Position numbers and translations under genes: made by a program
Shown: positions 1-32,000 of the stretch, piece after piece
How the letters are laid out: every line of letters begins with the position of its first letter
How positions within the stretch are numbered: position 1 is the first letter of the stretch
Notes under the pieces: model-generated
What the model saw: only the letters and a program-made list of their open reading frames with translations
Database searches by the model: none
What the model was told of the DNA's origin: nothing
NCBI GenBank assembly: GCA_035390665.1
Contig: DAOOUC010000006.1
Span: forward strand, 17,688-49,687
DNA: 32,000 nucleotides
Direction: 5' to 3'
DNA from: an archaeon
Lineage (GTDB): Archaea; Iainarchaeota; Iainarchaeia; Iainarchaeales; CSSED10-239

Positions 1-1
1 T

Positions 2-613
2 ACAGGCACAATAACAGTAACTTCACCATCTAGTCAAACTGGCGGATTAGTAGGATATGCCGATGGTAATATCTCTAATTGTTATTCTACAGCAAATGTA
101 ATAGGGCAGGATTATGTCGGAGGATTAGTGGGTTACTATTATTTTAATACCATTTCGTCTAGTTATGCTACCGGAGATGTTAATGGAAAAAAATATGTAG
201 GTGGGTTTGCGGGCTATAATGATGGTTCAGATTCTGCTGCTGGTACTTTAAATATTTCTAATAGTTATTCTCTTGGAGATGTAACTAGAATTTCTGGTTT
301 AGATCAAAATATTGGAGGGTTTGTAGGATTTAATAAAAAAGGAGCAATTATAAATTCTTATTCTACGGGTTCAGTTTCAGGGAACAGTTGGACGCCAACA
401 GATAAAGGCTTTGTCGGGGCAATAACTACTGGTGGCAATTATGCAGACACAAATAATTTTTATGATACTACAATATCTTTACAAACTTCCACAGCAGGTA
501 ATGCTGTTGCAAAGACTACAGCACAAATGAAAACTCAAAGTACTTTCTCTGGATGGGATTTTTCAACAGTTTGGAATATTACAGAAGGAGTTACTTATCC
601 TTTCTTAAGATAA
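2..613 (+). CDS. GLUG-motif repeat surface protein, C-terminal fragment (5' end lies upstream of the window)
   Basis: The frame of ORF 128..613 stays open back to nt 2 (TGTITVTSPSSQTGGLVGYADGNISNCYSTANVIGQDYVGGLVGYYY...). It carries periodic repeats GG[LF][VA]G[YF]...I.N[SC]YS.G.V typical of the GLUG motif family. The C-terminus TAQMKTQSTFSGWDFSTVWNITEGVTYPFLR is typical of such adhesin-like proteins. Confidence 0.7.
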   Translation, partial: TGTITVTSPSSQTGGLVGYADGNISNCYSTANVIGQDYVGGLVGYYYFNTISSSYATGDVNGKKYVGGFAGYNDGSDSAAGTLNISNSYSLGDVTRISGLDQNIGGFVGFNKKGAIINSYSTGSVSGNSWTPTDKGFVGAITTGGNYADTNNFYDTTISLQTSTAGNAVAKTTAQMKTQSTFSGWDFSTVWNITEGVTYPFLR

Positions 614-647
614 TTAAAATAAACATTATTTATTGGACAAATATCAA

Positions 648-666
648 TTTATAATAATTTCTTTAA
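648..666 (+). promoter_or_regulatory. Conserved TATA-containing box upstream of tRNA-Ala(CGC)
   Basis: TTTATAATAATTTCTTTAA starts 32 nt upstream of the tRNA 5' end. Near-identical boxes precede the other two tRNA-Ala genes and, more loosely, tRNA-Tyr. The position fits an archaeal TATA box. Confidence 0.4.
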
Positions 667-679
667 CTAATCTATCTAT

Positions 680-751
680 GGGCTTCTAGTTCAATGGTAG
701 AATATCTCCTTCGCATGGAGAAGGTTGCGAGTTCGAGTCTCGCGAAGTCCA
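680..751 (+). tRNA. tRNA-Ala (anticodon CGC)
   Basis: Hand-folded cloverleaf: acceptor GGGCTTC/GAAGTCC with the G3:U70 alanine identity pair, D arm GTTC-AATGGTA-GAAT, anticodon arm TCTCC-TTCGCAT-GGAGA (CGC at 712-714), T arm GCGAG-TTCGAGT-CTCGC, discriminator A. No encoded CCA. Confidence 0.9.
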
Positions 752-885
752 TGAGAGCCGGTTTCGGTCGTGCTAAACAAATCGCATCTGTGATTTCTTG
801 GCATCCAGAAAACTTATAGTTTTCTTGAGCTCGCGCCCAATGGTGTCGGTTCGTGCGCAATGGATTTCGCGGTTATCCGCAATGA
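752..885 (+). ncRNA. Unassigned GC-rich segment, candidate structured RNA co-transcribed with tRNA-Ala(CGC)
   Basis: About 48% G+C by hand count over 134 nt, in a genome where only RNA genes reach this level. It abuts the tRNA 3' end with no AT-rich promoter in between. It contains a perfect 8-bp hairpin AGAAAACT-TAT-AGTTTTCT (807-825), GC hairpins (GCGG-TTAT-CCGC, 869-880) and a direct repeat CAATGG. The only ORF here (672..860, minus) overlaps the tRNA and is spurious. No family assigned. Confidence 0.25.
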
Positions 886-889
886 TTAA

Positions 890-906
890 TTTATATTTAT
901 TTCTCT
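890..906 (+). promoter_or_regulatory. Conserved TATA-containing box upstream of tRNA-Ala(AGC)
   Basis: TTTATATTTATTTCTCT starts 33 nt upstream of the tRNA 5' end. Same box as at 648 and 1014. Confidence 0.4.
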
Positions 907-922
907 GGTTAATTATATTAAA

Positions 923-994
923 GGGCTTCTGGCTCAACGGTAGAGCACTTCCCTAGCACGGAAGGGGTTGCGAGTTCGAATCTCGCGGAGTCCA
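923..994 (+). tRNA. tRNA-Ala (anticodon AGC, i.e. A34)
   Basis: Acceptor GGGCTTC/GGAGTCC with G3:U70, D arm GCTC-AACGGTA-GAGC, anticodon arm CTTCC-CTAGCAC-GGAAG (AGC at 955-957), T arm GCGAG-TTCGAAT-CTCGC, discriminator A. Confidence 0.85.
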
Positions 995-1013
995 CTTTTA
1001 AAAAAAAGATTCA

Positions 1014-1032
1014 TTTATATTTATTTCTTTAA
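1014..1032 (+). promoter_or_regulatory. Conserved TATA-containing box upstream of tRNA-Ala(UGC)
   Basis: TTTATATTTATTTCTTTAA. Here it starts 65 nt upstream of the tRNA, so the leader is about 33 nt longer than for the other two copies. Confidence 0.35.
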
Positions 1033-1078
1033 TTATATATATTAGTAATCAAGCAATTTTTGTTTTAAATTCTTAGAT

Positions 1079-1150
1079 GGGCTCCTGGCTCAATGGTAGA
1101 GTACTTCCCTTGCACGGAAGGGGTTGCGAGTTCGAGTCTCGCGGAGTCCA
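1079..1150 (+). tRNA. tRNA-Ala (anticodon UGC)
   Basis: Acceptor GGGCTCC/GGAGTCC with G3:U70, anticodon arm CTTCC-CTTGCAC-GGAAG (TGC at 1111-1113), T arm GCGAG-TTCGAGT-CTCGC, discriminator A. Confidence 0.9.
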
Positions 1151-1151
1151 T

Positions 1152-1175
1152 GCGTTTTTCTTTCAAGAAACACGC
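1152..1175 (+). terminator. GC-clamped hairpin with a T5 tract just 3' of the tRNA-Ala cluster
   Basis: GCGTTTTTC-TTTCAA-GAAACACGC: a 9-bp stem with one mismatch, whose 5' arm contains TTTTT. This is a possible terminator or processing signal for the tRNA transcript. Confidence 0.3.
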
Positions 1176-1258
1176 GGAAAAGAAACTACTTATTTTGCTA
1201 TTCTATTTTTTAGATAACTTTATAAATTATATATTTCTATATTATATTGTGATAATTT

Positions 1259-1483
1259 ATGCCTGTAATTAAACCAAAGCAAGTAAAAAGGCCAGCAAAA
1301 AGAATTGCTCCTAAAACTTTAGAAAATATGAGAAAAAAAACTGCAATTATGACAGATTTAAAAAAGTTAGTAGATAATTTAGGGAAACCAAATCCGGAAT
1401 TACAAAAAAGATTGGACGAAAATGCAATAAGAAATAATAGAGTTCCAAGAAACGGACTAAAATTAAGACAATCTAAGAAGTGA
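1259..1483 (+). CDS. Small basic hypothetical protein (74 aa)
   Basis: An ATG-initiated ORF, Lys/Arg-rich, lying 6 nt upstream of the next gene. No recognisable motif. Confidence 0.5.
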   Translation: MPVIKPKQVKRPAKRIAPKTLENMRKKTAIMTDLKKLVDNLGKPNPELQKRLDENAIRNNRVPRNGLKLRQSKK

Positions 1484-1489
1484 AAAGAT

Positions 1490-2224
1490 ATGATAGATTT
1501 TAAAAAAGCATTAACTAGTTTTTATTCTGGTATTAAATGGTATTATATTGTTTTTATATTGGCAATTGCTTGCCTTTCTTTGATTAATGATACAATGGCT
1601 ATTGTTTCTTTAATGCTAACATTGATATTTGGAATATCTATTTTTGGTTTAAAACTTACAGATAAATTAAAAACACCAAAAAAAACAGTTGTCCCAATCT
1701 TAAAAAATTCAGGAATGTTATTATTAATATCAATAATCTTCTTGATTGCTCAATATGTATTAATGATAATCGGAATGATTCCATTCTTACTAATTGCTAA
1801 AGATCCAAGTATGTTAGTTAACCCTTCTGATTTTGAAGTATTATTATATTCTACACCTGGTTGGCAATTAATTATTGCAGCAATTGTTTTATTGATATTT
1901 GTAATGGGTGCAATAATCTTAGAACTATTTAAAATATTCGGAATGACAAGATATTTTAAAACAGAAAAATTTGTAGAAATATTTGATATTAAAGATAATT
2001 TAAAACAAATATTTACTAAAGACTACTTAACAATAATTATATTTTTATTTGGAATAATATTTATAAGCATAATAAAAATATCAATTATTTTCTTTTTACT
2101 TACATTAATCCTTAATGAAACAATTTCAGGATTAATTACAAGTGCATTTTTGATAATTATTGCTTTAATTGTTATAATAATACACTATTCTTTAGTTTAT
2201 GATAAGCTTTATAATAAAAAGTAA
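1490..2224 (+). CDS. Polytopic membrane protein, unknown function
   Basis: 244 aa with about 6 long hydrophobic segments. Tightly follows 1259..1483. Confidence 0.6.
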   Translation: MIDFKKALTSFYSGIKWYYIVFILAIACLSLINDTMAIVSLMLTLIFGISIFGLKLTDKLKTPKKTVVPILKNSGMLLLISIIFLIAQYVLMIIGMIPFLLIAKDPSMLVNPSDFEVLLYSTPGWQLIIAAIVLLIFVMGAIILELFKIFGMTRYFKTEKFVEIFDIKDNLKQIFTKDYLTIIIFLFGIIFISIIKISIIFFLLTLILNETISGLITSAFLIIIALIVIIIHYSLVYDKLYNKK

Positions 2225-2259
2225 AGCTTTTTATTCTCTTTTTCTCTTTATTTATATAT

Positions 2260-2503
2260 AGTAGCTGGTGTTTTGGTTGTTTTGGGTTTCTAATCCAAAA
2301 AGGAAAGTCCACTCACTAGGTTAAAATTGTTTTTTGAGTAGAAAGGAACACGGCTTCTTGTCATTCAACAGATGATGTGTTAAACTGATGGACAAGAAGA
2401 GAGGCTGAAAAATTGCAAAAGACAATTCTAGTGCAAGGAAGTCAAACTTCTGCTTAGACAAATAAACCAAATTAGTACAGAAAGTGGCTTATAGCCAGTT
2501 ACT
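2260..2503 (+). ncRNA. rnpB: RNase P RNA (compact, about 244 nt)
   Basis: Universal CR-I GGAAAGTCC at 2302-2310. CR-IV/V ACAGAAAGTGGCTTAT at 2477-2492. P1 pairing AGTAGCTGG (2260-2268) with CCAGTTACT (2495-2503). P2 TTTGGTT with AACCAAA. P3 hairpin TTTTGG-gtttctaat-CCAAAA. The region is otherwise ORF-free. Confidence 0.85.
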
Positions 2504-3122
2504 ATATTTTTTCTAATCTTTTTATAGATCTTTTTAAATTAATTCTGGCTTTTTTTTCATATTTTTTTCTATAGAAATCAGTATTATAAATATTTGATTT
2601 TTGTAAAAAGTAAAGTAATACTTTTATTCTTCCATCTTTGTATTTTTCTAACGGAACCCAATAATATTCTTTTCTAATATTATTTTCATATTTATCAAAT
2701 TCTTTTTTGGATTGCCCAAAAATACACAAGTCAATATCTTGTAATAATCTTTCTTCCTTTTTTCTAGATGTTTTCTGATGTTTTGTAGAAAGTATTAATG
2801 ATGTCGTTTTATTTATTAATTTATTAGATAATTTTGCTTTTTTTAAAACTTTTACAAGATATTTTGCAGACATTTCTTCGTTATCATTATCTTTTGTATC
2901 GTAGATTATATCGTGATACCAAATAGCAAGTTCAATTAAATCAAAATCATATTTGTCTTTAGTTTTTTTAAAATTATCTAATTCTTTTAAACACATTTTT
3001 ATATGTGATAAGTTATGATAATATCTTTTTTTGGAATAAAGTGTATTTAAATTATTAAATTCAATAATTGGATCACTTTTCGCATTAATTTGCTTCCATA
3101 ACTTAATAAATTTTGATTTCAT
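2502..3122 (-). CDS. HD-domain metal-dependent phosphohydrolase (COG4339-like)
   Basis: YHNLSHI ... LAIWYHDIIYD gives the His...His-Asp signature in an all-helical 206-aa protein. Its start overlaps the stop of the upstream gene by 4 nt (3119-3122). Confidence 0.6.
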   Translation of the reverse strand: MKSKFIKLWKQINAKSDPIIEFNNLNTLYSKKRYYHNLSHIKMCLKELDNFKKTKDKYDFDLIELAIWYHDIIYDTKDNDNEEMSAKYLVKVLKKAKLSNKLINKTTSLILSTKHQKTSRKKEERLLQDIDLCIFGQSKKEFDKYENNIRKEYYWVPLEKYKDGRIKVLLYFLQKSNIYNTDFYRKKYEKKARINLKRSIKRLEKI

Positions 3123-4258
3123 TTTAGATTTAATTCTTTTATTATATTGTCGATTATTTTATTTAGAACTTCTTTATTTTTATTAAATTCTTCAGAATTA
3201 TCAAAAATCCACAATTTTCCGTAATTATTTTTTACTATTATTTCTTCTAAATTATTTTTCTTTTGTATATAGTCAAATTGGCTATTTAATCTTCTATCTA
3301 TCTGTTCACTAGTTAGTTTTCTAGAGAATAGTCTTTGTTTTTGAATATCTTTATCTACTTTAACAACTAATACATTATTATTACAAAGATATGTAAGATT
3401 AGATTCTGCAATTAATGCAGCATTAATTATTATGAGTCCTTTTTTACCATATATTTCTTTTCTTAATCTTACTAATATTGGAGTATACATTATTTCATTT
3501 AATTGCTTTAATTTTTCATTATTATTAAATACAATTTCTCCAAGAATTTTGCGATCTATTGTTCCATCAGATTTCTTTATATTTTCTCCAAAAGTTTTAA
3601 TTAATTGATTTCTGATTTTCTCATATTTTTCATCTTTTAATTCAGAGAGAATCTTGTGCCCCAAATGATCTAATTCAATATTGTGTGCCTCTATTCCTTT
3701 TTCTTTACATAGTTCTAAAATTTGTTCACAAACAAAAGATTTCCCACTTCCAATTTCTCCAGTTACTCCTATAATAAACTGATTAGATAATTTTCTTTCA
3801 ATCTCTTGCTTAACATTTAAAGGTACATATTCATGTACAAATCCTTGTTCTTTCTGAATTCCTTTTACTACACTTGAACTTACATGAGCAAGTTCTGGTC
3901 TTGCAAAAAGAATAAAAGTATCAATACCTAATTTTTGACTATCTCCTACTTGATGTAAAATATTTTCATAATCAAAATCAGCAGAATTTCTTACACCTTT
4001 AACTATAACATCTATGTCATTTTCGTAAGCATAATCCACTAAAAGTCCAGAAAAAGAGACTACTTTTACATTATTTAAATCAATTAAGGATTTTTTAGCA
4101 AGAGATAGTCTTTCTTCTAGAGTAAACAAATAATTCTTACTGGGATTTACTCCAATTCCAACAACGACTTTATCAAAAACTTTAGAAGCTCTCTTAATTA
4201 TGTCAATATGTCCAAAAGTAATTGGATCTCCAGAAAATGCATACATTGCTGTTGTCAT
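3119..4258 (-). CDS. coaD/coaE: Bifunctional phosphopantetheine adenylyltransferase / dephospho-CoA kinase (bacterial-type CoaD fused to CoaE)
   Basis: The N-terminal ~160 aa align by eye along their length with E. coli CoaD (AFSGDPITFGHIDIIKRA, VGIGVNPSK..LFTLEERL, VKGVRNSADFDYE, ISSSVVK). The C-terminal ~215 aa carry the CoaE P-loop IGVTGEIGSGKSF followed by ...IELDHLGH. Confidence 0.85.
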   Translation of the reverse strand: MTTAMYAFSGDPITFGHIDIIKRASKVFDKVVVGIGVNPSKNYLFTLEERLSLAKKSLIDLNNVKVVSFSGLLVDYAYENDIDVIVKGVRNSADFDYENILHQVGDSQKLGIDTFILFARPELAHVSSSVVKGIQKEQGFVHEYVPLNVKQEIERKLSNQFIIGVTGEIGSGKSFVCEQILELCKEKGIEAHNIELDHLGHKILSELKDEKYEKIRNQLIKTFGENIKKSDGTIDRKILGEIVFNNNEKLKQLNEIMYTPILVRLRKEIYGKKGLIIINAALIAESNLTYLCNNNVLVVKVDKDIQKQRLFSRKLTSEQIDRRLNSQFDYIQKKNNLEEIIVKNNYGKLWIFDNSEEFNKNKEVLNKIIDNIIKELNLK

Positions 4259-4314
4259 AAATATCTTATCTTATTATACATTTTATATTTGTTTTGATTG
4301 TTAATTTTTATATT

Positions 4315-5127
4315 ATGCCACTAAGAAATATTACTTTAGGCTCAAGATTAAGATCCAAAGTAAGAACAATTAGAAAGATAACAACAAAAGATAATGGAAA
4401 AGTAGCAATAACTGTTGATCCAAAAACAAAAACACGATTTTATACTAAAGTTGAAAAAAACCAATTTAATCTTCCTTCAAGAATCACACACATGACCCCT
4501 GAAGCCCATAGAATATTAAAAGAAAATCCAGAATTACCTAATTTTCTAAAACAAGAGCTTTCTCAAAAAGGTAAAAGAATAGATGCAAGATTAGAAACAA
4601 GAAATGGAATATTTATCTTAAGAGATTTTGAAAATAATGGTTTAACAAATAATGGAACATTTAGTTTATGGTATATGGATAAAAAAACAACCACAAATAA
4701 AACTTATTTTATAAAAAGATATCCGAATCTTACAAGTTGGGGTAATGCAGAAGCTGAATTTCTCGCGGTTAAAGAAATGGAAAGATTAGGATTTAATATA
4801 ATTAAACCACAATTTGCAATTACCGATATAGCAAAAACACCTAATATTATTATTTATGATTATACTAATCTATTATCTTATCCTCAAGCAGTAATAAAAA
4901 GAAAAATAAGTGGTAGTGAAATACTTAAAATAGAAGAAACTTTTACTAAATTAGTAAAATCTCCTGCATTAAAAAATCTAAATGATTTTCACACATTTAC
5001 ATATAGGGTTTCTCCTAATAAGAACGTCTTTATTAAAAGATTATCTAATGGTAAATTAAAACTATATTTTACTGATATCTATTGGGAAGAAGAAGCATAT
5101 AAAAGAAAGAGAGAAGAATATCTATGA
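4315..5127 (+). CDS. Hypothetical protein, possible atypical kinase-like fold
   Basis: ATG at 4315 (the ORF track extends to TTG 4294). YFIKRYP...AEAEFLAVKEMERLGF...IIIYDY loosely resembles the N-lobe Lys, alphaC Glu and hinge of RIO/Kdo-type kinases. The catalytic loop is not clear. The stop overlaps the tdk start (ATGA). Confidence 0.55.
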   Translation: MPLRNITLGSRLRSKVRTIRKITTKDNGKVAITVDPKTKTRFYTKVEKNQFNLPSRITHMTPEAHRILKENPELPNFLKQELSQKGKRIDARLETRNGIFILRDFENNGLTNNGTFSLWYMDKKTTTNKTYFIKRYPNLTSWGNAEAEFLAVKEMERLGFNIIKPQFAITDIAKTPNIIIYDYTNLLSYPQAVIKRKISGSEILKIEETFTKLVKSPALKNLNDFHTFTYRVSPNKNVFIKRLSNGKLKLYFTDIYWEEEAYKRKREEYL

Positions 5128-5693
5128 GTGGAATATTAACTACAATTGTTGGGCCAATGTTTTCTGGTAAAACAACAGAACTTTTGCGTTTGATGGATAG
5201 AGAATTGATTGCTAAAAGAAGTTCAATTCTATTTAAACCAAATATAGATAATAGATACTCAAAAGAAGAGGTTGTTAACCATAACGGTATTGGAAGAAAA
5301 GCACTAATTGCTTGCTGTTCTAAAGATATTTTAAATAAAGTTTTAGAATTAGAAAAAACCGAAAATATAGAAAACATATTTATTGATGAAGTTCAATTTT
5401 TTGATTCAGGAATAACTGATGTTATTAAAAAAATTAATGATTTAGGAATAGACATATATACTTGTGGACTTAATCAAACCTTTAAAGGAGAACCATTCCC
5501 GTTTAAGGATGGAGAAAAAGACATAGGTTATCTTATGGCTATAAGTGATTATGTTATATCTATTGATGCTGTTTGTAATGAATGTGGAAACAAAGCCACA
5601 AAGACATATAGGAAAGGAAAGGAAGAAGAAACAGTAATTGTTGGTGGGCAAGACTTGTATCAAGCAAGATGTAAAAATTGTTGGAATAAATAA
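5124..5693 (+). CDS. tdk: Thymidine kinase (TK1 family)
   Basis: P-loop GPMFSGKTTELLR, the DEVQFF motif, and a C-terminal zinc-binding pair CNECG...ARCKNCW. Confidence 0.9.
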   Translation: MSGILTTIVGPMFSGKTTELLRLMDRELIAKRSSILFKPNIDNRYSKEEVVNHNGIGRKALIACCSKDILNKVLELEKTENIENIFIDEVQFFDSGITDVIKKINDLGIDIYTCGLNQTFKGEPFPFKDGEKDIGYLMAISDYVISIDAVCNECGNKATKTYRKGKEEETVIVGGQDLYQARCKNCWNK

Positions 5694-5751
5694 TTATATT
5701 TATAAATTATTGGGACTTATAAATTTAAAACAAAAAGGAGAAAGATAAAAT

Positions 5752-6180
5752 ATGGCAGAAGAATCAATTCAATTTATAGCAAATTTTGATAAATTTGTTT
5801 CTATTAAGAAACTAACAATTGACAAAGAAGTTGGACCAAAAGAAGTTATTGAATTTCTTACAAGTGTTCAGTTTACTACATCTCAAAAAATAAAAGACTA
5901 TATTGGTAAGATAATAGATGTTAAAAGCTTTGATGAAAAAACCAAAAAACTTTATGCACTAAATCTTGGACAATTTATGGAAGAAGTTAATTCAAATGGA
6001 ACAAAGAAAATAATTAAAGAATTTATACCTGCAACAATGGAAAAGAAAGAAGAAAAAGATGCATATATTGAACTTTTAAAAGTTTACTTGATAGAAAAAT
6101 ATGCTGCAGAAAAAAAGATAGTCATCGGGGCACACCATATTGTCTTTCCAGCAAATAAAAAGTTAATGAAGAAGAAATAA
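5752..6180 (+). CDS. Hypothetical protein (142 aa)
   Basis: AGGAG RBS upstream. A soluble Lys/Glu-rich protein with no recognised motif. It lies 1 nt upstream of the next gene. Confidence 0.55.
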   Translation: MAEESIQFIANFDKFVSIKKLTIDKEVGPKEVIEFLTSVQFTTSQKIKDYIGKIIDVKSFDEKTKKLYALNLGQFMEEVNSNGTKKIIKEFIPATMEKKEEKDAYIELLKVYLIEKYAAEKKIVIGAHHIVFPANKKLMKKK

Positions 6181-6181
6181 A

Positions 6182-7063
6182 ATGAATTTTTCAGAAAAAT
6201 TAAAACTAAGATGGGATTTATCTCTTTTCTCTCTTGTTATAACAAATATAATTGTAATTGTTATAGCTATTATTCAGAAATGGGACTTTCCAATATTGTT
6301 TTCAGTATATATAGCACAAACTCAAATAATTGCTTTCTTTTATTTCTTTAAAATAATATTTAAAAAAAACACAATAACTTATGGATTAACAATTAATAAG
6401 AAAACAATTAATCCGACAATTACTAATAAATTAATTTTAGCATTACTTTATTATGGTGGTTTTTATCTGGTTATGAGAATTGTTTATTTTTTTGCTCAGT
6501 TCTTGAGTTTTACAATGCCAGGACTGAACCTTTCTAAAATGGCAACTGCTTTTGTGGGTATTGTTATTTTTTTTATAAATCATCTAATCTCATTTATAGT
6601 TAATTTTAAAATAGATTCAGAAAAAGAAGAAACATTAAAAGAATTAATGATTGCTCCGTATTTAAGAATTATACCAATCATTATAATTAGTTTCTTTGGT
6701 ATTTTACTTAATTTTTTATCAATTATATTTTTAATATTAAAAGCAATTGTTGATATTTATAGTCATAACTATATACATCAAATGAAAGACGACTATTTGA
6801 AATATAAGGTAAAGAATAAAACAAAAGAAAATCCAAAAACAAATTTAATAAAAATTAAATCATCAGTTGCGCCTTTTGTCAAAGGTCTAGTAATCTATTG
6901 GATAGTATCTGTTGCAATTTTTATTGTTTTATTATTTTTAATATTAGGTGCAATAGTAAATTTTTGGTTTTATATAGCCTCAGGATTATCTTTAATTGTT
7001 ACAATATTACTAATTCTTGTTTTCCTTAAACATTTTAAAAGAATCAACGAGTCAGACAAATAA
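6182..7063 (+). CDS. Polytopic membrane protein, unknown function
   Basis: 293 aa with about 8 hydrophobic segments. Probably in an operon with 5752..6180. Confidence 0.6.
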   Translation: MNFSEKLKLRWDLSLFSLVITNIIVIVIAIIQKWDFPILFSVYIAQTQIIAFFYFFKIIFKKNTITYGLTINKKTINPTITNKLILALLYYGGFYLVMRIVYFFAQFLSFTMPGLNLSKMATAFVGIVIFFINHLISFIVNFKIDSEKEETLKELMIAPYLRIIPIIIISFFGILLNFLSIIFLILKAIVDIYSHNYIHQMKDDYLKYKVKNKTKENPKTNLIKIKSSVAPFVKGLVIYWIVSVAIFIVLLFLILGAIVNFWFYIASGLSLIVTILLILVFLKHFKRINESDK

Positions 7064-7082
7064 ATGGAATAAACAGTAGGTA

Positions 7083-7105
7083 TTTATATAATTTTTCTTT
7101 CTTAA
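7083..7105 (+). promoter_or_regulatory. TATA-containing box related to the tRNA-Ala boxes, upstream of tRNA-Tyr
   Basis: TTTATATAATTTTTCTTTCTTAA resembles TTTATATTTATTTCTTTAA and starts 59 nt upstream of tRNA-Tyr. A second TATA-like ATTATTATAT lies about 33 nt upstream. Confidence 0.3.
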
Positions 7106-7141
7106 TTATTATATCAAGCAATTGATTAAAAGGAAAATTAT

Positions 7142-7268
7142 CCCTCCTTAGCATAGCGGTTAGTGCGTCCGGCTGTAGACTAAAAGATTACACTCTTTTT
7201 TTGATTGTGGCAATCCACATCAAAAGGCAGTGACCGGAAGATCCCCAGTCCAAATCTGGGAGGAGGGA
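7142..7268 (+). tRNA. tRNA-Tyr (anticodon GUA) with a 54-nt intron at 37/38 (intron about 7179-7232)
   Basis: Acceptor CCCTCCT/AGGAGGG with the archaeal/eukaryal C1:G72 Tyr identity pair and A73. D arm GCAT-AGCGGTTA-GTGC. Anticodon stem TCCGG/CCGGA with loop CTGTAG|...|A (GTA at 7175-7177). T arm CCCAG-TCCAAAT-CTGGG. The splice sites sit in two 3-nt bulges (AG|A and TG|A) separated by the 4-bp helix CTGT/GCAG, which is a bulge-helix-bulge motif. Confidence 0.9.
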
Positions 7269-7276
7269 ATCCGACT
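7263..7276. repeat. Direct repeat copy 1 (attL-like), overlapping the last 6 nt of tRNA-Tyr
   Basis: GAGGGAATCCGACT is identical to 8371-8384. The +2 position (C) also matches. Confidence 0.7.
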
Positions 7277-7302
7277 TCAACTAAAACCTTCTATTTAAGT
7301 TG

Positions 7303-7409
7303 GAGTAACATATTAACTAAATAGTGTTACCTTAAATTTTTTAATTAAATAGTGTATTACTCACTAAAGTGTATTACTCGATACCTTTTTAAATATTTTG
7401 AGTAATACA
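7303..7409 (+). promoter_or_regulatory. Operator-like repeat array upstream of fic (five copies of a TGT(AT)TACTC core in two inverted pairs)
   Basis: GAGTAACA (7303-7310, inverted); AGTGTTACC (7323-7331); AGTGTATTACTC (7351-7362); AGTGTATTACTC (7368-7379); GAGTAATACA (7400-7409, inverted). The last inverted pair brackets the AT-rich TTTTTAAATATTTT (7386-7399), and its right arm overlaps the TTG at 7398. Confidence 0.5.
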
Positions 7410-7415
7410 ATTTAT

Positions 7416-8351
7416 ATGAGCTATTTATCTAAATTACAAAGAAATAATAAAACGTATTATTATCTTGTAGAGAATATTCCTGTGTCAAAAGGAAAAAGAA
7501 AGCAGATAAGAAAATATATAGGAACTGCAAAACCAACAGAGCAACAGTTATCTTTAGAATTATCAAAATTTGAAAACGAAATTAGCCCTAAGAAAAAGCA
7601 ATTGCAAGGATTTACATATTTAACTAAAGACGAAATTAAAGAAATTGATGAGATTAATTCAAATTTTTGGAAGAAATACAATACCTTAACAAAAACAGAA
7701 AAAGAAAGCTTTTGGAATAACTTCATTAGTGTTTTTGTATATAATACCAATTCAATAGAAGGTTCTACTTTAACCTTAAAAGAAGTTGAACTATTATTAT
7801 CTGAAAACATTTCTCCAAATAGACCATTAGAAGATGTATTAGAAACAAAATCTGCTAAAAGAGCAATTGATTATCTTTTAGACTATAAAGAAGATTTATC
7901 TATTGATTTAATAACCGAATTACATAAAATTTACTTTAAAGAAAGCTTTCCAGAGATTGCAGGTAAATTAAAAAGATTAAACAATAGAATAATGGGCTCA
8001 AAATTTGATACCACCCCAAAAGAATTTGTTTTAACTGACTTAAAGATATTTATTGATAATTATAATAAACTAAAAAAAGAACTACATCCAATAGAGCTTT
8101 CAGCTTGGACACATTGGGCTTTTGTTAAGATTCATCCGTTTCAAGATGGTAATGGCAGAATATCAAGATTAATAATGAACTTTGTACTTCACAAAAACAA
8201 ATATGCATTAATTGATATTAAAACCAAAGAAAAGCAAGCTTATTTTAATGCACTTGAAAGATGTAATTATACAAGCAATGGAAAACCATTAGCACAAAGA
8301 TTAGTTAGAAGATTTAAAAAACAATATCAAAATGCTTTTTCAGAACTATAA
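7416..8351 (+). CDS. fic: Fic-domain protein (AMPylase-type, class II with N-terminal inhibitory motif)
   Basis: Canonical active site HPFQDGNGRISR matches HxFx(D/E)GNGRxxR. Upstream TNSIEG matches the (S/T)xxxE(G/N) auto-inhibitory helix motif. ATG at 7416; the ORF track alternative is TTG at 7398. Confidence 0.85.
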   Translation: MSYLSKLQRNNKTYYYLVENIPVSKGKRKQIRKYIGTAKPTEQQLSLELSKFENEISPKKKQLQGFTYLTKDEIKEIDEINSNFWKKYNTLTKTEKESFWNNFISVFVYNTNSIEGSTLTLKEVELLLSENISPNRPLEDVLETKSAKRAIDYLLDYKEDLSIDLITELHKIYFKESFPEIAGKLKRLNNRIMGSKFDTTPKEFVLTDLKIFIDNYNKLKKELHPIELSAWTHWAFVKIHPFQDGNGRISRLIMNFVLHKNKYALIDIKTKEKQAYFNALERCNYTSNGKPLAQRLVRRFKKQYQNAFSEL

Positions 8352-8370
8352 ATCTTTTAATATCTTAGTA

Positions 8371-8384
8371 GAGGGAATCCGACT
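8371..8384. repeat. Direct repeat copy 2 (attR-like)
   Basis: GAGGGAATCCGACT, 20 nt downstream of the fic stop codon and identical to 7263-7276. Confidence 0.7.
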
Positions 8385-8739
8385 CCTATTTCTAAAAAGA
8401 AACTCTTTTAAATATTATGTTTTATACTTTTGTATAAATTATTAATTAAATAACTTAAAATGGAGATGATGTTAAAAGGTTCCAAGAAAGTGAAAGAAAA
8501 AGACTAGCACAAAAAGCAGAAGCAGCTAGTGAAATGCAACGACAACAGCAAAGAAAAATAGAACAATATAGGGGATTATTAAAAACTAAAATTAATAAAT
8601 AATATTAATTTAAATTATTAATAACTTTGTAAATAATTAAAGGAGTTGGTAAGAATGAAAGGAAAGTATCTACCAACTTCTAACAATGAACAGATTTATT
8701 TTTAATTAACTTTATATTCTTTTTGTTTCTCTTTCTTTT

Positions 8740-9399
8740 ATGGCTCCAGTATCTGTATCTTTTAGAAGACATGCTCAAAAGACAAGAAATGGGCATAGTA
8801 TTACTTCTAATGGAAAAAAAGATGTTAAAGATTTATCAAATAAATTATCAACTACTACAAAACTATATTCTTCTCCTGAAAATAGAACAATAGAAACCGC
8901 AGAATATCTAAAATTATTTACTCACTCAGAATATAATATAAGAGTAAGAAATATTTTACGAGGACATAAATATTTTGCAGGAAAAAGAATTAAAACCACT
9001 AAAAAAGATAATTTTCTAACTTTATTTAAAGACCTGGCTAAAAAGATTGGAATTAATGACAAATTGCTAATTAAGGTGTGGCTATCTGGGAAAGTTCCAA
9101 AAAAGATTGTTCCAAGACCAGAAGTTATTGCTGATGAAATAATAAGAGATAGATTTAGATTACCTAATAGAGTAAAAAACACAGAAAAATCAATAATCTT
9201 TGAAAACATAACACACGATATTGTTATAGCTGCTTTGTTTCAACGATTGTCTGGAGAGAAATATCATAGTCAATTTAAGGATTTACCAAAAGAATTAGAA
9301 TCTTTAAAAGTTGATATTTCAAGAGATGGAAAAGCAACCATGCAATTTAGAAATTATAAAAAAGGAATAACAGAAACATTAAAAGAAATATTAAAATAA
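8740..9399 (+). CDS. Histidine phosphatase superfamily protein (phosphoglycerate-mutase-like)
   Basis: N-terminal FRRHAQKTRNG (RHG-type catalytic motif), SSPENRTIETAEYL (compare the family motif SSPLxRAxQTAE), and a later NITHDIVIAALF (second catalytic His). Confidence 0.55.
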   Translation: MAPVSVSFRRHAQKTRNGHSITSNGKKDVKDLSNKLSTTTKLYSSPENRTIETAEYLKLFTHSEYNIRVRNILRGHKYFAGKRIKTTKKDNFLTLFKDLAKKIGINDKLLIKVWLSGKVPKKIVPRPEVIADEIIRDRFRLPNRVKNTEKSIIFENITHDIVIAALFQRLSGEKYHSQFKDLPKELESLKVDISRDGKATMQFRNYKKGITETLKEILK

Positions 9400-9400
9400 A

Positions 9401-10225
9401 TCATTTTGTTCTATAGATTCTATTTATTATTTCTATCTTCTTATCATAATCTATTGCTGTTTTATAATTATACCAGAAGATATTCATAAAGAAATTAATC
9501 CAAGTATCATCGTATATATCATAAATCAAAGTAATGTCTTTCTCTAATTCATGAAGCTTAAAATTTTTCTCTTCTTTGCTTTCTTTAAAGATAGAATGCC
9601 CACAATCAAATATAATACCTCTTAATGGTTGTAATTGATGCCTTAATTCTATTGATTTAGGATATTTTTGTAATAAAGGCAAAAGAAGATTAATATTTTT
9701 TAAAGTATCTATATCTATTCTTGCAATAATTTTAACTTTTAACCCGTTTTTTATTCTGGTCTCTAATTTATCTATAAGATTCTCATTCTTATATTTAATT
9801 TTAAGAAAAGACAGATTTCCAGATAGAAAATATACAAAATTAGATTTGTCTAGATATTCAAAAATTAATTTTGGATCAAAATCTTCTCCCTTATATAAAT
9901 GTCCATTTGATCTCTCTTTAGAAACATATTGAAAAATTTCCATAAAACTGAAATCTTTCTTATAATTTGTACTTTTTATTTTTGTAAATAAAATATTTTC
10001 TATTTCAGTAGAAGAAACTTTATTAGTTGAATAAACCAGTTTTATAATGTTATATCCTGCTTTTATGTTCTTGATATCAATTAATCCAGTATTCTTTCTA
10101 AACTCGTCTACATATTTCTCTGCAGTTACCCAACTAATTCCTAGTTCTTTAGAAATTTCCTGTATAGTTCTTGGTTCAACTTCTACAAGTTTAATTATTT
10201 CATTTGCTTTTTCTTGTGATATCAT
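9401..10225 (-). CDS. Winged-HTH domain protein, putative transcriptional regulator
   Basis: The N-terminus EPRTIQEISKELGISWVTAEKYVDEF is a typical HTH. The ~200-aa C-terminal domain is unrecognised. Divergent from the radical SAM gene. Confidence 0.55.
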   Translation of the reverse strand: MISQEKANEIIKLVEVEPRTIQEISKELGISWVTAEKYVDEFRKNTGLIDIKNIKAGYNIIKLVYSTNKVSSTEIENILFTKIKSTNYKKDFSFMEIFQYVSKERSNGHLYKGEDFDPKLIFEYLDKSNFVYFLSGNLSFLKIKYKNENLIDKLETRIKNGLKVKIIARIDIDTLKNINLLLPLLQKYPKSIELRHQLQPLRGIIFDCGHSIFKESKEEKNFKLHELEKDITLIYDIYDDTWINFFMNIFWYNYKTAIDYDKKIEIINRIYRTK

Positions 10226-10311
10226 AGAAATATTTAGCCCCGAAATATTTAAATATATATTTTAATAAAATAAAACCAATTAAAATAAACAATAAAACAC
10301 ATAACAAATCT

Positions 10312-11352
10312 ATGTTAGAAGACAACTACTTTACAAAAGAATATATTTTCAATAAAATCCCAATTAGATTTATGTTAACTGAAAAATGTAATTTAAGATG
10401 TCACATGTGTAGTGCTGATGGATTAGGCATAGGAAAAGTAAATTGCAATCAATCAAAAGAAATGAATTTAGAGAAAGCAAAAATATTAGTGGATCTTTTA
10501 TCTGAAATAAATTATTCTGGAGAAATTACCTTCTCTGGCGGAGAACCAATGGTTTATTCTTATTTTTATGAATTGATTGAATATATTTTAAAAAACAACA
10601 AAAATACAATAAAAGTAATAACAAATGGCACAATCCCATTCAAAGAAAATTTCTTCACAGATAGAAAAAAAGCACAAATATCTATTCATTCTTTAGATTA
10701 TAAATCTTGGAATAAGATTACTCAAGGAAATATAATCCAATTCAATAACCTTGTTAAAAATTTAGAAAAAATGAACAAAGAACAAGTACATAACATTAAT
10801 GTAGTAATTCATAAAGGAATAAATGATAGTAATGAAGAACTATTTTCTTTATTTGAATTTTCAAAAAATAATAATTTTCATTTAAGATTGTTTAAGTTAT
10901 TTCCATATACCGAAAATATGTATAATAAATATAAAGAAATTAATAAAGAATATTTGAATGATTTAAAATTAAAAAAATCCCCCAATAAAGTGAGATGGCA
11001 TAATCAAGATGAATATTCTCAATTGGAAAGATATTATTTTAATGATAATCTAAATCAAGAAATAGATGTTGCATCTTGTCCTTGCTTTAGTGGAGAATGT
11101 AGTAGTTGCTATAAATGGCATTTTCTTCAAATTACTTCTGATTTAAAAATAAAAACTTGTCTGGAAAGAGATAATTACATCGATTTAAATGAAGCAATAA
11201 TAAAAAAAGATTCAAAATTACTTTGGGAAAAAATAATAGAATCTAGAATTGCAATCTTTAACCATGGAAAAGAAAGCCCACCTTTAAGGAATCATCCGTT
11301 TTTTAATTGTGGATTGAATACAATAAAAATTATAAATAATTTAAGACACTAA
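10312..11352 (+). CDS. Radical SAM protein, MoaA-like architecture
   Basis: CNLRCHMC (CX3CX2C) near the N-terminus, the FSGGEPM SAM-binding motif, VITNG, and a C-terminal Cys cluster CPCFSGECSSC-x16-C resembling the MoaA auxiliary-cluster region (ITSDLKIKTCL versus LTxDGKLxxCL). Confidence 0.7.
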   Translation: MLEDNYFTKEYIFNKIPIRFMLTEKCNLRCHMCSADGLGIGKVNCNQSKEMNLEKAKILVDLLSEINYSGEITFSGGEPMVYSYFYELIEYILKNNKNTIKVITNGTIPFKENFFTDRKKAQISIHSLDYKSWNKITQGNIIQFNNLVKNLEKMNKEQVHNINVVIHKGINDSNEELFSLFEFSKNNNFHLRLFKLFPYTENMYNKYKEINKEYLNDLKLKKSPNKVRWHNQDEYSQLERYYFNDNLNQEIDVASCPCFSGECSSCYKWHFLQITSDLKIKTCLERDNYIDLNEAIIKKDSKLLWEKIIESRIAIFNHGKESPPLRNHPFFNCGLNTIKIINNLRH

Positions 11353-11430
11353 CTAATTTCTGTTTATAAACTAATTGTTTCTTAAATATATATTACTATA
11401 TTATTAATATAATTTAAAAAGGAAAAAAAT

Positions 11431-12795
11431 ATGACTAGTTCTAATGAGAGCTTTGATGGCTTGGTCAAAGATAAACAAATATTACAAGCAATAACAAATA
11501 TCGGTATTACTAAACCAACAGAAATACAAGAAAAAGTAATTCCATTAATTTTAGAGGGGAAAAACGTAATTGCTCAATCTGCTACAGGAACAGGAAAAAC
11601 AATTGCTTTTTTAGCAGGAATTTTACCTTCTGTTAATAAAATAAAAAAAGTGCAATGTTTAATTATTGTTCCAACAAGAGAACTTGCAAATCAAGTTTAT
11701 GAAGAAACAAAAAAGATTGGAAAAGTAAAAGATTTACAAGCATGTGCTGTTTTTGGTGGTGCATCAATTAATAATCAAGCAAAACAATTAAGATATGCAG
11801 ATATTGTTATTGGAACGCCAGGAAGACTAATTGATCAAATAGATAGAGGAAACCTAAGATTAGACAATATCAAATATCTAGTATTAGATGAAGCAGACAG
11901 AATGTGCGATATGGGATTTTATGAAGACATTTCAAAGATAATCACGCAAGTTCCAAAAGAAAGACAAACTCTTCTTTTTTCAGCAACAATAACAGATGAT
12001 GTATCTAAACTTGAAAGAGATTATATACCTAAACCACAAAAAATAAAAGTACAAACAAATGTAGATCCTAAAAATCTTTTACAAGAATATTATATTGTTA
12101 AATCAAATCAAAAATTTTCATTACTTTTACATTTAGTTAAACAACACAATAAAAAATCAATTATTTTTTGTAATACAAGAAGCGAAGTTGATGTTTTATA
12201 TAATAATTTTAGAGAACACAGGGTTGAATGCTTTAGATTACATGGTGGATTAGAGCAAAACAAAAGAAGTGCTACAATTGAAAAGTATCAAGATCATAAA
12301 GATGCAGTATTAATCTCAAGTGATGTTTCTGCAAGAGGAATACATGTTGATAATTTAGAATATATCTATAATTATGATTTACCTAAAGACAATACACAAT
12401 ATATTCACAGAATTGGTAGAACAGCAAGAGCTGGAAAAAAAGGAAAAGCAATTGCAATAATTACAAATAAAGAAGAAGAAGATTTCTTAAGAATGTGTAA
12501 GAAATTTGGATTTTCCGTTGAACATAAGCAATTACCGGCATTAGTACCAATTGCTCTAAAAAGAACAACAGAAGAACAAAAAAGACTAGAAGAAAGAAAT
12601 CAAGATGGAAGAAATAGATATAGAGAAAGAAGAGAACACTTTAGTAAAGGACCAAGAGATAGGCAAAAAGAAAATTTTAAGAAAAAATTCGTAGGAGAAT
12701 TAACAGAAGAAGAAATCAAGAAACAAAAAACAGATTTTTTCAGACATAAAAGAAAAATTAGACAAAACAAATACTCTAAAGGAGGAAGAAGATAA
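11431..12795 (+). CDS. DEAD-box ATP-dependent RNA helicase
   Basis: Q-motif region GITKPTEIQ, motif I AQSATGTGKT, PTRELA, motif II DEAD, motif III SAT, motif VI HRIGRTARAG. Arg/Lys-rich C-terminal tail. Confidence 0.9.
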   Translation: MTSSNESFDGLVKDKQILQAITNIGITKPTEIQEKVIPLILEGKNVIAQSATGTGKTIAFLAGILPSVNKIKKVQCLIIVPTRELANQVYEETKKIGKVKDLQACAVFGGASINNQAKQLRYADIVIGTPGRLIDQIDRGNLRLDNIKYLVLDEADRMCDMGFYEDISKIITQVPKERQTLLFSATITDDVSKLERDYIPKPQKIKVQTNVDPKNLLQEYYIVKSNQKFSLLLHLVKQHNKKSIIFCNTRSEVDVLYNNFREHRVECFRLHGGLEQNKRSATIEKYQDHKDAVLISSDVSARGIHVDNLEYIYNYDLPKDNTQYIHRIGRTARAGKKGKAIAIITNKEEEDFLRMCKKFGFSVEHKQLPALVPIALKRTTEEQKRLEERNQDGRNRYRERREHFSKGPRDRQKENFKKKFVGELTEEEIKKQKTDFFRHKRKIRQNKYSKGGRR

Positions 12796-13355
12796 TGATT
12801 AAAAAAACAGAACAAAAGAAATTAGAAAATATAGTCTATAATGTTATAATGTTTGCATTAATCTTTGCTTTAGTAATTAGTTTTGTATTTACTATTGATA
12901 AATTAATCTTAGAGAAACCAAAAGACACATGTTATTTACAAGACTATACTTACTATAAGGCAGAGCCAGTAGTAAATCTTGACCAAAACTGTAACTATGA
13001 TGAATATTATATCTCCTCTTGTGTACAATCAGAAGGAAATATAATATATAGAAAAAACTGCCAAATGGAATGTAGTTATTGCTATAGAGATTTTAATAAA
13101 GTTATGGAAACCTACAACAACAGAATAAATCTTGGCAGAATGATTCTAACTTTCTTGTTAGCTTTAGCTTTTGCATTTATAACCATTAAAGACAAAATCA
13201 TAAGATATTCAATACTATCAGCATCATTAGTTTCATTATTTATTGCAACAATGTCTGCAATGAATTTATTAGATAAAATGTTGCCATTAGTAATAATTGT
13301 TGAATTCTTATTGGTAATTTTTATCTACAGGAAAACAAATAAAGATAAGAAGTAA
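12795..13355 (+). CDS. Membrane protein with a Cys-rich extracytoplasmic domain
   Basis: Its start shares one nt with the helicase stop (TAATG). An N-terminal TM, then a domain with 8 Cys (CYLQ..CNYD..SSCVQ..NCQMECSYCY), then 2 C-terminal TMs. Confidence 0.55.
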   Translation: MIKKTEQKKLENIVYNVIMFALIFALVISFVFTIDKLILEKPKDTCYLQDYTYYKAEPVVNLDQNCNYDEYYISSCVQSEGNIIYRKNCQMECSYCYRDFNKVMETYNNRINLGRMILTFLLALAFAFITIKDKIIRYSILSASLVSLFIATMSAMNLLDKMLPLVIIVEFLLVIFIYRKTNKDKK

Positions 13356-13363
13356 AGAGCTTT

Positions 13364-14014
13364 TTATTTTGCTCTACTTCTTATTACTTTTTTTTTATAA
13401 TTTGGATTTTCATTAATTAATATAAATTGTTTTTTAGCAGGTCCGGGATTATTTTTACTTTCAGGAATTGTAATTAAATCATATTTAAAACTAGAATGTT
13501 CAAAACTTCTAAAAATCTCTTTTGTTTTTATTCTGTTTTCAATTGGAACAATTAGTGGTCTTTTTCCAACAACTTTTGAATTTACGGATTGGGTTTCAGG
13601 AAAAGCACTCATATAAATAAATTTAGATTTGTGTTTTACTCTCTGATCAGCAATTACCCTTTCCATAAGTAAAGTTCCTAATCCTTGTCCTTGATATTTA
13701 GGATTGATAAAGGTTTCTGTTAAATGAAAAAAATTAGCTGTTGGATTTTCTTTAATATAAAGTTCTGATGCTTTTCTTAAATGACCCATAGTGCATCCCA
13801 GTAGTTCTTTGCCATTATACATTAAATAAAAAATCGTTTTTGATTTTTCTTTTTTTCTTTCATTTAAATAATTTTTTAAATCATCAGGTTTTCTTTGAAA
13901 TAAATTATCAATATTGCTAATATCTTTTATAATTTCTGGAGTTAATTTATCAAATTCTTCCCAGGTTATTTTCTTGTAATTTATATCTTTGAATCTAGAA
14001 TGTATTGGTTGCAT
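13364..14014 (-). CDS. GNAT-family N-acetyltransferase
   Basis: Acetyl-CoA binding motif A: INPKYQGQGLGTLLMERV. Confidence 0.7.
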   Translation of the reverse strand: MQPIHSRFKDINYKKITWEEFDKLTPEIIKDISNIDNLFQRKPDDLKNYLNERKKEKSKTIFYLMYNGKELLGCTMGHLRKASELYIKENPTANFFHLTETFINPKYQGQGLGTLLMERVIADQRVKHKSKFIYMSAFPETQSVNSKVVGKRPLIVPIENRIKTKEIFRSFEHSSFKYDLITIPESKNNPGPAKKQFILINENPNYKKKVIRSRAK

Positions 14015-14077
14015 ACCTAAGAATATTAAAGAAAGTTTTTTAAATAAATTGAAAATATATATATTAGGTGTAAATTT

Positions 14078-14389
14078 ATGTTAGATAAGATTACTAGATT
14101 AGAAATAGATAATAAAAGACTTAAAAAGAAAATAACAAGTGCTAAAAAGAAATTACAAAAAGAACAAGAAGCACTTAAAAAAGAAACCCTAACAAGACTT
14201 ACTGCACTTATTACTGCTGCTTTTGGTCTAGTCGCAGCTCTTGCATGGAATGATACAATTAAAGCACTTTTTGTTATGCTTTTTGGAAAAGCCGAAACTT
14301 TCTGGGCGATGTTAGTATATGCAATTATTGTTACAATAATTGTAGTATATGTTACTTACAAATTATCAAAAATGAGTAAAAAGAAATGA
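14078..14389 (+). CDS. Small membrane protein with N-terminal coiled coil (DUF5654-like)
   Basis: A Lys-rich helical N-terminus followed by two TM helices with LAWNDTIKALF. The family assignment is from memory and tentative. Confidence 0.5.
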   Translation: MLDKITRLEIDNKRLKKKITSAKKKLQKEQEALKKETLTRLTALITAAFGLVAALAWNDTIKALFVMLFGKAETFWAMLVYAIIVTIIVVYVTYKLSKMSKKK

Positions 14390-14461
14390 TTTAAAAAGAT
14401 ATAAAAAGATATTTAAATACTATTATATCTATATTTATAATAAAAAATAGAGGAATAAACT

Positions 14462-15301
14462 ATGTTTGAAAGTTTTACACGCAGTTGGGAATTAACAAAA
14501 GCAACATTTAAAGTAATTAATAAAGATAAAAGACTATTATTGTTTCCAATATTTTCAGGAATATTTTCAATACTGTTTATATTTTCATTAATATTTCCGG
14601 CTTTATTTTTAGGAAATAATTTTTCTTGGTTTATTGTTTTTATATTATATTTTGGATTAGCTTTTATTGCTACATTCTTTAATGTTTGTGTAGTTTATCT
14701 TGTTAAAAACACAATAGAACAGAAAAAAACAACAGTTGGTCAAGCAATTAGTTTTGCTTTTTCAAGAATAGGGCCAATATTTGGGTGGAGTTTAATTTCT
14801 GCTACCGTTGGTTTAATATTAAGATTATTAGATGAAATTGCTGAAAGAATTGGAGGAATAGGAGAAATTATAATAAAAATTACAACATCTTTAATAGGTG
14901 GAATTTGGGCATTTTTAACAATATTTGTAATACCTGTAATGGTGTATAAGAATGTTGGACCATTTAAAGCAATATCAGAATCTTCTCAAAGAATAAAGAA
15001 AACATGGGGAGAGAACCTAATTAGAAATATAGGATTTGGAATTGCTGAATTTATCTTTGTTGTAATTGGTCTAGCAGCATTGATTCTTGGATATTTTTTA
15101 TTTGCACCATTGGGTACTTTAGTATTAACAATTTTCTTTTGTATAATAGGAATATATTTTGTATTTTTAATAATGTACTTTAATATTGCTAATGCTGTGT
15201 TTAATACAACACTTTATGTTTATTCTGAAACAGGCAAAATGCCTTTAGATTTTTCAGAAAATACTGCAAAAAATTTATTTAGTAAAGCAAAAAAGGAGTG
15301 A
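14462..15301 (+). CDS. Polytopic membrane protein (DUF6159-like)
   Basis: The N-terminus FTRSWELTKATFKVINKDKRLLLFPIFSGI resembles the DUF6159 start. About 6 TM segments. Confidence 0.5.
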   Translation: MFESFTRSWELTKATFKVINKDKRLLLFPIFSGIFSILFIFSLIFPALFLGNNFSWFIVFILYFGLAFIATFFNVCVVYLVKNTIEQKKTTVGQAISFAFSRIGPIFGWSLISATVGLILRLLDEIAERIGGIGEIIIKITTSLIGGIWAFLTIFVIPVMVYKNVGPFKAISESSQRIKKTWGENLIRNIGFGIAEFIFVVIGLAALILGYFLFAPLGTLVLTIFFCIIGIYFVFLIMYFNIANAVFNTTLYVYSETGKMPLDFSENTAKNLFSKAKKE

Positions 15302-15308
15302 ACAAAAT

Positions 15309-15548
15309 ATGATAAATTTTTCAATTTTAGGACTATGTATTGTTTTAATTGCATGGATTATTCAATTCTTTGCAATGAATAAAAGAAGAGAAATCTCTAA
15401 ACCATTTGTATTGGCATACATTATTGGTGTTTTATTCTTAGTTGTAGATGCATATAATTCTAAAAAATTAGATTTAGCTATAATTAATGCACTTGCAATG
15501 CTTGTTGCAGTTGGAGTATTATTTAAATATTCTAAACCAAAGATGTGA
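15309..15548 (+). CDS. Small membrane protein (79 aa)
   Basis: Three hydrophobic segments and an AGGAG RBS. The antisense ORF 15362..15871 is judged spurious. Confidence 0.5.
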   Translation: MINFSILGLCIVLIAWIIQFFAMNKRREISKPFVLAYIIGVLFLVVDAYNSKKLDLAIINALAMLVAVGVLFKYSKPKM

Positions 15549-15557
15549 AATAATTTT

Positions 15558-16292
15558 ATGCCCGAAAATACAGATAAATCAAAAATAATAGACATTAATA
15601 CGCATTTAGTGCCTATAGAAACAATACGCCCTGGAATTCTAAAACTAATTAAACAAAAGAATCCACAAGTATTAGAGTCAGGATATATTTCTCTTAGAGA
15701 ATTAAAAGAATATAGAAAAGAACATTTCGAAGAAATTTTAAAAGCAGAAAAAGGAAAATTAAATAAATTAGATAAAGAAGTTTTAGATAGTCTTGTAGAC
15801 CAAGAATCAATAGTAAAAAATACAAATGAATTTGACACAAATATTACTTTTGGGCAAAAATTAGCAGACAAAGTTGCAGAATTTGGCGGTTCTTGGACCT
15901 TTATTATTTTTTTTGGATGTTTTCTTTTAATTTGGATAATAATAAATACTTTTTTCTTATTAACATCTAAACCATTCGATCCGTATCCTTTTATTTTATT
16001 AAATCTATTTTTATCTTGTCTTGCAGCAATTCAAGCCCCAATAATTATGATGAGTCAAAATAGAAAAGAACAAAAAGATAGGCAAAGAGCAGAAAATGAT
16101 TATATGGTTAATCTTAAATCTGAACTTGAGATTAGACAACTTCATGAAAAAATGGACAATCTTGTACAACATCAATGGGAAAGATTAATAGAAATTCAAA
16201 AATTACAACTAAACATAATGGATGAAACAGAAAAAGAAAGATTAAAAAGTGAAATTAAAAGAATACAGAAAAGCTTAAATAATACAAAGTAA
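15558..16292 (+). CDS. DUF1003 family membrane protein
   Basis: GSWTFIIFF...PYPFILLNLFLSCLAAIQAPIIMMSQNRKEQKDRQRAENDYMVNLKSELEI is the characteristic DUF1003 core. Confidence 0.7.
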   Translation: MPENTDKSKIIDINTHLVPIETIRPGILKLIKQKNPQVLESGYISLRELKEYRKEHFEEILKAEKGKLNKLDKEVLDSLVDQESIVKNTNEFDTNITFGQKLADKVAEFGGSWTFIIFFGCFLLIWIIINTFFLLTSKPFDPYPFILLNLFLSCLAAIQAPIIMMSQNRKEQKDRQRAENDYMVNLKSELEIRQLHEKMDNLVQHQWERLIEIQKLQLNIMDETEKERLKSEIKRIQKSLNNTK

Positions 16293-16315
16293 TAATATAA
16301 TTAAGGAGATTAAAC

Positions 16316-16615
16316 ATGGTTGTGAAAAAAAAGAAAATAATTAAAAAAAAAGAAATTGTAAAAAAAGCACCAATTGAAAAAAAAATAAAAATATTTAATA
16401 AAGAAATTACAAAAACAGAATATTTTGAATATTATACTTTGGTAATATTTTTCTTATTTGCAATATTATTTGTTTTTATCTTAGTAATATTTTTCTTAGC
16501 AATATTTGGCCCTAAATATCTGTGGGTGGTTATACCAATAACATTAGGATTTTGGGGAATAAGTTATTATCTTTCAAAAATAATTTTTAAAAAATCTCAA
16601 ACAAAAAAGAAGTAA
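16316..16615 (+). CDS. Small membrane protein with poly-Lys N-terminus
   Basis: AGGAG RBS. A KKKKIIKKKEIVKK N-terminus followed by two TM helices. Confidence 0.5.
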   Translation: MVVKKKKIIKKKEIVKKAPIEKKIKIFNKEITKTEYFEYYTLVIFFLFAILFVFILVIFFLAIFGPKYLWVVIPITLGFWGISYYLSKIIFKKSQTKKK

Positions 16616-16616
16616 T

Positions 16617-17300
16617 ATGGTCAGAATAAATAGAGCAAAAATCAAACAAGGATTAAAAACAACAGCTAAAACAGCCGGGATTTTAGCTATATCTGGGGCT
16701 GTCGGTATTGGTAGCTATAATGTTGCAGATAGAATCTCTAGACAAAAAGTATTTAATGAAATTAAATCCGAAAAAGTGCAAATCAAACCTAGAGACAGAC
16801 TAGATGCTGTAGATTCTATAGCCGAATATAACCGAAAAGCAAAAATATCAGAAATTTACTTTTATAAAGGAGAAAAAGTATCAAAAATAAATATTGATGT
16901 AGCAAAATTAGGCCAAATTACAAGATTATTGCCTGATAGTGTAAGAACAAATATTAATACAATTATTAATAACAAAATAAAGACTGTTAATCTAGAAATG
17001 AAAAGAAATCCAAAATTAAGAAAAATCATAGAAGATAGAATCGGAGTGGAAAATTATAGAAGATATCTTTTATCTTTACCTATGGAAAAACTTGAAAAAG
17101 TATTTACTCCACAAGAATTAAAACAAATAAGGACAGAATTAAATAAAATACCTAAAGAAAAATTAAAAGAACTACATGAAAAATTAAGTAAAACATATGA
17201 AGGAACCATTAGTTTAGGTGTGTTTATATCTTTATTATTAGGTGCAGGATTATTTGAAGCATCTAAAAGTAAAAAAAAAGATGAATTTAATTTTCATTAA
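16617..17300 (+). CDS. Hypothetical bitopic protein (TM at both termini)
   Basis: Begins 1 nt after the previous stop. N-terminal TM AGILAISGAVGIGSY, a helical charged middle, and C-terminal TM ISLGVFISLLLGAGLF. Confidence 0.5.
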   Translation: MVRINRAKIKQGLKTTAKTAGILAISGAVGIGSYNVADRISRQKVFNEIKSEKVQIKPRDRLDAVDSIAEYNRKAKISEIYFYKGEKVSKINIDVAKLGQITRLLPDSVRTNINTIINNKIKTVNLEMKRNPKLRKIIEDRIGVENYRRYLLSLPMEKLEKVFTPQELKQIRTELNKIPKEKLKELHEKLSKTYEGTISLGVFISLLLGAGLFEASKSKKKDEFNFH

Positions 17301-17357
17301 TTTTATTCCATTTCTAAAAATTATTTAAAACCATACAAAAAAGAGGATAGAAAAAAC

Positions 17358-18593
17358 ATGTATTCAAATAGAAGTTTATATGATTATATATCTAAAGTAG
17401 ACCATAATAGAATTAAGAAATTCTCAAAAGGAAAGAAAACTCCTTTTGTAGTAATAGATCTTAAAAAAATAGAAGACAAATATGATGAACTTGCAAAACA
17501 TATACCTTATGCAAAAATCTATTTTGCAGTAAAAGCAAATCCAGAAGACGAAATAATTTCTTTACTTGATAAAAAAGGATCTAATTTTGATGTAGCAACA
17601 GTTTATGAATTAGATCAACTTTTAAAACATAAAATTTCTCCTGAAAGAATATCTTTTGGAAATACCATAAAAACAGAAAGAGATATTGCTTATGCTTACA
17701 AGAAAGGAGTAAGAATGTTTGCAACAGATGCAATTAGTGATGTTAAAAAGATTGCAAAAAATGCTCCAGGATCTAAAGTTTTCTTTAGAATAATTATGGA
17801 AGGGGGTTCAGCAGACTGGCCACTTTCTAGAAAATTCGGTGCTCATCCAGATATGATTTATCACTTAATTGTTGAAGCTAAAAGATTAGGACTAATACCT
17901 TACGGGGTATCTTTCCACGTTGGTTCTCAACAAAGAGATATTGGGCAATGGGATCAAGCAATATCACAATGTAGATATTTGTTTGATGCTGCAAGAGAAG
18001 AAGGAATTGAATTGAAATTAATAAATATGGGAGGAGGATTTCCTGCAAATTATATTAGCCCTACACATGATTTAGAAATGTATGCTAAAGAAATTACAAG
18101 ATTTATCTCTGATGACTTTGGAGAAGACTTTGCTGATAATTTAGAGATTATAATTGAACCAGGGCGTTCTTTAGTTGCAGATGCAGGAGTATTAGTTACT
18201 GAAATTGTAATGATATCTAAGAAATCATTATCTAATCAATACGATTGGGTGTATCTAGATGTCGGTAAATTTAGAGGACTTATTGAAACACTTGATGAAT
18301 CAATTAAATTTCCTATATTTACAGAAAATTACACAGTTCCACCAAAAGAAAAAGACTGTAGAGAAGTAATACTTGCAGGCCCTACTTGTGATTCTGCTGA
18401 TGTCTTATATGAAAAATATAAATACTTAATGCCTAAAAACGTAAAAGAAGGAGATAGACTTTACATTTTGACTACTGGGGCTTATACAAAAAGCTATTGT
18501 TCTATTAACTTTAATGGATTTCCACCAATCGATGTGTACTTTTTAAAAGACACAAAAAAACAAACAAATAAAAAAATTAAGAAAAAGAAATAA
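17358..18593 (+). CDS. PLP-dependent ornithine/lysine decarboxylase (fold-type III, ODC/DapDC family)
   Basis: PLP-lysine motif YFAVKANP, SFHVGSQ, GGGFP, EPGRSLVADAG, GPTCDSADV and TGAYT. The HVGSQ and CDS.D patterns favour the ornithine/lysine decarboxylase branch over LysA. Confidence 0.8.
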   Translation: MYSNRSLYDYISKVDHNRIKKFSKGKKTPFVVIDLKKIEDKYDELAKHIPYAKIYFAVKANPEDEIISLLDKKGSNFDVATVYELDQLLKHKISPERISFGNTIKTERDIAYAYKKGVRMFATDAISDVKKIAKNAPGSKVFFRIIMEGGSADWPLSRKFGAHPDMIYHLIVEAKRLGLIPYGVSFHVGSQQRDIGQWDQAISQCRYLFDAAREEGIELKLINMGGGFPANYISPTHDLEMYAKEITRFISDDFGEDFADNLEIIIEPGRSLVADAGVLVTEIVMISKKSLSNQYDWVYLDVGKFRGLIETLDESIKFPIFTENYTVPPKEKDCREVILAGPTCDSADVLYEKYKYLMPKNVKEGDRLYILTTGAYTKSYCSINFNGFPPIDVYFLKDTKKQTNKKIKKKK

Positions 18594-18600
18594 TGTAGTA

Positions 18601-19197
18601 GTGAAATATATGAGTAATAAAAACAATATAAAAAAAGAAAACAAATTTAAAATTAATAAAAAACAAGTGTTTTTTGTTGTTCTAATATTGTTATTAATGA
18701 TTTCTGTTTTTGCAATAGTAATCTCTAATAAATCAAAAGTTGTTACACCTACAGAAAATTTAGAAATGAATAATCAAATAATTACTGGAGAAAGCGATAT
18801 TACAGAAACACCAGAAATTAAAACAAACACAATTGGAGTGGATTCAAAACTAGAAGACTTCTATGGTAAACCTTCATTAATTGTTTTTGCAGGCACTTAT
18901 TGTGGACATTGTGTAAAGATGATTCCAGAACTTGAAAAAGAAATATGGAATAGATATAGACTAGAAGCAAATATTTGGGTAAATGTTATTGACGGTTCAA
19001 CAGGTAAAAGATTCGATGTTAAAGATATTGCACAAGGATATAATCCTAATTTAGAATATGATAAGATAATGGGCGATTGTTCTTATGTTCCAGCTTATGT
19101 TGTTCTTGATAAAGATGGCAAACAAATCTTAAGATCCTGTGGTTCTGAAAAAACAATTACAGAAATAAAGCAAGCAATTGATAGTCAATTAAACTAA
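18601..19197 (+). CDS. Membrane-anchored thioredoxin-fold thiol-disulfide oxidoreductase (TlpA/ResA-like)
   Basis: An N-terminal TM, then a thioredoxin-like domain with FAGTYCGHCVKM (CxxC). GTG at 18601 or ATG at 18610 as start. Confidence 0.7.
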   Translation: MKYMSNKNNIKKENKFKINKKQVFFVVLILLLMISVFAIVISNKSKVVTPTENLEMNNQIITGESDITETPEIKTNTIGVDSKLEDFYGKPSLIVFAGTYCGHCVKMIPELEKEIWNRYRLEANIWVNVIDGSTGKRFDVKDIAQGYNPNLEYDKIMGDCSYVPAYVVLDKDGKQILRSCGSEKTITEIKQAIDSQLN

Positions 19198-19271
19198 ATC
19201 ACTATTTGTTGGACAATATTTTTATTCCCACAATCTAAATTATTATAAAAAAAGAAAAAAAATATTTTTCT

Positions 19272-19508
19272 TTATTTTTTAGAAACAGTAGGTTTTTTTG
19301 CAGGTACTTGTGCCTGTCTATTCTGCTTTTCTTTTAAAGCTTCTTTGACGTCTCTTAATCTTTGTCTTTCAAAGAAATCAGCACTTTTATAAACTTCTTC
19401 GAATCTATCTCTTTTTTGAATTTTCTTTTCCAAGTCTTCTTGACATTTTGGACAATAGATTCCAAAGTTTCCTATTATTCTTCCGCAAATAATACATTTT
19501 TGTGTCAT
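19272..19508 (-). CDS. Small zinc-ribbon protein
   Basis: CIICG-x11-CPKC at the N-terminus, with a basic helical C-terminal tail. Confidence 0.55.
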   Translation of the reverse strand: MTQKCIICGRIIGNFGIYCPKCQEDLEKKIQKRDRFEEVYKSADFFERQRLRDVKEALKEKQNRQAQVPAKKPTVSKK

Positions 19509-19581
19509 TTTCTATTACCTTCTTTTAATTATTTAATTGATATTAATATGTAACCTAATATATTTAAATACTTTTCTCTTT

Positions 19582-21057
19582 TTATTGACTATCCCCTTCT
19601 TCTCTTAAAAGTGGGAAGAGTATTACTTCTCTTATGTTTGGAGAATTGGTAAATATCATTACAAGCCTGTCTATTCCAAGACCAAGACCATAGGCTGGTG
19701 GCATACCATATTTTAAAGACTCAATAAAGTCTGTGTCTATTGGATGATTCTCTCCTTTTCCTCTTCCTTGGTCTGCTTGATCAATCATTAATGTTTCTTG
19801 AAGCATTGGATCGTTTAGTTCACTATAAATGTTTCCAGCCTCCATACCATTAACATATGGTTCATCTCTTTCTATTAGACTTGAGTCTTCTCTATGAAGC
19901 TTACATAAAGGAGTGGTTTCTTTAGGATGATCAATAATGTGAACAGGACCTAAAAGATGTTCCTCACAATAATGCTCGAAAAGCTCAGCAATGGCAAGAC
20001 CTCTCTTATAGGTTTCTAATTCTAATCTGTTCTTTGTGAGAAGATTCTTCAACTCATCATCACTTAATTTATCAACATCTACTCCGCCAAGCTCTTTTAA
20101 AGCATCTTTCATGGTTAATTTCTTCCAAGGTCTTTTAAAATCAAAAGTTTTTCCTTGATACTCTATAACGGTAGTACCATAAAGTCTTAAAGCCACAGTT
20201 TCATAGATTTCTTCAATCAAATCTATTGCAGAATTATAATCCTTATAACACTCATAACACTCAAGCATTGTAAACTCAGGATTATGAGATTTATCTATTC
20301 CTTCATTTCTGAAATTTTTACAAATTGTATAAACCTTATCAAAACCACCAACTAAAAGACGCTTTAAATAAAGTTCAGGAGAAATTGAAAGATAAAGATT
20401 TCTTTTCCATACAAAGCTTTCAGTAATGAATGGTCTAGCATTAGCACCACCATAAAGTGGTTGAAGTAAAGGAGTCTCAACTTCTAAAAACCCTCTTTTA
20501 TCTAATATTTCTCTAATTATCTTAATAATCTTAGCTCTTTTCATAAAGATTTCTCTTGATTCAAGACTTGTCATTAAATCAAGATATCTTTGTCTATATT
20601 TTAATTCAGCATCTTGAATACCGTGGAATTTTTCAGGAAGTGGTAAGAAAGCCTTAGATAGGAAAACAATATCTTTTGCATCAATTGAAAGCTCTCCTCT
20701 TTTTGTTTTAAAGACCTTTCCAGAAACTCCGATAATATCTCCAGTATCAAGTTTTCCAAATAGGTCAAAACTTTCTTTAGAAATTCCTTCTTCTTTTACA
20801 ACAATTTGAATCTTTCCGTAAGTATCATGTAAATCAATAAAAGCAATTTTGCCAAGAGACCTTAAAGAAAGAATTCTTCCAGCAACTGACGCTGTGTCTT
20901 CTGTTAAGGTATCTAATGGTAATTCTTTGTATTTTTCTTTAATGTCAATTGAATTGTGAGTTTTATTAAAAGTGTAAGGATAAGCAGTAATACCCATTTC
21001 AACTACACTATTAAAATTATTTTTTCTATTTTCTTGATATTCTTCTAATCTTCCCAT
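19582..21057 (-). CDS. lysS: Lysyl-tRNA synthetase, class II
   Basis: An OB-fold anticodon-binding N-domain (VAGRILSLRSLGKIAFIDL.D..GKIQ). Class II motif 2 (FRNEGID..HNPEFTMLE) and motif 3 (GLGLGIDRLVM). Confidence 0.9.
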   Translation of the reverse strand: MGRLEEYQENRKNNFNSVVEMGITAYPYTFNKTHNSIDIKEKYKELPLDTLTEDTASVAGRILSLRSLGKIAFIDLHDTYGKIQIVVKEEGISKESFDLFGKLDTGDIIGVSGKVFKTKRGELSIDAKDIVFLSKAFLPLPEKFHGIQDAELKYRQRYLDLMTSLESREIFMKRAKIIKIIREILDKRGFLEVETPLLQPLYGGANARPFITESFVWKRNLYLSISPELYLKRLLVGGFDKVYTICKNFRNEGIDKSHNPEFTMLECYECYKDYNSAIDLIEEIYETVALRLYGTTVIEYQGKTFDFKRPWKKLTMKDALKELGGVDVDKLSDDELKNLLTKNRLELETYKRGLAIAELFEHYCEEHLLGPVHIIDHPKETTPLCKLHREDSSLIERDEPYVNGMEAGNIYSELNDPMLQETLMIDQADQGRGKGENHPIDTDFIESLKYGMPPAYGLGLGIDRLVMIFTNSPNIREVILFPLLREEGDSQ

Positions 21058-21109
21058 GGTTAATCACGTTTAATATATAATATAAAAAGAAAAATAAATA
21101 TAAATGGAT

Positions 21110-24100
21110 TTATTTTTTCTTAGAATAGATTAACATAAATCCAATTAATATTATGCTTATATACATTACAAACAGTATTTTATTTTCAGGAGTTAAAGGC
21201 ACATTTAGACCATTTCCACTAGCCCCGCCACTTCCTGAGCCTATATTAAATACATTGTTTCCAGGATTTCCTGTAACTTGCCCGTTTGGATTAACAGCAA
21301 AAGTTACCCCATCTTTAAATTGATCATTAAATGGAATTAAATTACCATTTGTTGTATACCAATTACCTGTTTCTGGATCATACCAAAAAGACCCGTTCTT
21401 TCCTTGAGCAGAAAGTAAGGTTTCTTTTTCTCCATTGTAAGTAACCTTTGGAACTCCCTCTTCAGCACTAAATCCAAATTCATGTGTTTTTCCATCATCA
21501 GTTTTAACAATTAAACCATTTGGTGTTTGTTGAACAGAGGTTATTTTTGTATCTGTTACTTCTCCTGTTACTTTATCAATAATCTTTAATCTTTGTTCAC
21601 ATTCTGGTGGGTCACTTACATAGAAAATAAATGTTTTTGTTTCAGTATCAAACATTTTAAATGGTCCGACTTTTTCAAATGCTTTGTTTAGTTTATCAGT
21701 ATTTGCTTTTGCTTGATCATTGTCTTTCTCAGGAGATACATTAAATTTTAATCCTATTTCTTCAGTATCATCACAACCATTTGTTGCTTTTTCTTTAATT
21801 AATTCTGTTTTTAATTTTTCAATGTCATTTCCATGTGTTGCCGTTGTTGTTTCTACCCACATGATATATGCCTTTCTTTCTTCAACATAAACTAATTGTC
21901 CTCTTTCAAATTGCAAAGCAACATTTTGTCCAATAGTTATTTCTCTAGTATCTACTGGACTAATAGATGTCATTCTATTTCCTAAAATTACTGCTTTAGC
22001 ATTACTTCCGTTAGTTATATATCTTGGTATTCCTTCGGCCATTATCTGTGTTCCTTGAGGTTTTAACATATAGTTTGTTGCAGGATGAATTGTATTCCCT
22101 AATTTTACAGCACCTAAATATTCTGTTAGATTTGCTGCATTAGATGGTATTGTAAGTCCTGTCTGTGCTTCATAACCTGCTCTTAGACAATCAAAGAAGT
22201 CTGCATTTTTTACAGACAGATTACCAAAGGTATCAATTTCAAATAATGGTTCTGTATTATTTGGAACAGGAATATAACTTAAACTTCTTGGAACAACTTT
22301 AGCAGGAATTGCAAGATTTGTTCCTATAATTCTCACAAAATCTTTATTTTCTTGTCCAATAATTGTTTTTAAATTTCCATTTGCATCAACTACAGTCATT
22401 TCTCCTTTTTCTTTATCGATTGTAAGAGTTATATTTGTGTCTTTATCTACTAGATTTTCAACACCTTTGTCATTATAACCAATAGCATTACACTTGGTTC
22501 TTGGACCCATCTCAAAGAAAAACATTTGTCCTATTATTGTGGAATCTGTTTGTCCACTTGTTCTATATGTTGCTTGAACAATAGGGTTTTCTTTTAGTTT
22601 TTGTTCTGCAAAATCCTTTATTTGTTCTGCACCAAACTTTACTCCTTTTTCTAATTCTGTACCTTCTGTTACTTTAGATACAGCTTCTTCAACTTTTGTG
22701 ACTCCGTCTTTTACTGCTTCACCAACTTTATTTTTTGAATCTTTTGTAACTCTTTCTGATTCTACAGACGAAACAAAGAAGTGTGCATATGTTCCTTCTT
22801 CGTCATCAACACAATTATGTAATTCAGGCATAATTAAAAACATTTGAGGAACATCACTTGCAAGTGCTGGTGCTAAAAATGAACTAAAATATCCTGATGC
22901 TGGAAATACTAAGTATGCTAAATGTTGTTGAGTAACTAAAGCACCCGCAAATCTATGATTTCTCATTGATTTAGGAACTGCTTTACCAATGGACATACCT
23001 GCTAAAGTTAATGATTCTATTTTTTGAGAACAAGTTTCTTCATTTTCTCTTGCAGCTAAAAGGTTAATTGCTTTATCTGTTGTTTGATTAGAAAAGGTTC
23101 CATCATAATCTGTATGATGTGAAAAAGTAATAATTGTTTGCCCTTGCTTCTTATAATTCTCTTCAGAAGTATTTTCTAAAATATAATTCAAAGTGTTAAT
23201 GCTTGGTGGAGTAGATGTTGTTATAGTTATTTGATTTAAAGAAATACTTGGTCGATAATTTTCTGTTTTTTTAGTTTCTGGAACAGTTGTTTCTTCTTTT
23301 GCTGTTTCTGCTTCTTTTGAAGTGCCATCCTCTGTAGTTTCTTCTTTTATTGTTTCTATAGGTGTTTCTTCTGTAACAATTGTTGGAAGCTCTGGCGAAT
23401 TTTCAACTTCTTTTTCTGCATCTGTTTTTTCTGGTTCAATCATTCCAACTTCCATTAACATAGAAGCATTTCTTGTTTCTTGATTAATATATTCTGCACC
23501 TACAACATAATTACATTGATCAATACATGCATTATCTAGATTATTAGTTACAAGAACAATATCGTCTGTTTTAGATCTTCTAATTTGGCCTTCAGTTACT
23601 TTCTTTAAAACATTATTTAAAGACTGTGCCCAATCTGCTGTAATTGTCCCTGTAATTTCTTTTGCTAAGTAATTAGACCAGTTAAGTCCTGAATTTAAAA
23701 ATTGCATAAAAAGATCTCCTTGATCTGATCCTTCATTTGCAAAGAAATCAACATACGCATCTTCATAAATTTTTTGAGTAGCTCCGTGTTTGATATGGAA
23801 AGCAGAATAACTTTCAGGTAATTGATACATAGAATATTTGGTTAATCCAAACGTATCTCCAAATAATGTTGCACCACCGGTTTTAAATTCCCAATATGCA
23901 AAATTAATTCCAAACGCCATTGGATTTTGAGTAAGTAATCTTTGATATGCAGCACCATTATATGTTCTCATAAACTGATTTAAAGTATCTCTTCCTCTTC
24001 CGCTCACCCATTCTTTATTACTCATTGTGGTAAAAACTTCATTGAAACTTTTTGCAGTATTATCAAACTTTGTTGGAACATTATCCATTACTTGTTTCAT

Positions 24101-26233
24101 TGTTTCAAGTGGATCTAAATCATAATATCCTTTACCATATACATCACTGATCTTTTTACCTGTTGCTTTATCAATATAATCATCAACAAATTGAGTTGTA
24201 GTTTTTGGATAAAAATCAATGTCTGTTGCAACACCAGTATATTTTGCTGGATCCCAATCAATTGATCTTATTTCTTTAAATGTTTTATCACTTACATCAA
24301 AATATCTTATATATCCATTTGGATAATTATCAACATAATTTTGTACATCAGATAATTTTACTTTCTTTACTACATTAGATGGATCTGGACCTTGAACAAC
24401 AGTTCTTATTCTTTTTGCAGAAATTGGGGTTCCATCAGCTAAAGTAACAGTAACATTTTGTGTTTGAAGACCTCCTGATCCTTTTATATCATAACCTGTT
24501 GCTGTTTTCTTATATCTAAAAGCATCAAAATCTTCTCCAAATGGTTTATTTTCTTGTATAAGTTTTCCTGTGGTGTGACCGTCTGTTGATTTATAAACAT
24601 TTAAGTTATCAAAATCACCATAAGTTCTTGCACTTACTACAGAAGAATCTTCATATCCGGATTTCCATTTAAATGTCTTAAATGTTGCAATATCATAAGA
24701 ATCTGCAAGTCTTGAAGCAGTATATGCTGCATCAGTATAGGCATCTAATTGTGCTTTTGTTAATTTCTTATATGCTTCAGTTATTGGCAATCCATCAGCA
24801 ACAACTTTATCAATAGTGTTCTTTGCTGCCAAAAAATCAGGAGTAATCATTTTAGATTTTAATAATGCATTAGCAGAATATACTCTGTCTCCAAAAATTT
24901 GAGCAACATCTGTTGCTGCTCTTCTTTGTGCTTTAGATAATTTATAACTATCATTAGCAATGCTTTTTAATGCAAAGCCAGAAGTCTCTCCCATACCTTT
25001 TTGAGTATTACCTAATAAATCTGTTGTGAATTCTTGTATATTATAATTCTGAATATCTCTTTTTGTTAGATTAGAAAGAGGTTCCATTTTCTGTGTAATA
25101 AATTTATCAACATCACTTTTTGCAAATCTTCCAGCATCTAATGATTTTTTTATTCTACCAAAAGGATCTTGAACAAACAACGCAGGATCTTTTGTTAAAG
25201 TATCTAAAAATCCACCCTCTTTAATTATTCCTTTCTTCTTTAAATAATCATAAGGTTTTGTTAATGTTTTTTTTATTGAAGGATGATTTGCAATTCTTGC
25301 CATTCCATTATAAATAAAAGGACTTGTTGCACTATAAACCATGTCTACAGAAAAATATTGATTAAACATCTTGTCAAATAAAGTATAGGTATTAATATAA
25401 CAGTTTTCTCCTCTACAAGTTGTTTGCATACTTACAGAAAAATTATTAGTTATTGTAGTGTTCTTTACTGCTTTATCTTTTGTAGCAGTCCATAATTCTG
25501 TATCTATTGCATTTTGATCATTTGATTCCATTGTACTTAAATATGTGTTTAGTTCAGTATTTGTAATATCAGAAAATGCACCTAAATTTTCAGTATATGA
25601 CTTATTTTCATCTTTATTACTATCAATATTAATTGTTTCTTTAATTGCTTGAATTGCATCTTTACCTACAACTCCAACTTCTTTAAAAAATCCGGTAATG
25701 TCATTTTTTCTATATTGTCCAACATCTGTTAAATAACATTGACTATCATTATCTTTTCCAGTACATCTTCCCACTCTTAATGTATCTTTTAAATTTAAAC
25801 CCATTTCATAAGGGCCATAACAAGACTGTCCTAATATTGTTGGTGTTTCTAATGGATTCATTAATTTTGATGGAATTTCTTGCTTTATTGCAAGATCTCC
25901 TGCTTTTGCATTAGGATCTGTAAGAAGAATATTATTTTGATCTAGTGTTTGCCTATTATTATTTGCGGCTTGATCAGACGTTATTTCATCTGCAGAAAAA
26001 CCTTTAGTTAATATCTCTTTCCATAAAGCATTAACTGAACTTTCTGGAAGTTCAACAGTTGCACAACCATTTCCACGATCAAAAATTTCTTTTTGTTCTT
26101 GTGGTTGTGAATCTGCAAAATAAAGTGTATCAGAATTATTTAATCTATCAAAATCAACACCAGATGCAAATATACTATTGCAAAAAAGTATTAAAAAGAA
26201 AATCATTATTGCGTTTTTTGTTTTTGAATTCAT
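21110..26233 (-). CDS. Giant (1707 aa) secreted, C-terminally membrane-anchored surface protein of unknown family
   Basis: An uninterrupted 5.1-kb ORF. Sec-type signal peptide MNSKTKNAIMIFFLILFCNSIFA|SG. A C-terminal Gly/Ser/Asn-rich linker (GSGSGGASGNG), then TM ILFVMYISIILIGFMLIY and KKK. A central Glu/Thr/Pro-rich linker. Many N-x-S/T sequons. No catalytic or known adhesin motif recognised. Confidence 0.8.
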   Translation of the reverse strand: MNSKTKNAIMIFFLILFCNSIFASGVDFDRLNNSDTLYFADSQPQEQKEIFDRGNGCATVELPESSVNALWKEILTKGFSADEITSDQAANNNRQTLDQNNILLTDPNAKAGDLAIKQEIPSKLMNPLETPTILGQSCYGPYEMGLNLKDTLRVGRCTGKDNDSQCYLTDVGQYRKNDITGFFKEVGVVGKDAIQAIKETINIDSNKDENKSYTENLGAFSDITNTELNTYLSTMESNDQNAIDTELWTATKDKAVKNTTITNNFSVSMQTTCRGENCYINTYTLFDKMFNQYFSVDMVYSATSPFIYNGMARIANHPSIKKTLTKPYDYLKKKGIIKEGGFLDTLTKDPALFVQDPFGRIKKSLDAGRFAKSDVDKFITQKMEPLSNLTKRDIQNYNIQEFTTDLLGNTQKGMGETSGFALKSIANDSYKLSKAQRRAATDVAQIFGDRVYSANALLKSKMITPDFLAAKNTIDKVVADGLPITEAYKKLTKAQLDAYTDAAYTASRLADSYDIATFKTFKWKSGYEDSSVVSARTYGDFDNLNVYKSTDGHTTGKLIQENKPFGEDFDAFRYKKTATGYDIKGSGGLQTQNVTVTLADGTPISAKRIRTVVQGPDPSNVVKKVKLSDVQNYVDNYPNGYIRYFDVSDKTFKEIRSIDWDPAKYTGVATDIDFYPKTTTQFVDDYIDKATGKKISDVYGKGYYDLDPLETMKQVMDNVPTKFDNTAKSFNEVFTTMSNKEWVSGRGRDTLNQFMRTYNGAAYQRLLTQNPMAFGINFAYWEFKTGGATLFGDTFGLTKYSMYQLPESYSAFHIKHGATQKIYEDAYVDFFANEGSDQGDLFMQFLNSGLNWSNYLAKEITGTITADWAQSLNNVLKKVTEGQIRRSKTDDIVLVTNNLDNACIDQCNYVVGAEYINQETRNASMLMEVGMIEPEKTDAEKEVENSPELPTIVTEETPIETIKEETTEDGTSKEAETAKEETTVPETKKTENYRPSISLNQITITTSTPPSINTLNYILENTSEENYKKQGQTIITFSHHTDYDGTFSNQTTDKAINLLAARENEETCSQKIESLTLAGMSIGKAVPKSMRNHRFAGALVTQQHLAYLVFPASGYFSSFLAPALASDVPQMFLIMPELHNCVDDEEGTYAHFFVSSVESERVTKDSKNKVGEAVKDGVTKVEEAVSKVTEGTELEKGVKFGAEQIKDFAEQKLKENPIVQATYRTSGQTDSTIIGQMFFFEMGPRTKCNAIGYNDKGVENLVDKDTNITLTIDKEKGEMTVVDANGNLKTIIGQENKDFVRIIGTNLAIPAKVVPRSLSYIPVPNNTEPLFEIDTFGNLSVKNADFFDCLRAGYEAQTGLTIPSNAANLTEYLGAVKLGNTIHPATNYMLKPQGTQIMAEGIPRYITNGSNAKAVILGNRMTSISPVDTREITIGQNVALQFERGQLVYVEERKAYIMWVETTTATHGNDIEKLKTELIKEKATNGCDDTEEIGLKFNVSPEKDNDQAKANTDKLNKAFEKVGPFKMFDTETKTFIFYVSDPPECEQRLKIIDKVTGEVTDTKITSVQQTPNGLIVKTDDGKTHEFGFSAEEGVPKVTYNGEKETLLSAQGKNGSFWYDPETGNWYTTNGNLIPFNDQFKDGVTFAVNPNGQVTGNPGNNVFNIGSGSGGASGNGLNVPLTPENKILFVMYISIILIGFMLIYSKKK

Positions 26234-26244
26234 TTATTTCACTT

Positions 26245-26769
26245 TTACATATATATTAAATATAAAATTATAACAGGTAATTTGGGGAAAACAAGTAATA
26301 CAAATGCAATTATTACAAATAAAACAAATGTAAAACTTTTCCAAAGATTAAAGAAAGACAATCCTTGTTCTTTTTTCTTTTTTATTTTTGTTTTCTTGGA
26401 TTTAGTTAAATTATCATAAATCAAAGAAATGAACATTCCTATAATTAAGACTATTGCAGAGAATAATGCAGAAATAATAATTAATCTAGCTAAATGGAAT
26501 AAAATAAAACCAATAGCATCTAAAAATGTAAATTCTGAAAATTTACTTAATATTGGGATAAAATATAAAAATATTAAAATAACATAATTTAGGATAAAAA
26601 CACACAAAAACAAGGACAATACAAAATTATATTTTTTATTAAACCTTAAAAATAAACCCTTAAAAGCATAAGTTACGCCAATAAATGGCAAAGAGATTAT
26701 TGCTGAAAATAAAAATAATTTAATAAAAACCCAAACATAATTTAATATTGTTGCAAAAAATCCTGCCAT
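26245..26769 (-). CDS. Polytopic membrane protein, co-oriented 11 nt upstream of the giant surface-protein gene
   Basis: 174 aa with about 5 TM segments and a KSKKTKIKKKKEQG loop. The 11-nt gap to the next start implies co-transcription. Confidence 0.6.
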   Translation of the reverse strand: MAGFFATILNYVWVFIKLFLFSAIISLPFIGVTYAFKGLFLRFNKKYNFVLSLFLCVFILNYVILIFLYFIPILSKFSEFTFLDAIGFILFHLARLIIISALFSAIVLIIGMFISLIYDNLTKSKKTKIKKKKEQGLSFFNLWKSFTFVLFVIIAFVLLVFPKLPVIILYLIYM

Positions 26770-26863
26770 TTTATCACTTTTTAATTCTAAAATATAATAT
26801 ATATATTAACATTATATTTTTAAATATTATATACTACTACATTTATGTAAGAAAGTGAAAAAT

Positions 26864-27574
26864 ATGGACGTAGATTTAAAAAATATCAAAAGAAGAGAAC
26901 GAAGATTCTATAGAACCTATAATGATAATGGGGAAATTAAATATGTTGATAAACAAACAAAAACCCCAGAATCAGTAACTGTACAAAAATCAGAAGATAT
27001 TAAAATTAAACAAACAGAAGAAAAGAGTAAGGAAATTAATACTCAAGACAAAAAAGAAATAATAGATAAGATACTTTTCGAAATGAATAAAAGCATAAAT
27101 CCTAATATTGATGAAATTTCGGAAGTCATTTATTCTCAATTAACTAATAATAATATTGAGGTTAGTCAAGAAACAGTAAAACATGTAGTTGAAGAAAATG
27201 CTCATGTGAGAAGATCAAGAAGACAAGAAGACAAGGCCGAATCAAAAGAAGGTTTTGATTATTTAAATGATAGAAAAGAAATGGAACTTGTTTTAGATAA
27301 TATTGTAGAAGAAAATATAAAAGAACAAACAAGAGAAAAAAATAAACCTAAAATTGAAAAACCTGTTATTGAGAAAAAAACAGAAACTCATTCTAGAAGA
27401 GATAAAAAACCTGAAGAAAAAACAAAAGTTGAAGAGAAACCTGAAAAGAAAAAAGAAGATACTTCTAAAACAAAAACCAAAGTCAAAAAAGAAGAAGAAT
27501 TTAAATTAGATTTTGGAGATGAAGATTCTGAAGTAGATGATCAATCAGATGACGATTTAGGACTTAAATTTTAA
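26864..27574 (+). CDS. Highly charged Lys/Glu-rich protein with an acidic C-terminal tail
   Basis: ATG at 26864 (the ORF track extends to GTG 26855). No TM segment. Low-complexity KPEEKTKVEEKPEKKKED, ending in DEDSEVDDQSDDDLGLKF. Its stop overlaps the stop of the convergent gene within TTAA (27571-27574). Confidence 0.55.
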   Translation: MDVDLKNIKRRERRFYRTYNDNGEIKYVDKQTKTPESVTVQKSEDIKIKQTEEKSKEINTQDKKEIIDKILFEMNKSINPNIDEISEVIYSQLTNNNIEVSQETVKHVVEENAHVRRSRRQEDKAESKEGFDYLNDRKEMELVLDNIVEENIKEQTREKNKPKIEKPVIEKKTETHSRRDKKPEEKTKVEEKPEKKKEDTSKTKTKVKKEEEFKLDFGDEDSEVDDQSDDDLGLKF

Positions 27575-28350
27575 TTAGTTACTTCTTCACAATTTAATAA
27601 ATCTAAATCATCTGGATTTATATCTGTTGTTGCTGGCCAGATTGCAAATGTTGCAATTGTTAAAAATTCTCTTTGTTCTGAAGCAGAGGATGTATATTTT
27701 ATAAAACTTAAAGGAACAGATGAAGAAAAAATTGTCGGAGATTTAGAAATTATTGATCTAACTTGTGAATATCCACCTTCTGGATCACAAAGATAATAAG
27801 TTTCTGGTTCATATGGATTTACAGAACAACTCATTGTTTTTGTCGGACCAGAAATACTTGTACATTGAAAATTTGTTAACTTAATCATAAAATAAAAAAA
27901 AGTATCATTATTCTGTGTTTGATCATAAAGATAAAATACATAATCGTGAGACTTTAAAGGATACATTGTTGCTTTCACTGTGTGGAATAAATTATATTTA
28001 GCAATATCATTATAGGTTGTTCCTAAAGTATTTATGTCTGTTGATCCAATTTTTCCATCAGCATAAAAATCCTGTTTTATTTGAGTCATTAAATAATCCG
28101 TTTCTCTTGCTTGACGAATATCTAAATTAAAATCTAAAGGAACAGATGTATAAAAGATTGTTCTTAATACTGAGTTTGTGTAATCTTTAAAATAAAGATC
28201 ATTTGATGCTTTTTCAATTCTTGTTCCGTATGTTGATGAATATCTAAATAACAATACAGATAAAGTTACAATTATTAATAAGAAAAATAAAGCATCTGTA
28301 ATTGCGGCTTGGCCTTTTTTACTTTTTAATTTATTTCCAAATTGTAACAT
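27571..28350 (-). CDS. Pilin-like secreted protein with class III signal peptide (259 aa)
   Basis: N-terminus MLQFGNKLKSKKG|QAAITDALFFLLIIVTLSVLLF: a basic leader, KG then Q, and a hydrophobic helix. Cys-containing globular domain. The start overlaps the upstream gene by 20 nt. Confidence 0.7.
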   Translation of the reverse strand: MLQFGNKLKSKKGQAAITDALFFLLIIVTLSVLLFRYSSTYGTRIEKASNDLYFKDYTNSVLRTIFYTSVPLDFNLDIRQARETDYLMTQIKQDFYADGKIGSTDINTLGTTYNDIAKYNLFHTVKATMYPLKSHDYVFYLYDQTQNNDTFFYFMIKLTNFQCTSISGPTKTMSCSVNPYEPETYYLCDPEGGYSQVRSIISKSPTIFSSSVPLSFIKYTSSASEQREFLTIATFAIWPATTDINPDDLDLLNCEEVTN

Positions 28351-28834
28351 ATAACCACGCTGGCTCTACATAATATTCTTGTTGAACTGTAATAGGATAT
28401 CTATAAACAATAACTTCTTTTGTCATTAATACTGATGTTAAAGTATCAATATCTGTATTTCCACAGAAGAAAACCTTATCTGGACTTTCCCAATGTATTA
28501 TTAATGCATCTTCTGTAATGTCATTTACCTCAAAAACGTCATAATTTTCGGTGTTTAAATCTAAGGGCAAAGCAAAAGCTGTCCAATTGTATTTTGTATC
28601 CACTTTTGTACAGGTTTTAGAAAATGCATTATAGTCTGAAAATAATGGATCTTCTTTTATTATTCCAGAAATATTTATTGCATCATTTTTTAAAGAATAA
28701 TAATCTGTATTATTTCTATAAACATTATATGTACTTAAAAATACAGAAAAAAATATAGTTATACCTAAAAATATTGGAATTAAACTAGGGAGATCATCTC
28801 CTATTGCTCCTATATATCCTTTTTTATTTAACAT
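28331..28834 (-). CDS. Pilin-like protein (167 aa), divergent class III signal peptide
   Basis: MLNKKG|YIGAIGDDLPSLIPIFLGITIFFSVFL. In an operon with the flanking pilin-like genes. Confidence 0.55.
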   Translation of the reverse strand: MLNKKGYIGAIGDDLPSLIPIFLGITIFFSVFLSTYNVYRNNTDYYSLKNDAINISGIIKEDPLFSDYNAFSKTCTKVDTKYNWTAFALPLDLNTENYDVFEVNDITEDALIIHWESPDKVFFCGNTDIDTLTSVLMTKEVIVYRYPITVQQEYYVEPAWLYVTIWK

Positions 28835-28838
28835 ATTA

Positions 28839-29528
28839 TCAACTTATGGGTATAGTGTTTGGCTCTACAAACAAATCAGGAATTGCATTTAGACAAAGTA
28901 TTTTTTGTTTTAAATCTTCTTCGACTAAGAAATTCTTACATTGATAAATTCCATTTTTCTTTAAACATGGAATTAAATAAATATTGGGAATTCCATTTTC
29001 TATTTTTTTAATAAATAAAATAGTTGTATCAATTGAACTTGCTTTTAATGGATCATAATTTACAGAAAAATTGGTATCATTTAATTTTATTTCACAACCG
29101 GTATTATTTGTACAATCAGATTCATAAAAATAAACATTTCCATTATAATCTATATCATAAGCAGCATAAATTTTTGGTTTGTATGATTTTCTATCAATTA
29201 TTGCTAACACTATTTTTTTTTGTTCGCTTCCTATGTCTGTATTAGTAGTAAAATTATGAGCTGAAACATTTAATTTATAATTTATACTAAATGCATCTGA
29301 TCCACCTGAGTTAGTATAAATCTTTTTAGGAATATCAATAAATTTTACTGTACAATAGCTATTACTTTCTATTCCAACTTTTAATTCTTTCCCGATTTTA
29401 TAAACTAATTCATAGCTTTGTCTTATTTTCATATTTGAATTTACTGCGCCCATAAAGAAAACAACAATTGCTGCAACAGCAGTAACAAAAATTAAAAGAT
29501 TTAATTTAGATAGAGCAAATTCAATCAT
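28839..29528 (-). CDS. N-terminally anchored Cys-rich extracellular protein (229 aa), pilin-operon member
   Basis: MIEFALSKLNLLIFVTAVAAIVVFFMGAV has a hydrophobic helix but no KG leader. Six or more Cys in the globular part. It lies 2 nt from the upstream gene. Confidence 0.55.
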   Translation of the reverse strand: MIEFALSKLNLLIFVTAVAAIVVFFMGAVNSNMKIRQSYELVYKIGKELKVGIESNSYCTVKFIDIPKKIYTNSGGSDAFSINYKLNVSAHNFTTNTDIGSEQKKIVLAIIDRKSYKPKIYAAYDIDYNGNVYFYESDCTNNTGCEIKLNDTNFSVNYDPLKASSIDTTILFIKKIENGIPNIYLIPCLKKNGIYQCKNFLVEEDLKQKILCLNAIPDLFVEPNTIPIS

Positions 29529-29530
29529 AA

Positions 29531-30130
29531 TTATATCCTATTTTTCTTTAAAAAACACATTTTACGGGACGCACCATAATCTTGTGAAGATCCAATCATA
29601 TATAATCTGTATTTTCCAGAAGTTATATTTGTTGAGATATTTGTGTCTGAAACTAAAGACCAATTTTCATATTCTGAATCTGTACTTATTATACAATTAT
29701 CTTTATATGTTTCATACTCTATGGCTGTTGGTAATTCAACACACAATGGTTGTATTGGCATATTTCTAGTTTTGCCATCATCATAAACATATTCTAGAAG
29801 AGTACATGTTTGTCCACCACCACAAAAAGCAGCACATCTTGTTGGACTTGCATATGTTTTAAGTGTTATTTTTTCAAACTTTTGATTAAAGCAAGGTCTT
29901 ACATCAAAACTAAGATTTTTTACTGTTAAATCAGAACCTAAAACTACATCTTTGATTGCTTCTTTAAACTCACTTAGTTCTTGTCTTTTATCTCCGATAC
30001 AAGTATTTTCAGAAAGATTAGTTAAAGCCCAAGTTCCTGCAACAATAACAAAACCCATAAGTATAACAGCGACTAAAACTTCAAAAGGAGCACTAGCTTG
30101 GCCTTTATTATTCATGCTAAATATATTCAT
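29531..30130 (-). CDS. Pilin-like secreted protein with class III signal peptide (199 aa), Cys-rich
   Basis: MNIFSMNNKG|QASAPFEVLVAVILMGFVIVAG. About 10 Cys (NTCIG, RPCF, TRCAAFCGGGQTC, PLCVE, NCII, KMCF). Confidence 0.7.
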   Translation of the reverse strand: MNIFSMNNKGQASAPFEVLVAVILMGFVIVAGTWALTNLSENTCIGDKRQELSEFKEAIKDVVLGSDLTVKNLSFDVRPCFNQKFEKITLKTYASPTRCAAFCGGGQTCTLLEYVYDDGKTRNMPIQPLCVELPTAIEYETYKDNCIISTDSEYENWSLVSDTNISTNITSGKYRLYMIGSSQDYGASRKMCFLKKNRI

Positions 30131-30175
30131 ATTAGAAGAAATAATAGAAAAAGAATTTAAAAAGGAATTGTTTTT

Positions 30176-30418
30176 TTATTGTGTAGAAGTTGTTGGAGTA
30201 TTTGCTACCGTATTATTATTTGTAGCAACTCCTTGATTAGGAAGACTAGCAACATTTTGTTGATACTTCATAGACTTGTTAAACATAGGTTTAATTAAAG
30301 CAATAAGGACTATGCCCACTATTGCAACAATAATAAGCATATATAGAGTAGAAGCCCCATCTGCTTGAGCCCTATTATCCCTTAAAAGTTTTTTAAACTC
30401 TTGCTTTAATTTATTCAT
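30176..30418 (-). CDS. Small pilin-like protein (80 aa), candidate major fibre subunit
   Basis: A basic leader ...LLRDNRA|QADGASTLYMLIIVAIVGIVLIALI, then a short Asn/Thr-rich tail (ATNNNTVANTPTTSTQ). The size and layout resemble small archaeal major pilins (UPF0333/MMP1685-like). Tentative. Confidence 0.5.
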   Translation of the reverse strand: MNKLKQEFKKLLRDNRAQADGASTLYMLIIVAIVGIVLIALIKPMFNKSMKYQQNVASLPNQGVATNNNTVANTPTTSTQ

Positions 30419-30430
30419 AGTTTTTCAAAT

Positions 30431-30976
30431 TTATGCTGATTTTTTTGCATAGATTAAACATAATGTTTCGTCTGTTATCTCTGATTTAGATGAAATGTCT
30501 ATATTACTAATTCTTTGATATGAATTATTTGAAGCATATGTTTCTTTTATAGTTTCTAATCCAGAATATCCTTCTTCAGAACAAACAATACAAACAGCAA
30601 TTCTTTTATCAGATGCGCCTGTATATGTAAGTATTGAATTACCTATTACTTGAAAATTCTCTACATTATCATATTCATTGCTTACTAATACCTGATATTG
30701 ACTTAAACCCGTATTCTTGACCATTGCTTCTGCACCAATAGATGTAGATCTTTTGAATTTGATTGCATCTGTACAATTAATTACACCTGGATAATTTAAT
30801 TGATTTTTTAATAAATTATTAGTTACTTGATCTGGTTTATCTGTACCAATATCTAATCCACCAATAACAGATATTAAAACTCCAAGTATTGCTAAAGCAA
30901 CAATTGCAGCAATTAATAACTGAAATGTTGAGGATGCTTGTCCTTTCTTATTTAATTTAAACATTTTTCTTTTCAC
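30431..30976 (-). CDS. Pilin-like secreted protein with class III signal peptide (181 aa), 4-Cys domain; paralog of 31045..31890
   Basis: MKRKMFKLNKKG|QASSTFQLLIAAIVALAILGVLISV. Its C-terminal domain shares NYPGV.NCTD, FKR, KNTGL, YTG, VCI.CS and ETLCL.Y.KK with the next gene. Confidence 0.75.
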   Translation of the reverse strand: MKRKMFKLNKKGQASSTFQLLIAAIVALAILGVLISVIGGLDIGTDKPDQVTNNLLKNQLNYPGVINCTDAIKFKRSTSIGAEAMVKNTGLSQYQVLVSNEYDNVENFQVIGNSILTYTGASDKRIAVCIVCSEEGYSGLETIKETYASNNSYQRISNIDISSKSEITDETLCLIYAKKSA

Positions 30977-31044
30977 CTTTTCTATTTTTTATAAATATTA
31001 TATATAACAAAAATATATTACCATAATATATTTAAAGCTTATCT

Positions 31045-31890
31045 TTATGCTTTCTTTGGATAAACTAAACACAAGGTTTCTCGTTCTATATTTGAATCAA
31101 TAACCGTAGTTATTCCATATTCCTCCATTGCTTGCTGTAATCCGGTTTTTCCATTATCTGAACAAATAATACATACTTCCACATTCTTGTTTGAAGATCC
31201 CGTATATTTTAATATTTGTGAATTGGTTGATTCAAATCCTATCAAATTATCTAGATTATTTAAATATACTTGTGTGTTATCCAGCCCAGTATTTTTAATA
31301 ATGCTTTCTGCTATTAGAGAACTATTTCTTTTAAAAGTTACTTTGTCTGTACAATTTTCTACACCTGGATAATTAATTTGTTGTCTTAATAATTGTGCAG
31401 TATATACTGTCGGATTTTGACTACGTCTACTTGGTGCAGGCAATTGAGCTGAAATAATAAATAAAAGTAATAAACATGCTGTAATTATTAAAGATAAATT
31501 TACTTTGTGTTTATATACTCTTACTGATTTATTTTCTAACTTTTGTTCTAAGTCTTTATTGAATAAAGCAATAAATTCATAAATTACAGAAATAAATAGA
31601 ATTACTATAGCAAATAAAATACATATGCTTCCAAGATAAAAAACAAAAGGAACTAAATCATTTAATCCATTTGGAATATTAATTCCAAGAATCAATATAA
31701 TAAGAAATAATATTGGTAGACTTGCCATTATTAAAATTCCAATTATAATTTTAGTATTATATTTGTTATACTCTTCTTGAGATTCTTTAGGATCTTCTTT
31801 TTCTTCAGTTTTAGATATATTATTTTGTTTTTCAATAACAGAATCTAAATATTCTTCATCTTCTTTTTTTTGATCCTTCATTTTTTTCAC
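31045..31890 (-). CDS. Membrane-anchored paralog of the 4-Cys pilin domain (281 aa), with a charged N-terminus plus 3 TM instead of a class III signal peptide
   Basis: The C-terminal ~130 aa are homologous to 30431..30976 and include an identical 15-nt stretch (31360-31374 = 30782-30796, encoding NYPGV). The N-terminus has an acidic ~45 aa followed by three hydrophobic helices. Confidence 0.7.
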   Translation of the reverse strand: MKKMKDQKKEDEEYLDSVIEKQNNISKTEEKEDPKESQEEYNKYNTKIIIGILIMASLPILFLIILILGINIPNGLNDLVPFVFYLGSICILFAIVILFISVIYEFIALFNKDLEQKLENKSVRVYKHKVNLSLIITACLLLLFIISAQLPAPSRRSQNPTVYTAQLLRQQINYPGVENCTDKVTFKRNSSLIAESIIKNTGLDNTQVYLNNLDNLIGFESTNSQILKYTGSSNKNVEVCIICSDNGKTGLQQAMEEYGITTVIDSNIERETLCLVYPKKA

Positions 31891-31922
31891 ATTTTTAGTA
31901 TTTTGGATAAATCTTGTAAAAA

Positions 31923-32000
31923 CTAATATCCACCAATTATTAACAAAATTAAAATCACAAAGATAATTGAAAATATCAATTTAAACCAAATATTTGAAAT
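31923..32000 (-). CDS. 3' end of an upstream minus-strand gene (hydrophobic C-terminus; rest outside the window)
   Basis: The reverse strand reads ISNIWFKLIFSIIFVILILLIIGGY* in an open frame from the window edge to the stop at 31923-31925. It is co-oriented with the pilin operon, 32 nt upstream of it. Confidence 0.35.
   Translation of the reverse strand: MSNIWFKLIFSIIFVILILLIIGGY

Follow-up and report, generated by a model that had tools for sequence, protein, structure and literature searches.

How does a single gene come to lie between two copies of the end of a tRNA gene with no integrase gene in between? DPANN archaea have tiny genomes, and the routes by which they gain genes are little known. 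The locus considered here lies in a 32,000-nt stretch of one such archaeal genome (hereafter the window), in which a gene for a Fic protein follows tRNA-Tyr. The reading we favor, at a probability of roughly 60%, is that positions 7277-8370 form a non-autonomous, integrase-less cassette that was inserted at the 3' end of tRNA-Tyr by a tyrosine integrase from elsewhere, and that the Fic unit probably serves in addiction or in defense against viruses. Established are the direct repeats, the insertion polymorphism between relatives, the integrase sharing the att site, the fold and motifs of Fic, and the horizontal movement of its 1-kb unit. Gene capture of this type is known, here taking a form that is unusually minimal and widespread; what is new is the link between a Fic cassette at a tRNA gene and a split integrase that uses the same att site. 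Depending on the species, the tRNA-Tyr site within one genus holds Fic, HicAB, an ORF without known function, or an 11-kb element, and the crossing of many families by the Fic unit points to a cheap, cassette-level exchange route for toxin- or defense-type genes.

Layout of the tRNA-Tyr Site

The features of the site are collected in Table 1; in stacking order they are the tRNA, the Fic cassette, its attR, the remnant of an older cassette, the remnant of an integrase 5' piece, Int(N), and the host chromosome.

Table 1. Features of the tRNA-Tyr site, in window coordinates.
Feature	Positions	Strand	Basis
tRNA-Tyr(GTA) gene with intron of ~55-60 nt; chromosomal attachment target (attB)	7142-7268	+	Rfam RF00005, ARAGORN -i
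attL: tRNA 3' end and 8 nt downstream	7254-7276	+	Alignment to empty sites and to attR copies of relatives
Left end of inserted DNA: TCAACT..AGTTGG hairpin, then additional operator-like half-sites	7277-7350	+	Comparison of relatives
Fic promoter and putative operator	7351-7415	+	Repeat words; layout common to orthologous loci
Fic gene, 311 aa, ATG at 7416	7416-8351	+	Pfam, PDB, AF2, Foldseek, PADLOC
Decayed attR, 19/23 identical to attL; exact 14-mer at 8371-8384	8362-8384	+	Right flank is the sequence directly after the tRNA in G002 and G006
Older-cassette remnant, now without a long ORF	8385-8639	+	blastn map, ORF list
Remnant of split integrase 5' piece: Shine-Dalgarno AAGGAG, ATG 8656, MKGKYLPTSNNE..	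8640-8692	+	Copies in relatives
Host flank resumes, TTAATTAACTTTATAT common to G006; then histidine-phosphatase-like ORF at 8740-9399	8693-9399	+	Comparison with relatives

Against Rfam RF00005 the tRNA gene (7142-7268) scores 48.1 bits, its anticodon loop interrupted by 57 nt, and ARAGORN with introns permitted (-i) reads it as tRNA-Tyr(GTA) with an intron. Intron-bearing tRNAs are missed by ARAGORN in its default mode and by an Rfam scan of several loci; the tRNA calls given here rest on the Rfam run on the window and on ARAGORN -i, whose types are unreliable for long-intron genes (Asp, Ser, and Asn in L058, L069, and L033) and were judged there from the 3' halves.

The initial annotation had placed an exact 14-mer, GAGGGAATCCGACT, at 7263-7276 and 8371-8384, its first copy covering the last 6 nt of tRNA-Tyr. 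Both coordinates are reproduced and, since the tRNA spans 7142-7268 by Rfam, 7263-7268 are indeed its last 6 nt. The second repeat begins 20 nt past the Fic stop, and the 14-mer is the exact core of an imperfect 23-nt repeat (7254-7276 against 8362-8384, 19/23 identical). Its recurrence by chance had been called very unlikely, and both shuffled sequences and a genome-wide search agree: the shuffled control gives an expectation of 0.05 matches even with 2 mismatches and two or more matches in 0/100 shuffles, and the 848-kb genome contains the 14-mer at these two sites and no other, with no third copy throughout when 1 mismatch is tolerated. By arithmetic at 25% GC its probability is ~1.7e-10 per position, or ~3e-4 expected per genome. 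The possibility that it is a generic motif, which had been raised as a point to be checked across the genome, is ruled out together with chance by the shuffles and by the two-site-only occurrence. Between the repeats, the ORF list and Pfam reveal Fic as the sole gene and no integrase, just as the bracketed DNA had first been described.

Empty, Refilled, and Fuller Sites in Relatives

An empty site, which the initial annotation had proposed looking for in related genomes, is present at the orthologous loci of two genomes of the same genus (G002 and G006). These loci are syntenic on both sides and lack Fic, and the tRNA joins the sequence that lies to the right of the second repeat in the window. 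The junction reads tRNA, GGGAATCC(G/A)ACT, (C/T)CTATTTCTA, and corresponds to that right-hand window sequence. These sites bear directly on the view that nothing has moved, in which Fic has been adjacent to tRNA-Tyr ancestrally and the 14-mer recurred by chance or serves regulation, for instance as a terminator or a processing signal. The composition comparison suggested in the initial annotation is uninformative, with no foreign signal in the profile, the cassette (GC 0.25-0.30) resembling its flanks (0.21-0.26), and within family f1 the Fic tree tracks genera and is compatible with vertical descent there. Yet the 14-mer is confined to two genome positions, syntenic relatives lack exactly the inter-repeat segment, and the copy after Fic is continued by the DNA found behind the tRNA in those relatives, making ancestral adjacency extremely improbable.

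The left-end hairpin region (7277-7350) is conserved in G009 and G004, there with CCAACT, and is absent from the empty sites of G002 and G006; the AGTTGG/CCAACT hexamers of this end also border the att copy adjoining Int(N). At the right end, G009 carries the same Fic cassette and the same degenerate att copy, followed by Int(N) and a 27-nt exact att copy; its attR is longer and lies next to this integrase remnant. Relative to G009, the window has lost 131 nt bounded by GAGGGAAT. An account of the window attR as a plain microhomology deletion was refined accordingly, since Fic is followed by two att copies in G009 and by a single hybrid copy in the window. The attL of the window is intact and its attR is reduced to 14-23 nt without a T-arm, the fuller form being retained in G009, so that the window copy is probably no longer excisable.

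Farther to the right, 8385-8639 is homologous by blastn to the start of the G002 cassette that bears a 156-aa ORF, and counterparts of 8640-8692, 94-96% identical, lie immediately before the att copies of G007, G003, and G009. This integrase 5' remnant occurs once in the genome to which the window belongs and the tRNA copy expected after it is lost in the window. Elsewhere the tRNA-Tyr site holds HicBA (G006 and G007), the 156-aa ORF (G002), or several cassettes (G003 and G133), and the cassettes of these variable arrays each end in a conserved end sequence and a tRNA 3' copy. In G003, the Fic unit is embedded in what is left of a truncated HicB and has no adjacent att, and no tRNA piece was seen at the Fic loci of G012, G021, and G014; the Fic unit therefore also relocates or is trimmed by plain deletion. 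Eight further assemblies encoding an identical Fic protein have the same filled context, and the filled site only.

An Integrase at the Same Attachment Site

Tyrosine integrases had likewise been suggested as something to search for, and G007 encodes a cognate one at this att site. There, a 10.8-kb element lies between tRNA-Tyr and an attR whose right flank is the same as that of the window. The first gene of this element encodes a PF00589 tyrosine integrase (3e-22), the reading frame of which begins in a 26-codon piece at the opposite end of the element and continues uninterrupted across att. A like in-frame split with a 33-codon start piece is found in G187, and 18 of the 20 examined loci with an integrase of this family lie directly behind tRNA-Tyr. 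In the split-integrase branch, a start codon and a TATA are both absent between the tRNA end and the conserved start of Int(C). That all integrases of the family are split is ruled out by an unsplit sister branch (including G133), which has its own TATA and an ATG 70-90 nt after the tRNA. As read from these frames, the arrangement in the split branch is of the suicidal type, with att inside the int ORF such that integration separates Int(N) from Int(C).

The integrase matches PF00589 only, with no match to PF16795 (Phage_integr_3) even at E up to 5, and its best NCBIfam match, XerA_Arch (2e-25), falls below the cut-off. The genome of the window encodes one tyrosine recombinase (PF00589) on another contig, which is probably XerA, and no integrase of the tRNA-Tyr family was found in its assembly, which is 86% complete.

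Taken together, the empty sites, the integrase at the site in G007, and the fuller copy in G009 identify the segment as an integrase-less integration product that is CIME-like in the sense discussed below. The original proposal that the repeats are the scar of integration at a tRNA 3' end is thus supported by the empty sites, the non-generic 14-mer, and the cognate integrase. In the mechanism we favor, a tyrosine integrase would recombine the cassette into the 3' end of tRNA-Tyr, with attL rebuilding the tRNA end, and it would be supplied in trans by the family that sits directly behind tRNA-Tyr across the order. Integration would split the integrase gene in the branch of this genus, leaving its 5' piece, Int(N), beside each attR; successive cassettes would stack at the site, and the second repeat would be a decayed attR. 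The attR copies carry a 5' fragment of an integrase that is present, functionally intact, at the same site in a sister species, which makes the in-trans model testable.

A quite improbable alternative does without a recombinase altogether. Homologous recombination of incoming DNA from a relative within the tRNA, or within another conserved gene end, would be paired with illegitimate recombination downstream, and the repeats would be leftovers of donor and recipient gene ends. Such a route would draw on tRNA genes as the best-conserved anchors between families, and it would suit both the presence of the Fic unit behind several tRNA species and the non-tRNA direct repeats of 18-40 nt that flank the unit in L071, L083, L089, L098, and L099. 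It is harder to reconcile with the integrase 5' fragment and arm-like hairpins that accompany the right-hand repeat in the genus, with an integrase-bearing element that uses the same att, or with the array of near-identical 90-nt end modules in G133, a signature of site-specific stacking.

Spread of the Fic Unit Across the Order

In many families of the order, tRNA genes (Tyr, Cys, Ser, and Arg) are immediately followed at their 3' ends by a ~1-kb unit made up of operator, promoter, and Fic. At 57 loci with Fic orthologues, the tRNAs within 1.5 kb (n = 19) are upstream and co-oriented in 19/19 cases. Ten of these 19 sit 59-62 nt from the Fic ATG (Tyr, Cys, and Ser), which means that the operator begins at the last base of the tRNA; tRNA-Arg lies at 84 nt. 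A tRNA 3' fragment is found at the tRNA/operator junction in ~10 further loci, and at least 10 loci have the tRNA end repeated 25-1091 nt past Fic, compared with 0-4 of 57 in permuted controls. Ordinary host genes follow Fic at loci lacking a visible second repeat. The repeats range in length from 13 to 43 nt among loci; a casposon or transposon with target-site duplication was rejected on this ground and on the absence of Cas1 from the genome of the window (86% complete) and of terminal inverted repeats.

These comparisons clearly point to horizontal movement of the ~1-kb Fic unit across families. Cross-family pairs share 79-90% DNA identity that is confined to the interval from about -62 through the stop codon, and host families are intermingled in the Fic tree. 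Between genera, Fic identity is 84-85%, as against 73-81% for the neighboring DEAD-box helicase within the genus.

Decay in place offers a different account, in which a larger autonomous plasmid or virus at tRNA-Tyr was whittled down to the Fic unit and its att scars and was never mobile as a 1-kb unit. A suitable 11-kb element occupies the same site in G007, Int(N) remnants are the debris to be expected, a deletion in G003 has trimmed the neighboring HicB up to the Fic operator, and CIMEs are themselves defined as decay products (PMC5704250). Deletion bias with selection on the tRNA and the operator alone would also yield the precise junction. However, Fic lies inside an integrase-bearing element in 0/57 orthologue loci and on no IMG/VR contig. 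No Fic-bearing, att-bounded segment at the 57 loci contains an integrase, IMG/VR has no close Fic orthologue (best 39% identity), and no autonomous carrier of Fic was found in the 57 loci, IMG/VR, or genome contigs beyond three relatives. Moreover, interfamily DNA identity ends at the operator and the stop codon, which requires either transfer as a small unit or the same decay repeated identically, and unrelated families contain cassettes of 1.05-1.1 kb whose flanking repeats are still well preserved (an exact 29 nt in L095; 13-14 nt in L058 and L062). On this balance we regard decay in place as unlikely, though it deserves serious weight. Between a decayed element and a minimal cassette mobilized in trans, the order-wide comparison leans toward travel as a minimal unit; for the window copy itself the two are not fully separable. 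Two points count against insertion of a trans-mobilized cassette: one cassette family would need att sequences matching four tRNA species, and deletions in streamlined genomes could have produced the exact tRNA/operator junction convergently.

Comparison With Known Systems

ICEs and IMEs of Firmicutes are associated with CIMEs and with tandem accretion at att sites in tRNA genes (PMC5704250). Like CIMEs, the Fic cassette lies between attL and attR at the 3' end of a tRNA gene, lacks integration and transfer genes, and stands in tandem with elements of the same att (PMC5704250). Unlike them, it is archaeal, consists of one gene of 1 kb under an operator of its own, has a decayed attR, and belongs to a cargo found behind at least four tRNA species. 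The likeness is structural.

Gene capture in archaeal chromosomes is attributed to SSV-type "suicidal" integrases in the literature (She et al., 2001, cited in PMC8371274; PMC7253208). As in that system, integration into a tRNA gene divides the integrase gene into Int(N) and Int(C), and trapped elements decay to int fragments and tRNA-end repeats. Known suicidal integrases have a PF16795 catalytic domain and are described in hyperthermophiles, with DPANN not mentioned (PMC8371274), whereas the integrase here is a Xer-like PF00589 protein, its host is a DPANN (Diapherotrites) lineage from metagenomes, and its N-terminal piece is merely 26-33 codons long. If confirmed, split PF00589 integrases in a metagenome-recovered lineage would extend the "suicidal integrase" phenomenon past the hyperthermophile families covered in reviews.

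The ssrA-specific tandem genomic islands of Dehalococcoides (PMC3146451) are similar in that a streamlined genome has small islands stacked at a small-RNA gene, each bounded by 3'-end repeats; they differ in being bacterial, in targeting tmRNA, and in carrying integrases and several genes. Integrons share with this site a one-way stack of single-gene cassettes at a fixed position, a recombination module at the end of each cassette, and a Xer-related tyrosine recombinase. In contrast to integrons, there is no IntI, attI, or attC here, the role of attC falling to a copied tRNA 3' end that may or may not be accompanied by an integrase 5' fragment; the cassettes bear their own promoters, and the integrase is no fixed neighbor of the array. 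Identity with an integron was rejected, as matches to integron-integrase models stay far under the cut-offs, the repeats copy tRNA 3' ends, and the cassettes have promoters.

A broader reading, which we put forward tentatively and consider doubtful, is that tRNA 3' ends in DPANN (including Diapherotrites) act as integron-like capture platforms at which single-gene cassettes are stacked, reshuffled, and swapped between families as ~1-kb minicircles. The promoter-bearing cassettes would be Fic above all, HicAB, AAA/DUF4143 ATPases, and small enzymes, each ending in an integrase 5' fragment and a tRNA-end copy. Xer-like integrases would act in trans, some of them with a split that arose independently of the SSV family, and the N-terminal domain of Fic might help to control recombination, its putative binding repeats starting where att ends.

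The Fic Protein and Its Operator

A complete HPFQDGNGRISR active site and a TNSIEG inhibitory motif had been ascribed to the Fic ORF in the initial annotation, and both are present. The catalytic motif fits HxFx(D/E)GNGRxxR and is invariant in 37 orthologues, and the inhibitory motif lies at residues 111-116, N-terminal to the core, with NSIEGST invariant in the same number. The protein matches Pfam Fic (9e-18), 3cuc (5.6e-24) and FICD (2.6e-20) among PDB sequences, and the PADLOC models of the defense candidates PDC-S04 (5.7e-37) and SoFic (1.6e-20). Its full-length AF2 model has a pLDDT of 93 and a Foldseek match to 6i7g (4e-14, TM 0.69). By its motifs and predicted fold, the protein is a class II, FICD-like AMPylase and shares with FICD/HYPE, BT_2513 (3CUC), CccR, SoFic, and PDC-S04 the motif HPFx(D/E)GNGRxxR, an N-terminal TxxxEG, and a FICD-like fold.

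The AF2 model also gives Fic an additional N-terminal three-strand sheet and helix. Residues 1-103 have no credible Pfam match, and a single-sequence model of this domain alone (pLDDT 58, all-helical) contradicts the confident full-length model. This domain may resemble the arm-binding (AP2-like) domains of integrases. In the window, direct copies of AGTGTATTACTC at 7351-7362 and 7368-7379, together with an inverted GAGTAATACA at 7400-7409, form a putative operator, and a TATA-like TTTTTAAATA lies at 7386-7395, upstream of Fic. CccR is an autorepressor toxin of the class II Fic type and, as in CccR, operator repeats lie at the promoter of the gene itself (PMC9755527); unlike in CccR, the additional domain is N-terminal (three strands and a helix) and not a C-terminal HTH. 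Fic probably represses its own promoter through the N-terminal domain. The Fic unit is self-contained and would act as an addiction or anti-virus module, and an autorepressed module of this kind would account for Fic alone persisting. The operator layout, with direct copies at about -62 and -45 and the inverted copy at about -16, recurs with the exact words in 37 of the 57 orthologous loci.

Direct Repeats and Empty Sites Behind tRNA-Tyr

The direct repeats around the Fic gene are attachment scars (att, copies of a tRNA end), and the segment between them is an integrase-less cassette within a stack behind tRNA-Tyr. Both copies of the 14-mer GAGGGAATCCGACT described in the initial annotation are present, at 7263-7276 and 8371-8384, and the pair extends imperfectly to 23 nt (19/23 identical). 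Recurrence by chance was rightly judged very unlikely, with 0.05 matches expected when two mismatches are permitted and two matches reached in 0/100 dinucleotide shuffles. Nor is it a generic genomic motif, as no third copy was found in the 848-kb assembly (21 contigs, 86% complete, ~25% GC) with one mismatch permitted, and further copies of the tRNA-Tyr end were not found in this genome. The tRNA is not called by default ARAGORN; however, Rfam (48.1 bits, the anticodon loop carrying 57 inserted nt) and ARAGORN with introns allowed, which calls tRNA-Tyr(GTA), agree that the first copy comprises its last 6 nt plus 8 nt, as had been proposed. The bracketed DNA was also correctly described as a repeat-rich leader and one gene with no integrase, the Fic ORF being the only one between the repeats.

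Window 6182-9399 was searched against 40 relatives and the fetched loci were mapped back onto the window. Two genomes of the same genus, G002 and G006, lack Fic and keep the upstream DUF2666 and DUF6498 genes and the tRNA, which joins directly GGGAATCC(G/A)ACT followed by (C/T)CTATTTCTA. The same sequence stands to the right of the window's second repeat, after which downstream synteny picks up again, and the missing segment is precisely the DNA between the two repeats. These empty sites, together with the integrase that the suggested search for tyrosine integrases found at the same att in G007, bear out the original reading of a site-specific integration scar at a tRNA 3' end. The probability of a locus without mobility is close to negligible. 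The same cassette, with a left end identical in kind, is carried by G009 and G004. Downstream of the Fic stop, G009 has a degenerate att copy (ATCTTAGTAGAGGGAAT), as in the window, followed by 131 nt with a conserved 55-nt piece and then by a 27-nt exact tRNA-end copy. The window has one hybrid att copy after Fic as opposed to these two, which is the expected outcome of recombination between them.

An Integrase at the Same Attachment Site

In G007, where the tRNA is terminal on its contig, a second copy of the tRNA 3' end is found 10.8 kb from it and has the right flank CCGACTCCTATTTCT, as in the window. A tyrosine recombinase (PF00589, 3e-22) is encoded by the first ORF of this element behind the tRNA, and further genes specify a fusion of N6-methylase and HsdS and a 525-aa product that matches DUF5906 weakly. 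The integrase frame has neither its own TATA box nor its own ATG; it is open through the tRNA end and continuous with a 26-codon piece (AAGGAG, ATG, MKEKYPPTSNNEPITRSSPTESGRRE) that directly adjoins the far att copy on its left side. G187 belongs to another family (integrase 59-61% identical; loci L186, L187, L188), and there a 33-codon start piece beside two att copies joins the remainder of the gene, Int(C), behind tRNA-Tyr in frame. As the frames run through att in both genomes, this integrase branch is, on the sequence evidence, split by its own integration, like the SSV-type "suicidal" integrases (PMC8371274, PMC7253208). Unlike these, the domain is the Xer-like PF00589 and not PF16795, which is named for the suicidal families that reviews describe in hyperthermophiles (PMC8371274, PMC7253208), and the arrangement thus falls outside both those families and those hosts. 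A sister branch (e.g., G133) is unsplit, with its own TATA box and ATG 70-90 nt past the tRNA. Across the integrase family, 18/20 loci lie directly behind tRNA-Tyr and 2/20 behind tRNA-Glu.

The conserved 55-nt piece is the start of the split-off 5' fragment, Int(N), and stands ahead of the att copies of G003, G007, and G009 with 82-96% identity. The window retains an Int(N) remnant, and the tRNA copy due after it is missing. The single PF00589 gene of the window's genome, on another contig (161 bits), is probably XerA. In G020, of a different genus, an integrase fragment behind tRNA-Tyr matches that of G007 at 99% identity, and an Int(N) piece matches the window's remnant at 96%; these identities point to a very recent transfer of the integrase element between genera.

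Cassette Stacks and the Arrival of Fic

The site behind tRNA-Tyr is occupied differently among the relatives: by a HicB/HicA pair and a 19-nt tRNA-end copy (G006), the 10.8-kb element and a HicBA cassette (G007), or a 156-aa ORF followed by Int(N) and a degenerate tRNA end (G002). G003 has radical-SAM and TyrRS/TrpRS-like genes, Int(N) with att, DUF429, a second Int(N), and an ORF; next comes what is left of a truncated HicB, fused to the Fic operator, with Fic and pyruvate kinase behind it. The window has the Fic cassette, attR, a remnant of the G002-type cassette, the Int(N) remnant, and host flank. The pattern is clearest in G133, of another family, which runs from tRNA-Tyr through HicBA, att, two small ORFs, att, Fic, att, an AAA_14/DUF4143 ATPase, att, and the integrase element to a final att, with a near-identical ~70-nt end sequence before each 21-nt tRNA-end copy. 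This layout resembles an integron. Housekeeping-looking genes in the G003 array were either captured or rearranged through att copies.

Of the two origins first offered, we favor the in-trans minimal cassette, in which Fic would have come in as a small unit with the integrase provided in trans (probability roughly 0.6), over decay of a larger element in situ, which is rather unlikely. Transfer anchored on the tRNA without a recombinase is an improbable origin. Deletion in streamlined genomes may nonetheless have contributed to the exact tRNA/operator junction, and the HicB remnant of G003 shows trimming of this kind. The position of one cargo behind four tRNA species counts against small-unit arrival. 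The kind of element is already known from cis-mobilizable elements (CIMEs) and accretion (PMC5704250) and from archaeal gene capture. New are an integrase that shares its att site with an integrase-less Fic cassette, a split integrase 5' fragment forming part of cassette ends, and an order-wide census of Fic units.

Features of the Fic cassette and related loci (window coordinates unless a locus is named)
Feature	Position	Strand	Remarks
Three tandem tRNA-Ala genes	679-1151		CGC, AGC, UGC
tRNA-Tyr	7142-7268
Extra inverted pair of operator-like half-sites	7277-7350		GGAGTAACA, GTGTTACC; between attL and canonical operator
Fic ORF	7416-8351		between repeats, after repeat-rich leader; Pfam Fic 9e-18; HPFQDGNGRISR and TNSIEG
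G002-type cassette remnant	8385-8639
Int(N) remnant	8640-8692
Int(N) hairpin	8644-8678		AGTTGGTA..TACCAACT
G007 split integrase	L019:13626-14615	-	Int(N) piece at L019 ~3806-3900(-)
G020 integrase fragment	G020:C14:18348-18884
G020 Int(N) piece	G020:C22:6152-6205
G133 stack	L050 (G133:C9:8000-19599), ~2474-11549		at least five att-bounded units, each closed by end sequence and att
G003 housekeeping-looking genes	L018 (G003:C2:15500-27500), 2298-5024 and 8181-9587		radical SAM and class I Tyr/Trp-tRNA synthetase between tRNA-Tyr and Int(N)+att; pyruvate kinase directly 3' of Fic
Fic paralogue, 34% identical	L053 (G022:C2:12000-24000), ~8585-9616		starts right after tRNA-Tyr 3' fragment
Fic paralogue, 36% identical	L100 (G000:C3:84199-85086)		own genome, no adjacent tRNA
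Second repeat, L062	25 nt past Fic stop		14 nt; no gene between
Second repeat, L095	42 nt past Fic stop		29 nt, exact; no gene between
Second repeat, L058	53 nt past Fic stop		13 nt; no gene between
Second repeat, L055	385 nt past Fic stop		14 nt
Second repeat, L084	455 nt past Fic stop		14 nt; LMW phosphatase between
Second repeat, L063	652 nt past Fic stop		15 nt; 166-aa ORF without Pfam match between
Second repeat, L072	929 nt past Fic stop		22 nt; 210-aa ORF without Pfam match between
Second repeat, L053	1091 nt past Fic stop		43 nt; weakly RuBisCO-like ORF between

Distribution of the Fic Unit in the Order

Fic orthologues occur in ~55/196 genomes searched (46-62% amino acid identity outside the family) and some Fic homologue in 128/196; the source names of these organisms read Candidatus Diapherotrites archaeon. 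Among 57 oriented loci, Fic has 19 tRNAs at a distance of up to 1.5 kb (Tyr, Cys, Ser(CGA, TGA), and Arg), and every one is upstream and co-oriented. Of these, ten stop 59-62 nt short of the Fic ATG, at the exact start of the first operator repeat; the distance is 83-84 nt in two loci and 146-152 nt in the own-genus group. In approximately 10 more loci the operator junction bears a tRNA 3' fragment, several of them with an intact tRNA-Tyr 0.8-3.2 kb upstream. Many Fic loci carry a second tRNA-end copy downstream of Fic that ends at the same junction (permuted controls of the 14-mer test gave 0-4 matches per 57 loci), and L053 has two additional copies further on, one adjoining a second Fic paralogue. 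Other direct repeats of 18-40 nt flank some loci without a tRNA piece, and ordinary host genes follow Fic where no second repeat is visible. No integrase was found inside the Fic-bearing segment in the 57 loci, and no close orthologue in IMG/VR.

Locus pairs across host families share 79-90% DNA identity over a stretch from ~-62, or including 10-25 nt of the tRNA end, to the stop codon, with flank similarity not detectable in most pairs. Host families are intermixed on very short branches of the Fic tree, which follows genera within the window's own family, and tRNA types group together on the tree (Tyr requires 5 changes, vs. 10.2 in shuffles). In this family Fic is nevertheless 84-85% identical to that of other genera, whereas the neighboring DEAD-box helicase reaches only 73-81% identity between members of the genus.

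Fic Protein and Leader

The predicted active site and TNSIEG inhibitory motif are intact, as first annotated, and invariant among 37 orthologues. In the AF2 model built on these (pLDDT 93), residues 3-64 form three strands and a long helix at the N-terminus, ahead of a FICD-like Fic domain, with matches to 6i7g by fold (Foldseek, 4e-14, TM 0.69) and 3cuc by sequence (5.6e-24). The protein also matches the PADLOC defense candidates PDC-S04 (5.7e-37) and SoFic (1.6e-20). The leader combines direct words near -62 and -45 with an TTTTTAAA box and, near -16, an inverted word; exact words in this layout occur in 37/57 loci. Fic would repress its own gene through the N-terminal domain; for autorepression by a Fic protein, CccR is the tested precedent (PMC9755527). 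The leader word varies with Fic clade and paralogues carry different words; the doubled word of L100 (TGTAGCCA) is consistent with each Fic recognizing its own predicted operator. A paralogue in G035 (L051; 34-36% identical) also has a different operator word and lies 70 nt after a tRNA. Additionally, own-genus cassettes carry a CCAACT..AGTTGG hairpin alongside the half-sites between attL and the operator, and the Int(N) hairpin has the same hexamers; these hairpins and half-sites may be integrase arm sites.

What the first reader, a model, noticed from the sequence alone, without database searches (positions are those of the whole stretch)
21110..32000. An 11-kb cell-envelope island (pilin-like operon, polytopic membrane protein, 1707-aa surface protein): candidate uncharacterised attachment apparatus
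Ten of the eleven genes in this span are on the minus strand, and all ten encode secreted or membrane proteins. They comprise a partial hydrophobic protein at the window edge, seven tightly packed pilin-like or N-terminally anchored Cys-rich proteins, a 5-TM protein, and a giant Sec-secreted, C-terminally anchored protein. None carries a motif I can assign to a known family beyond the class III signal peptide. If the organism is a small-genome DPANN-type archaeon, as the RNA-gene signatures suggest, such a concentrated investment in surface structures would fit machinery for contact with a host or partner cell. That link is inference, not something the sequence shows.
Basis: partly seen in the sequence, partly recalled or inferred. 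Interest (0 to 1): 0.8.

Follow-up and report, generated by a model that had tools for sequence, protein, structure and literature searches.

The report
Pilus gene cluster with giant surface protein
This stretch is the far end of a type IV pilus-like gene cluster, conserved in 205 genomes of a group of tiny archaea (Diapherotrites), that pairs seven unannotated pilin-like genes with a 1707-residue surface protein carrying a sortase-type tail signal; it is a new variant of a known kind of machine, and no role in attachment has been shown.

Summary
Window 21110-32000 holds ten minus-strand envelope genes and one plus-strand gene, and none matches Pfam or NCBIfam.

The region is not an orphan island. 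It is the distal part of a gene cluster found in 205 Diapherotrites/Iainarchaeum genomes. The order is fixed: TadC/FlaJ-type platform (T2SSF), then P166, P181, P80, P199, P229, P167, P259, a small polytopic protein, and a ~1500-1700-aa protein.

In most of these genomes the cluster starts with a FlaI/TadA-like ATPase, adjacent in 45 of 50. An archaeosortase-family gene with invariant Cys/Arg/His lies in 32 of 40.

Five of the seven small window proteins carry [KR]-[GA]-Q/F class III signals. The giant protein has a Sec signal. Its conserved C-terminus, (I/L)P(L/S)xPE + TM helix + K/R tail, looks like an archaeosortase target.

The window belongs to a low-GC subclade that includes Ca. Forterrea. 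There the platform gene is kept, just beyond the window end by synteny, but the ATPase and sortase are not adjacent (0 of 8). A shorter FlaI-like ATPase lies elsewhere.

Verdict: a type IV filament locus, a new variant of a known kind. Attachment or host contact remains inference. No prepilin peptidase was found.

The parts
31926..32000 (-). 3' end of a gene cut by the window edge. The 25 residues seen end in a C-terminal hydrophobic helix. Its identity is unknown and it has no counterpart at this position in L005.
31045..31890 (-). P281: three TM helices followed by a Cys-containing extracellular domain paralogous to that of P181. It has no cleavable class III leader. The family is confined to the window's subclade and varies in copy number (1-3 extra copies in L005, L011, L012, L023).
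30431..30976 (-). P181: pilin-like protein with leader MKRKMFKLNKKG|QASSTFQLLIAAIVALAILGVL. The family consensus is KGQafStFkLLIAAvVA (62 sequences). It is the first gene of the conserved pilin block.
30176..30418 (-). P80: small pilin-like protein with leader ...RDNRA|QADGASTLYMLIIVAIVGIVLIALIKPMF and an S/T/N-rich tail. I take it as the candidate major subunit, which is inference.
29531..30130 (-). P199: pilin-like protein, MNIFSMNNKG|QASAPFEVLVAVILMGFVIVAG, with 8 Cys. Family consensus kgQesAPFElLvAvI.
28839..29528 (-). P229: N-terminally anchored protein with no leader (MIEFALSKLNLLIFVTAVAAIVVFF) and 6 Cys. The N-terminus is conserved as Ml.F.LSKlNlLIfVtA in 46 sequences.
28331..28834 (-). 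P167: pilin-like protein with the strongly conserved N-terminus KG|[FY]IG.IGDDLPSLIP (44 sequences).
27571..28350 (-). P259: pilin-like protein, ...KSKKG|QAAITDALFFLLIIVTLSVLLF. Family consensus kGQAAiTDAlfFLlIv (41 sequences). It is the last gene of the pilin block.
26855..27574 (+). KE239: opposite-strand gene for a soluble K/E-rich protein with a conserved RRERRFYR near the N-terminus and DDLGLKF at the C-terminus. It occurs at this position only in the window's subclade (10 of 10, against 0 of 30 elsewhere). Its function is unknown and it may not belong to the machine.
26245..26769 (-). M5TM: small polytopic membrane protein (4-5 TM helices). It lies directly upstream of the giant gene in 30 of 34 giant genes examined. 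No family match and no conserved catalytic-looking residues.
21110..26233 (-). GIANT: 1707-aa surface protein conserved at full length. An exhaustive search found 182 representatives, all large proteins matching at their C-terminus. It has 15 Cys and 19 NxS/T sequons, with conserved blocks at 1-350, 770-910 and 1010-1690.
26165..26233 (-). Sec-type signal peptide of GIANT (MNSKTKNAIMIFFLILFCNSIFA|SG). The cleavage site was read by eye.
21113..21208 (-). C-terminal tripartite signal of GIANT: NVPLTPE (P1679 and P1682 nearly invariant) + TM helix + KKK. This is the predicted archaeosortase recognition and cleavage region.

Best explanation
Window 21110-32000 is the distal two-thirds of a type IV filament (archaeal type IV pilus / Tad-like) gene cluster that is a conserved feature of the DPANN class Iainarchaeia (Diapherotrites).

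How it most likely works:
1. Five of the small proteins (P181, P80, P199, P167, P259) are made as prepilins with a short basic leader ending in [KR]-[GA]. A prepilin peptidase that was not found in the locus cuts them in front of Gln or an aromatic residue.
2. A TadC/FlaJ-type platform protein, driven by a FlaI/TadA-type ATPase, extracts them from the membrane and stacks them into a filament. The platform gene heads the cluster, just beyond position 32000 by synteny.
3. The small P80 is probably the bulk subunit. The larger, mostly Cys-containing proteins, kept one-to-one and in fixed order, probably form a priming or tip complex, like bacterial minor pilins.
4. The 1707-aa protein is exported by Sec and held by its C-terminal helix. 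An archaeosortase-family enzyme then probably cleaves it at the conserved (I/L)P(L/S)xPE motif and re-anchors it. This makes it the exposed adhesin-like or S-layer-like partner of the filament. The small polytopic protein encoded directly upstream is its dedicated helper.

Shown: gene content, order and conservation; T2SSF and T2SSE identity of the upstream genes in relatives; the class III-type N-termini; the tripartite C-terminus; and the catalytic triad of the co-located sortase.

Inferred: cleavage events, filament formation, subunit roles, any physical link between the giant protein and the filament, and any role in adhesion or host contact.

In the window's low-GC subclade the ATPase and sortase genes have left the locus. 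A 400-470-aa FlaI-like ATPase encoded elsewhere is the likely motor.
For: Synteny:
- The closest relatives L005 (81% DNA identity) and L006 keep the window's gene order and add T2SSF-like, P166 and a 4-TM gene upstream.
- A scan of one genome per species found 205 genomes with the platform gene. In the 80 loci fetched, the order P166 > P181 > P80 > P199 > P229 > P167 > P259 > M5TM > GIANT recurs. The full pilin block is present in 22 of 30 loci outside the subclade and 9 of 10 within it, where coverage allows.
- M5TM is directly upstream of GIANT in 30 of 34 cases. The pair stays beside T2SSF-P166 even where the pilin block has moved (L038, L039, L052, L069, L089).

Platform: 25 of 34 family members hit PF00482 T2SSF, best E = 2.7e-6. 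NCBI names some of them 'type II secretion system F family protein'.

ATPase: it scores 65 bits on PF00437, and its best NCBIfam match is FlaI. Outside the subclade it is adjacent to T2SSF in 45 of 50 genomes and within a few kb in the other 5.

Pilin signals: the family consensus N-termini are KGQ..., RAQ... and KGF.... In the window these signals occur only in this block.

Sortase link:
- An archaeosortase-family gene (TIGR04178, 42 bits against a cut-off of 23) lies in 32 of 40 loci outside the subclade. In the independent metagenome contigs where a neighbour is visible it again sits next to the ATPase, although 16 of the 47 contigs that contain the sortase gene show no neighbour.
- Cys, Arg and His are invariant in 37 sequences.
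- All complete GIANT homologues end in the motif + TM + basic tail. In about 1.3 Mb of loci, no other ORF of 100 aa or more fits that pattern.

Motor in the subclade: a FlaI-like ATPase is found near the locus in L015 and L017, alone on a 664-kb low-GC contig (L090), and on a 26.5%-GC contig of the same assembly that holds a 98%-identical copy of the window.

Precedent: archaeal type IV pilus loci with PilY-like or S-layer-like large proteins are described in PMC4858521, and DPANN 'dark matter' pilin islands in PMC6393860.
Against: - No pilin-like protein matches any Pfam pilin or class III signal model. This holds for 123 family members and for the isolated N-termini.
- No prepilin peptidase was seen in the window or in any locus.
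- In the window's subclade neither the ATPase nor the sortase is in the locus (0 of 8 each), and I could not show a sortase anywhere in that subclade.
- P229 and P281 lack a cleavable leader.
- The giant protein's fold gave no support for an adhesin. The C-half model has mean pLDDT 69 and only weak beta-propeller-like Foldseek hits with TM-scores below 0.15. The N-half model has pLDDT 57 and no hits.
- The fixed one-to-one conservation of seven subunits fits a short pseudopilus as well as it fits a long pilus.
- The C-terminal pattern used was derived from the giant proteins themselves, so its specificity is partly circular.
Confidence: 0.6

Rival explanations
1. The machine is an envelope-assembly device rather than a pilus. 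The seven pilin-like proteins form a short pseudopilus or membrane-proximal scaffold, as in type II secretion or the Sulfolobus bindosome assembly system. Its job would be to mount the giant protein, which would be the cell's S-layer-like wall protein processed by the archaeosortase, as ArtA processes the Haloferax S-layer glycoprotein.
For: - Orthology is strictly one-to-one and the order of the seven subunits is fixed across the class. They are about as conserved as the giant protein, unlike fast-evolving adhesive pilins.
- The giant protein is present in essentially every locus and has a Sec signal, 19 sequons, conserved Cys and a sortase-type tail.
- The ATPase also scores against the BasE model (76 bits).
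- The S-layer glycoprotein is the main ArtA substrate (PMC6098224).
- S-layer-like proteins with a C-terminal TM helix occur in other archaeal type IV pilus loci (PMC4858521).
Against: - There is no similarity to any S-layer or Bas protein.
- P80 looks like a small polymerising subunit.
- The BasE score is far below its cut-off of 1000 bits.
- Nothing shows that the giant protein is abundant or forms a lattice.
Confidence: 0.25
2. In the window's subclade the locus is a decaying remnant. The ATPase and sortase were lost, and the remaining genes no longer build anything.
For: The ATPase is adjacent in 0 of 8 subclade loci and the sortase is in the locus in 0 of 8, against 45 of 50 and 32 of 40 elsewhere. 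No orphan sortase from a low-GC contig was found.
Against: - All genes are intact and full length.
- Identity between subclade species is 64-79%, with no frameshifts in the window or L005. One 98%-identical contig, L002, does carry short or split P181 and P167 ORFs.
- The sortase motif prolines remain nearly invariant within the subclade.
- The platform gene is retained at 58-78% identity.
- A FlaI-like ATPase exists in the subclade.
- The subclade has gained genes in the locus (M4TM, KE239, P281 paralogues).
Confidence: 0.07
3. The genes are unrelated envelope genes that happen to be neighbours. The giant protein and the pilin block have independent functions.
For: An opposite-strand gene separates the two transcription units in the window. 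No physical interaction has been shown.
Against: The neighbourhood persists across genomes ranging from 22% to 54% GC and through local inversions. The sortase that should act on the giant protein sits next to the pilus ATPase.
Confidence: 0.06
4. The cluster encodes an archaellum, a swimming organelle.
For: The best NCBIfam match of both ATPases is FlaI.
Against: The FlaI scores (138 and 214 bits) are far below the 550-bit cut-off. No archaellin, FlaF, FlaG or FlaH family matched among the window proteins or the pilin-like and membrane-protein family members that were scanned.
Confidence: 0.02

Closest known systems
DPANN 'dark matter' type IV pilus islands (Makarova, Wolf & Koonin 2019, PMC6393860, Fig. 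2A) and the 'type-IV pili present' calls for Diapherotrites genomes (PMC8561730)
   Same: Both have an ATPase (which the paper calls FliI) plus TadC flanked by signal-peptide proteins with no detectable similarity to known pilins. The organisms are the same kind: L046 is the AR10 genome and L071 the LFW-281_4 genome cited in PMC8561730.
   Different: Those reports give no family-level description. The fixed seven-gene pilin block, the M5TM-GIANT pair, the sortase-type tail and the co-located archaeosortase are not mentioned in the text I could search.
Methanococcus maripaludis Epd pili (EppA-processed pilins; locus model in PMC4858521)
   Same: Both have several pilin-like genes with a KGQ-type class III cleavage site (Gln at +1; recalled from the Epd/EppA literature, not tested here). 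Both have a FlaI-family ATPase with TadC-type platform, and a large surface protein encoded in the locus.
   Different: There is no sequence similarity. This cluster has one platform gene instead of two. The large Epd proteins carry DUF2341 (PilY-like), whereas GIANT has no known domain, a Sec signal and a C-terminal sorting signal. The Epd locus has no archaeosortase.
Thermoproteales type IV pilus loci with an S-layer-like protein (arCOG05471; PMC4858521)
   Same: Both have a large secreted protein with a single C-terminal TM helix and conserved cysteines, encoded inside a type IV pilus locus next to diverse small predicted minor pilins.
   Different: The phylum differs and no homology was detected. 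No sortase-type motif or sortase gene is reported there.
Haloferax volcanii ArtA and its PGF-CTERM substrates, including the S-layer glycoprotein (PMC6098224)
   Same: The substrate has a tripartite C-terminus (short motif, TM helix, basic tail). The enzyme is of the exosortase/archaeosortase family with conserved Cys/Arg/His.
   Different: The motif here is (I/L)P(L/S)xPE, not PGF. The enzyme is about 180 aa and reaches only the general family signature, not ArtA-H or any Xrt model. There appears to be a single dedicated substrate, and the gene sits in a pilus locus. PMC6098224 describes archaeosortases only for a subset of Euryarchaeota.
Bacterial minor-pilin/PilY1 operon (fimU-pilVWXY1E) and type II secretion pseudopilins GspH-K
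   Same: A block of several low-abundance pilin-like genes is kept in fixed order. In the PilY1 case it is followed by a large Sec-exported protein that associates with them.
   Different: This is analogy only. There is no homology, PilY1 has no C-terminal membrane anchor, and the weak beta-propeller-like fold hits for GIANT are not reliable.
Bacterial Tad/Flp pilus
   Same: Both have a TadA/FlaI-like ATPase, a T2SSF platform and a very small pilin with little more than a hydrophobic helix. One P80-family member hit Flp_Fap weakly at E = 0.0095.
   Different: P80 lacks the G|xxxxEY Flp motif. There is no secretin or other Tad component, and the lineage is archaeal.

Membership tests
Archaeal type IV pilin (class III signal peptide protein) | Short basic leader ending in [KR]-[GA], followed at once by a hydrophobic helix of about 20 residues | tested here: met
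   Met for P181, P80, P199, P167 and P259, both in the window and in the family consensus. Not met for P229 (no leader) or P281 (three TM helices, no leader).
Archaeal type IV pilin (class III signal peptide protein) | Match to a curated pilin or class III signal model (Pfam Class_IIIsignal/DUF361, Pilin_N and similar) | tested here: not met
   No such hit for the window proteins, for 123 family members or for the isolated N-terminal peptides. There was a single weak Flp_Fap hit at E = 0.0095.
Archaeal type IV pilin (class III signal peptide protein) | Encoded with a T2SSE ATPase and a T2SSF platform protein | tested here: met
   The platform gene heads the cluster in all relatives, and the ATPase is adjacent in 45 of 50 genomes outside the subclade. 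Within the window itself neither gene is present, and in the window's subclade the ATPase is elsewhere.
Archaeal type IV pilin (class III signal peptide protein) | Leader removed by a PibD/FlaK/EppA-type prepilin peptidase present in the genome | not tested
   No A24-type peptidase was seen in the window or the fetched loci. Whole genomes could not be scanned with these tools.
T2SSF / TadC / FlaJ platform protein (gene upstream of the window in relatives) | Match to PF00482 in a polytopic protein | tested here: met
   25 of 34 members hit at E <= 0.01, best 2.7e-6. Some pass NCBI naming. The members closest to the window (P0051, L006) do not hit on their own but are full-length homologues at 43-48% identity.
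Archaeosortase substrate | C-terminal tripartite signal: short conserved motif, TM helix, basic cluster | tested here: met
   NVPLTPE + 19-residue helix + KKK in the window. The signal is conserved in 30 of 31 close homologues (P0008 is truncated) and in distant ones.
Archaeosortase substrate | One of the described motifs (PGF, PEF, VPXXXP ...) | tested here: not met
   The motif is (I/L)P(L/S)xPE. The enzyme reaches only the general TIGR04178 signature, not any named subfamily.
Archaeosortase substrate | Archaeosortase gene in the same genome | tested here: inconclusive
   Present in the locus in 32 of 40 genomes outside the subclade, with invariant Cys/Arg/His. Present in 0 of 8 subclade loci, and none was found for the subclade in the metagenome scan.
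Archaeosortase substrate | C-terminal cleavage and re-anchoring | not testable with these tools
   Needs mass spectrometry of the mature protein.
Archaellum | Archaellin, FlaF/G, FlaH and a FlaI equivalog | tested here: not met
   No archaellin, FlaF, FlaG or FlaH hits among the proteins scanned. FlaI model scores are 138 and 214 bits against a cut-off of 550.
PilY1-like tip adhesin | DUF2341 / vWA / C-terminal beta-propeller | tested here: inconclusive
   No Pfam domain. The C-half model gives only weak Kelch/WD40-type Foldseek hits, with E about 2e-4 and TM-scores of 0.15 or less.
S-layer protein | Abundant lattice-forming surface protein | not testable with these tools
   No sequence match to solved structures. 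Abundance and lattice formation need experiments.

The most novel reading that the evidence does not exclude
The cluster is a hybrid of two surface-display systems that are not known to work together. A dedicated, previously unclassified archaeosortase encoded beside the pilus ATPase would cleave the giant protein at (I/L)P(L/S)xPE. It would then hand the protein not simply to a lipid but to the filament or its tip complex. The result would be a sortase-loaded type IV filament that presents a 1700-residue adhesin for cell-cell contact in DPANN archaea.
Probability: 0.12. Interest if true: 0.85.

Novelty: new variant of a known kind. Interest (0 to 1): 0.55.

Why it matters
DPANN archaea have tiny genomes full of unannotated genes, and how they touch surfaces or other cells is largely unknown.

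This work turns eleven 'hypothetical' genes into a defined, class-wide module. The module has named parts: platform, ATPase, seven ordered pilin-like families, a polytopic helper, a giant surface protein and a dedicated archaeosortase.

It gives about ten new protein families that could be modelled and annotated across at least 205 genomes.

It extends archaeosortase-type sorting to DPANN and links it genetically to a type IV filament, which is a testable idea.

It also shows a natural variant, the Forterrea-like subclade, in which motor and sortase genes have left the locus. That variant is useful for working out which parts depend on which.

Tried and rejected
- Extending the window's own contig failed. 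The longest identical contig (L003) ends at window position 31927, and the others end earlier.
- Pfam and NCBIfam on all window proteins found nothing.
- Pfam on 123 pilin-like members found nothing consistent.
- Pfam on 68 membrane and K/E-rich members found nothing consistent, only single chance-level hits such as one Presenilin hit at E = 0.006.
- Pfam on isolated N-terminal peptides found nothing relevant.
- Pfam on seven distant giant-protein relatives found nothing.
- PDB sequence searches with the platform protein and with the giant-protein profile found nothing.
- Structure prediction of the giant protein in two halves was only partly informative:
  - C-half: pLDDT 69, with residues about 1320-1630 confident and beta-rich. 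Foldseek against PDB and BFVD gave only weak propeller-type hits with TM-scores of 0.15 or less. I do not accept these as a fold assignment.
  - N-half: pLDDT 57. The conserved blocks were poorly predicted and there were no PDB hits.
- I considered M5TM, M4TM and the ~336-aa polytopic protein as hidden prepilin peptidases or sortases. I rejected this because they have no conserved Asp pair or GxGD motif and no Cys/Arg/His triad.
- I searched for an orphan archaeosortase of the window's subclade in metagenomes. The first alignment was too diverse. The second scan returned mostly canonical loci, and 16 of the 47 sortase-bearing contigs showed no neighbour. The few sortases with no neighbouring ATPase that I checked (L114, L117) belong to another lineage and sit beside different class III proteins.
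- An archaellum was rejected (see the rival explanations).
Full report
**The observation.**
- Ten lie on the minus strand, with gaps of -20 to +68 bases between them.
- Each of the six proteins between 27571 and 30976 has one N-terminal hydrophobic helix.
- The 281-aa protein has three TM helices, the 174-aa protein four or five, and the 1707-aa protein one at each end.
- The plus-strand gene (26855-27574) encodes a soluble protein that is 48% charged residues.
- None of the ten complete proteins reaches any Pfam or NCBIfam threshold.
- A simple class III signal rule picks four of the 36 non-nested ORFs of the window. All four lie in 28331-30976. A fifth, the 259-aa protein, fits by eye.
- The window is archaeal and very AT-rich: 27% GC and a tRNA with an intron at 7142-7268.

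**Relatives and synteny.** Contigs 98-100% identical to the window exist in several metagenomes, but none extends past position 31927. The giant protein has full-length homologues down to 38% identity. Some are named Ca. Diapherotrites or Ca. Iainarchaeum.

Their contexts show the window's gene order exactly, including the lysyl-tRNA synthetase downstream. Upstream they add a ~740-aa polytopic protein, a further pilin-like gene (P166) and a 4-TM gene (L005 and L006).

That polytopic protein has 372 homologues. Of 34 sampled, 25 hit PF00482 (T2SSF), with best E = 2.7e-6, and NCBI names several of them T2SS F family proteins.

A more distant relative on a 1.19-Mb contig (L008) has a 764-aa T2SSE ATPase directly in front of the platform gene. 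It scores 65 bits on PF00437 and its best NCBIfam match is FlaI. The same series of small genes and a giant gene follow it.

**The class-wide picture.** A scan of one genome per species with the platform alignment found 205 genomes. I mapped gene families onto the 80 loci fetched with jackhmmer.

The recurrent order is: archaeosortase-family gene (divergent), an optional ~336-aa polytopic gene, ATPase, T2SSF, P166, P181, P80, P199, P229, P167, P259, M5TM, GIANT.

Counts where coverage allows:

| Feature | Outside the window's subclade | Window's subclade |
|---|---|---|
| ATPase directly adjacent to the platform gene | 45 of 50 (other 5 within a few kb) | 0 of 8 |
| Archaeosortase gene in the locus | 32 of 40 | 0 of 8 |
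| P166 follows the platform gene | 52 of 54 | 13 of 13 |
| Full pilin block present | 22 of 30 | 9 of 10 |

M5TM lies directly upstream of GIANT for 30 of 34 giant genes. Where the pilin block has been inverted or moved, M5TM-GIANT still stays beside T2SSF-P166 or beside the sortase (L038, L039, L052, L069, L089). The genomes range from 22% to 54% GC, so this is long-maintained linkage, not recent transfer.

**The pilin-like families.** Family alignments of 41-77 sequences give these conserved N-termini:
- KGQ.FE.FRLLI (P166)
- KGQAFSTFKLLIAAVVA (P181)
- RAQ.EWSS.YMLIV (P80)
- KGQESAPFELLVAVI (P199)
- KGFIGPIGDDLPSLIP (P167)
- KGQAAITDALFFLLIV (P259)

These have the layout of archaeal class III signals, with Gln or an aromatic residue at +1. 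From my own knowledge, Gln at +1 is the hallmark of the EppA-processed pilins of Methanococcus. P229 starts directly with its hydrophobic helix. P281 is a three-TM paralogue of the P181 globular domain.

Even so, no member of any family, and none of the isolated N-termini, matches a curated pilin or class III model. At the level of existing libraries these are new families. Between the window and L006 they are 37-54% identical, similar to the giant protein (40%) and well below LysRS (70%).

**The giant protein.** It has a Sec-type signal. Conserved blocks lie at 1-350, 770-910 and 1010-1690, with a variable helical middle and an acidic linker.

An exhaustive search of 1.84 billion representative proteins with its C-terminal half finds only 182 relatives. 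All are large proteins that match at their C-terminus. None of those tested has a Pfam domain.

Its C-terminus is the most telling feature. All complete homologues end in (I/L)P(L/S)xPE, a hydrophobic helix and a K/R cluster. This includes distant ones such as ...ALPSWPEQQPWAALMLALILLGVAAIRFRRD. The two prolines are nearly invariant, while the G/S-rich linker before them varies. In about 1.3 Mb of fetched loci, no other ORF of 100 aa or more fits the pattern, though the pattern was derived from these proteins.

This is the tripartite architecture of exosortase/archaeosortase substrates (PMC6098224). The co-located enzyme reaches the general exosortase/archaeosortase signature (TIGR04178, 42 bits against a cut-off of 23) but no named subfamily. 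It has invariant Cys (LCTG), Arg (NxxRI) and His (HDxLFR) in 37 sequences. An independent metagenome scan seeded with the sortase again finds it divergently adjacent to the ATPase and platform genes in the contigs where a neighbour is visible. Sixteen of the 47 contigs that contain the sortase gene show no neighbour. I therefore predict a dedicated sortase-substrate pair embedded in the pilus locus.

Structure prediction did not identify a fold:
- C-half: pLDDT 69, with a confident beta-rich region at about residues 1320-1630. It gave only weak propeller-type Foldseek hits with TM-scores of 0.15 or less.
- N-half: pLDDT 57 and no hits.

**The window's own subclade.** Loci whose platform protein is at least 58% identical to the L005 type all have 22-32% GC and include the complete genome of Ca. 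Forterrea multitransposorum (L021).

In this subclade the platform gene is preceded by unrelated opposite-strand genes (ferredoxin, AP endonuclease). The subclade has gained a 4-TM gene after P166, extra P281 paralogues and the opposite-strand K/E-rich gene. Neither the 760-aa ATPase nor the sortase lies within 10 kb.

A shorter FlaI-like ATPase (400-470 aa; 101 bits on PF00437) is present in this subclade:
- 2 kb upstream on the other strand in L015 and L017;
- alone on a 664-kb contig with 22% GC (L090);
- on a 26.5%-GC contig of the same assembly that carries a 98%-identical copy of the window.

An assembly ATPase therefore exists in the lineage, but the link to this particular genome is by assembly and composition only. 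I could not find a sortase for the subclade. The retained PxxPE motif argues that one exists, but that is inference. No prepilin peptidase was seen anywhere in the window or in the loci.

**Interpretation.** The best reading is a type IV filament system in which five or six prepilins are processed and polymerised on the TadC-like platform. The giant protein would be its sortase-processed surface partner, either an adhesin or an S-layer-like component.

The strict one-to-one conservation of seven subunits resembles minor-pilin or pseudopilin sets. A short envelope-spanning pseudopilus that mounts the giant protein is therefore a serious rival (0.25). Decay of the locus in the subclade, chance neighbourhood and an archaellum are unlikely, for the reasons given under the rival explanations.

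**Comparison with what is known.**
- Type IV pili are already listed for Diapherotrites genomes (PMC8561730).
- Makarova and colleagues noted that DPANN loci beside the ATPase (which they call FliI) and TadC are full of signal-peptide proteins without detectable similarity to known pilins (PMC6393860).
- Archaeal type IV pilus loci with PilY-like or S-layer-like large proteins are described (PMC4858521).

What I did not find in the searchable literature:
- the defined seven-family block;
- the M5TM-GIANT pair;
- the new C-terminal motif;
- an archaeosortase in DPANN;
- its linkage to a pilus ATPase.

PMC6098224 describes archaeosortases only for a subset of Euryarchaeota. I therefore rate this a new variant of a known kind, of moderate interest (0.55). 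The sortase link is a real, testable addition.

Noticed in passing
window 679-1151: Three tandem tRNA-Ala genes carry anticodons CGC, AGC and UGC, and none encodes a 3' CCA. I read the AGC anticodon directly in the sequence (cccTAGCAcgg). From my own knowledge, archaea usually carry GGC rather than AGC for Ala, so an A34 tRNA-Ala is unexpected.
   Followed up: partly
window 7142-7268: A tRNA match 127 nt long (Rfam, 48 bits) that ARAGORN did not call, consistent with an intron-containing archaeal tRNA.
   Followed up: no
window 2-613 (ORF open at the window start): The C-terminal part of a GLUG-motif protein. It is 44% identical over 126 residues to ~694-aa proteins in metagenome contigs L114 and L117. 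Those proteins begin with a Flp-like class III signal (SKGQGTIEYLVILGVI) and sit next to an orphan archaeosortase gene. This is possibly a second pilin-type adhesin family in the window's genome.
   Followed up: partly
window 18601-19197: A membrane-anchored thioredoxin/redoxin-like protein with a CGHC motif lies about 2 kb from the cluster. A similarly sized gene (191 aa, no Pfam annotation) sits at the corresponding position in L005 (17073-17648), but I did not test homology. It could be an extracytoplasmic disulfide oxidoreductase serving the Cys-containing pilin-like proteins.
   Followed up: no
window 3119-4258: A single 379-aa protein fuses a cytidylyltransferase-like (PPAT-type) domain with a bacterial-type dephospho-CoA kinase (CoaE) domain. 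This is an unusual arrangement for an archaeon.
   Followed up: no
window 19582-21057: A class II lysyl-tRNA synthetase lies directly downstream of the giant gene (52-base gap, same strand). The position is conserved in L005 and L006. It may be co-transcribed with the giant gene.
   Followed up: partly
window 26855-27574 and orthologues (e.g. L006:8682-9359): A K/E-rich soluble protein with conserved RRERRFYR near the N-terminus and a DDLGLKF C-terminus is encoded antisense between the pilin block and M5TM. It occurs only in the low-GC subclade. In L008 the same gap holds two unrelated opposite-strand genes, one with zinc ribbons, so this position seems to tolerate insertions.
   Followed up: partly
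L026, L032, L041, L046, L047, L059, L062, L063, L075, L087, L095, L102, L110 (ATPase ORFs of ~1260-1300 aa; 1815 aa in L086): In about a quarter of loci the pilus ATPase ORF is some 500 aa longer than the usual ~760 aa. This suggests an intein or an inserted domain. The normal 760-aa form has an N-terminal Cys/His cluster (CSQCPY...HCRFH) not seen in FlaI.
   Followed up: no
L005:3038-4393: A 451-aa secreted, Cys-rich protein with an HEVGH zinc-metalloprotease motif is inserted inside the pilin block of the closest relative. It is absent from the window.
   Followed up: no
L008:1-5287: Next to the archaeosortase gene in L008 lies a protein of more than 2797 aa with faint SpaA and weak CarboxypepD_reg Pfam hits. 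Its C-terminus is outside the fetched locus, so I could not check whether it too carries the sortase signal.
   Followed up: no
L015:6848-7132, L017:5216-5497, L090:11437-11727: A ~95-aa protein accompanies the short FlaI-like ATPase of the subclade in all three contexts. In L015 and L017 it shows a zinc-ribbon Cys motif (YKYCP.C...C..C); for L090 only the size and position are known.
   Followed up: no

Follow-up and report, generated by a model that had tools for sequence, protein, structure and literature searches.

PilY1 is a tip adhesin of bacterial type IV pili (T4P), where it acts together with minor pilins. Archaeal T4P loci contain predicted large 'S-layer-like' proteins or 'adhesins' with conserved Cys residues and a C-terminal transmembrane (TM) helix, including arCOG05471 in Thermoproteales and the large proteins of the Pyrobaculum/Thermoproteus systems, all of which are predictions only (PMC4858521; Makarova, Koonin & Albers, 2016). 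Clade 1 archaeal T4P (Methanococcus Epd type) comprise a ~70-aa major pilin, at least five minor pilins, extra membrane proteins and a large 'PilY-like' protein with DUF2341; according to the Mia14 paper, a system of this group is also found in Micrarchaeota. The S-layer protein of Micrarchaeota, SLP_Mh of Ca. Micrarchaeum harzensis (101 kDa, PF05123), is the most abundant protein and has no clear anchor, its authors proposing a second, TM-containing stalk protein; the pseudo-periplasm of Micrarchaeota is 20-25 nm wide. For Iainarchaeota, the listed S-layer protein is A0A2G9N319 from a Diapherotrites archaeon (1039 aa), a member of the MSTP-like family, which is known from many DPANN and methanogen lineages.

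The window analysed here, a 32,000-nt stretch of an Iainarchaeota genome, encodes a 1707-residue surface protein (the giant protein) together with a 174-aa membrane protein (p174). As both are encoded at the end of a pilus cluster, the giant protein is probably part of a DPANN attachment apparatus and not an S-layer protein. The giant protein is thus a defined candidate for the proteins by which DPANN archaea attach to other cells and exchange material with them.

Architecture and conservation of the giant protein

The giant gene and its parts are arranged as follows, with p174 listed last.

21110..26233, minus strand: giant surface protein gene, 1707 aa, stop included (ORF list; 30 full-length homologs; family of 202 clusters)
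26165..26233, minus strand: Sec-type signal peptide, aa 1-23, MNSKTKNAIMIFFLILFCNSIFA|SG (hydropathy; alignment)
25334..26164, minus strand: N-terminal conserved region, aa 24-300 (conservation profile; conserved columns; 43-79% identity among homologs)
24014..25333, minus strand: central fast-evolving region, aa 301-740, helical bundle and beta domain (identity; AF2)
23459..24013, minus strand: second conserved region of the N-terminal half, aa 741-925 (invariant columns)
23204..23458, minus strand: acidic Thr/Glu/Pro-rich linker, aa ~926-1010 (composition)
22304..23203, minus strand: C-module part 1 (C1), aa 1011-1310 (invariant residues, also in homolog P0031)
21284..22303, minus strand: C-module part 2 (C2), aa 1311-1650, membrane-proximal and beta-rich (pLDDT 85-95; identity)
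21113..21283, minus strand: Gly/Ser/Asn spacer, juxtamembrane motif GLNVPLTPE, TM helix aa 1683-1706 and KKK tail (hydropathy; sequence)
26245..26769, minus strand: p174, 174 aa, polytopic, 4-6 TM, Lys-rich loop at aa ~121-133 (hydropathy; homologs)

The two ORFs lie where an earlier sequence-only reading had placed them, p174 ending 11 nt upstream of the giant gene, and hydropathy and sequence agree on the Sec signal, Gly/Ser/Asn linker, single C-terminal TM helix and KKK tail described there. The N-terminal hydrophobic segment spans aa 5-29 and ends in NSIFA|SG; NSIFA is kept across the homolog alignment, and signal peptide cleavage is predicted at NSIFA|SG. This N-terminus is a Sec-type n-h-c signal and no class III KG|Q motif as in pilins occurs in the protein. 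At the opposite end, the spacer (about aa 1655-1677) is followed by GLNVPLTPE (family consensus GFNIPL[T/A/S]PE), the TM helix and SKKK. As stated in the earlier reading, PGF-CTERM is absent: neither Pfam nor NCBIfam, including its CTERM models, returned a family match, and the GLNVPLTPE-TM-SKKK terminus does not carry an archaeosortase-substrate signature (PGF, PEF or VPXXXP). Within 1.1 Mb of sampled related loci the IPLTPE-type motif is restricted to the giant family; IPLTPE, TM helix and basic tail were also considered as a new C-terminal sorting signal, which was rejected given their absence from unrelated ORFs in this sample. The 'many' N-x-S/T sequons noted earlier number 19, compared with 18.7 +/- 3.8 expected from sequence shuffling, and glycosylation enrichment was dropped because this is chance level. 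In p174, hydropathy identifies 4-6 hydrophobic segments, so the five TM helices originally assigned are plausible, and none of its Cys, His, Asp or Glu residues is invariant among homologs.

The acidic Thr/Glu/Pro linker that had been proposed to split the giant protein in two was confirmed by its composition (aa ~931-1004; Glu 24%, Thr 19%, Pro 8%). It varies from 28 to 116 aa among homologs, with neither conserved sequence nor a conserved cleavage site. On its N-terminal side, aa 24-300 contain six conserved Cys (five invariant, C273 at >=90%) and are best conserved at aa 271-300, and the central region falls to 18-21% identity in distant homologs. The second conserved region (aa 741-925), which is also kept in the distant homolog P0031, harbours an acidic loop (DAYVDFFANEGSDQGDLF) and the Cys pair C903 and C907. 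On the C-terminal side, C1 contains amphipathic helices at about aa 1165-1215, the nearly invariant H1040, and H1039, C1141, D1143, E1146 and H1151, which are invariant even when P0031 is included. C2, which is the best-conserved part of the protein and serves as the family signature (…SAQGKNGSFWYDPETGNWY…), is 54-91% identical across homologs (54-60% in distant ones), and it is the sole part common to the Micrarchaeota member P0176, in which C1 is not conserved. In total, 13 Cys are invariant across the family, in addition to C273. This domain map sets a conserved membrane-proximal module against a fast-evolving distal region. Internal repeats were not detected by all-against-all HHalign of ten segments (maximum probability 12%). 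The protein as a whole evolves at a rate equal to that of the pilin set and above that of LysRS. Hypervariability across strains, which had been put forward as a check, was rejected because a relative with 99% identity differs at just 14 scattered sites, mostly conservatively. Synonymous sites are probably saturated between the giant gene and its next-nearest relative (79% aa identity); the genome has a GC content of 26%.

The giant protein was modelled by AF2 in split pieces, and only aa ~313-738 (pLDDT 80-94) and ~1314-1634 were modelled confidently. Confidence was low for aa 24-300 and for C1, possibly because splitting removed inter-domain contacts of these best-conserved regions. Foldseek searches of the PDB with the C-terminal half returned only weak propeller-like 3Di matches with TM scores of 0.07-0.15 and an rmsd of about 20 A, and therefore no genuine fold match; for the N-terminal half all E-values exceeded 0.6. 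Furthermore, Pfam and NCBIfam gave no match for the giant protein (E<=0.1) or p174, six distant giant homologs had no Pfam match, and phmmer and profile searches of the giant protein against PDB sequences found nothing. Tandem adhesion domains (Ig-like, PKD, cadherin, CARDB, LamG, beta-helix) were found neither by Pfam nor by HHalign, DUF2341 and vWA domains were absent by Pfam, and no homology or fold match to a characterised pilus component, adhesin or scaffold was detected.

Family distribution and synteny with a pilin-like cluster

The gene encoding the 1707 residues is genuine, and its product is a member of a widespread, as yet nameless family of surface proteins with a membrane anchor. 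Far from being the orphan suggested by sequence alone, it has 30 full-length homologs (38-99% identity) and 202 representative clusters in a profile search (E<=1e-3); GTDB species genomes of Iainarchaeota contain 64 loci, and Micrarchaeota carry a related form (P0176). The roughly 200 clusters are all annotated as 'hypothetical'. In the searches done, the family is confined to these two phyla; its members are single-copy and 1350-1770 aa long. An assembly chimera was excluded because dozens of independent assemblies, two complete genomes among them, show the same division into two parts. An apparent stand-alone C-module (P0070) was dismissed since it is truncated by a contig end, and a viral or mobile origin was likewise discarded, with no relatives in IMG/VR or phage records. 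A search with P0176 for a link to cultured Micrarchaeota returned two proteins, and the literature on Forterrea, Mia14, A_DKE and ARM-1 does not mention the family.

Upstream of p174, the window contains the following genes.

26855..27574, plus strand: 239-aa Lys/Glu-rich soluble protein, divergent, N-terminal motif RRERRFYR (same-position proteins elsewhere)
27571..28350, minus strand: p259, pilin-like, KKG|QAAITDALFFLLIIV… (class III-like N-terminus; ortholog profile matches)
28331..28834, minus strand: p167, pilin-like, KKG|YIGAIGDDLPSLIPIF… (N-terminus; synteny)
28839..29528, minus strand: p229, pilin-like or N-terminally anchored (N-terminus; synteny)
29531..30130, minus strand: p199, pilin-like, NKG|QASAPFEVLVAVILMGF…, 8 Cys (N-terminus; synteny)
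30176..30418, minus strand: 80-aa small pilin-like protein with Thr/Asn-rich tail (N-terminus; size)
30431..30976, minus strand: p181, pilin-like, KKG|QASSTFQLLIAAIVALAIL… (class III-like N-terminus)
31045..31890, minus strand: 281-aa membrane protein, 3 TM and a C-terminal domain (hydropathy; HMM cross-matches)
31923..32000, minus strand: 3' end of another membrane-protein gene upstream, truncated by the window edge (ORF)

The ORFs at 27571..30976 have class III (prepilin-like) N-termini, which in p181, p199 and p259 are followed by a hydrophobic helix. These pilin calls are based on N-terminal motifs and context rather than on family models. The pilin-like proteins are Cys-rich, and the 80-aa protein is a candidate major pilin, its size fitting clade 1 archaeal T4P, whose major pilins have ~70 aa. 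HMM cross-matches indicate that the C-terminal domain of the 281-aa protein is paralogous to the globular domain of p181. The p174-giant pair forms a separate transcription unit because the divergent 239-aa gene parts it from the pilin genes, in the window as well as in close relatives; counterparts of this gene in other loci also lie on the opposite strand and start with VPRRLKRFYR or VPRRMKRFYR.

The suspected link of the giant protein to the adjacent pilin operon is supported by synteny over more than 40 loci. At least three of four pilin-like genes lie upstream of the giant gene in 27 of 30 loci, and their order is the same in 26 of 26. The idea that p174 is a dedicated partner also gained support, with the pair co-occurring among relatives in 36 of 40 loci, where a p174 homolog is located on the same strand less than 2 kb upstream. 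A TadC-like platform gene is present in every giant locus with a long enough flank. In relatives it is found at the head of the cluster, outside the range corresponding to the window, as with the ~750-aa T2SSF-like gene heading loci L001, L003 and L004, and the TadC-like proteins recurrently show weak T2SSF matches in the same profile region. The ATPase is usually not adjacent; the variant locus L034, however, contiguously encodes a T2SSE ATPase (61 bits, over the Pfam cutoff), a T2SSF-like protein, a pilin-like protein, the p174 homolog and the giant protein. The Micrarchaeota locus contains the same pilin set, a platform protein that matches the Iainarchaeota profile with E=1e-166, and a giant protein with the common membrane-proximal domain, whereas in the Micrarchaeota member P0163 the pilus genes are not adjacent.

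Possible roles of the giant protein

We consider it fairly probable that the giant protein is an accessory component, anchored in the membrane, of a type IV pilus-like apparatus of DPANN archaea, serving as a contact protein or an envelope scaffold, and the earlier suggestion of a host-binding protein displayed beside the pilin operon is a reasonable reading. Synteny suggests that it may physically associate with the pilus machine and with p174; its adhesive or scaffold role is likewise putative. Points against this reading are the separate transcription unit of the p174-giant pair, the P0163 locus, the motif-based pilin calls, the lack of any match to characterised pilus, adhesin or scaffold proteins and the poor models of the best-conserved regions. 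The protein is predicted to be exported by Sec and to stay attached through its one C-terminal TM helix, the KKK tail facing the cell interior and some 1650 residues without repeats facing outward. Its gene and that of p174 make up a conserved two-gene module. This module lies distally in a type IV pilus-like cluster putatively specific to the Iainarchaeota/Micrarchaeota branch of DPANN, in the order ATPase (some genomes), TadC-like platform, ~70-aa small pilin, at least five minor pilin-like proteins, p174 and giant protein. The beta-rich membrane-proximal module and the juxtamembrane motif may keep the giant protein at or near the pilus machine, probably via p174, and the acidic spacer of variable length may push the N-terminal half outward, where its fast-evolving helical and beta region could contact an outside target such as a host cell, a particle or the S-layer. 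From this tethering and the outward, fast-evolving half we propose that it is either an adhesin making contacts in association with the pilus or a scaffold that serves the filament in the envelope, and not a lattice-forming S-layer protein.

The leading idea of the sequence-only reading, that the giant protein forms the S-layer lattice of the organism, is now highly improbable. It is large, secreted and C-terminally anchored with conserved Cys, some archaeal S-layer proteins are anchored likewise, and archaeal S-layer families are hard to find by sequence; however, Pfam, NCBIfam, PDB-profile and Foldseek searches detected no PF05123, PF07752, TIGR01564/01567 or MSTP-like fold in it, repeated beta-sandwich or Ig-like domains are lacking, and S-layer proteins of ~1000 aa have been published for both phyla, SLP_Mh being used by Micrarchaeota with a related giant protein and the MSTP-like 1039-aa protein being present in Iainarchaeota. 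The single copy, the strong purifying selection on the membrane-proximal part and the fixed synteny with pilus genes also argue against a lattice protein, and the tempting S-layer annotation has been removed. A function as membrane stalk or anchor of the S-layer, similar to SlaB, or as a scaffold spanning the pseudo-periplasm, with the pilus adjacency being incidental, is unlikely. The C-terminal TM helix, spacer, amphipathic helices and high conservation would suit such a stalk, as would the anchorless SLP_Mh, the TM-containing stalk suggested by its authors and the width of the pseudo-periplasm, but MSTP-like proteins occur in many lineages and the giant protein just in Iainarchaeota and Micrarchaeota, it is tightly linked to the T4P core (with one contiguous ATPase-platform-pilin-p174-giant locus), and no PDB chain, SlaB included, was matched. 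We regard as quite doubtful a DPANN-specific cell-contact organelle composed of the giant protein, p174 and the pilin-like set, in which an oligomer of the giant protein with an unseen fold would form a pseudo-periplasmic docking or portal structure for passage between symbiont and host; a candidate for this structure is the ~21-nm barrel-shaped complex beneath the S-layer of the ARM-1 micrarchaeon, where host nanotubes enter (PMC11329633). The giant protein is branch-confined, single-copy and a fold orphan whose best-conserved regions resist monomer modelling, with which a portal is compatible.

Alternatively, the giant protein might be cleaved off its anchor and carried on the filament by minor pilins as a PilY1-like tip adhesin, which we judge to be very unlikely. 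Like PilY1 it has a Sec signal and an operon-like arrangement with minor pilin-like genes, clade 1 archaeal T4P loci are predicted to encode large 'PilY-like' proteins, weak propeller-like 3Di matches were obtained for the C-terminal beta region and the conserved juxtamembrane motif could be a processing site. Yet DUF2341 is missing, the propeller matches have the poor TM scores and rmsd given above, PilY1 lacks a C-terminal TM anchor, the juxtamembrane motif is found in no other protein of the sampled loci, and sortase- or archaeosortase-like genes are absent nearby. The invariant H1039, C1141, D1143, E1146 and H1151 and the acidic loop D825-D840, all within poorly modelled conserved regions, could point to a membrane-anchored extracellular enzyme, such as a metal-dependent hydrolase that attacks polymers of the host envelope, and conservation exceeds that expected for a simple adhesin. 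This is a slim prospect, as Pfam, NCBIfam, PDB profiles and Foldseek gave no match to an enzyme family, no HExxH-type catalytic motif is present, C1 is not kept in the Micrarchaeota relative, and the polar residues might just as well coordinate Ca2+ or Zn2+ in a structural role. A protein for cell-cell fusion or cytoplasmic bridges, laid out like class I viral glycoproteins (receptor-binding half, linker, membrane-proximal fusion half), is most improbable: the two-part layout with TM anchor, the moderately hydrophobic conserved segment at aa ~1095-1135 followed by helices, the poor modelling of conserved regions, as can happen with metastable proteins, and the intimate host contacts of DPANN archaea are opposed by the linker, which is variable, as short as 28 aa and without a conserved cleavage site, and by the large beta-rich domain between helices and TM, which class I proteins do not have. 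Foldseek against the viral models of BFVD gave TM scores <= 0.11 with these partly confident models and revealed no fusion-protein fold of class I, II or III, and PDB fusogens showed no similarity either (TM <= 0.15).

Comparison with described surface and pilus systems

What appeared to be an orphan is now a defined, single-copy family that in two DPANN phyla shows synteny with a type IV pilus-like machine, and together with its likely partners the giant protein represents a concrete surface contact candidate for Micrarchaeota co-cultures and Iainarchaeota-rich samples. If it is merely an accessory adhesin, the outcome is a useful annotation and not new biology. Compared with the MSTP-like SLP_Mh and A0A2G9N319, which are also large secreted envelope proteins of the same phyla, it lacks their PF05123/MSTP-like beta-sandwich domains, and these proteins are about 870-1040 aa long and highly abundant. 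The Sulfolobales SlaB and the tetrabrachion of Staphylothermus share with the giant protein a C-terminal TM anchor, a helical segment, beta domains and a long extracellular reach. In contrast to these, it has no sequence or fold match in the PDB, it is encoded with a pilus cluster instead of an S-layer gene, and evidence for an oligomeric coiled-coil stalk was not found.

Like PilY1, the giant protein is large, Sec-exported and encoded by a gene coupled to a minor-pilin set (27/30 loci; order 26/26), and its conserved acidic loop could bind calcium in likeness to PilY1. It differs in that it is anchored by a C-terminal TM helix, lacks vWA and DUF2341 domains and did not match a propeller fold (TM <= 0.15). 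The layout of the giant cluster is the same as in clade 1 archaeal T4P, including TadC-like platform(s) and a large surface protein. Here, however, the large protein is without DUF2341 and membrane-anchored, a single ~750-aa platform shows weak T2SSF similarity, and the ATPase is usually apart. With the predicted 'S-layer-like' proteins of archaeal T4P loci, the giant protein shares a position within a T4P cluster or at its end, a signal peptide, one C-terminal TM helix and several conserved Cys, and both occur with minor pilin sets and extra small membrane proteins. Likened to arCOG05471-type proteins by description and not by sequence, the giant family is set apart by its length of 1350-1770 aa, its non-repetitive structure, its ~170-aa polytopic partner and its distribution over two phyla.

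The large surface protein, its membrane partner and their family

The window has a GC content of ~26% and an archaeal gene content. It encodes a 1707-aa surface protein (hereafter the giant) together with a 174-aa polytopic membrane protein (p174), and the positions and spacing of the two ORFs agree with the sequence-only reading:

21110..26233, reverse strand, giant ORF, 1707 aa
26245..26769, reverse strand, p174 ORF, 174 aa, 11 nt upstream of the giant

Hydropathy analysis of the giant yielded just two strongly hydrophobic segments, namely aa 5-29, which ends NSIFA|SG and reads as a Sec-type signal from its sequence, and aa 1683-1706, which is followed by SKKK, in agreement with the Sec signal, single C-terminal TM helix and KKK tail claimed earlier. 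An acidic Thr/Glu/Pro linker (aa ~931-1004; Glu 24%, Thr 19%, Pro 8%) and a Gly/Ser/Asn spacer just before the TM helix, both of which had been proposed, are likewise present by composition. The supposed abundance of N-x-S/T sequons amounts to 19 sites, equal to the shuffled expectation of 18.7 +/- 3.8. By hydropathy, p174 contains 4-6 hydrophobic segments and a Lys-rich loop. Its homologs are 20-52% identical between loci and share no invariant Cys, His, Asp or Glu, and p174 therefore looks like a structural partner, not an enzyme.

The giant had been described as an orphan, which was not borne out by database searches. A word-indexed search of 5.8 billion proteins identified 30 full-length homologs (1663-1772 aa, 38-99% identity) and a more distant relative of 1561 aa whose architecture is the same from end to end. 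Against 1.84 billion representatives, a profile built on the C-terminal module (the half following the acidic linker) matched 202 clusters (E<=1e-3), 103 of them at E<=1e-30; almost all are proteins of 1200-1770 aa that carry the module at the C-terminal end. Furthermore, 64 giant loci, two complete genomes among them, were found in the scanned GTDB species genomes under the labels Candidatus Iainarchaeum, Diapherotrites, 'ainarchaeum' or Forterrea, and the source names of distant family members add Candidatus Micrarchaeota. An assembly chimera, the artefact considered initially, is excluded because the two-part architecture repeats in dozens of independent assemblies. Judged by its nearest relatives, the window most likely derives from a DPANN archaeon of the Iainarchaeota type. 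All family members are annotated as 'hypothetical protein', the surrounding genes are housekeeping genes, and no relatives were found in viral contigs or phage records. The giant belongs to a previously undescribed family that has neither a family model nor a fold match and is restricted to the Iainarchaeota/Micrarchaeota branch.

Two contigs carrying a giant gene (L054 and L065) belong to MAGs that bear the label Chloroflexi/Chloroflexota, for which a binning error is the most likely cause. One MAG (DAOOON01) contains two copies of the locus (L011 and L032), both ~65% identical to the query; the giant frame of L032 is broken into two ORFs, which could be a frameshift/pseudogene, strain mixture or an assembly error.

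Conservation and predicted structure of the giant

In an alignment of 23 full-length family members, 13 cysteines of the mature giant are invariant, C273 is kept in at least 90% and long invariant motifs are present. Conservation differs strongly between regions.

Identity of the giant to its most distant full-length homologs, by region
aa 24-300, N-terminal conserved region, 43-48%
aa 301-740, central region, 18-21%
aa 741-925, second conserved region, 34-46%
aa ~926-1010, linker, unconserved, 28-116 aa long
aa 1311-1650, membrane-proximal part of the C-terminal module, 54-60%

At the BLAST level, the giant and its Micrarchaeota homolog P0176 have only the last ~140 ectodomain residues in common (signature SAQGKNGSFWYDPETGNWY), and this juxtamembrane domain is therefore the deepest-conserved element. 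All members contain the following motif:

21113-21283, reverse strand, GFNIPL[T/A/S]PE motif, the TM helix directly after it and a basic tail

Together with the TM helix and the basic tail, it has the same formal three-part design as LPXTG and PGF-CTERM sorting signals. As a candidate general sorting signal the motif was rejected, with 0 unrelated ORFs carrying it in ~1.1 Mb of related loci.

Only 14 scattered, mostly conservative differences separate the giant from a 99%-identical relative, and the hypervariability across strains that had been proposed as a check is therefore absent. The overall divergence of the giant (41-55% identity to three relatives) keeps step with that of the neighbouring pilin-like genes and exceeds that of the adjoining LysRS (63-82%). 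Profile-profile self-comparison of ten segments detected no internal repeats (maximum probability 12%).

Two conserved polar features are located in the ectodomain:

23117-23122 and 22781-22813, reverse strand, invariant polar cluster, aa 1039-1040 and 1141-1151
23714-23761, reverse strand, conserved acidic loop DAYVDFFANEGSDQGD, aa 825-840

The invariance of H1039, C1141, D1143, E1146 and H1151 extends to the most distant full-length homolog, and H1040 is nearly invariant. Judged from sequence, these residues and the acidic loop could form a metal-binding or catalytic site.

The giant was modelled in two pieces, aa 24-925 and aa 1005-1685, from alignments of 28 sequences each. Confidence was high for aa ~313-738 (pLDDT 80-94), a helical bundle with a beta domain, and for the beta-rich aa ~1314-1634 (pLDDT 85-95); AF2 performed poorly on the best-conserved regions (aa 24-300, 745-925 and 1005-1250), which include the polar cluster and the acidic loop. 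Foldseek searches against the PDB returned only propeller look-alikes for the C-terminal half (TM 0.07-0.15) and no match below E=0.6 for the N-terminal half, and the viral BFVD library yielded matches at TM <= 0.11 only.

The pilus-like gene cluster and other features of the window

Six ORFs upstream of the p174-giant pair, including an 80-aa small pilin-like protein, encode prepilin-like N-termini consisting of a short basic stretch, K-G|Q and ~20 hydrophobic residues. Two proteins of this region are related to each other:

30431-30976, reverse strand, p181, pilin-like protein of 181 aa
31045-31890, reverse strand, 281-aa protein: acidic N-terminus, three TM helices, pilin-head-like C-terminal domain

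The C-terminal domain of the 281-aa protein is a paralog of the p181 globular domain (…QINYPGVENCTD… vs …QLNYPGVINCTD…), and the protein is a pilin head domain fused to a polytopic anchor. In longer contigs of relatives the cluster begins with a ~750-aa polytopic protein, which shows repeated weak matches to T2SSF (TadC/FlaJ platform) over one profile region.

Synteny was assessed with one HMM per component, built from four or five orthologs and run on all fetched loci. The suggested co-occurrence of the 174-aa and 1707-aa genes was confirmed: of 40 loci with sufficient flank, 36 have a p174 homolog <2 kb upstream of the giant and on its strand. Three or more of four pilin-like genes are present upstream in 27/30 loci, their order is invariant (26/26 loci), and the platform gene was identified in 15 of the 26 loci whose flank reaches 7 kb. 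One variant locus (L034) encodes, in order, a 760-aa T2SSE ATPase (its PF00437 match of 61 bits exceeds the curated cutoff), a T2SSF-like platform, one pilin-like gene, a p174 homolog and the giant; this cluster is contiguous (1312-12121), as it is in L031, and the other pilin-like genes are missing from the 7 kb upstream. The Micrarchaeota locus L006 shares the platform of Iainarchaeota (E=1e-166 against the Iainarchaeota profile) and the same six pilin-like genes with unchanged order and N-terminal motifs, followed by its giant. A distant 1246-aa family member also lies among T2SSF/T2SSE genes, and one Micrarchaeota family member does not. Within the L006 pilus cluster, two toxin-antitoxin pairs (UPF0175/DUF3368 and MazE/PemK) are found at 2815-3578 and 9315-9934, one pair directly ahead of the giant gene.

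Additional genes accompany the cluster or lie elsewhere in the window:

26855-27574, forward strand, soluble Lys/Glu-rich protein, encoded between pilin set and p174
L027 3719-4480, L040 5714-6505, L046 4887-5771 and L057 5147-6121, reverse strand, the same protein in relatives
18601-19197, forward strand, protein of 198 aa, N-terminal TM helix, thioredoxin-type CGHC motif
128-613, forward strand, small ORF with a GLUG motif, adjoining the tRNA-Ala array
679-1151, forward strand, three tandem tRNA-Ala genes
3119-4258, reverse strand, fused cytidylyltransferase-like and dephospho-CoA kinase protein
7142-7268, forward strand, Rfam tRNA match
7398-8351, forward strand, Fic-domain protein with a coiled-coil N-terminus

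The Lys/Glu-rich protein, encoded opposite to the pair, has a basic N-terminal motif (RRERRFYR in the window, VPRRLKRFYR or VPRRMKRFYR in distant loci) and appears to be a conserved, probably cytoplasmic, cluster member. The CGHC protein lies three genes from the giant, past LysRS and a 78-aa ORF, keeps its position in the relative L001 and shows a faint Thioredoxin_2 match there; it may act as an extracytoplasmic thiol-disulfide oxidoreductase for the Cys-rich giant and the pilin-like proteins. The tRNA-Ala genes are ~91% alike and have the anticodons CGC, AGC and TGC, of which AGC is genuinely present in the sequence (loop CT-AGC-AC). Archaea normally use GGC, and a tRNA-Ala with A34 is unusual among them. 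The 127-nt Rfam match (48 bits, no ARAGORN call) is probably an intron-containing archaeal tRNA.

Proposed role and comparison with known systems

We consider it fairly likely that p174 and the giant form a conserved module, accessory to a type IV pilus-like apparatus that is specific to DPANN archaea. The giant would be exported via Sec and then retained in the membrane through its C-terminal helix, with the conserved membrane-proximal module probably docking on the machine or on p174. The variable acidic spacer would hold the N-terminal half outward, and the fast-evolving central region of that half would be the likely contact surface. The giant may thereby act as an adhesin or envelope scaffold for the filament; because it is single-copy, non-repetitive and strongly conserved, we lean slightly towards a machine-associated role rather than a classical variable adhesin. 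It is a long shot that the module makes up a contact or docking organelle peculiar to DPANN archaea; an example would then be the barrel-shaped complex, of unassigned identity, found beneath a micrarchaeon's S-layer at the site of entry of host nanotubes (PMC11329633).

Other roles are less probable. An S-layer stalk or pseudo-periplasmic scaffold with no relation to pili is unlikely, and we give very little credence to an S-layer lattice protein, as proposed initially. This S-layer reading is contradicted by the literature, which assigns other proteins, PF05123 or MSTP-like, to this function in Micrarchaeota and Iainarchaeota: the S-layer protein of Ca. Micrarchaeum harzensis (PF05123, 101 kDa) is the most abundant protein of the cell, and a structural survey lists MSTP-like S-layer proteins of 873-978 aa in Micrarchaeota and of 1039 aa in Iainarchaeota (A0A2G9N319). 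The invariant H1039, D1143, E1146 and H1151 and the acidic loop suggest an anchored metal-dependent enzyme, which we regard as improbable overall, as we do a PilY1-like tip adhesin freed from the membrane by cleavage. A fusion or bridge protein is equally hard to favour as the S-layer lattice.

Earlier work had already predicted large anchored surface proteins that are encoded alongside archaeal pilus genes. Besides the ATPase, TadC and pilins, archaeal type IV pilus loci encode further proteins, and large ones with a C-terminal TM and conserved cysteines were termed S-layer-like proteins or adhesins in the survey of Makarova, Koonin and Albers (PMC4858521). Clade 1 systems combine major pilins of ~70 aa with five or more minor pilins, further membrane proteins and large 'PilY-like' proteins that carry DUF2341 (PMC4858521), and Micrarchaeota share a system of the clade 1 group according to the Mia14 genome paper. 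The present cluster has the same layout as clade 1 loci; unlike their DUF2341 proteins, the giant lacks this domain and is membrane-anchored.

What the first reader, a model, noticed from the sequence alone, without database searches (positions are those of the whole stretch)
27571..31890. Seven-gene operon of cysteine-rich proteins with class III (archaeal type IV pilin) signal peptides
Four products start with a short basic leader ending in KG followed by QA and a ~20-aa hydrophobic helix or close variants (KKG|QASSTFQLLIAAIV..., NKG|QASAPFEVLVAV..., KKG|QAAITDALFFLL..., KKG|YIGAIG...). A fifth, 80-aa protein has RA|QADGASTLYMLIIVAIV... and a short Asn/Thr-rich tail, like small archaeal major pilins. 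Gene spacing is -20 to +70 nt, which is consistent with one transcript. The globular parts are unrelated to anything I recognise and are unusually Cys-rich (4 to about 10 Cys each), implying disulfide-stabilised extracellular domains. That would fit the TlpA-like oxidoreductase at 18601-19197. No ATPase, platform protein or peptidase lies inside the window.
Basis: partly seen in the sequence, partly recalled or inferred. Interest (0 to 1): 0.75.

Follow-up and report, generated by a model that had tools for sequence, protein, structure and literature searches.

The report
Pilin operon of a DPANN archaeon
This is the subunit-gene block of a type IV pilus-like surface filament system in a tiny uncultured archaeon (Iainarchaeota/Diapherotrites); it is an expected kind of machine, but its proteins belong to no described family and it is always encoded next to a giant surface protein.

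Summary
The seven minus-strand ORFs are real and tightly spaced (gaps 68, 12, 45, 2, 4 and -20 nt). Four of them (G2, G3, G4, G7) carry a [KR][GA]|Q cleavage-type motif followed by a hydrophobic helix. No other ORF of at least 60 aa in the window does. G6 has the variant KG|Y. G5 starts directly with the helix. G1 is a three-TM, uncleavable paralog of G2.

None of the seven matches Pfam, NCBIfam or PDB sequences. In 56 species-level relatives, all Iainarchaeota/Diapherotrites, the order G4-G5-G6-G7 is nearly invariant. In the relatives the block is preceded by a FlaI/TadA-type ATPase and a T2SSF/TadC platform protein. It is followed by a 1,500-1,760 aa surface protein.

AlphaFold models of G4 and G7 show a 49-57 residue N-terminal helix followed by a beta-rich head, but Foldseek finds no PDB match. 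Each family has an even number of invariant cysteines.

The pilin reading is supported. The likely system is an Epd/Tad-like filament with the 80-aa G3 as a candidate major subunit. The ATPase, platform and prepilin peptidase are not in the window, and the peptidase was not found anywhere. I rate it a new member of a known kind, of moderate interest.

The parts
31923..32000 (-). 3' end of a hydrophobic ORF that runs off the window edge (...FKLIFSIIFVILILLIIGGY*). It occupies the position of the small membrane protein 'M168', which lies between the P180 pilin-like gene and G1 in syntenic relatives.
   Evidence: Translation; gene order TadC > P180 > M168 > G1 in L005, L007 and L012-L026. Its identity as an M168 ortholog is inferred from position only.
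31045..31890 (-). G1, 281 aa. It has a K/E-rich N-terminus, three TM segments and a C-terminal 4-Cys domain paralogous to the head of G2. It lacks a KG|Q site, so it is probably a permanently membrane-anchored derivative of a pilin.
   Evidence: TM windows at about 44-80, 75-114 and 127-154. hhalign of G1 against G2 gives E = 6e-38. This form is found only in the window's subclade. The start may be the ATG three codons downstream; the exact 281-aa product is not on record.
30431..30976 (-). G2, 181 aa. Prepilin-like, with MKRKMFKLNKKG|QASSTFQLLIAAIVALAILGVLISVIGG followed by a 4-Cys head. It is a paralog of P180, which lies upstream outside the window, and of G1.
   Evidence: P180 against G2, E = 3e-18.
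30176..30418 (-). G3, 80 aa. A small pilin without a globular head: leader ...RDNRA|QADGASTLYMLIIVAIVGIVLIALIKPMF, then a short Asn/Thr/Pro-rich tail. It is the candidate major subunit, of the EpdE/Flp type.
   Evidence: Alignment of 38 orthologs of about 49-80 aa with conserved [KR][AG]Q...Y[ML]L...KPMF. No Cys. Small major pilins of about 70 aa without a head are described for Epd/clade 1 systems (PMC4858521; preprint).
29531..30130 (-). G4, 199 aa. Prepilin-like, with MNIFSMNNKG|QASAPFEVLVAVILMGFVIVAG followed by a beta-rich head with 8 invariant Cys.
   Evidence: all 8 Cys invariant. AF2 pLDDT 80.3, helix 16-64 followed by 8 strands. JGI names 'PulG' and 'UPF0333' for homologs.
28839..29528 (-). 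G5, 229 aa. Its N-terminal hydrophobic helix starts at residue 1 (MIEFALSKLNLLIF...) with no leader. The head carries 4 conserved Cys. It is probably a bitopic, uncleaved pilin-like component.
   Evidence: Residue 3 varies among E, G, L and D in orthologs, so there is no conserved cleavage site.
28331..28834 (-). G6, 167 aa. MLNKKG|YIGAIGDDLPSLIPIFLGITIFF, with the nearly invariant signature G[YF][IL]G[PA]IGDD[LI]PSL[IV]P and 2 conserved Cys.
   Evidence: Y at +1 lies outside the FlaFind pattern, so cleavage is uncertain.
27571..28350 (-). G7, 259 aa. Prepilin-like, with MLQFGNKLKSKKG|QAAITDALFFLLIIVTLSVLLF followed by an alpha/beta head with 2 invariant Cys (C188, C254). Its start overlaps the end of G6 by 20 nt.
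   Evidence: Q14, A15, A16, D19 and L21-L24 invariant in 35 sequences. AF2 pLDDT 87.7, helix 11-67.
26855..27574 (+). R239, a convergent K/E-rich 239-aa protein whose 3' end overlaps the 3' end of G7 by 4 nt. It is a conserved neighbour of unknown role.
   Evidence: Present in this position in 29 of 67 loci.
26245..26769 (-). M174, a 174-aa polytopic membrane protein, conserved between the pilin block and the giant protein.
   Evidence: Found in 36 of 67 loci. It has no GxGD motif and is not peptidase-like.
21110..26233 (-). GIANT, 1707 aa. It has a Sec-type signal peptide, no recognisable domain, and a C-terminal ...NVPLTPE + TM helix + KKK. It is a conserved downstream partner of the pilin block, probably an S-layer-like protein or adhesin processed by an archaeosortase.
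   Evidence: Found downstream of G7 in 53 of 67 loci. The C-terminal motif [FL]N[ILV]P[SL][LT]PE + TM + basic tail is present in 38 orthologs and in no real gene elsewhere in the loci. No Pfam, NCBIfam or PDB hit.

Best explanation
The region encodes the subunit module of a type IV filament (T4P-like, Epd/Tad-like) system of an Iainarchaeota (Diapherotrites, DPANN) archaeon.

Proposed mechanism:
1. G2, G3, G4, G7, probably G6, and P180 just outside the window are made as prepilins. They insert into the membrane through their N-terminal hydrophobic helix.
2. A class III signal peptidase cuts them after [KR][GA], which leaves Gln at position +1.
3. A FlaI/TadA-family ATPase and a TadC-like platform extract them from the membrane and polymerise them. 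In relatives both genes lie next to the operon. In this genome the platform gene most probably lies just past the window edge and the ATPase elsewhere.
4. The headless 80-aa G3 is the best candidate for the bulk subunit, like EpdE or Flp.
5. G2/P180, G4, G6 and G7 carry disulfide-stabilised heads and are minor or tip/base pilins.
6. G1 and G5 stay in the membrane as uncleaved pilin-like partners.
7. The invariant G4-G5-G6-G7 core is co-inherited with a giant, probably archaeosortase-anchored surface protein. The filament either passes through it or presents it.

Shown here: the ORFs, the motifs, their conservation, the synteny with ATPase and platform genes, and the predicted helix-plus-head architecture. 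Inferred: cleavage, polymerisation, the assignment of major versus minor pilins, the disulfides, and the link to the giant protein.
For: - ORFs and spacing.
- The strict class III-type motif occurs in 4 of 50 window ORFs, all of them in the operon.
- Family consensus N-termini are conserved over 22-61 orthologs: kGQaFSvFkLLI for G2, kgQesAPFElLvAVI for G4, kGQAA.TDALFfL for G7, [KR][AG]Q..Y[ML]L..KPMF for G3.
- Synteny in 67 loci (the window, 56 GTDB species-level loci, and 10 metagenome places, some of them near-duplicates) follows ArtX< ATPase> TadC> P180> G2> G3> G4> G5> G6> G7> (R239<) M174> GIANT>. G4-G7 are present in 64-67 loci, TadC in 31 and the ATPase in 13.
- TadC identity: 301 homologs, and those at 42-45% identity carry PF00482 and the NCBI name 'type II secretion system F family protein'. 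The L009 copy scores 27.0 bits against a cutoff of 25.2.
- ATPase identity: PF00437 at 1.8e-16, FlaI at 1.6e-38, TadA at 4e-36. The best PDB relatives are an archaeal secretion ATPase deposited as 'Type II secretion system protein' (2OAP), CpaF and FlaI.
- AF2 models: G7 has pLDDT 87.7 with helix 11-67, and G4 has pLDDT 80.3 with helix 16-64, each followed by a sheet-rich domain.
- Each family has an even number of invariant Cys, and the operon is 2.4-fold enriched in Cys.
- JGI names 'PulG' and 'UPF0333' for G4 homologs.
- Literature: DPANN T4P islands with unrecognisable pilins (PMC6393860); Epd/clade 1 systems with major pilins of about 70 aa, at least 5 minor pilins and extra membrane proteins (PMC4858521); headless Epd pilins and System 1 in DPANN (10.64898/2026.04.22.720090).
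Against: - No ATPase, platform or peptidase lies in the window.
- In the window's own subclade the ATPase is not adjacent to the locus, except in L026.
- No A24-like (multi-TM, GxGD) ORF lies within 10 kb of any of the 67 loci, so cleavage is unproven.
- No member hits Pfam Class_IIIsignal (PF04021) or any pilin family at significance. Only 8 of 139 orthologs give sub-threshold Flp_Fap hits, the best at E = 0.0095.
- Foldseek against PDB gives nothing for G4 or G7 (best E 0.16 and 0.03, TM below 0.25). The 'pilin fold' therefore rests on secondary-structure architecture only.
- G1, G5 and possibly G6 do not fit the cleavage rule.
- The choice of G3 as major pilin rests on analogy. G3 was not detected in a distant clade (L033-L060) that still keeps G4-G7.
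Confidence: 0.8

Rival explanations
1. The pilin-like proteins do not build a long adhesive pilus. They form a short pseudopilus or envelope-spanning scaffold whose job is to insert, anchor or locally open the giant S-layer-like protein. This would be analogous to FlaF/FlaG contacting the S-layer in the archaellum, or to T2SS pseudopili.
For: The G4-G7 core is co-inherited with GIANT in 53 of 67 loci over deep divergence (G7 identity down to 23-28%), whereas other flanking genes change. GIANT carries an archaeosortase-type C-terminal signal, and an archaeosortase-family gene sits next to the ATPase in 8 loci. G1 and G5 look permanently membrane-anchored. The literature proposes that S-layer-like proteins in TFF loci prime the envelope for filament passage (preprint).
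Against: A headless EpdE/Flp-like subunit (G3) is typical of real filaments. GIANT has its own Sec signal and membrane anchor, so it needs no pilus machine for export. This rival overlaps the best explanation rather than excluding it.
Confidence: 0.12
2. This is a bindosome-like arrangement. [quoted passage not shown]
For: Several different globular heads share one type of signal. Class III signals on substrate-binding proteins are widespread in archaea (preprint abstract). The L009 ATPase also matches the BasE model weakly, at 6e-19.
Against: No head matches any solute-binding or other known domain. No ABC transporter genes are linked. The FlaI and TadA models score far better than BasE. The fixed order of four single-copy core genes looks structural rather than like a variable set of binding proteins.
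Confidence: 0.04
3. The proteins are ordinary signal-anchored or secreted membrane proteins. The KG|Q motif is not a peptidase site and the resemblance to pilins is superficial.
For: No pilin family hit. No PDB fold match. No peptidase found.
Against: The motif is nearly invariant in five unrelated or distantly related families across a whole phylum. The genes sit directly downstream of ATPase and TadC genes in relatives. The N-terminal helices of about 50 residues are far longer than a TM anchor.
Confidence: 0.03
4. The genes form an archaellum (motility) operon.
For: The ATPase gives its best NCBIfam hit to the FlaI model.
Against: That score is 132.7 bits against a cutoff of 550. No FlaH, FlaF/G, FlaC/D/E/X or archaellin family hits were found anywhere in the loci. 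The subunits are unlike archaellins.
Confidence: 0.01

Closest known systems
Epd pilus of Methanococcus maripaludis (archaeal T4P clade 1 / 'System 1'; EppA-dependent pilins)
   Same: - Gln at +1 after a [KR]G cleavage site. The Q+1 specificity of EppA substrates is from my own recollection of Szabo et al. 2007 and was not checked here.
- A very small major pilin without a globular head (EpdE, arCOG06620; about 70 aa), compared with G3 at 49-80 aa.
- Five or more additional pilin-like genes in one operon, plus extra small membrane proteins.
- System 1 is reported in DPANN (PMC4858521; preprint).
   Different: - The Epd system has two platform genes. Here there is one long TadC of about 760-790 aa with only one detectable T2SSF domain.
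- No EppA gene lies in or near the locus.
- There is no sequence similarity to Class_IIIsignal/DUF361.
- The heads are Cys-rich.
- The locus is obligatorily linked to a giant protein with an archaeosortase-type C-terminus.
Bacterial Tad/Flp pilus
   Same: Among the best-scoring relatives of the ATPase are TadA/CpaF. The platform is TadC-like. The candidate major subunit is a headless helix of about 50-60 aa. Eight of 139 orthologs give weak Flp_Fap hits.
   Different: The Flp_Fap hits are sub-threshold (best E 0.0095), and I could not identify which families they come from. The G|xxxxEY Flp motif is absent. There are no RcpA/TadD-type outer-membrane parts. The host is an archaeon.
DPANN 'dark matter' T4P islands (Makarova, Wolf and Koonin 2019, PMC6393860, Fig. 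2A)
   Same: That paper makes exactly this type of prediction. In DPANN loci that contain a secretion ATPase (FlaI-type; printed 'FliI' in the paper), TadC and specific surface proteins, the unrecognisable small proteins with signal peptides are inferred to be pilins.
   Different: The paper gives a generic statement for some DPANN genomes. I could not check whether this Iainarchaeota locus or these families are the ones shown, because the figure is not held.
Bacterial T4aP minor-pilin operon with PilY1 (fimU-pilVWXY1E) and the T2SS GspH-I-J-K tip complex
   Same: This is an analogy only. A fixed set of four different minor pilin-like genes in conserved order is encoded next to a very large surface or adhesin protein.
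   Different: No sequence or fold similarity was detected. GIANT has its own Sec signal and C-terminal membrane anchor, unlike PilY1.
Archaeal TFF loci with S-layer-like proteins (PilA-based euryarchaeal systems; archaellum loci of Thermococcales and Methanococcales)
   Same: A large secreted S-layer-like protein is encoded within a T4P locus (PMC4858521; preprint).
   Different: GIANT has no detectable Ig-like or S-layer domain. It carries a distinct PxxPE + TM + basic C-terminus.

Membership tests
Archaeal type IV pilins / class III signal peptide proteins | A short basic leader ending in [KRDE][GA], followed at once by a hydrophobic stretch of about 20 aa (FlaFind rule) | tested here: met
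   My re-implementation of the FlaFind pattern matches G2, G3, G4 and G7. G6 (KG|Y) falls just outside it. G1 and G5 fail. The real FlaFind and SignalP 6 programs were not available.
Archaeal type IV pilins / class III signal peptide proteins | Encoded with, or assembled by, a FlaI/PilB-family ATPase and a FlaJ/TadC/PilC platform | tested here: met
   Not in the window. In relatives, TadC is adjacent in 31 loci and the ATPase in 13 of 67 syntenic loci.
Archaeal type IV pilins / class III signal peptide proteins | Cleavage by an A24-family prepilin peptidase (PibD/FlaK/EppA) | not testable with these tools
   No candidate in the window or within 10 kb of any locus. Whole genomes could not be scanned.
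Archaeal type IV pilins / class III signal peptide proteins | 'Lollipop' architecture: an N-terminal alpha-helix of about 50 residues plus a beta-rich head | tested here: inconclusive
Archaeal type IV pilins / class III signal peptide proteins | Polymerisation into a filament | not testable with these tools
   This needs multimer modelling, EM or biochemistry.
Pfam PF04021 Class_IIIsignal (DUF361/UPF0333, QxSxExxxL) | A significant match to the family profile | tested here: not met
   No hit at E <= 1 for the window proteins, and the family is not among those matched by 139 orthologs. G4 has Q1, S3 and L9 but E at +7. One homolog is labelled UPF0333 by JGI.
Epd / System 1 archaeal pilus | A small, headless major pilin | tested here: met
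   G3 family members are 49-80 aa, consisting of leader, helix and a short tail. There is no sequence match to a known EpdE, which was not available for comparison.
Epd / System 1 archaeal pilus | Two platform genes and a dedicated EppA peptidase in the locus | tested here: not met
   There is a single long TadC upstream. A second, convergent TadC occurs downstream in only some loci. No peptidase was found.
Pfam PF04964 Flp_Fap | A significant match to the profile and the G|xxxxEY motif | tested here: not met
   Eight of 139 orthologs hit with a best E of 0.0095, below the cutoff. Ten G3 orthologs tested individually gave no Flp_Fap hit.
Archaellum | FlaH plus FlaF/G plus archaellins of the FlaA/B family, with FlaI above the equivalog cutoff | tested here: not met
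   FlaI model scores 132.7 bits against a cutoff of 550. No other archaellum family was detected.

The most novel reading that the evidence does not exclude
The invariant four-gene core G4-G5-G6-G7 forms a dedicated minor-pilin complex that couples a T4P-type machine to the giant, archaeosortase-anchored surface protein. This would be functionally like the bacterial PilVWX-FimU/PilY1 tip complex, but it would have evolved independently. Together they would form a phylum-specific attachment organelle of Iainarchaeota that links two surface-biogenesis systems, class III signal peptidase/T4P and archaeosortase, not previously known to cooperate.
Probability: 0.2. Interest if true: 0.7.

Novelty: new member of a known kind. 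Interest (0 to 1): 0.45.

Why it matters
DPANN archaea are mostly uncultured, and many live attached to other cells. Their surface appendages are the likely contact devices, yet their subunits are annotated as hypothetical proteins.

This work does four things:
- It assigns seven 'hypothetical' proteins in the window to a type IV filament locus conserved across a phylum. An eighth family, P180, lies just outside the window.
- It proposes a candidate major pilin and a four-protein core.
- It shows that the heads are probably disulfide-bonded.
- It flags a probable new archaeosortase sorting signal on the co-inherited giant protein.

These results supply concrete targets for annotation (new family models), for cryo-ET and proteomics on enrichment cultures, and for asking how Iainarchaeota attach. 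They do not overturn anything known about type IV filaments.

Tried and rejected
- Family scans. Pfam and NCBIfam scans of all seven proteins and their neighbours gave no meaningful hit. The LRRC37AB_C and DUF2207_C hits of G1 are low-complexity or TM noise.
- PDB sequence searches. Profiles of G4 and G7, and the GIANT and TadC sequences, found nothing.
- Upstream extension of the window. The exact 281-aa G1 product is not on record. All contigs carrying the identical G4 end near the same place, so the platform gene of this very organism could not be read.
- TadC. Neither hhalign of the N-half against the C-half nor Pfam on four C-terminal halves found a second T2SSF domain or an internal repeat.
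- Prepilin peptidase. A regex plus TM filter over all 5,174 ORFs of the 67 loci found none, and two literature searches gave no help.
- M174 and M168 as cryptic peptidases. Rejected, because they have no GxGD or paired-Asp signature.
- The thioredoxin-like gene as a functional partner. Rejected as unsupported, because it is linked in only the 4 closest relatives, like the aspartyl/lysyl-tRNA synthetase-family gene (labelled AspRS in my scripts), whose linkage holds only within the window's subclade.
- G5 cleaved at 'MLG|F'. Rejected, because residue 3 is not conserved.
- Flp_Fap membership of G3. Not supported.
- The sigma-70 promoter and terminator scanner was not used, because the organism is an archaeon with 25% GC, where TATA-like strings are everywhere.

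Full report
**Organism and setting**

The window has about 25% G+C. It carries an intron-containing tRNA that Rfam finds and bacterial-mode ARAGORN misses. Its proteins have their closest relatives in MAGs named 'Candidatus Diapherotrites' or 'Candidatus Iainarchaeum'. It therefore comes from a DPANN archaeon of the phylum Iainarchaeota. Contigs with identical genes exist in two NCBI metagenome assemblies and two ENA assemblies, but all of them break near the upstream edge of the operon.

**The observation**

All seven ORFs exist on the minus strand at the stated coordinates. The gaps between them are 68, 12, 45, 2, 4 and -20 nt. This is consistent with one transcript, although transcription was not tested.

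| Gene | N-terminus | Feature |
|---|---|---|
| G2 | KKG\|QASSTFQLLIAAIV | [KR][GA]\|Q then a strongly hydrophobic stretch |
| G3 | NRA\|QADGASTLYMLIIV | same |
| G4 | NKG\|QASAPFEVLVAV | same |
| G7 | KKG\|QAAITDALFFLL | same |
| G6 | KKG\|YIGAIGDDLPSLIP | variant, Y at +1 |
| G5 | MIEFALSKLNLLIF | begins directly with the helix, no leader |
| G1 | charged N-terminus | three TM segments, no cleavage-type motif |

Only 4 of the 50 window ORFs of at least 60 aa pass a strict [KR][GA]Q-plus-hydrophobic test, and all four are in this operon.

The operon is still Cys-enriched at 2.15%, against 0.88% for the other 26 genes of the window (p = 1e-4).

**No known family**

None of the seven hits Pfam or NCBIfam meaningfully. 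Profiles of G4 and G7 find nothing among PDB sequences. A G4 profile finds only 206 clusters (E <= 0.001) among 1.84 billion representative proteins. Distant members of that set also lack Pfam domains. These are narrow, unannotated families.

**Context decides the case**

Homologs of G7 (55 clusters) led to long contigs. In close relatives (L005, L007) the genes upstream of the G1 homolog are, in order:
- a 740-760 aa polytopic protein;
- a 180-aa protein with KG|DDSASEAYRLLIGF (P180);
- a small membrane protein (M168).

The large protein has 301 homologs. Those at 42-45% identity carry PF00482 (T2SSF), and NCBI names them 'type II secretion system F family protein'. The L009 copy passes the Pfam cutoff with 27.0 bits against 25.2.

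In more distant relatives (L009, L010) a protein of about 760 aa with PF00437 (T2SSE) sits directly upstream of the platform gene. It matches the NCBIfam FlaI model at 1.6e-38 and the TadA model at 4e-36. Its best PDB relatives are an archaeal secretion ATPase deposited as 'Type II secretion system protein' (2OAP), CpaF and FlaI.

A genome-collection scan with the G7 alignment returned 56 species-level loci. They include two closed genomes, CP045477.1 and CP064981.1. Local HMM labelling of the ORFs in all 67 loci gave one recurring order:

ArtX< ATPase> TadC> P180> G2> G3> G4> G5> G6> G7> (R239<) M174> GIANT>.

G4-G7 are present in 64-67 loci, GIANT in 53, TadC in 31 and the ATPase in 13. Some of the 67 are near-duplicates of the window or of each other (L001-L004, L006, L008, L015).

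The window's subclade has lost the adjacent ATPase. It gained M168 and the TM-anchored G1. A hydrophobic ORF end at 31923-32000 sits where M168 is expected. The platform gene of this organism therefore most probably lies just beyond the window.

**Conservation of the signals**

| Family | Consensus N-terminus | Invariant or near-invariant Cys |
|---|---|---|
| P180 | kGQafe.frLLI | 4 |
| G2 | kGQaFSvFkLLIaA | 2 invariant, up to 5 conserved positions |
| G3 | [KR][AG]Q.e...Y[ML]L...KPMF | 0 |
| G4 | kgQesAPFElLvAVI | 8 |
| G5 | M.eF.LSK.NlLIf | 4 |
| G6 | kGyiGpIGDDlPSLIP | 2 |
| G7 | kGQAA.TDALFfL | 2 |

In G7, Q14, A15, A16, D19 and L21-L24 are invariant in 35 sequences and K12/G13 nearly so. 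In G4, Q11 and all eight Cys are invariant in 39 sequences.

One shared boundary of basic residue, small residue and Gln across otherwise unrelated proteins is what a single dedicated signal peptidase would impose. Even numbers of invariant Cys fit extracellular disulfides, but that is inference.

hhalign shows that P180, G1 and G2 are paralogs (E from 1e-12 to 1e-38). G4 shares only the N-terminal 60-75 residues with them. G5, G6 and G7 are unrelated to one another.

**Structure**

The AlphaFold model of G7 (35-sequence alignment) has pLDDT 87.7. It shows a helix spanning residues 11-67 followed by an alpha/beta domain. The model of G4 (39 sequences) has pLDDT 80.3. It shows a helix spanning 16-64 followed by eight strands. 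A helix of about 50 residues is far longer than a membrane anchor and is the hallmark of type IV pilins.

**Which known system it resembles**

G3 orthologs are 49-80 aa and consist of a leader, one helix ending in KPMF and a short tail. They have no head domain. Makarova et al. 2016 describe clade 1 (Epd) systems as having small major pilins of about 70 aa, at least five minor pilins per locus, a dedicated EppA peptidase and extra membrane proteins (PMC4858521). Sivabalasarma and Albers 2026 note that the Epd major pilin lacks the globular domain, like bacterial Tad/Flp pilins, and that System 1 occurs in DPANN (10.64898/2026.04.22.720090). Makarova et al. 2019 state that in DPANN T4P islands the unrecognisable signal-peptide proteins next to the secretion ATPase, TadC and surface proteins are probably pilins (PMC6393860).

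The present locus matches that plan. It differs in four ways:
- It has one long TadC with a single detectable T2SSF domain.
- It has no peptidase gene nearby.
- Its heads are Cys-rich.
- It is strictly coupled to GIANT.

No ortholog reaches significance for Class_IIIsignal or Flp_Fap. Eight of 139 orthologs give sub-threshold Flp_Fap hits, and I could not attribute them to a family. I therefore file the locus as working like an Epd/Tad-type filament, without claiming membership of the Epd system.

**The giant neighbour**

GIANT (21110-26233, 1707 aa) has a Sec-type signal peptide and no recognisable domain. Its C-terminus reads [FL]N[ILV]P[SL][LT]PE, then a TM helix, then a basic tail. This pattern is conserved in 38 orthologs. 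Elsewhere in the loci it appears only in spurious antisense ORFs.

That three-part layout is typical of exosortase and archaeosortase substrates (my own knowledge of Haft et al. 2012). In 8 distant loci an archaeosortase-family gene lies next to the ATPase; it scores 47.5 bits on TIGR04178 against a cutoff of 23.

The aspartyl/lysyl-tRNA synthetase-family gene and the thioredoxin-like gene are linked to the locus only within the window's own subclade. GIANT, by contrast, stays linked across the phylum, which argues for a functional tie. It may be the S-layer-like protein that the filament must cross, or an adhesin that the filament presents. This remains open.

**Verdict**

What is there is the pilin module of a phylum-wide Iainarchaeota type IV filament locus. 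It is a new set of families within a known kind of machine.

Three steps are unproven: cleavage (no peptidase found), polymerisation, and the assignment of G3 as major pilin. The suggested link to the thioredoxin-like gene is not supported by synteny. That protein does have an N-terminal anchor and a CGHC motif, which would suit an extracytoplasmic oxidoreductase.

Noticed in passing
window 21110-26233 (-), especially the last ~50 codons (about 21110-21260): The 1707-aa giant surface protein ends in ...NVPLTPE + TM helix + KKK. The pattern [FL]N[ILV]P[SL][LT]PE + TM + basic tail is conserved in 38 orthologs and matches no NCBIfam CTERM sorting model. An unclassified archaeosortase-family gene is linked to the locus in 8 distant relatives. 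This is a candidate new archaeosortase/sorting-signal pair.
   Followed up: partly
window 679-752, 923-995, 1078-1151 (+): Three tandem tRNA-Ala genes have anticodons CGC, AGC and UGC. The middle one has the anticodon loop C-U-A-G-C-A-C, which puts A at position 34. That is unusual for an archaeon, where GGC is expected and A34 tRNAs are normally absent (my own knowledge).
   Followed up: no
window 7142-7268 (+): A 127-nt tRNA, with anticodon GUA (Tyr) by eye, carries a long intron. Rfam detects it and bacterial-mode ARAGORN does not. It supports an archaeal origin.
   Followed up: partly
window 18601-19197 (+): A thioredoxin-fold protein has an N-terminal membrane anchor and a CGHC (PDI-like) active-site motif. 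It is a plausible extracytoplasmic disulfide oxidoreductase, but it is syntenic with the pilin locus only in the 4 closest relatives.
   Followed up: yes
window 26855-27574 (+): A K/E-rich 239-aa protein is convergent with the operon, and its 3' end overlaps the 3' end of G7 by 4 nt. It is conserved in this position in 29 loci. In L009 a zinc-ribbon/RING-like protein occupies the equivalent position instead. Its function is unknown.
   Followed up: partly
L033-L060 (for example L041:6971-7243, L043:5914-6186): In a distant Iainarchaeota clade G2 and G3 are not detected upstream of G4. A protein of about 90 aa (MGTVAEFFRG.VKSTKI.AQKVG|AF.M.VFVLG...) lies there instead, and ATPase/TadC genes lie convergently downstream of GIANT. 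It may be an alternative small pilin.
   Followed up: no
L012 (four G1/G2-type copies); L016 (three copies): The P180/G1/G2 family expands by tandem duplication in some genomes, as reported for archaeal major pilin families.
   Followed up: no
window 128-613 (+): A protein containing a GLUG motif (PF07581, 8e-7) lies at the window start, next to the tRNA-Ala cluster. It is probably part of a surface or adhesin-like protein.
   Followed up: no
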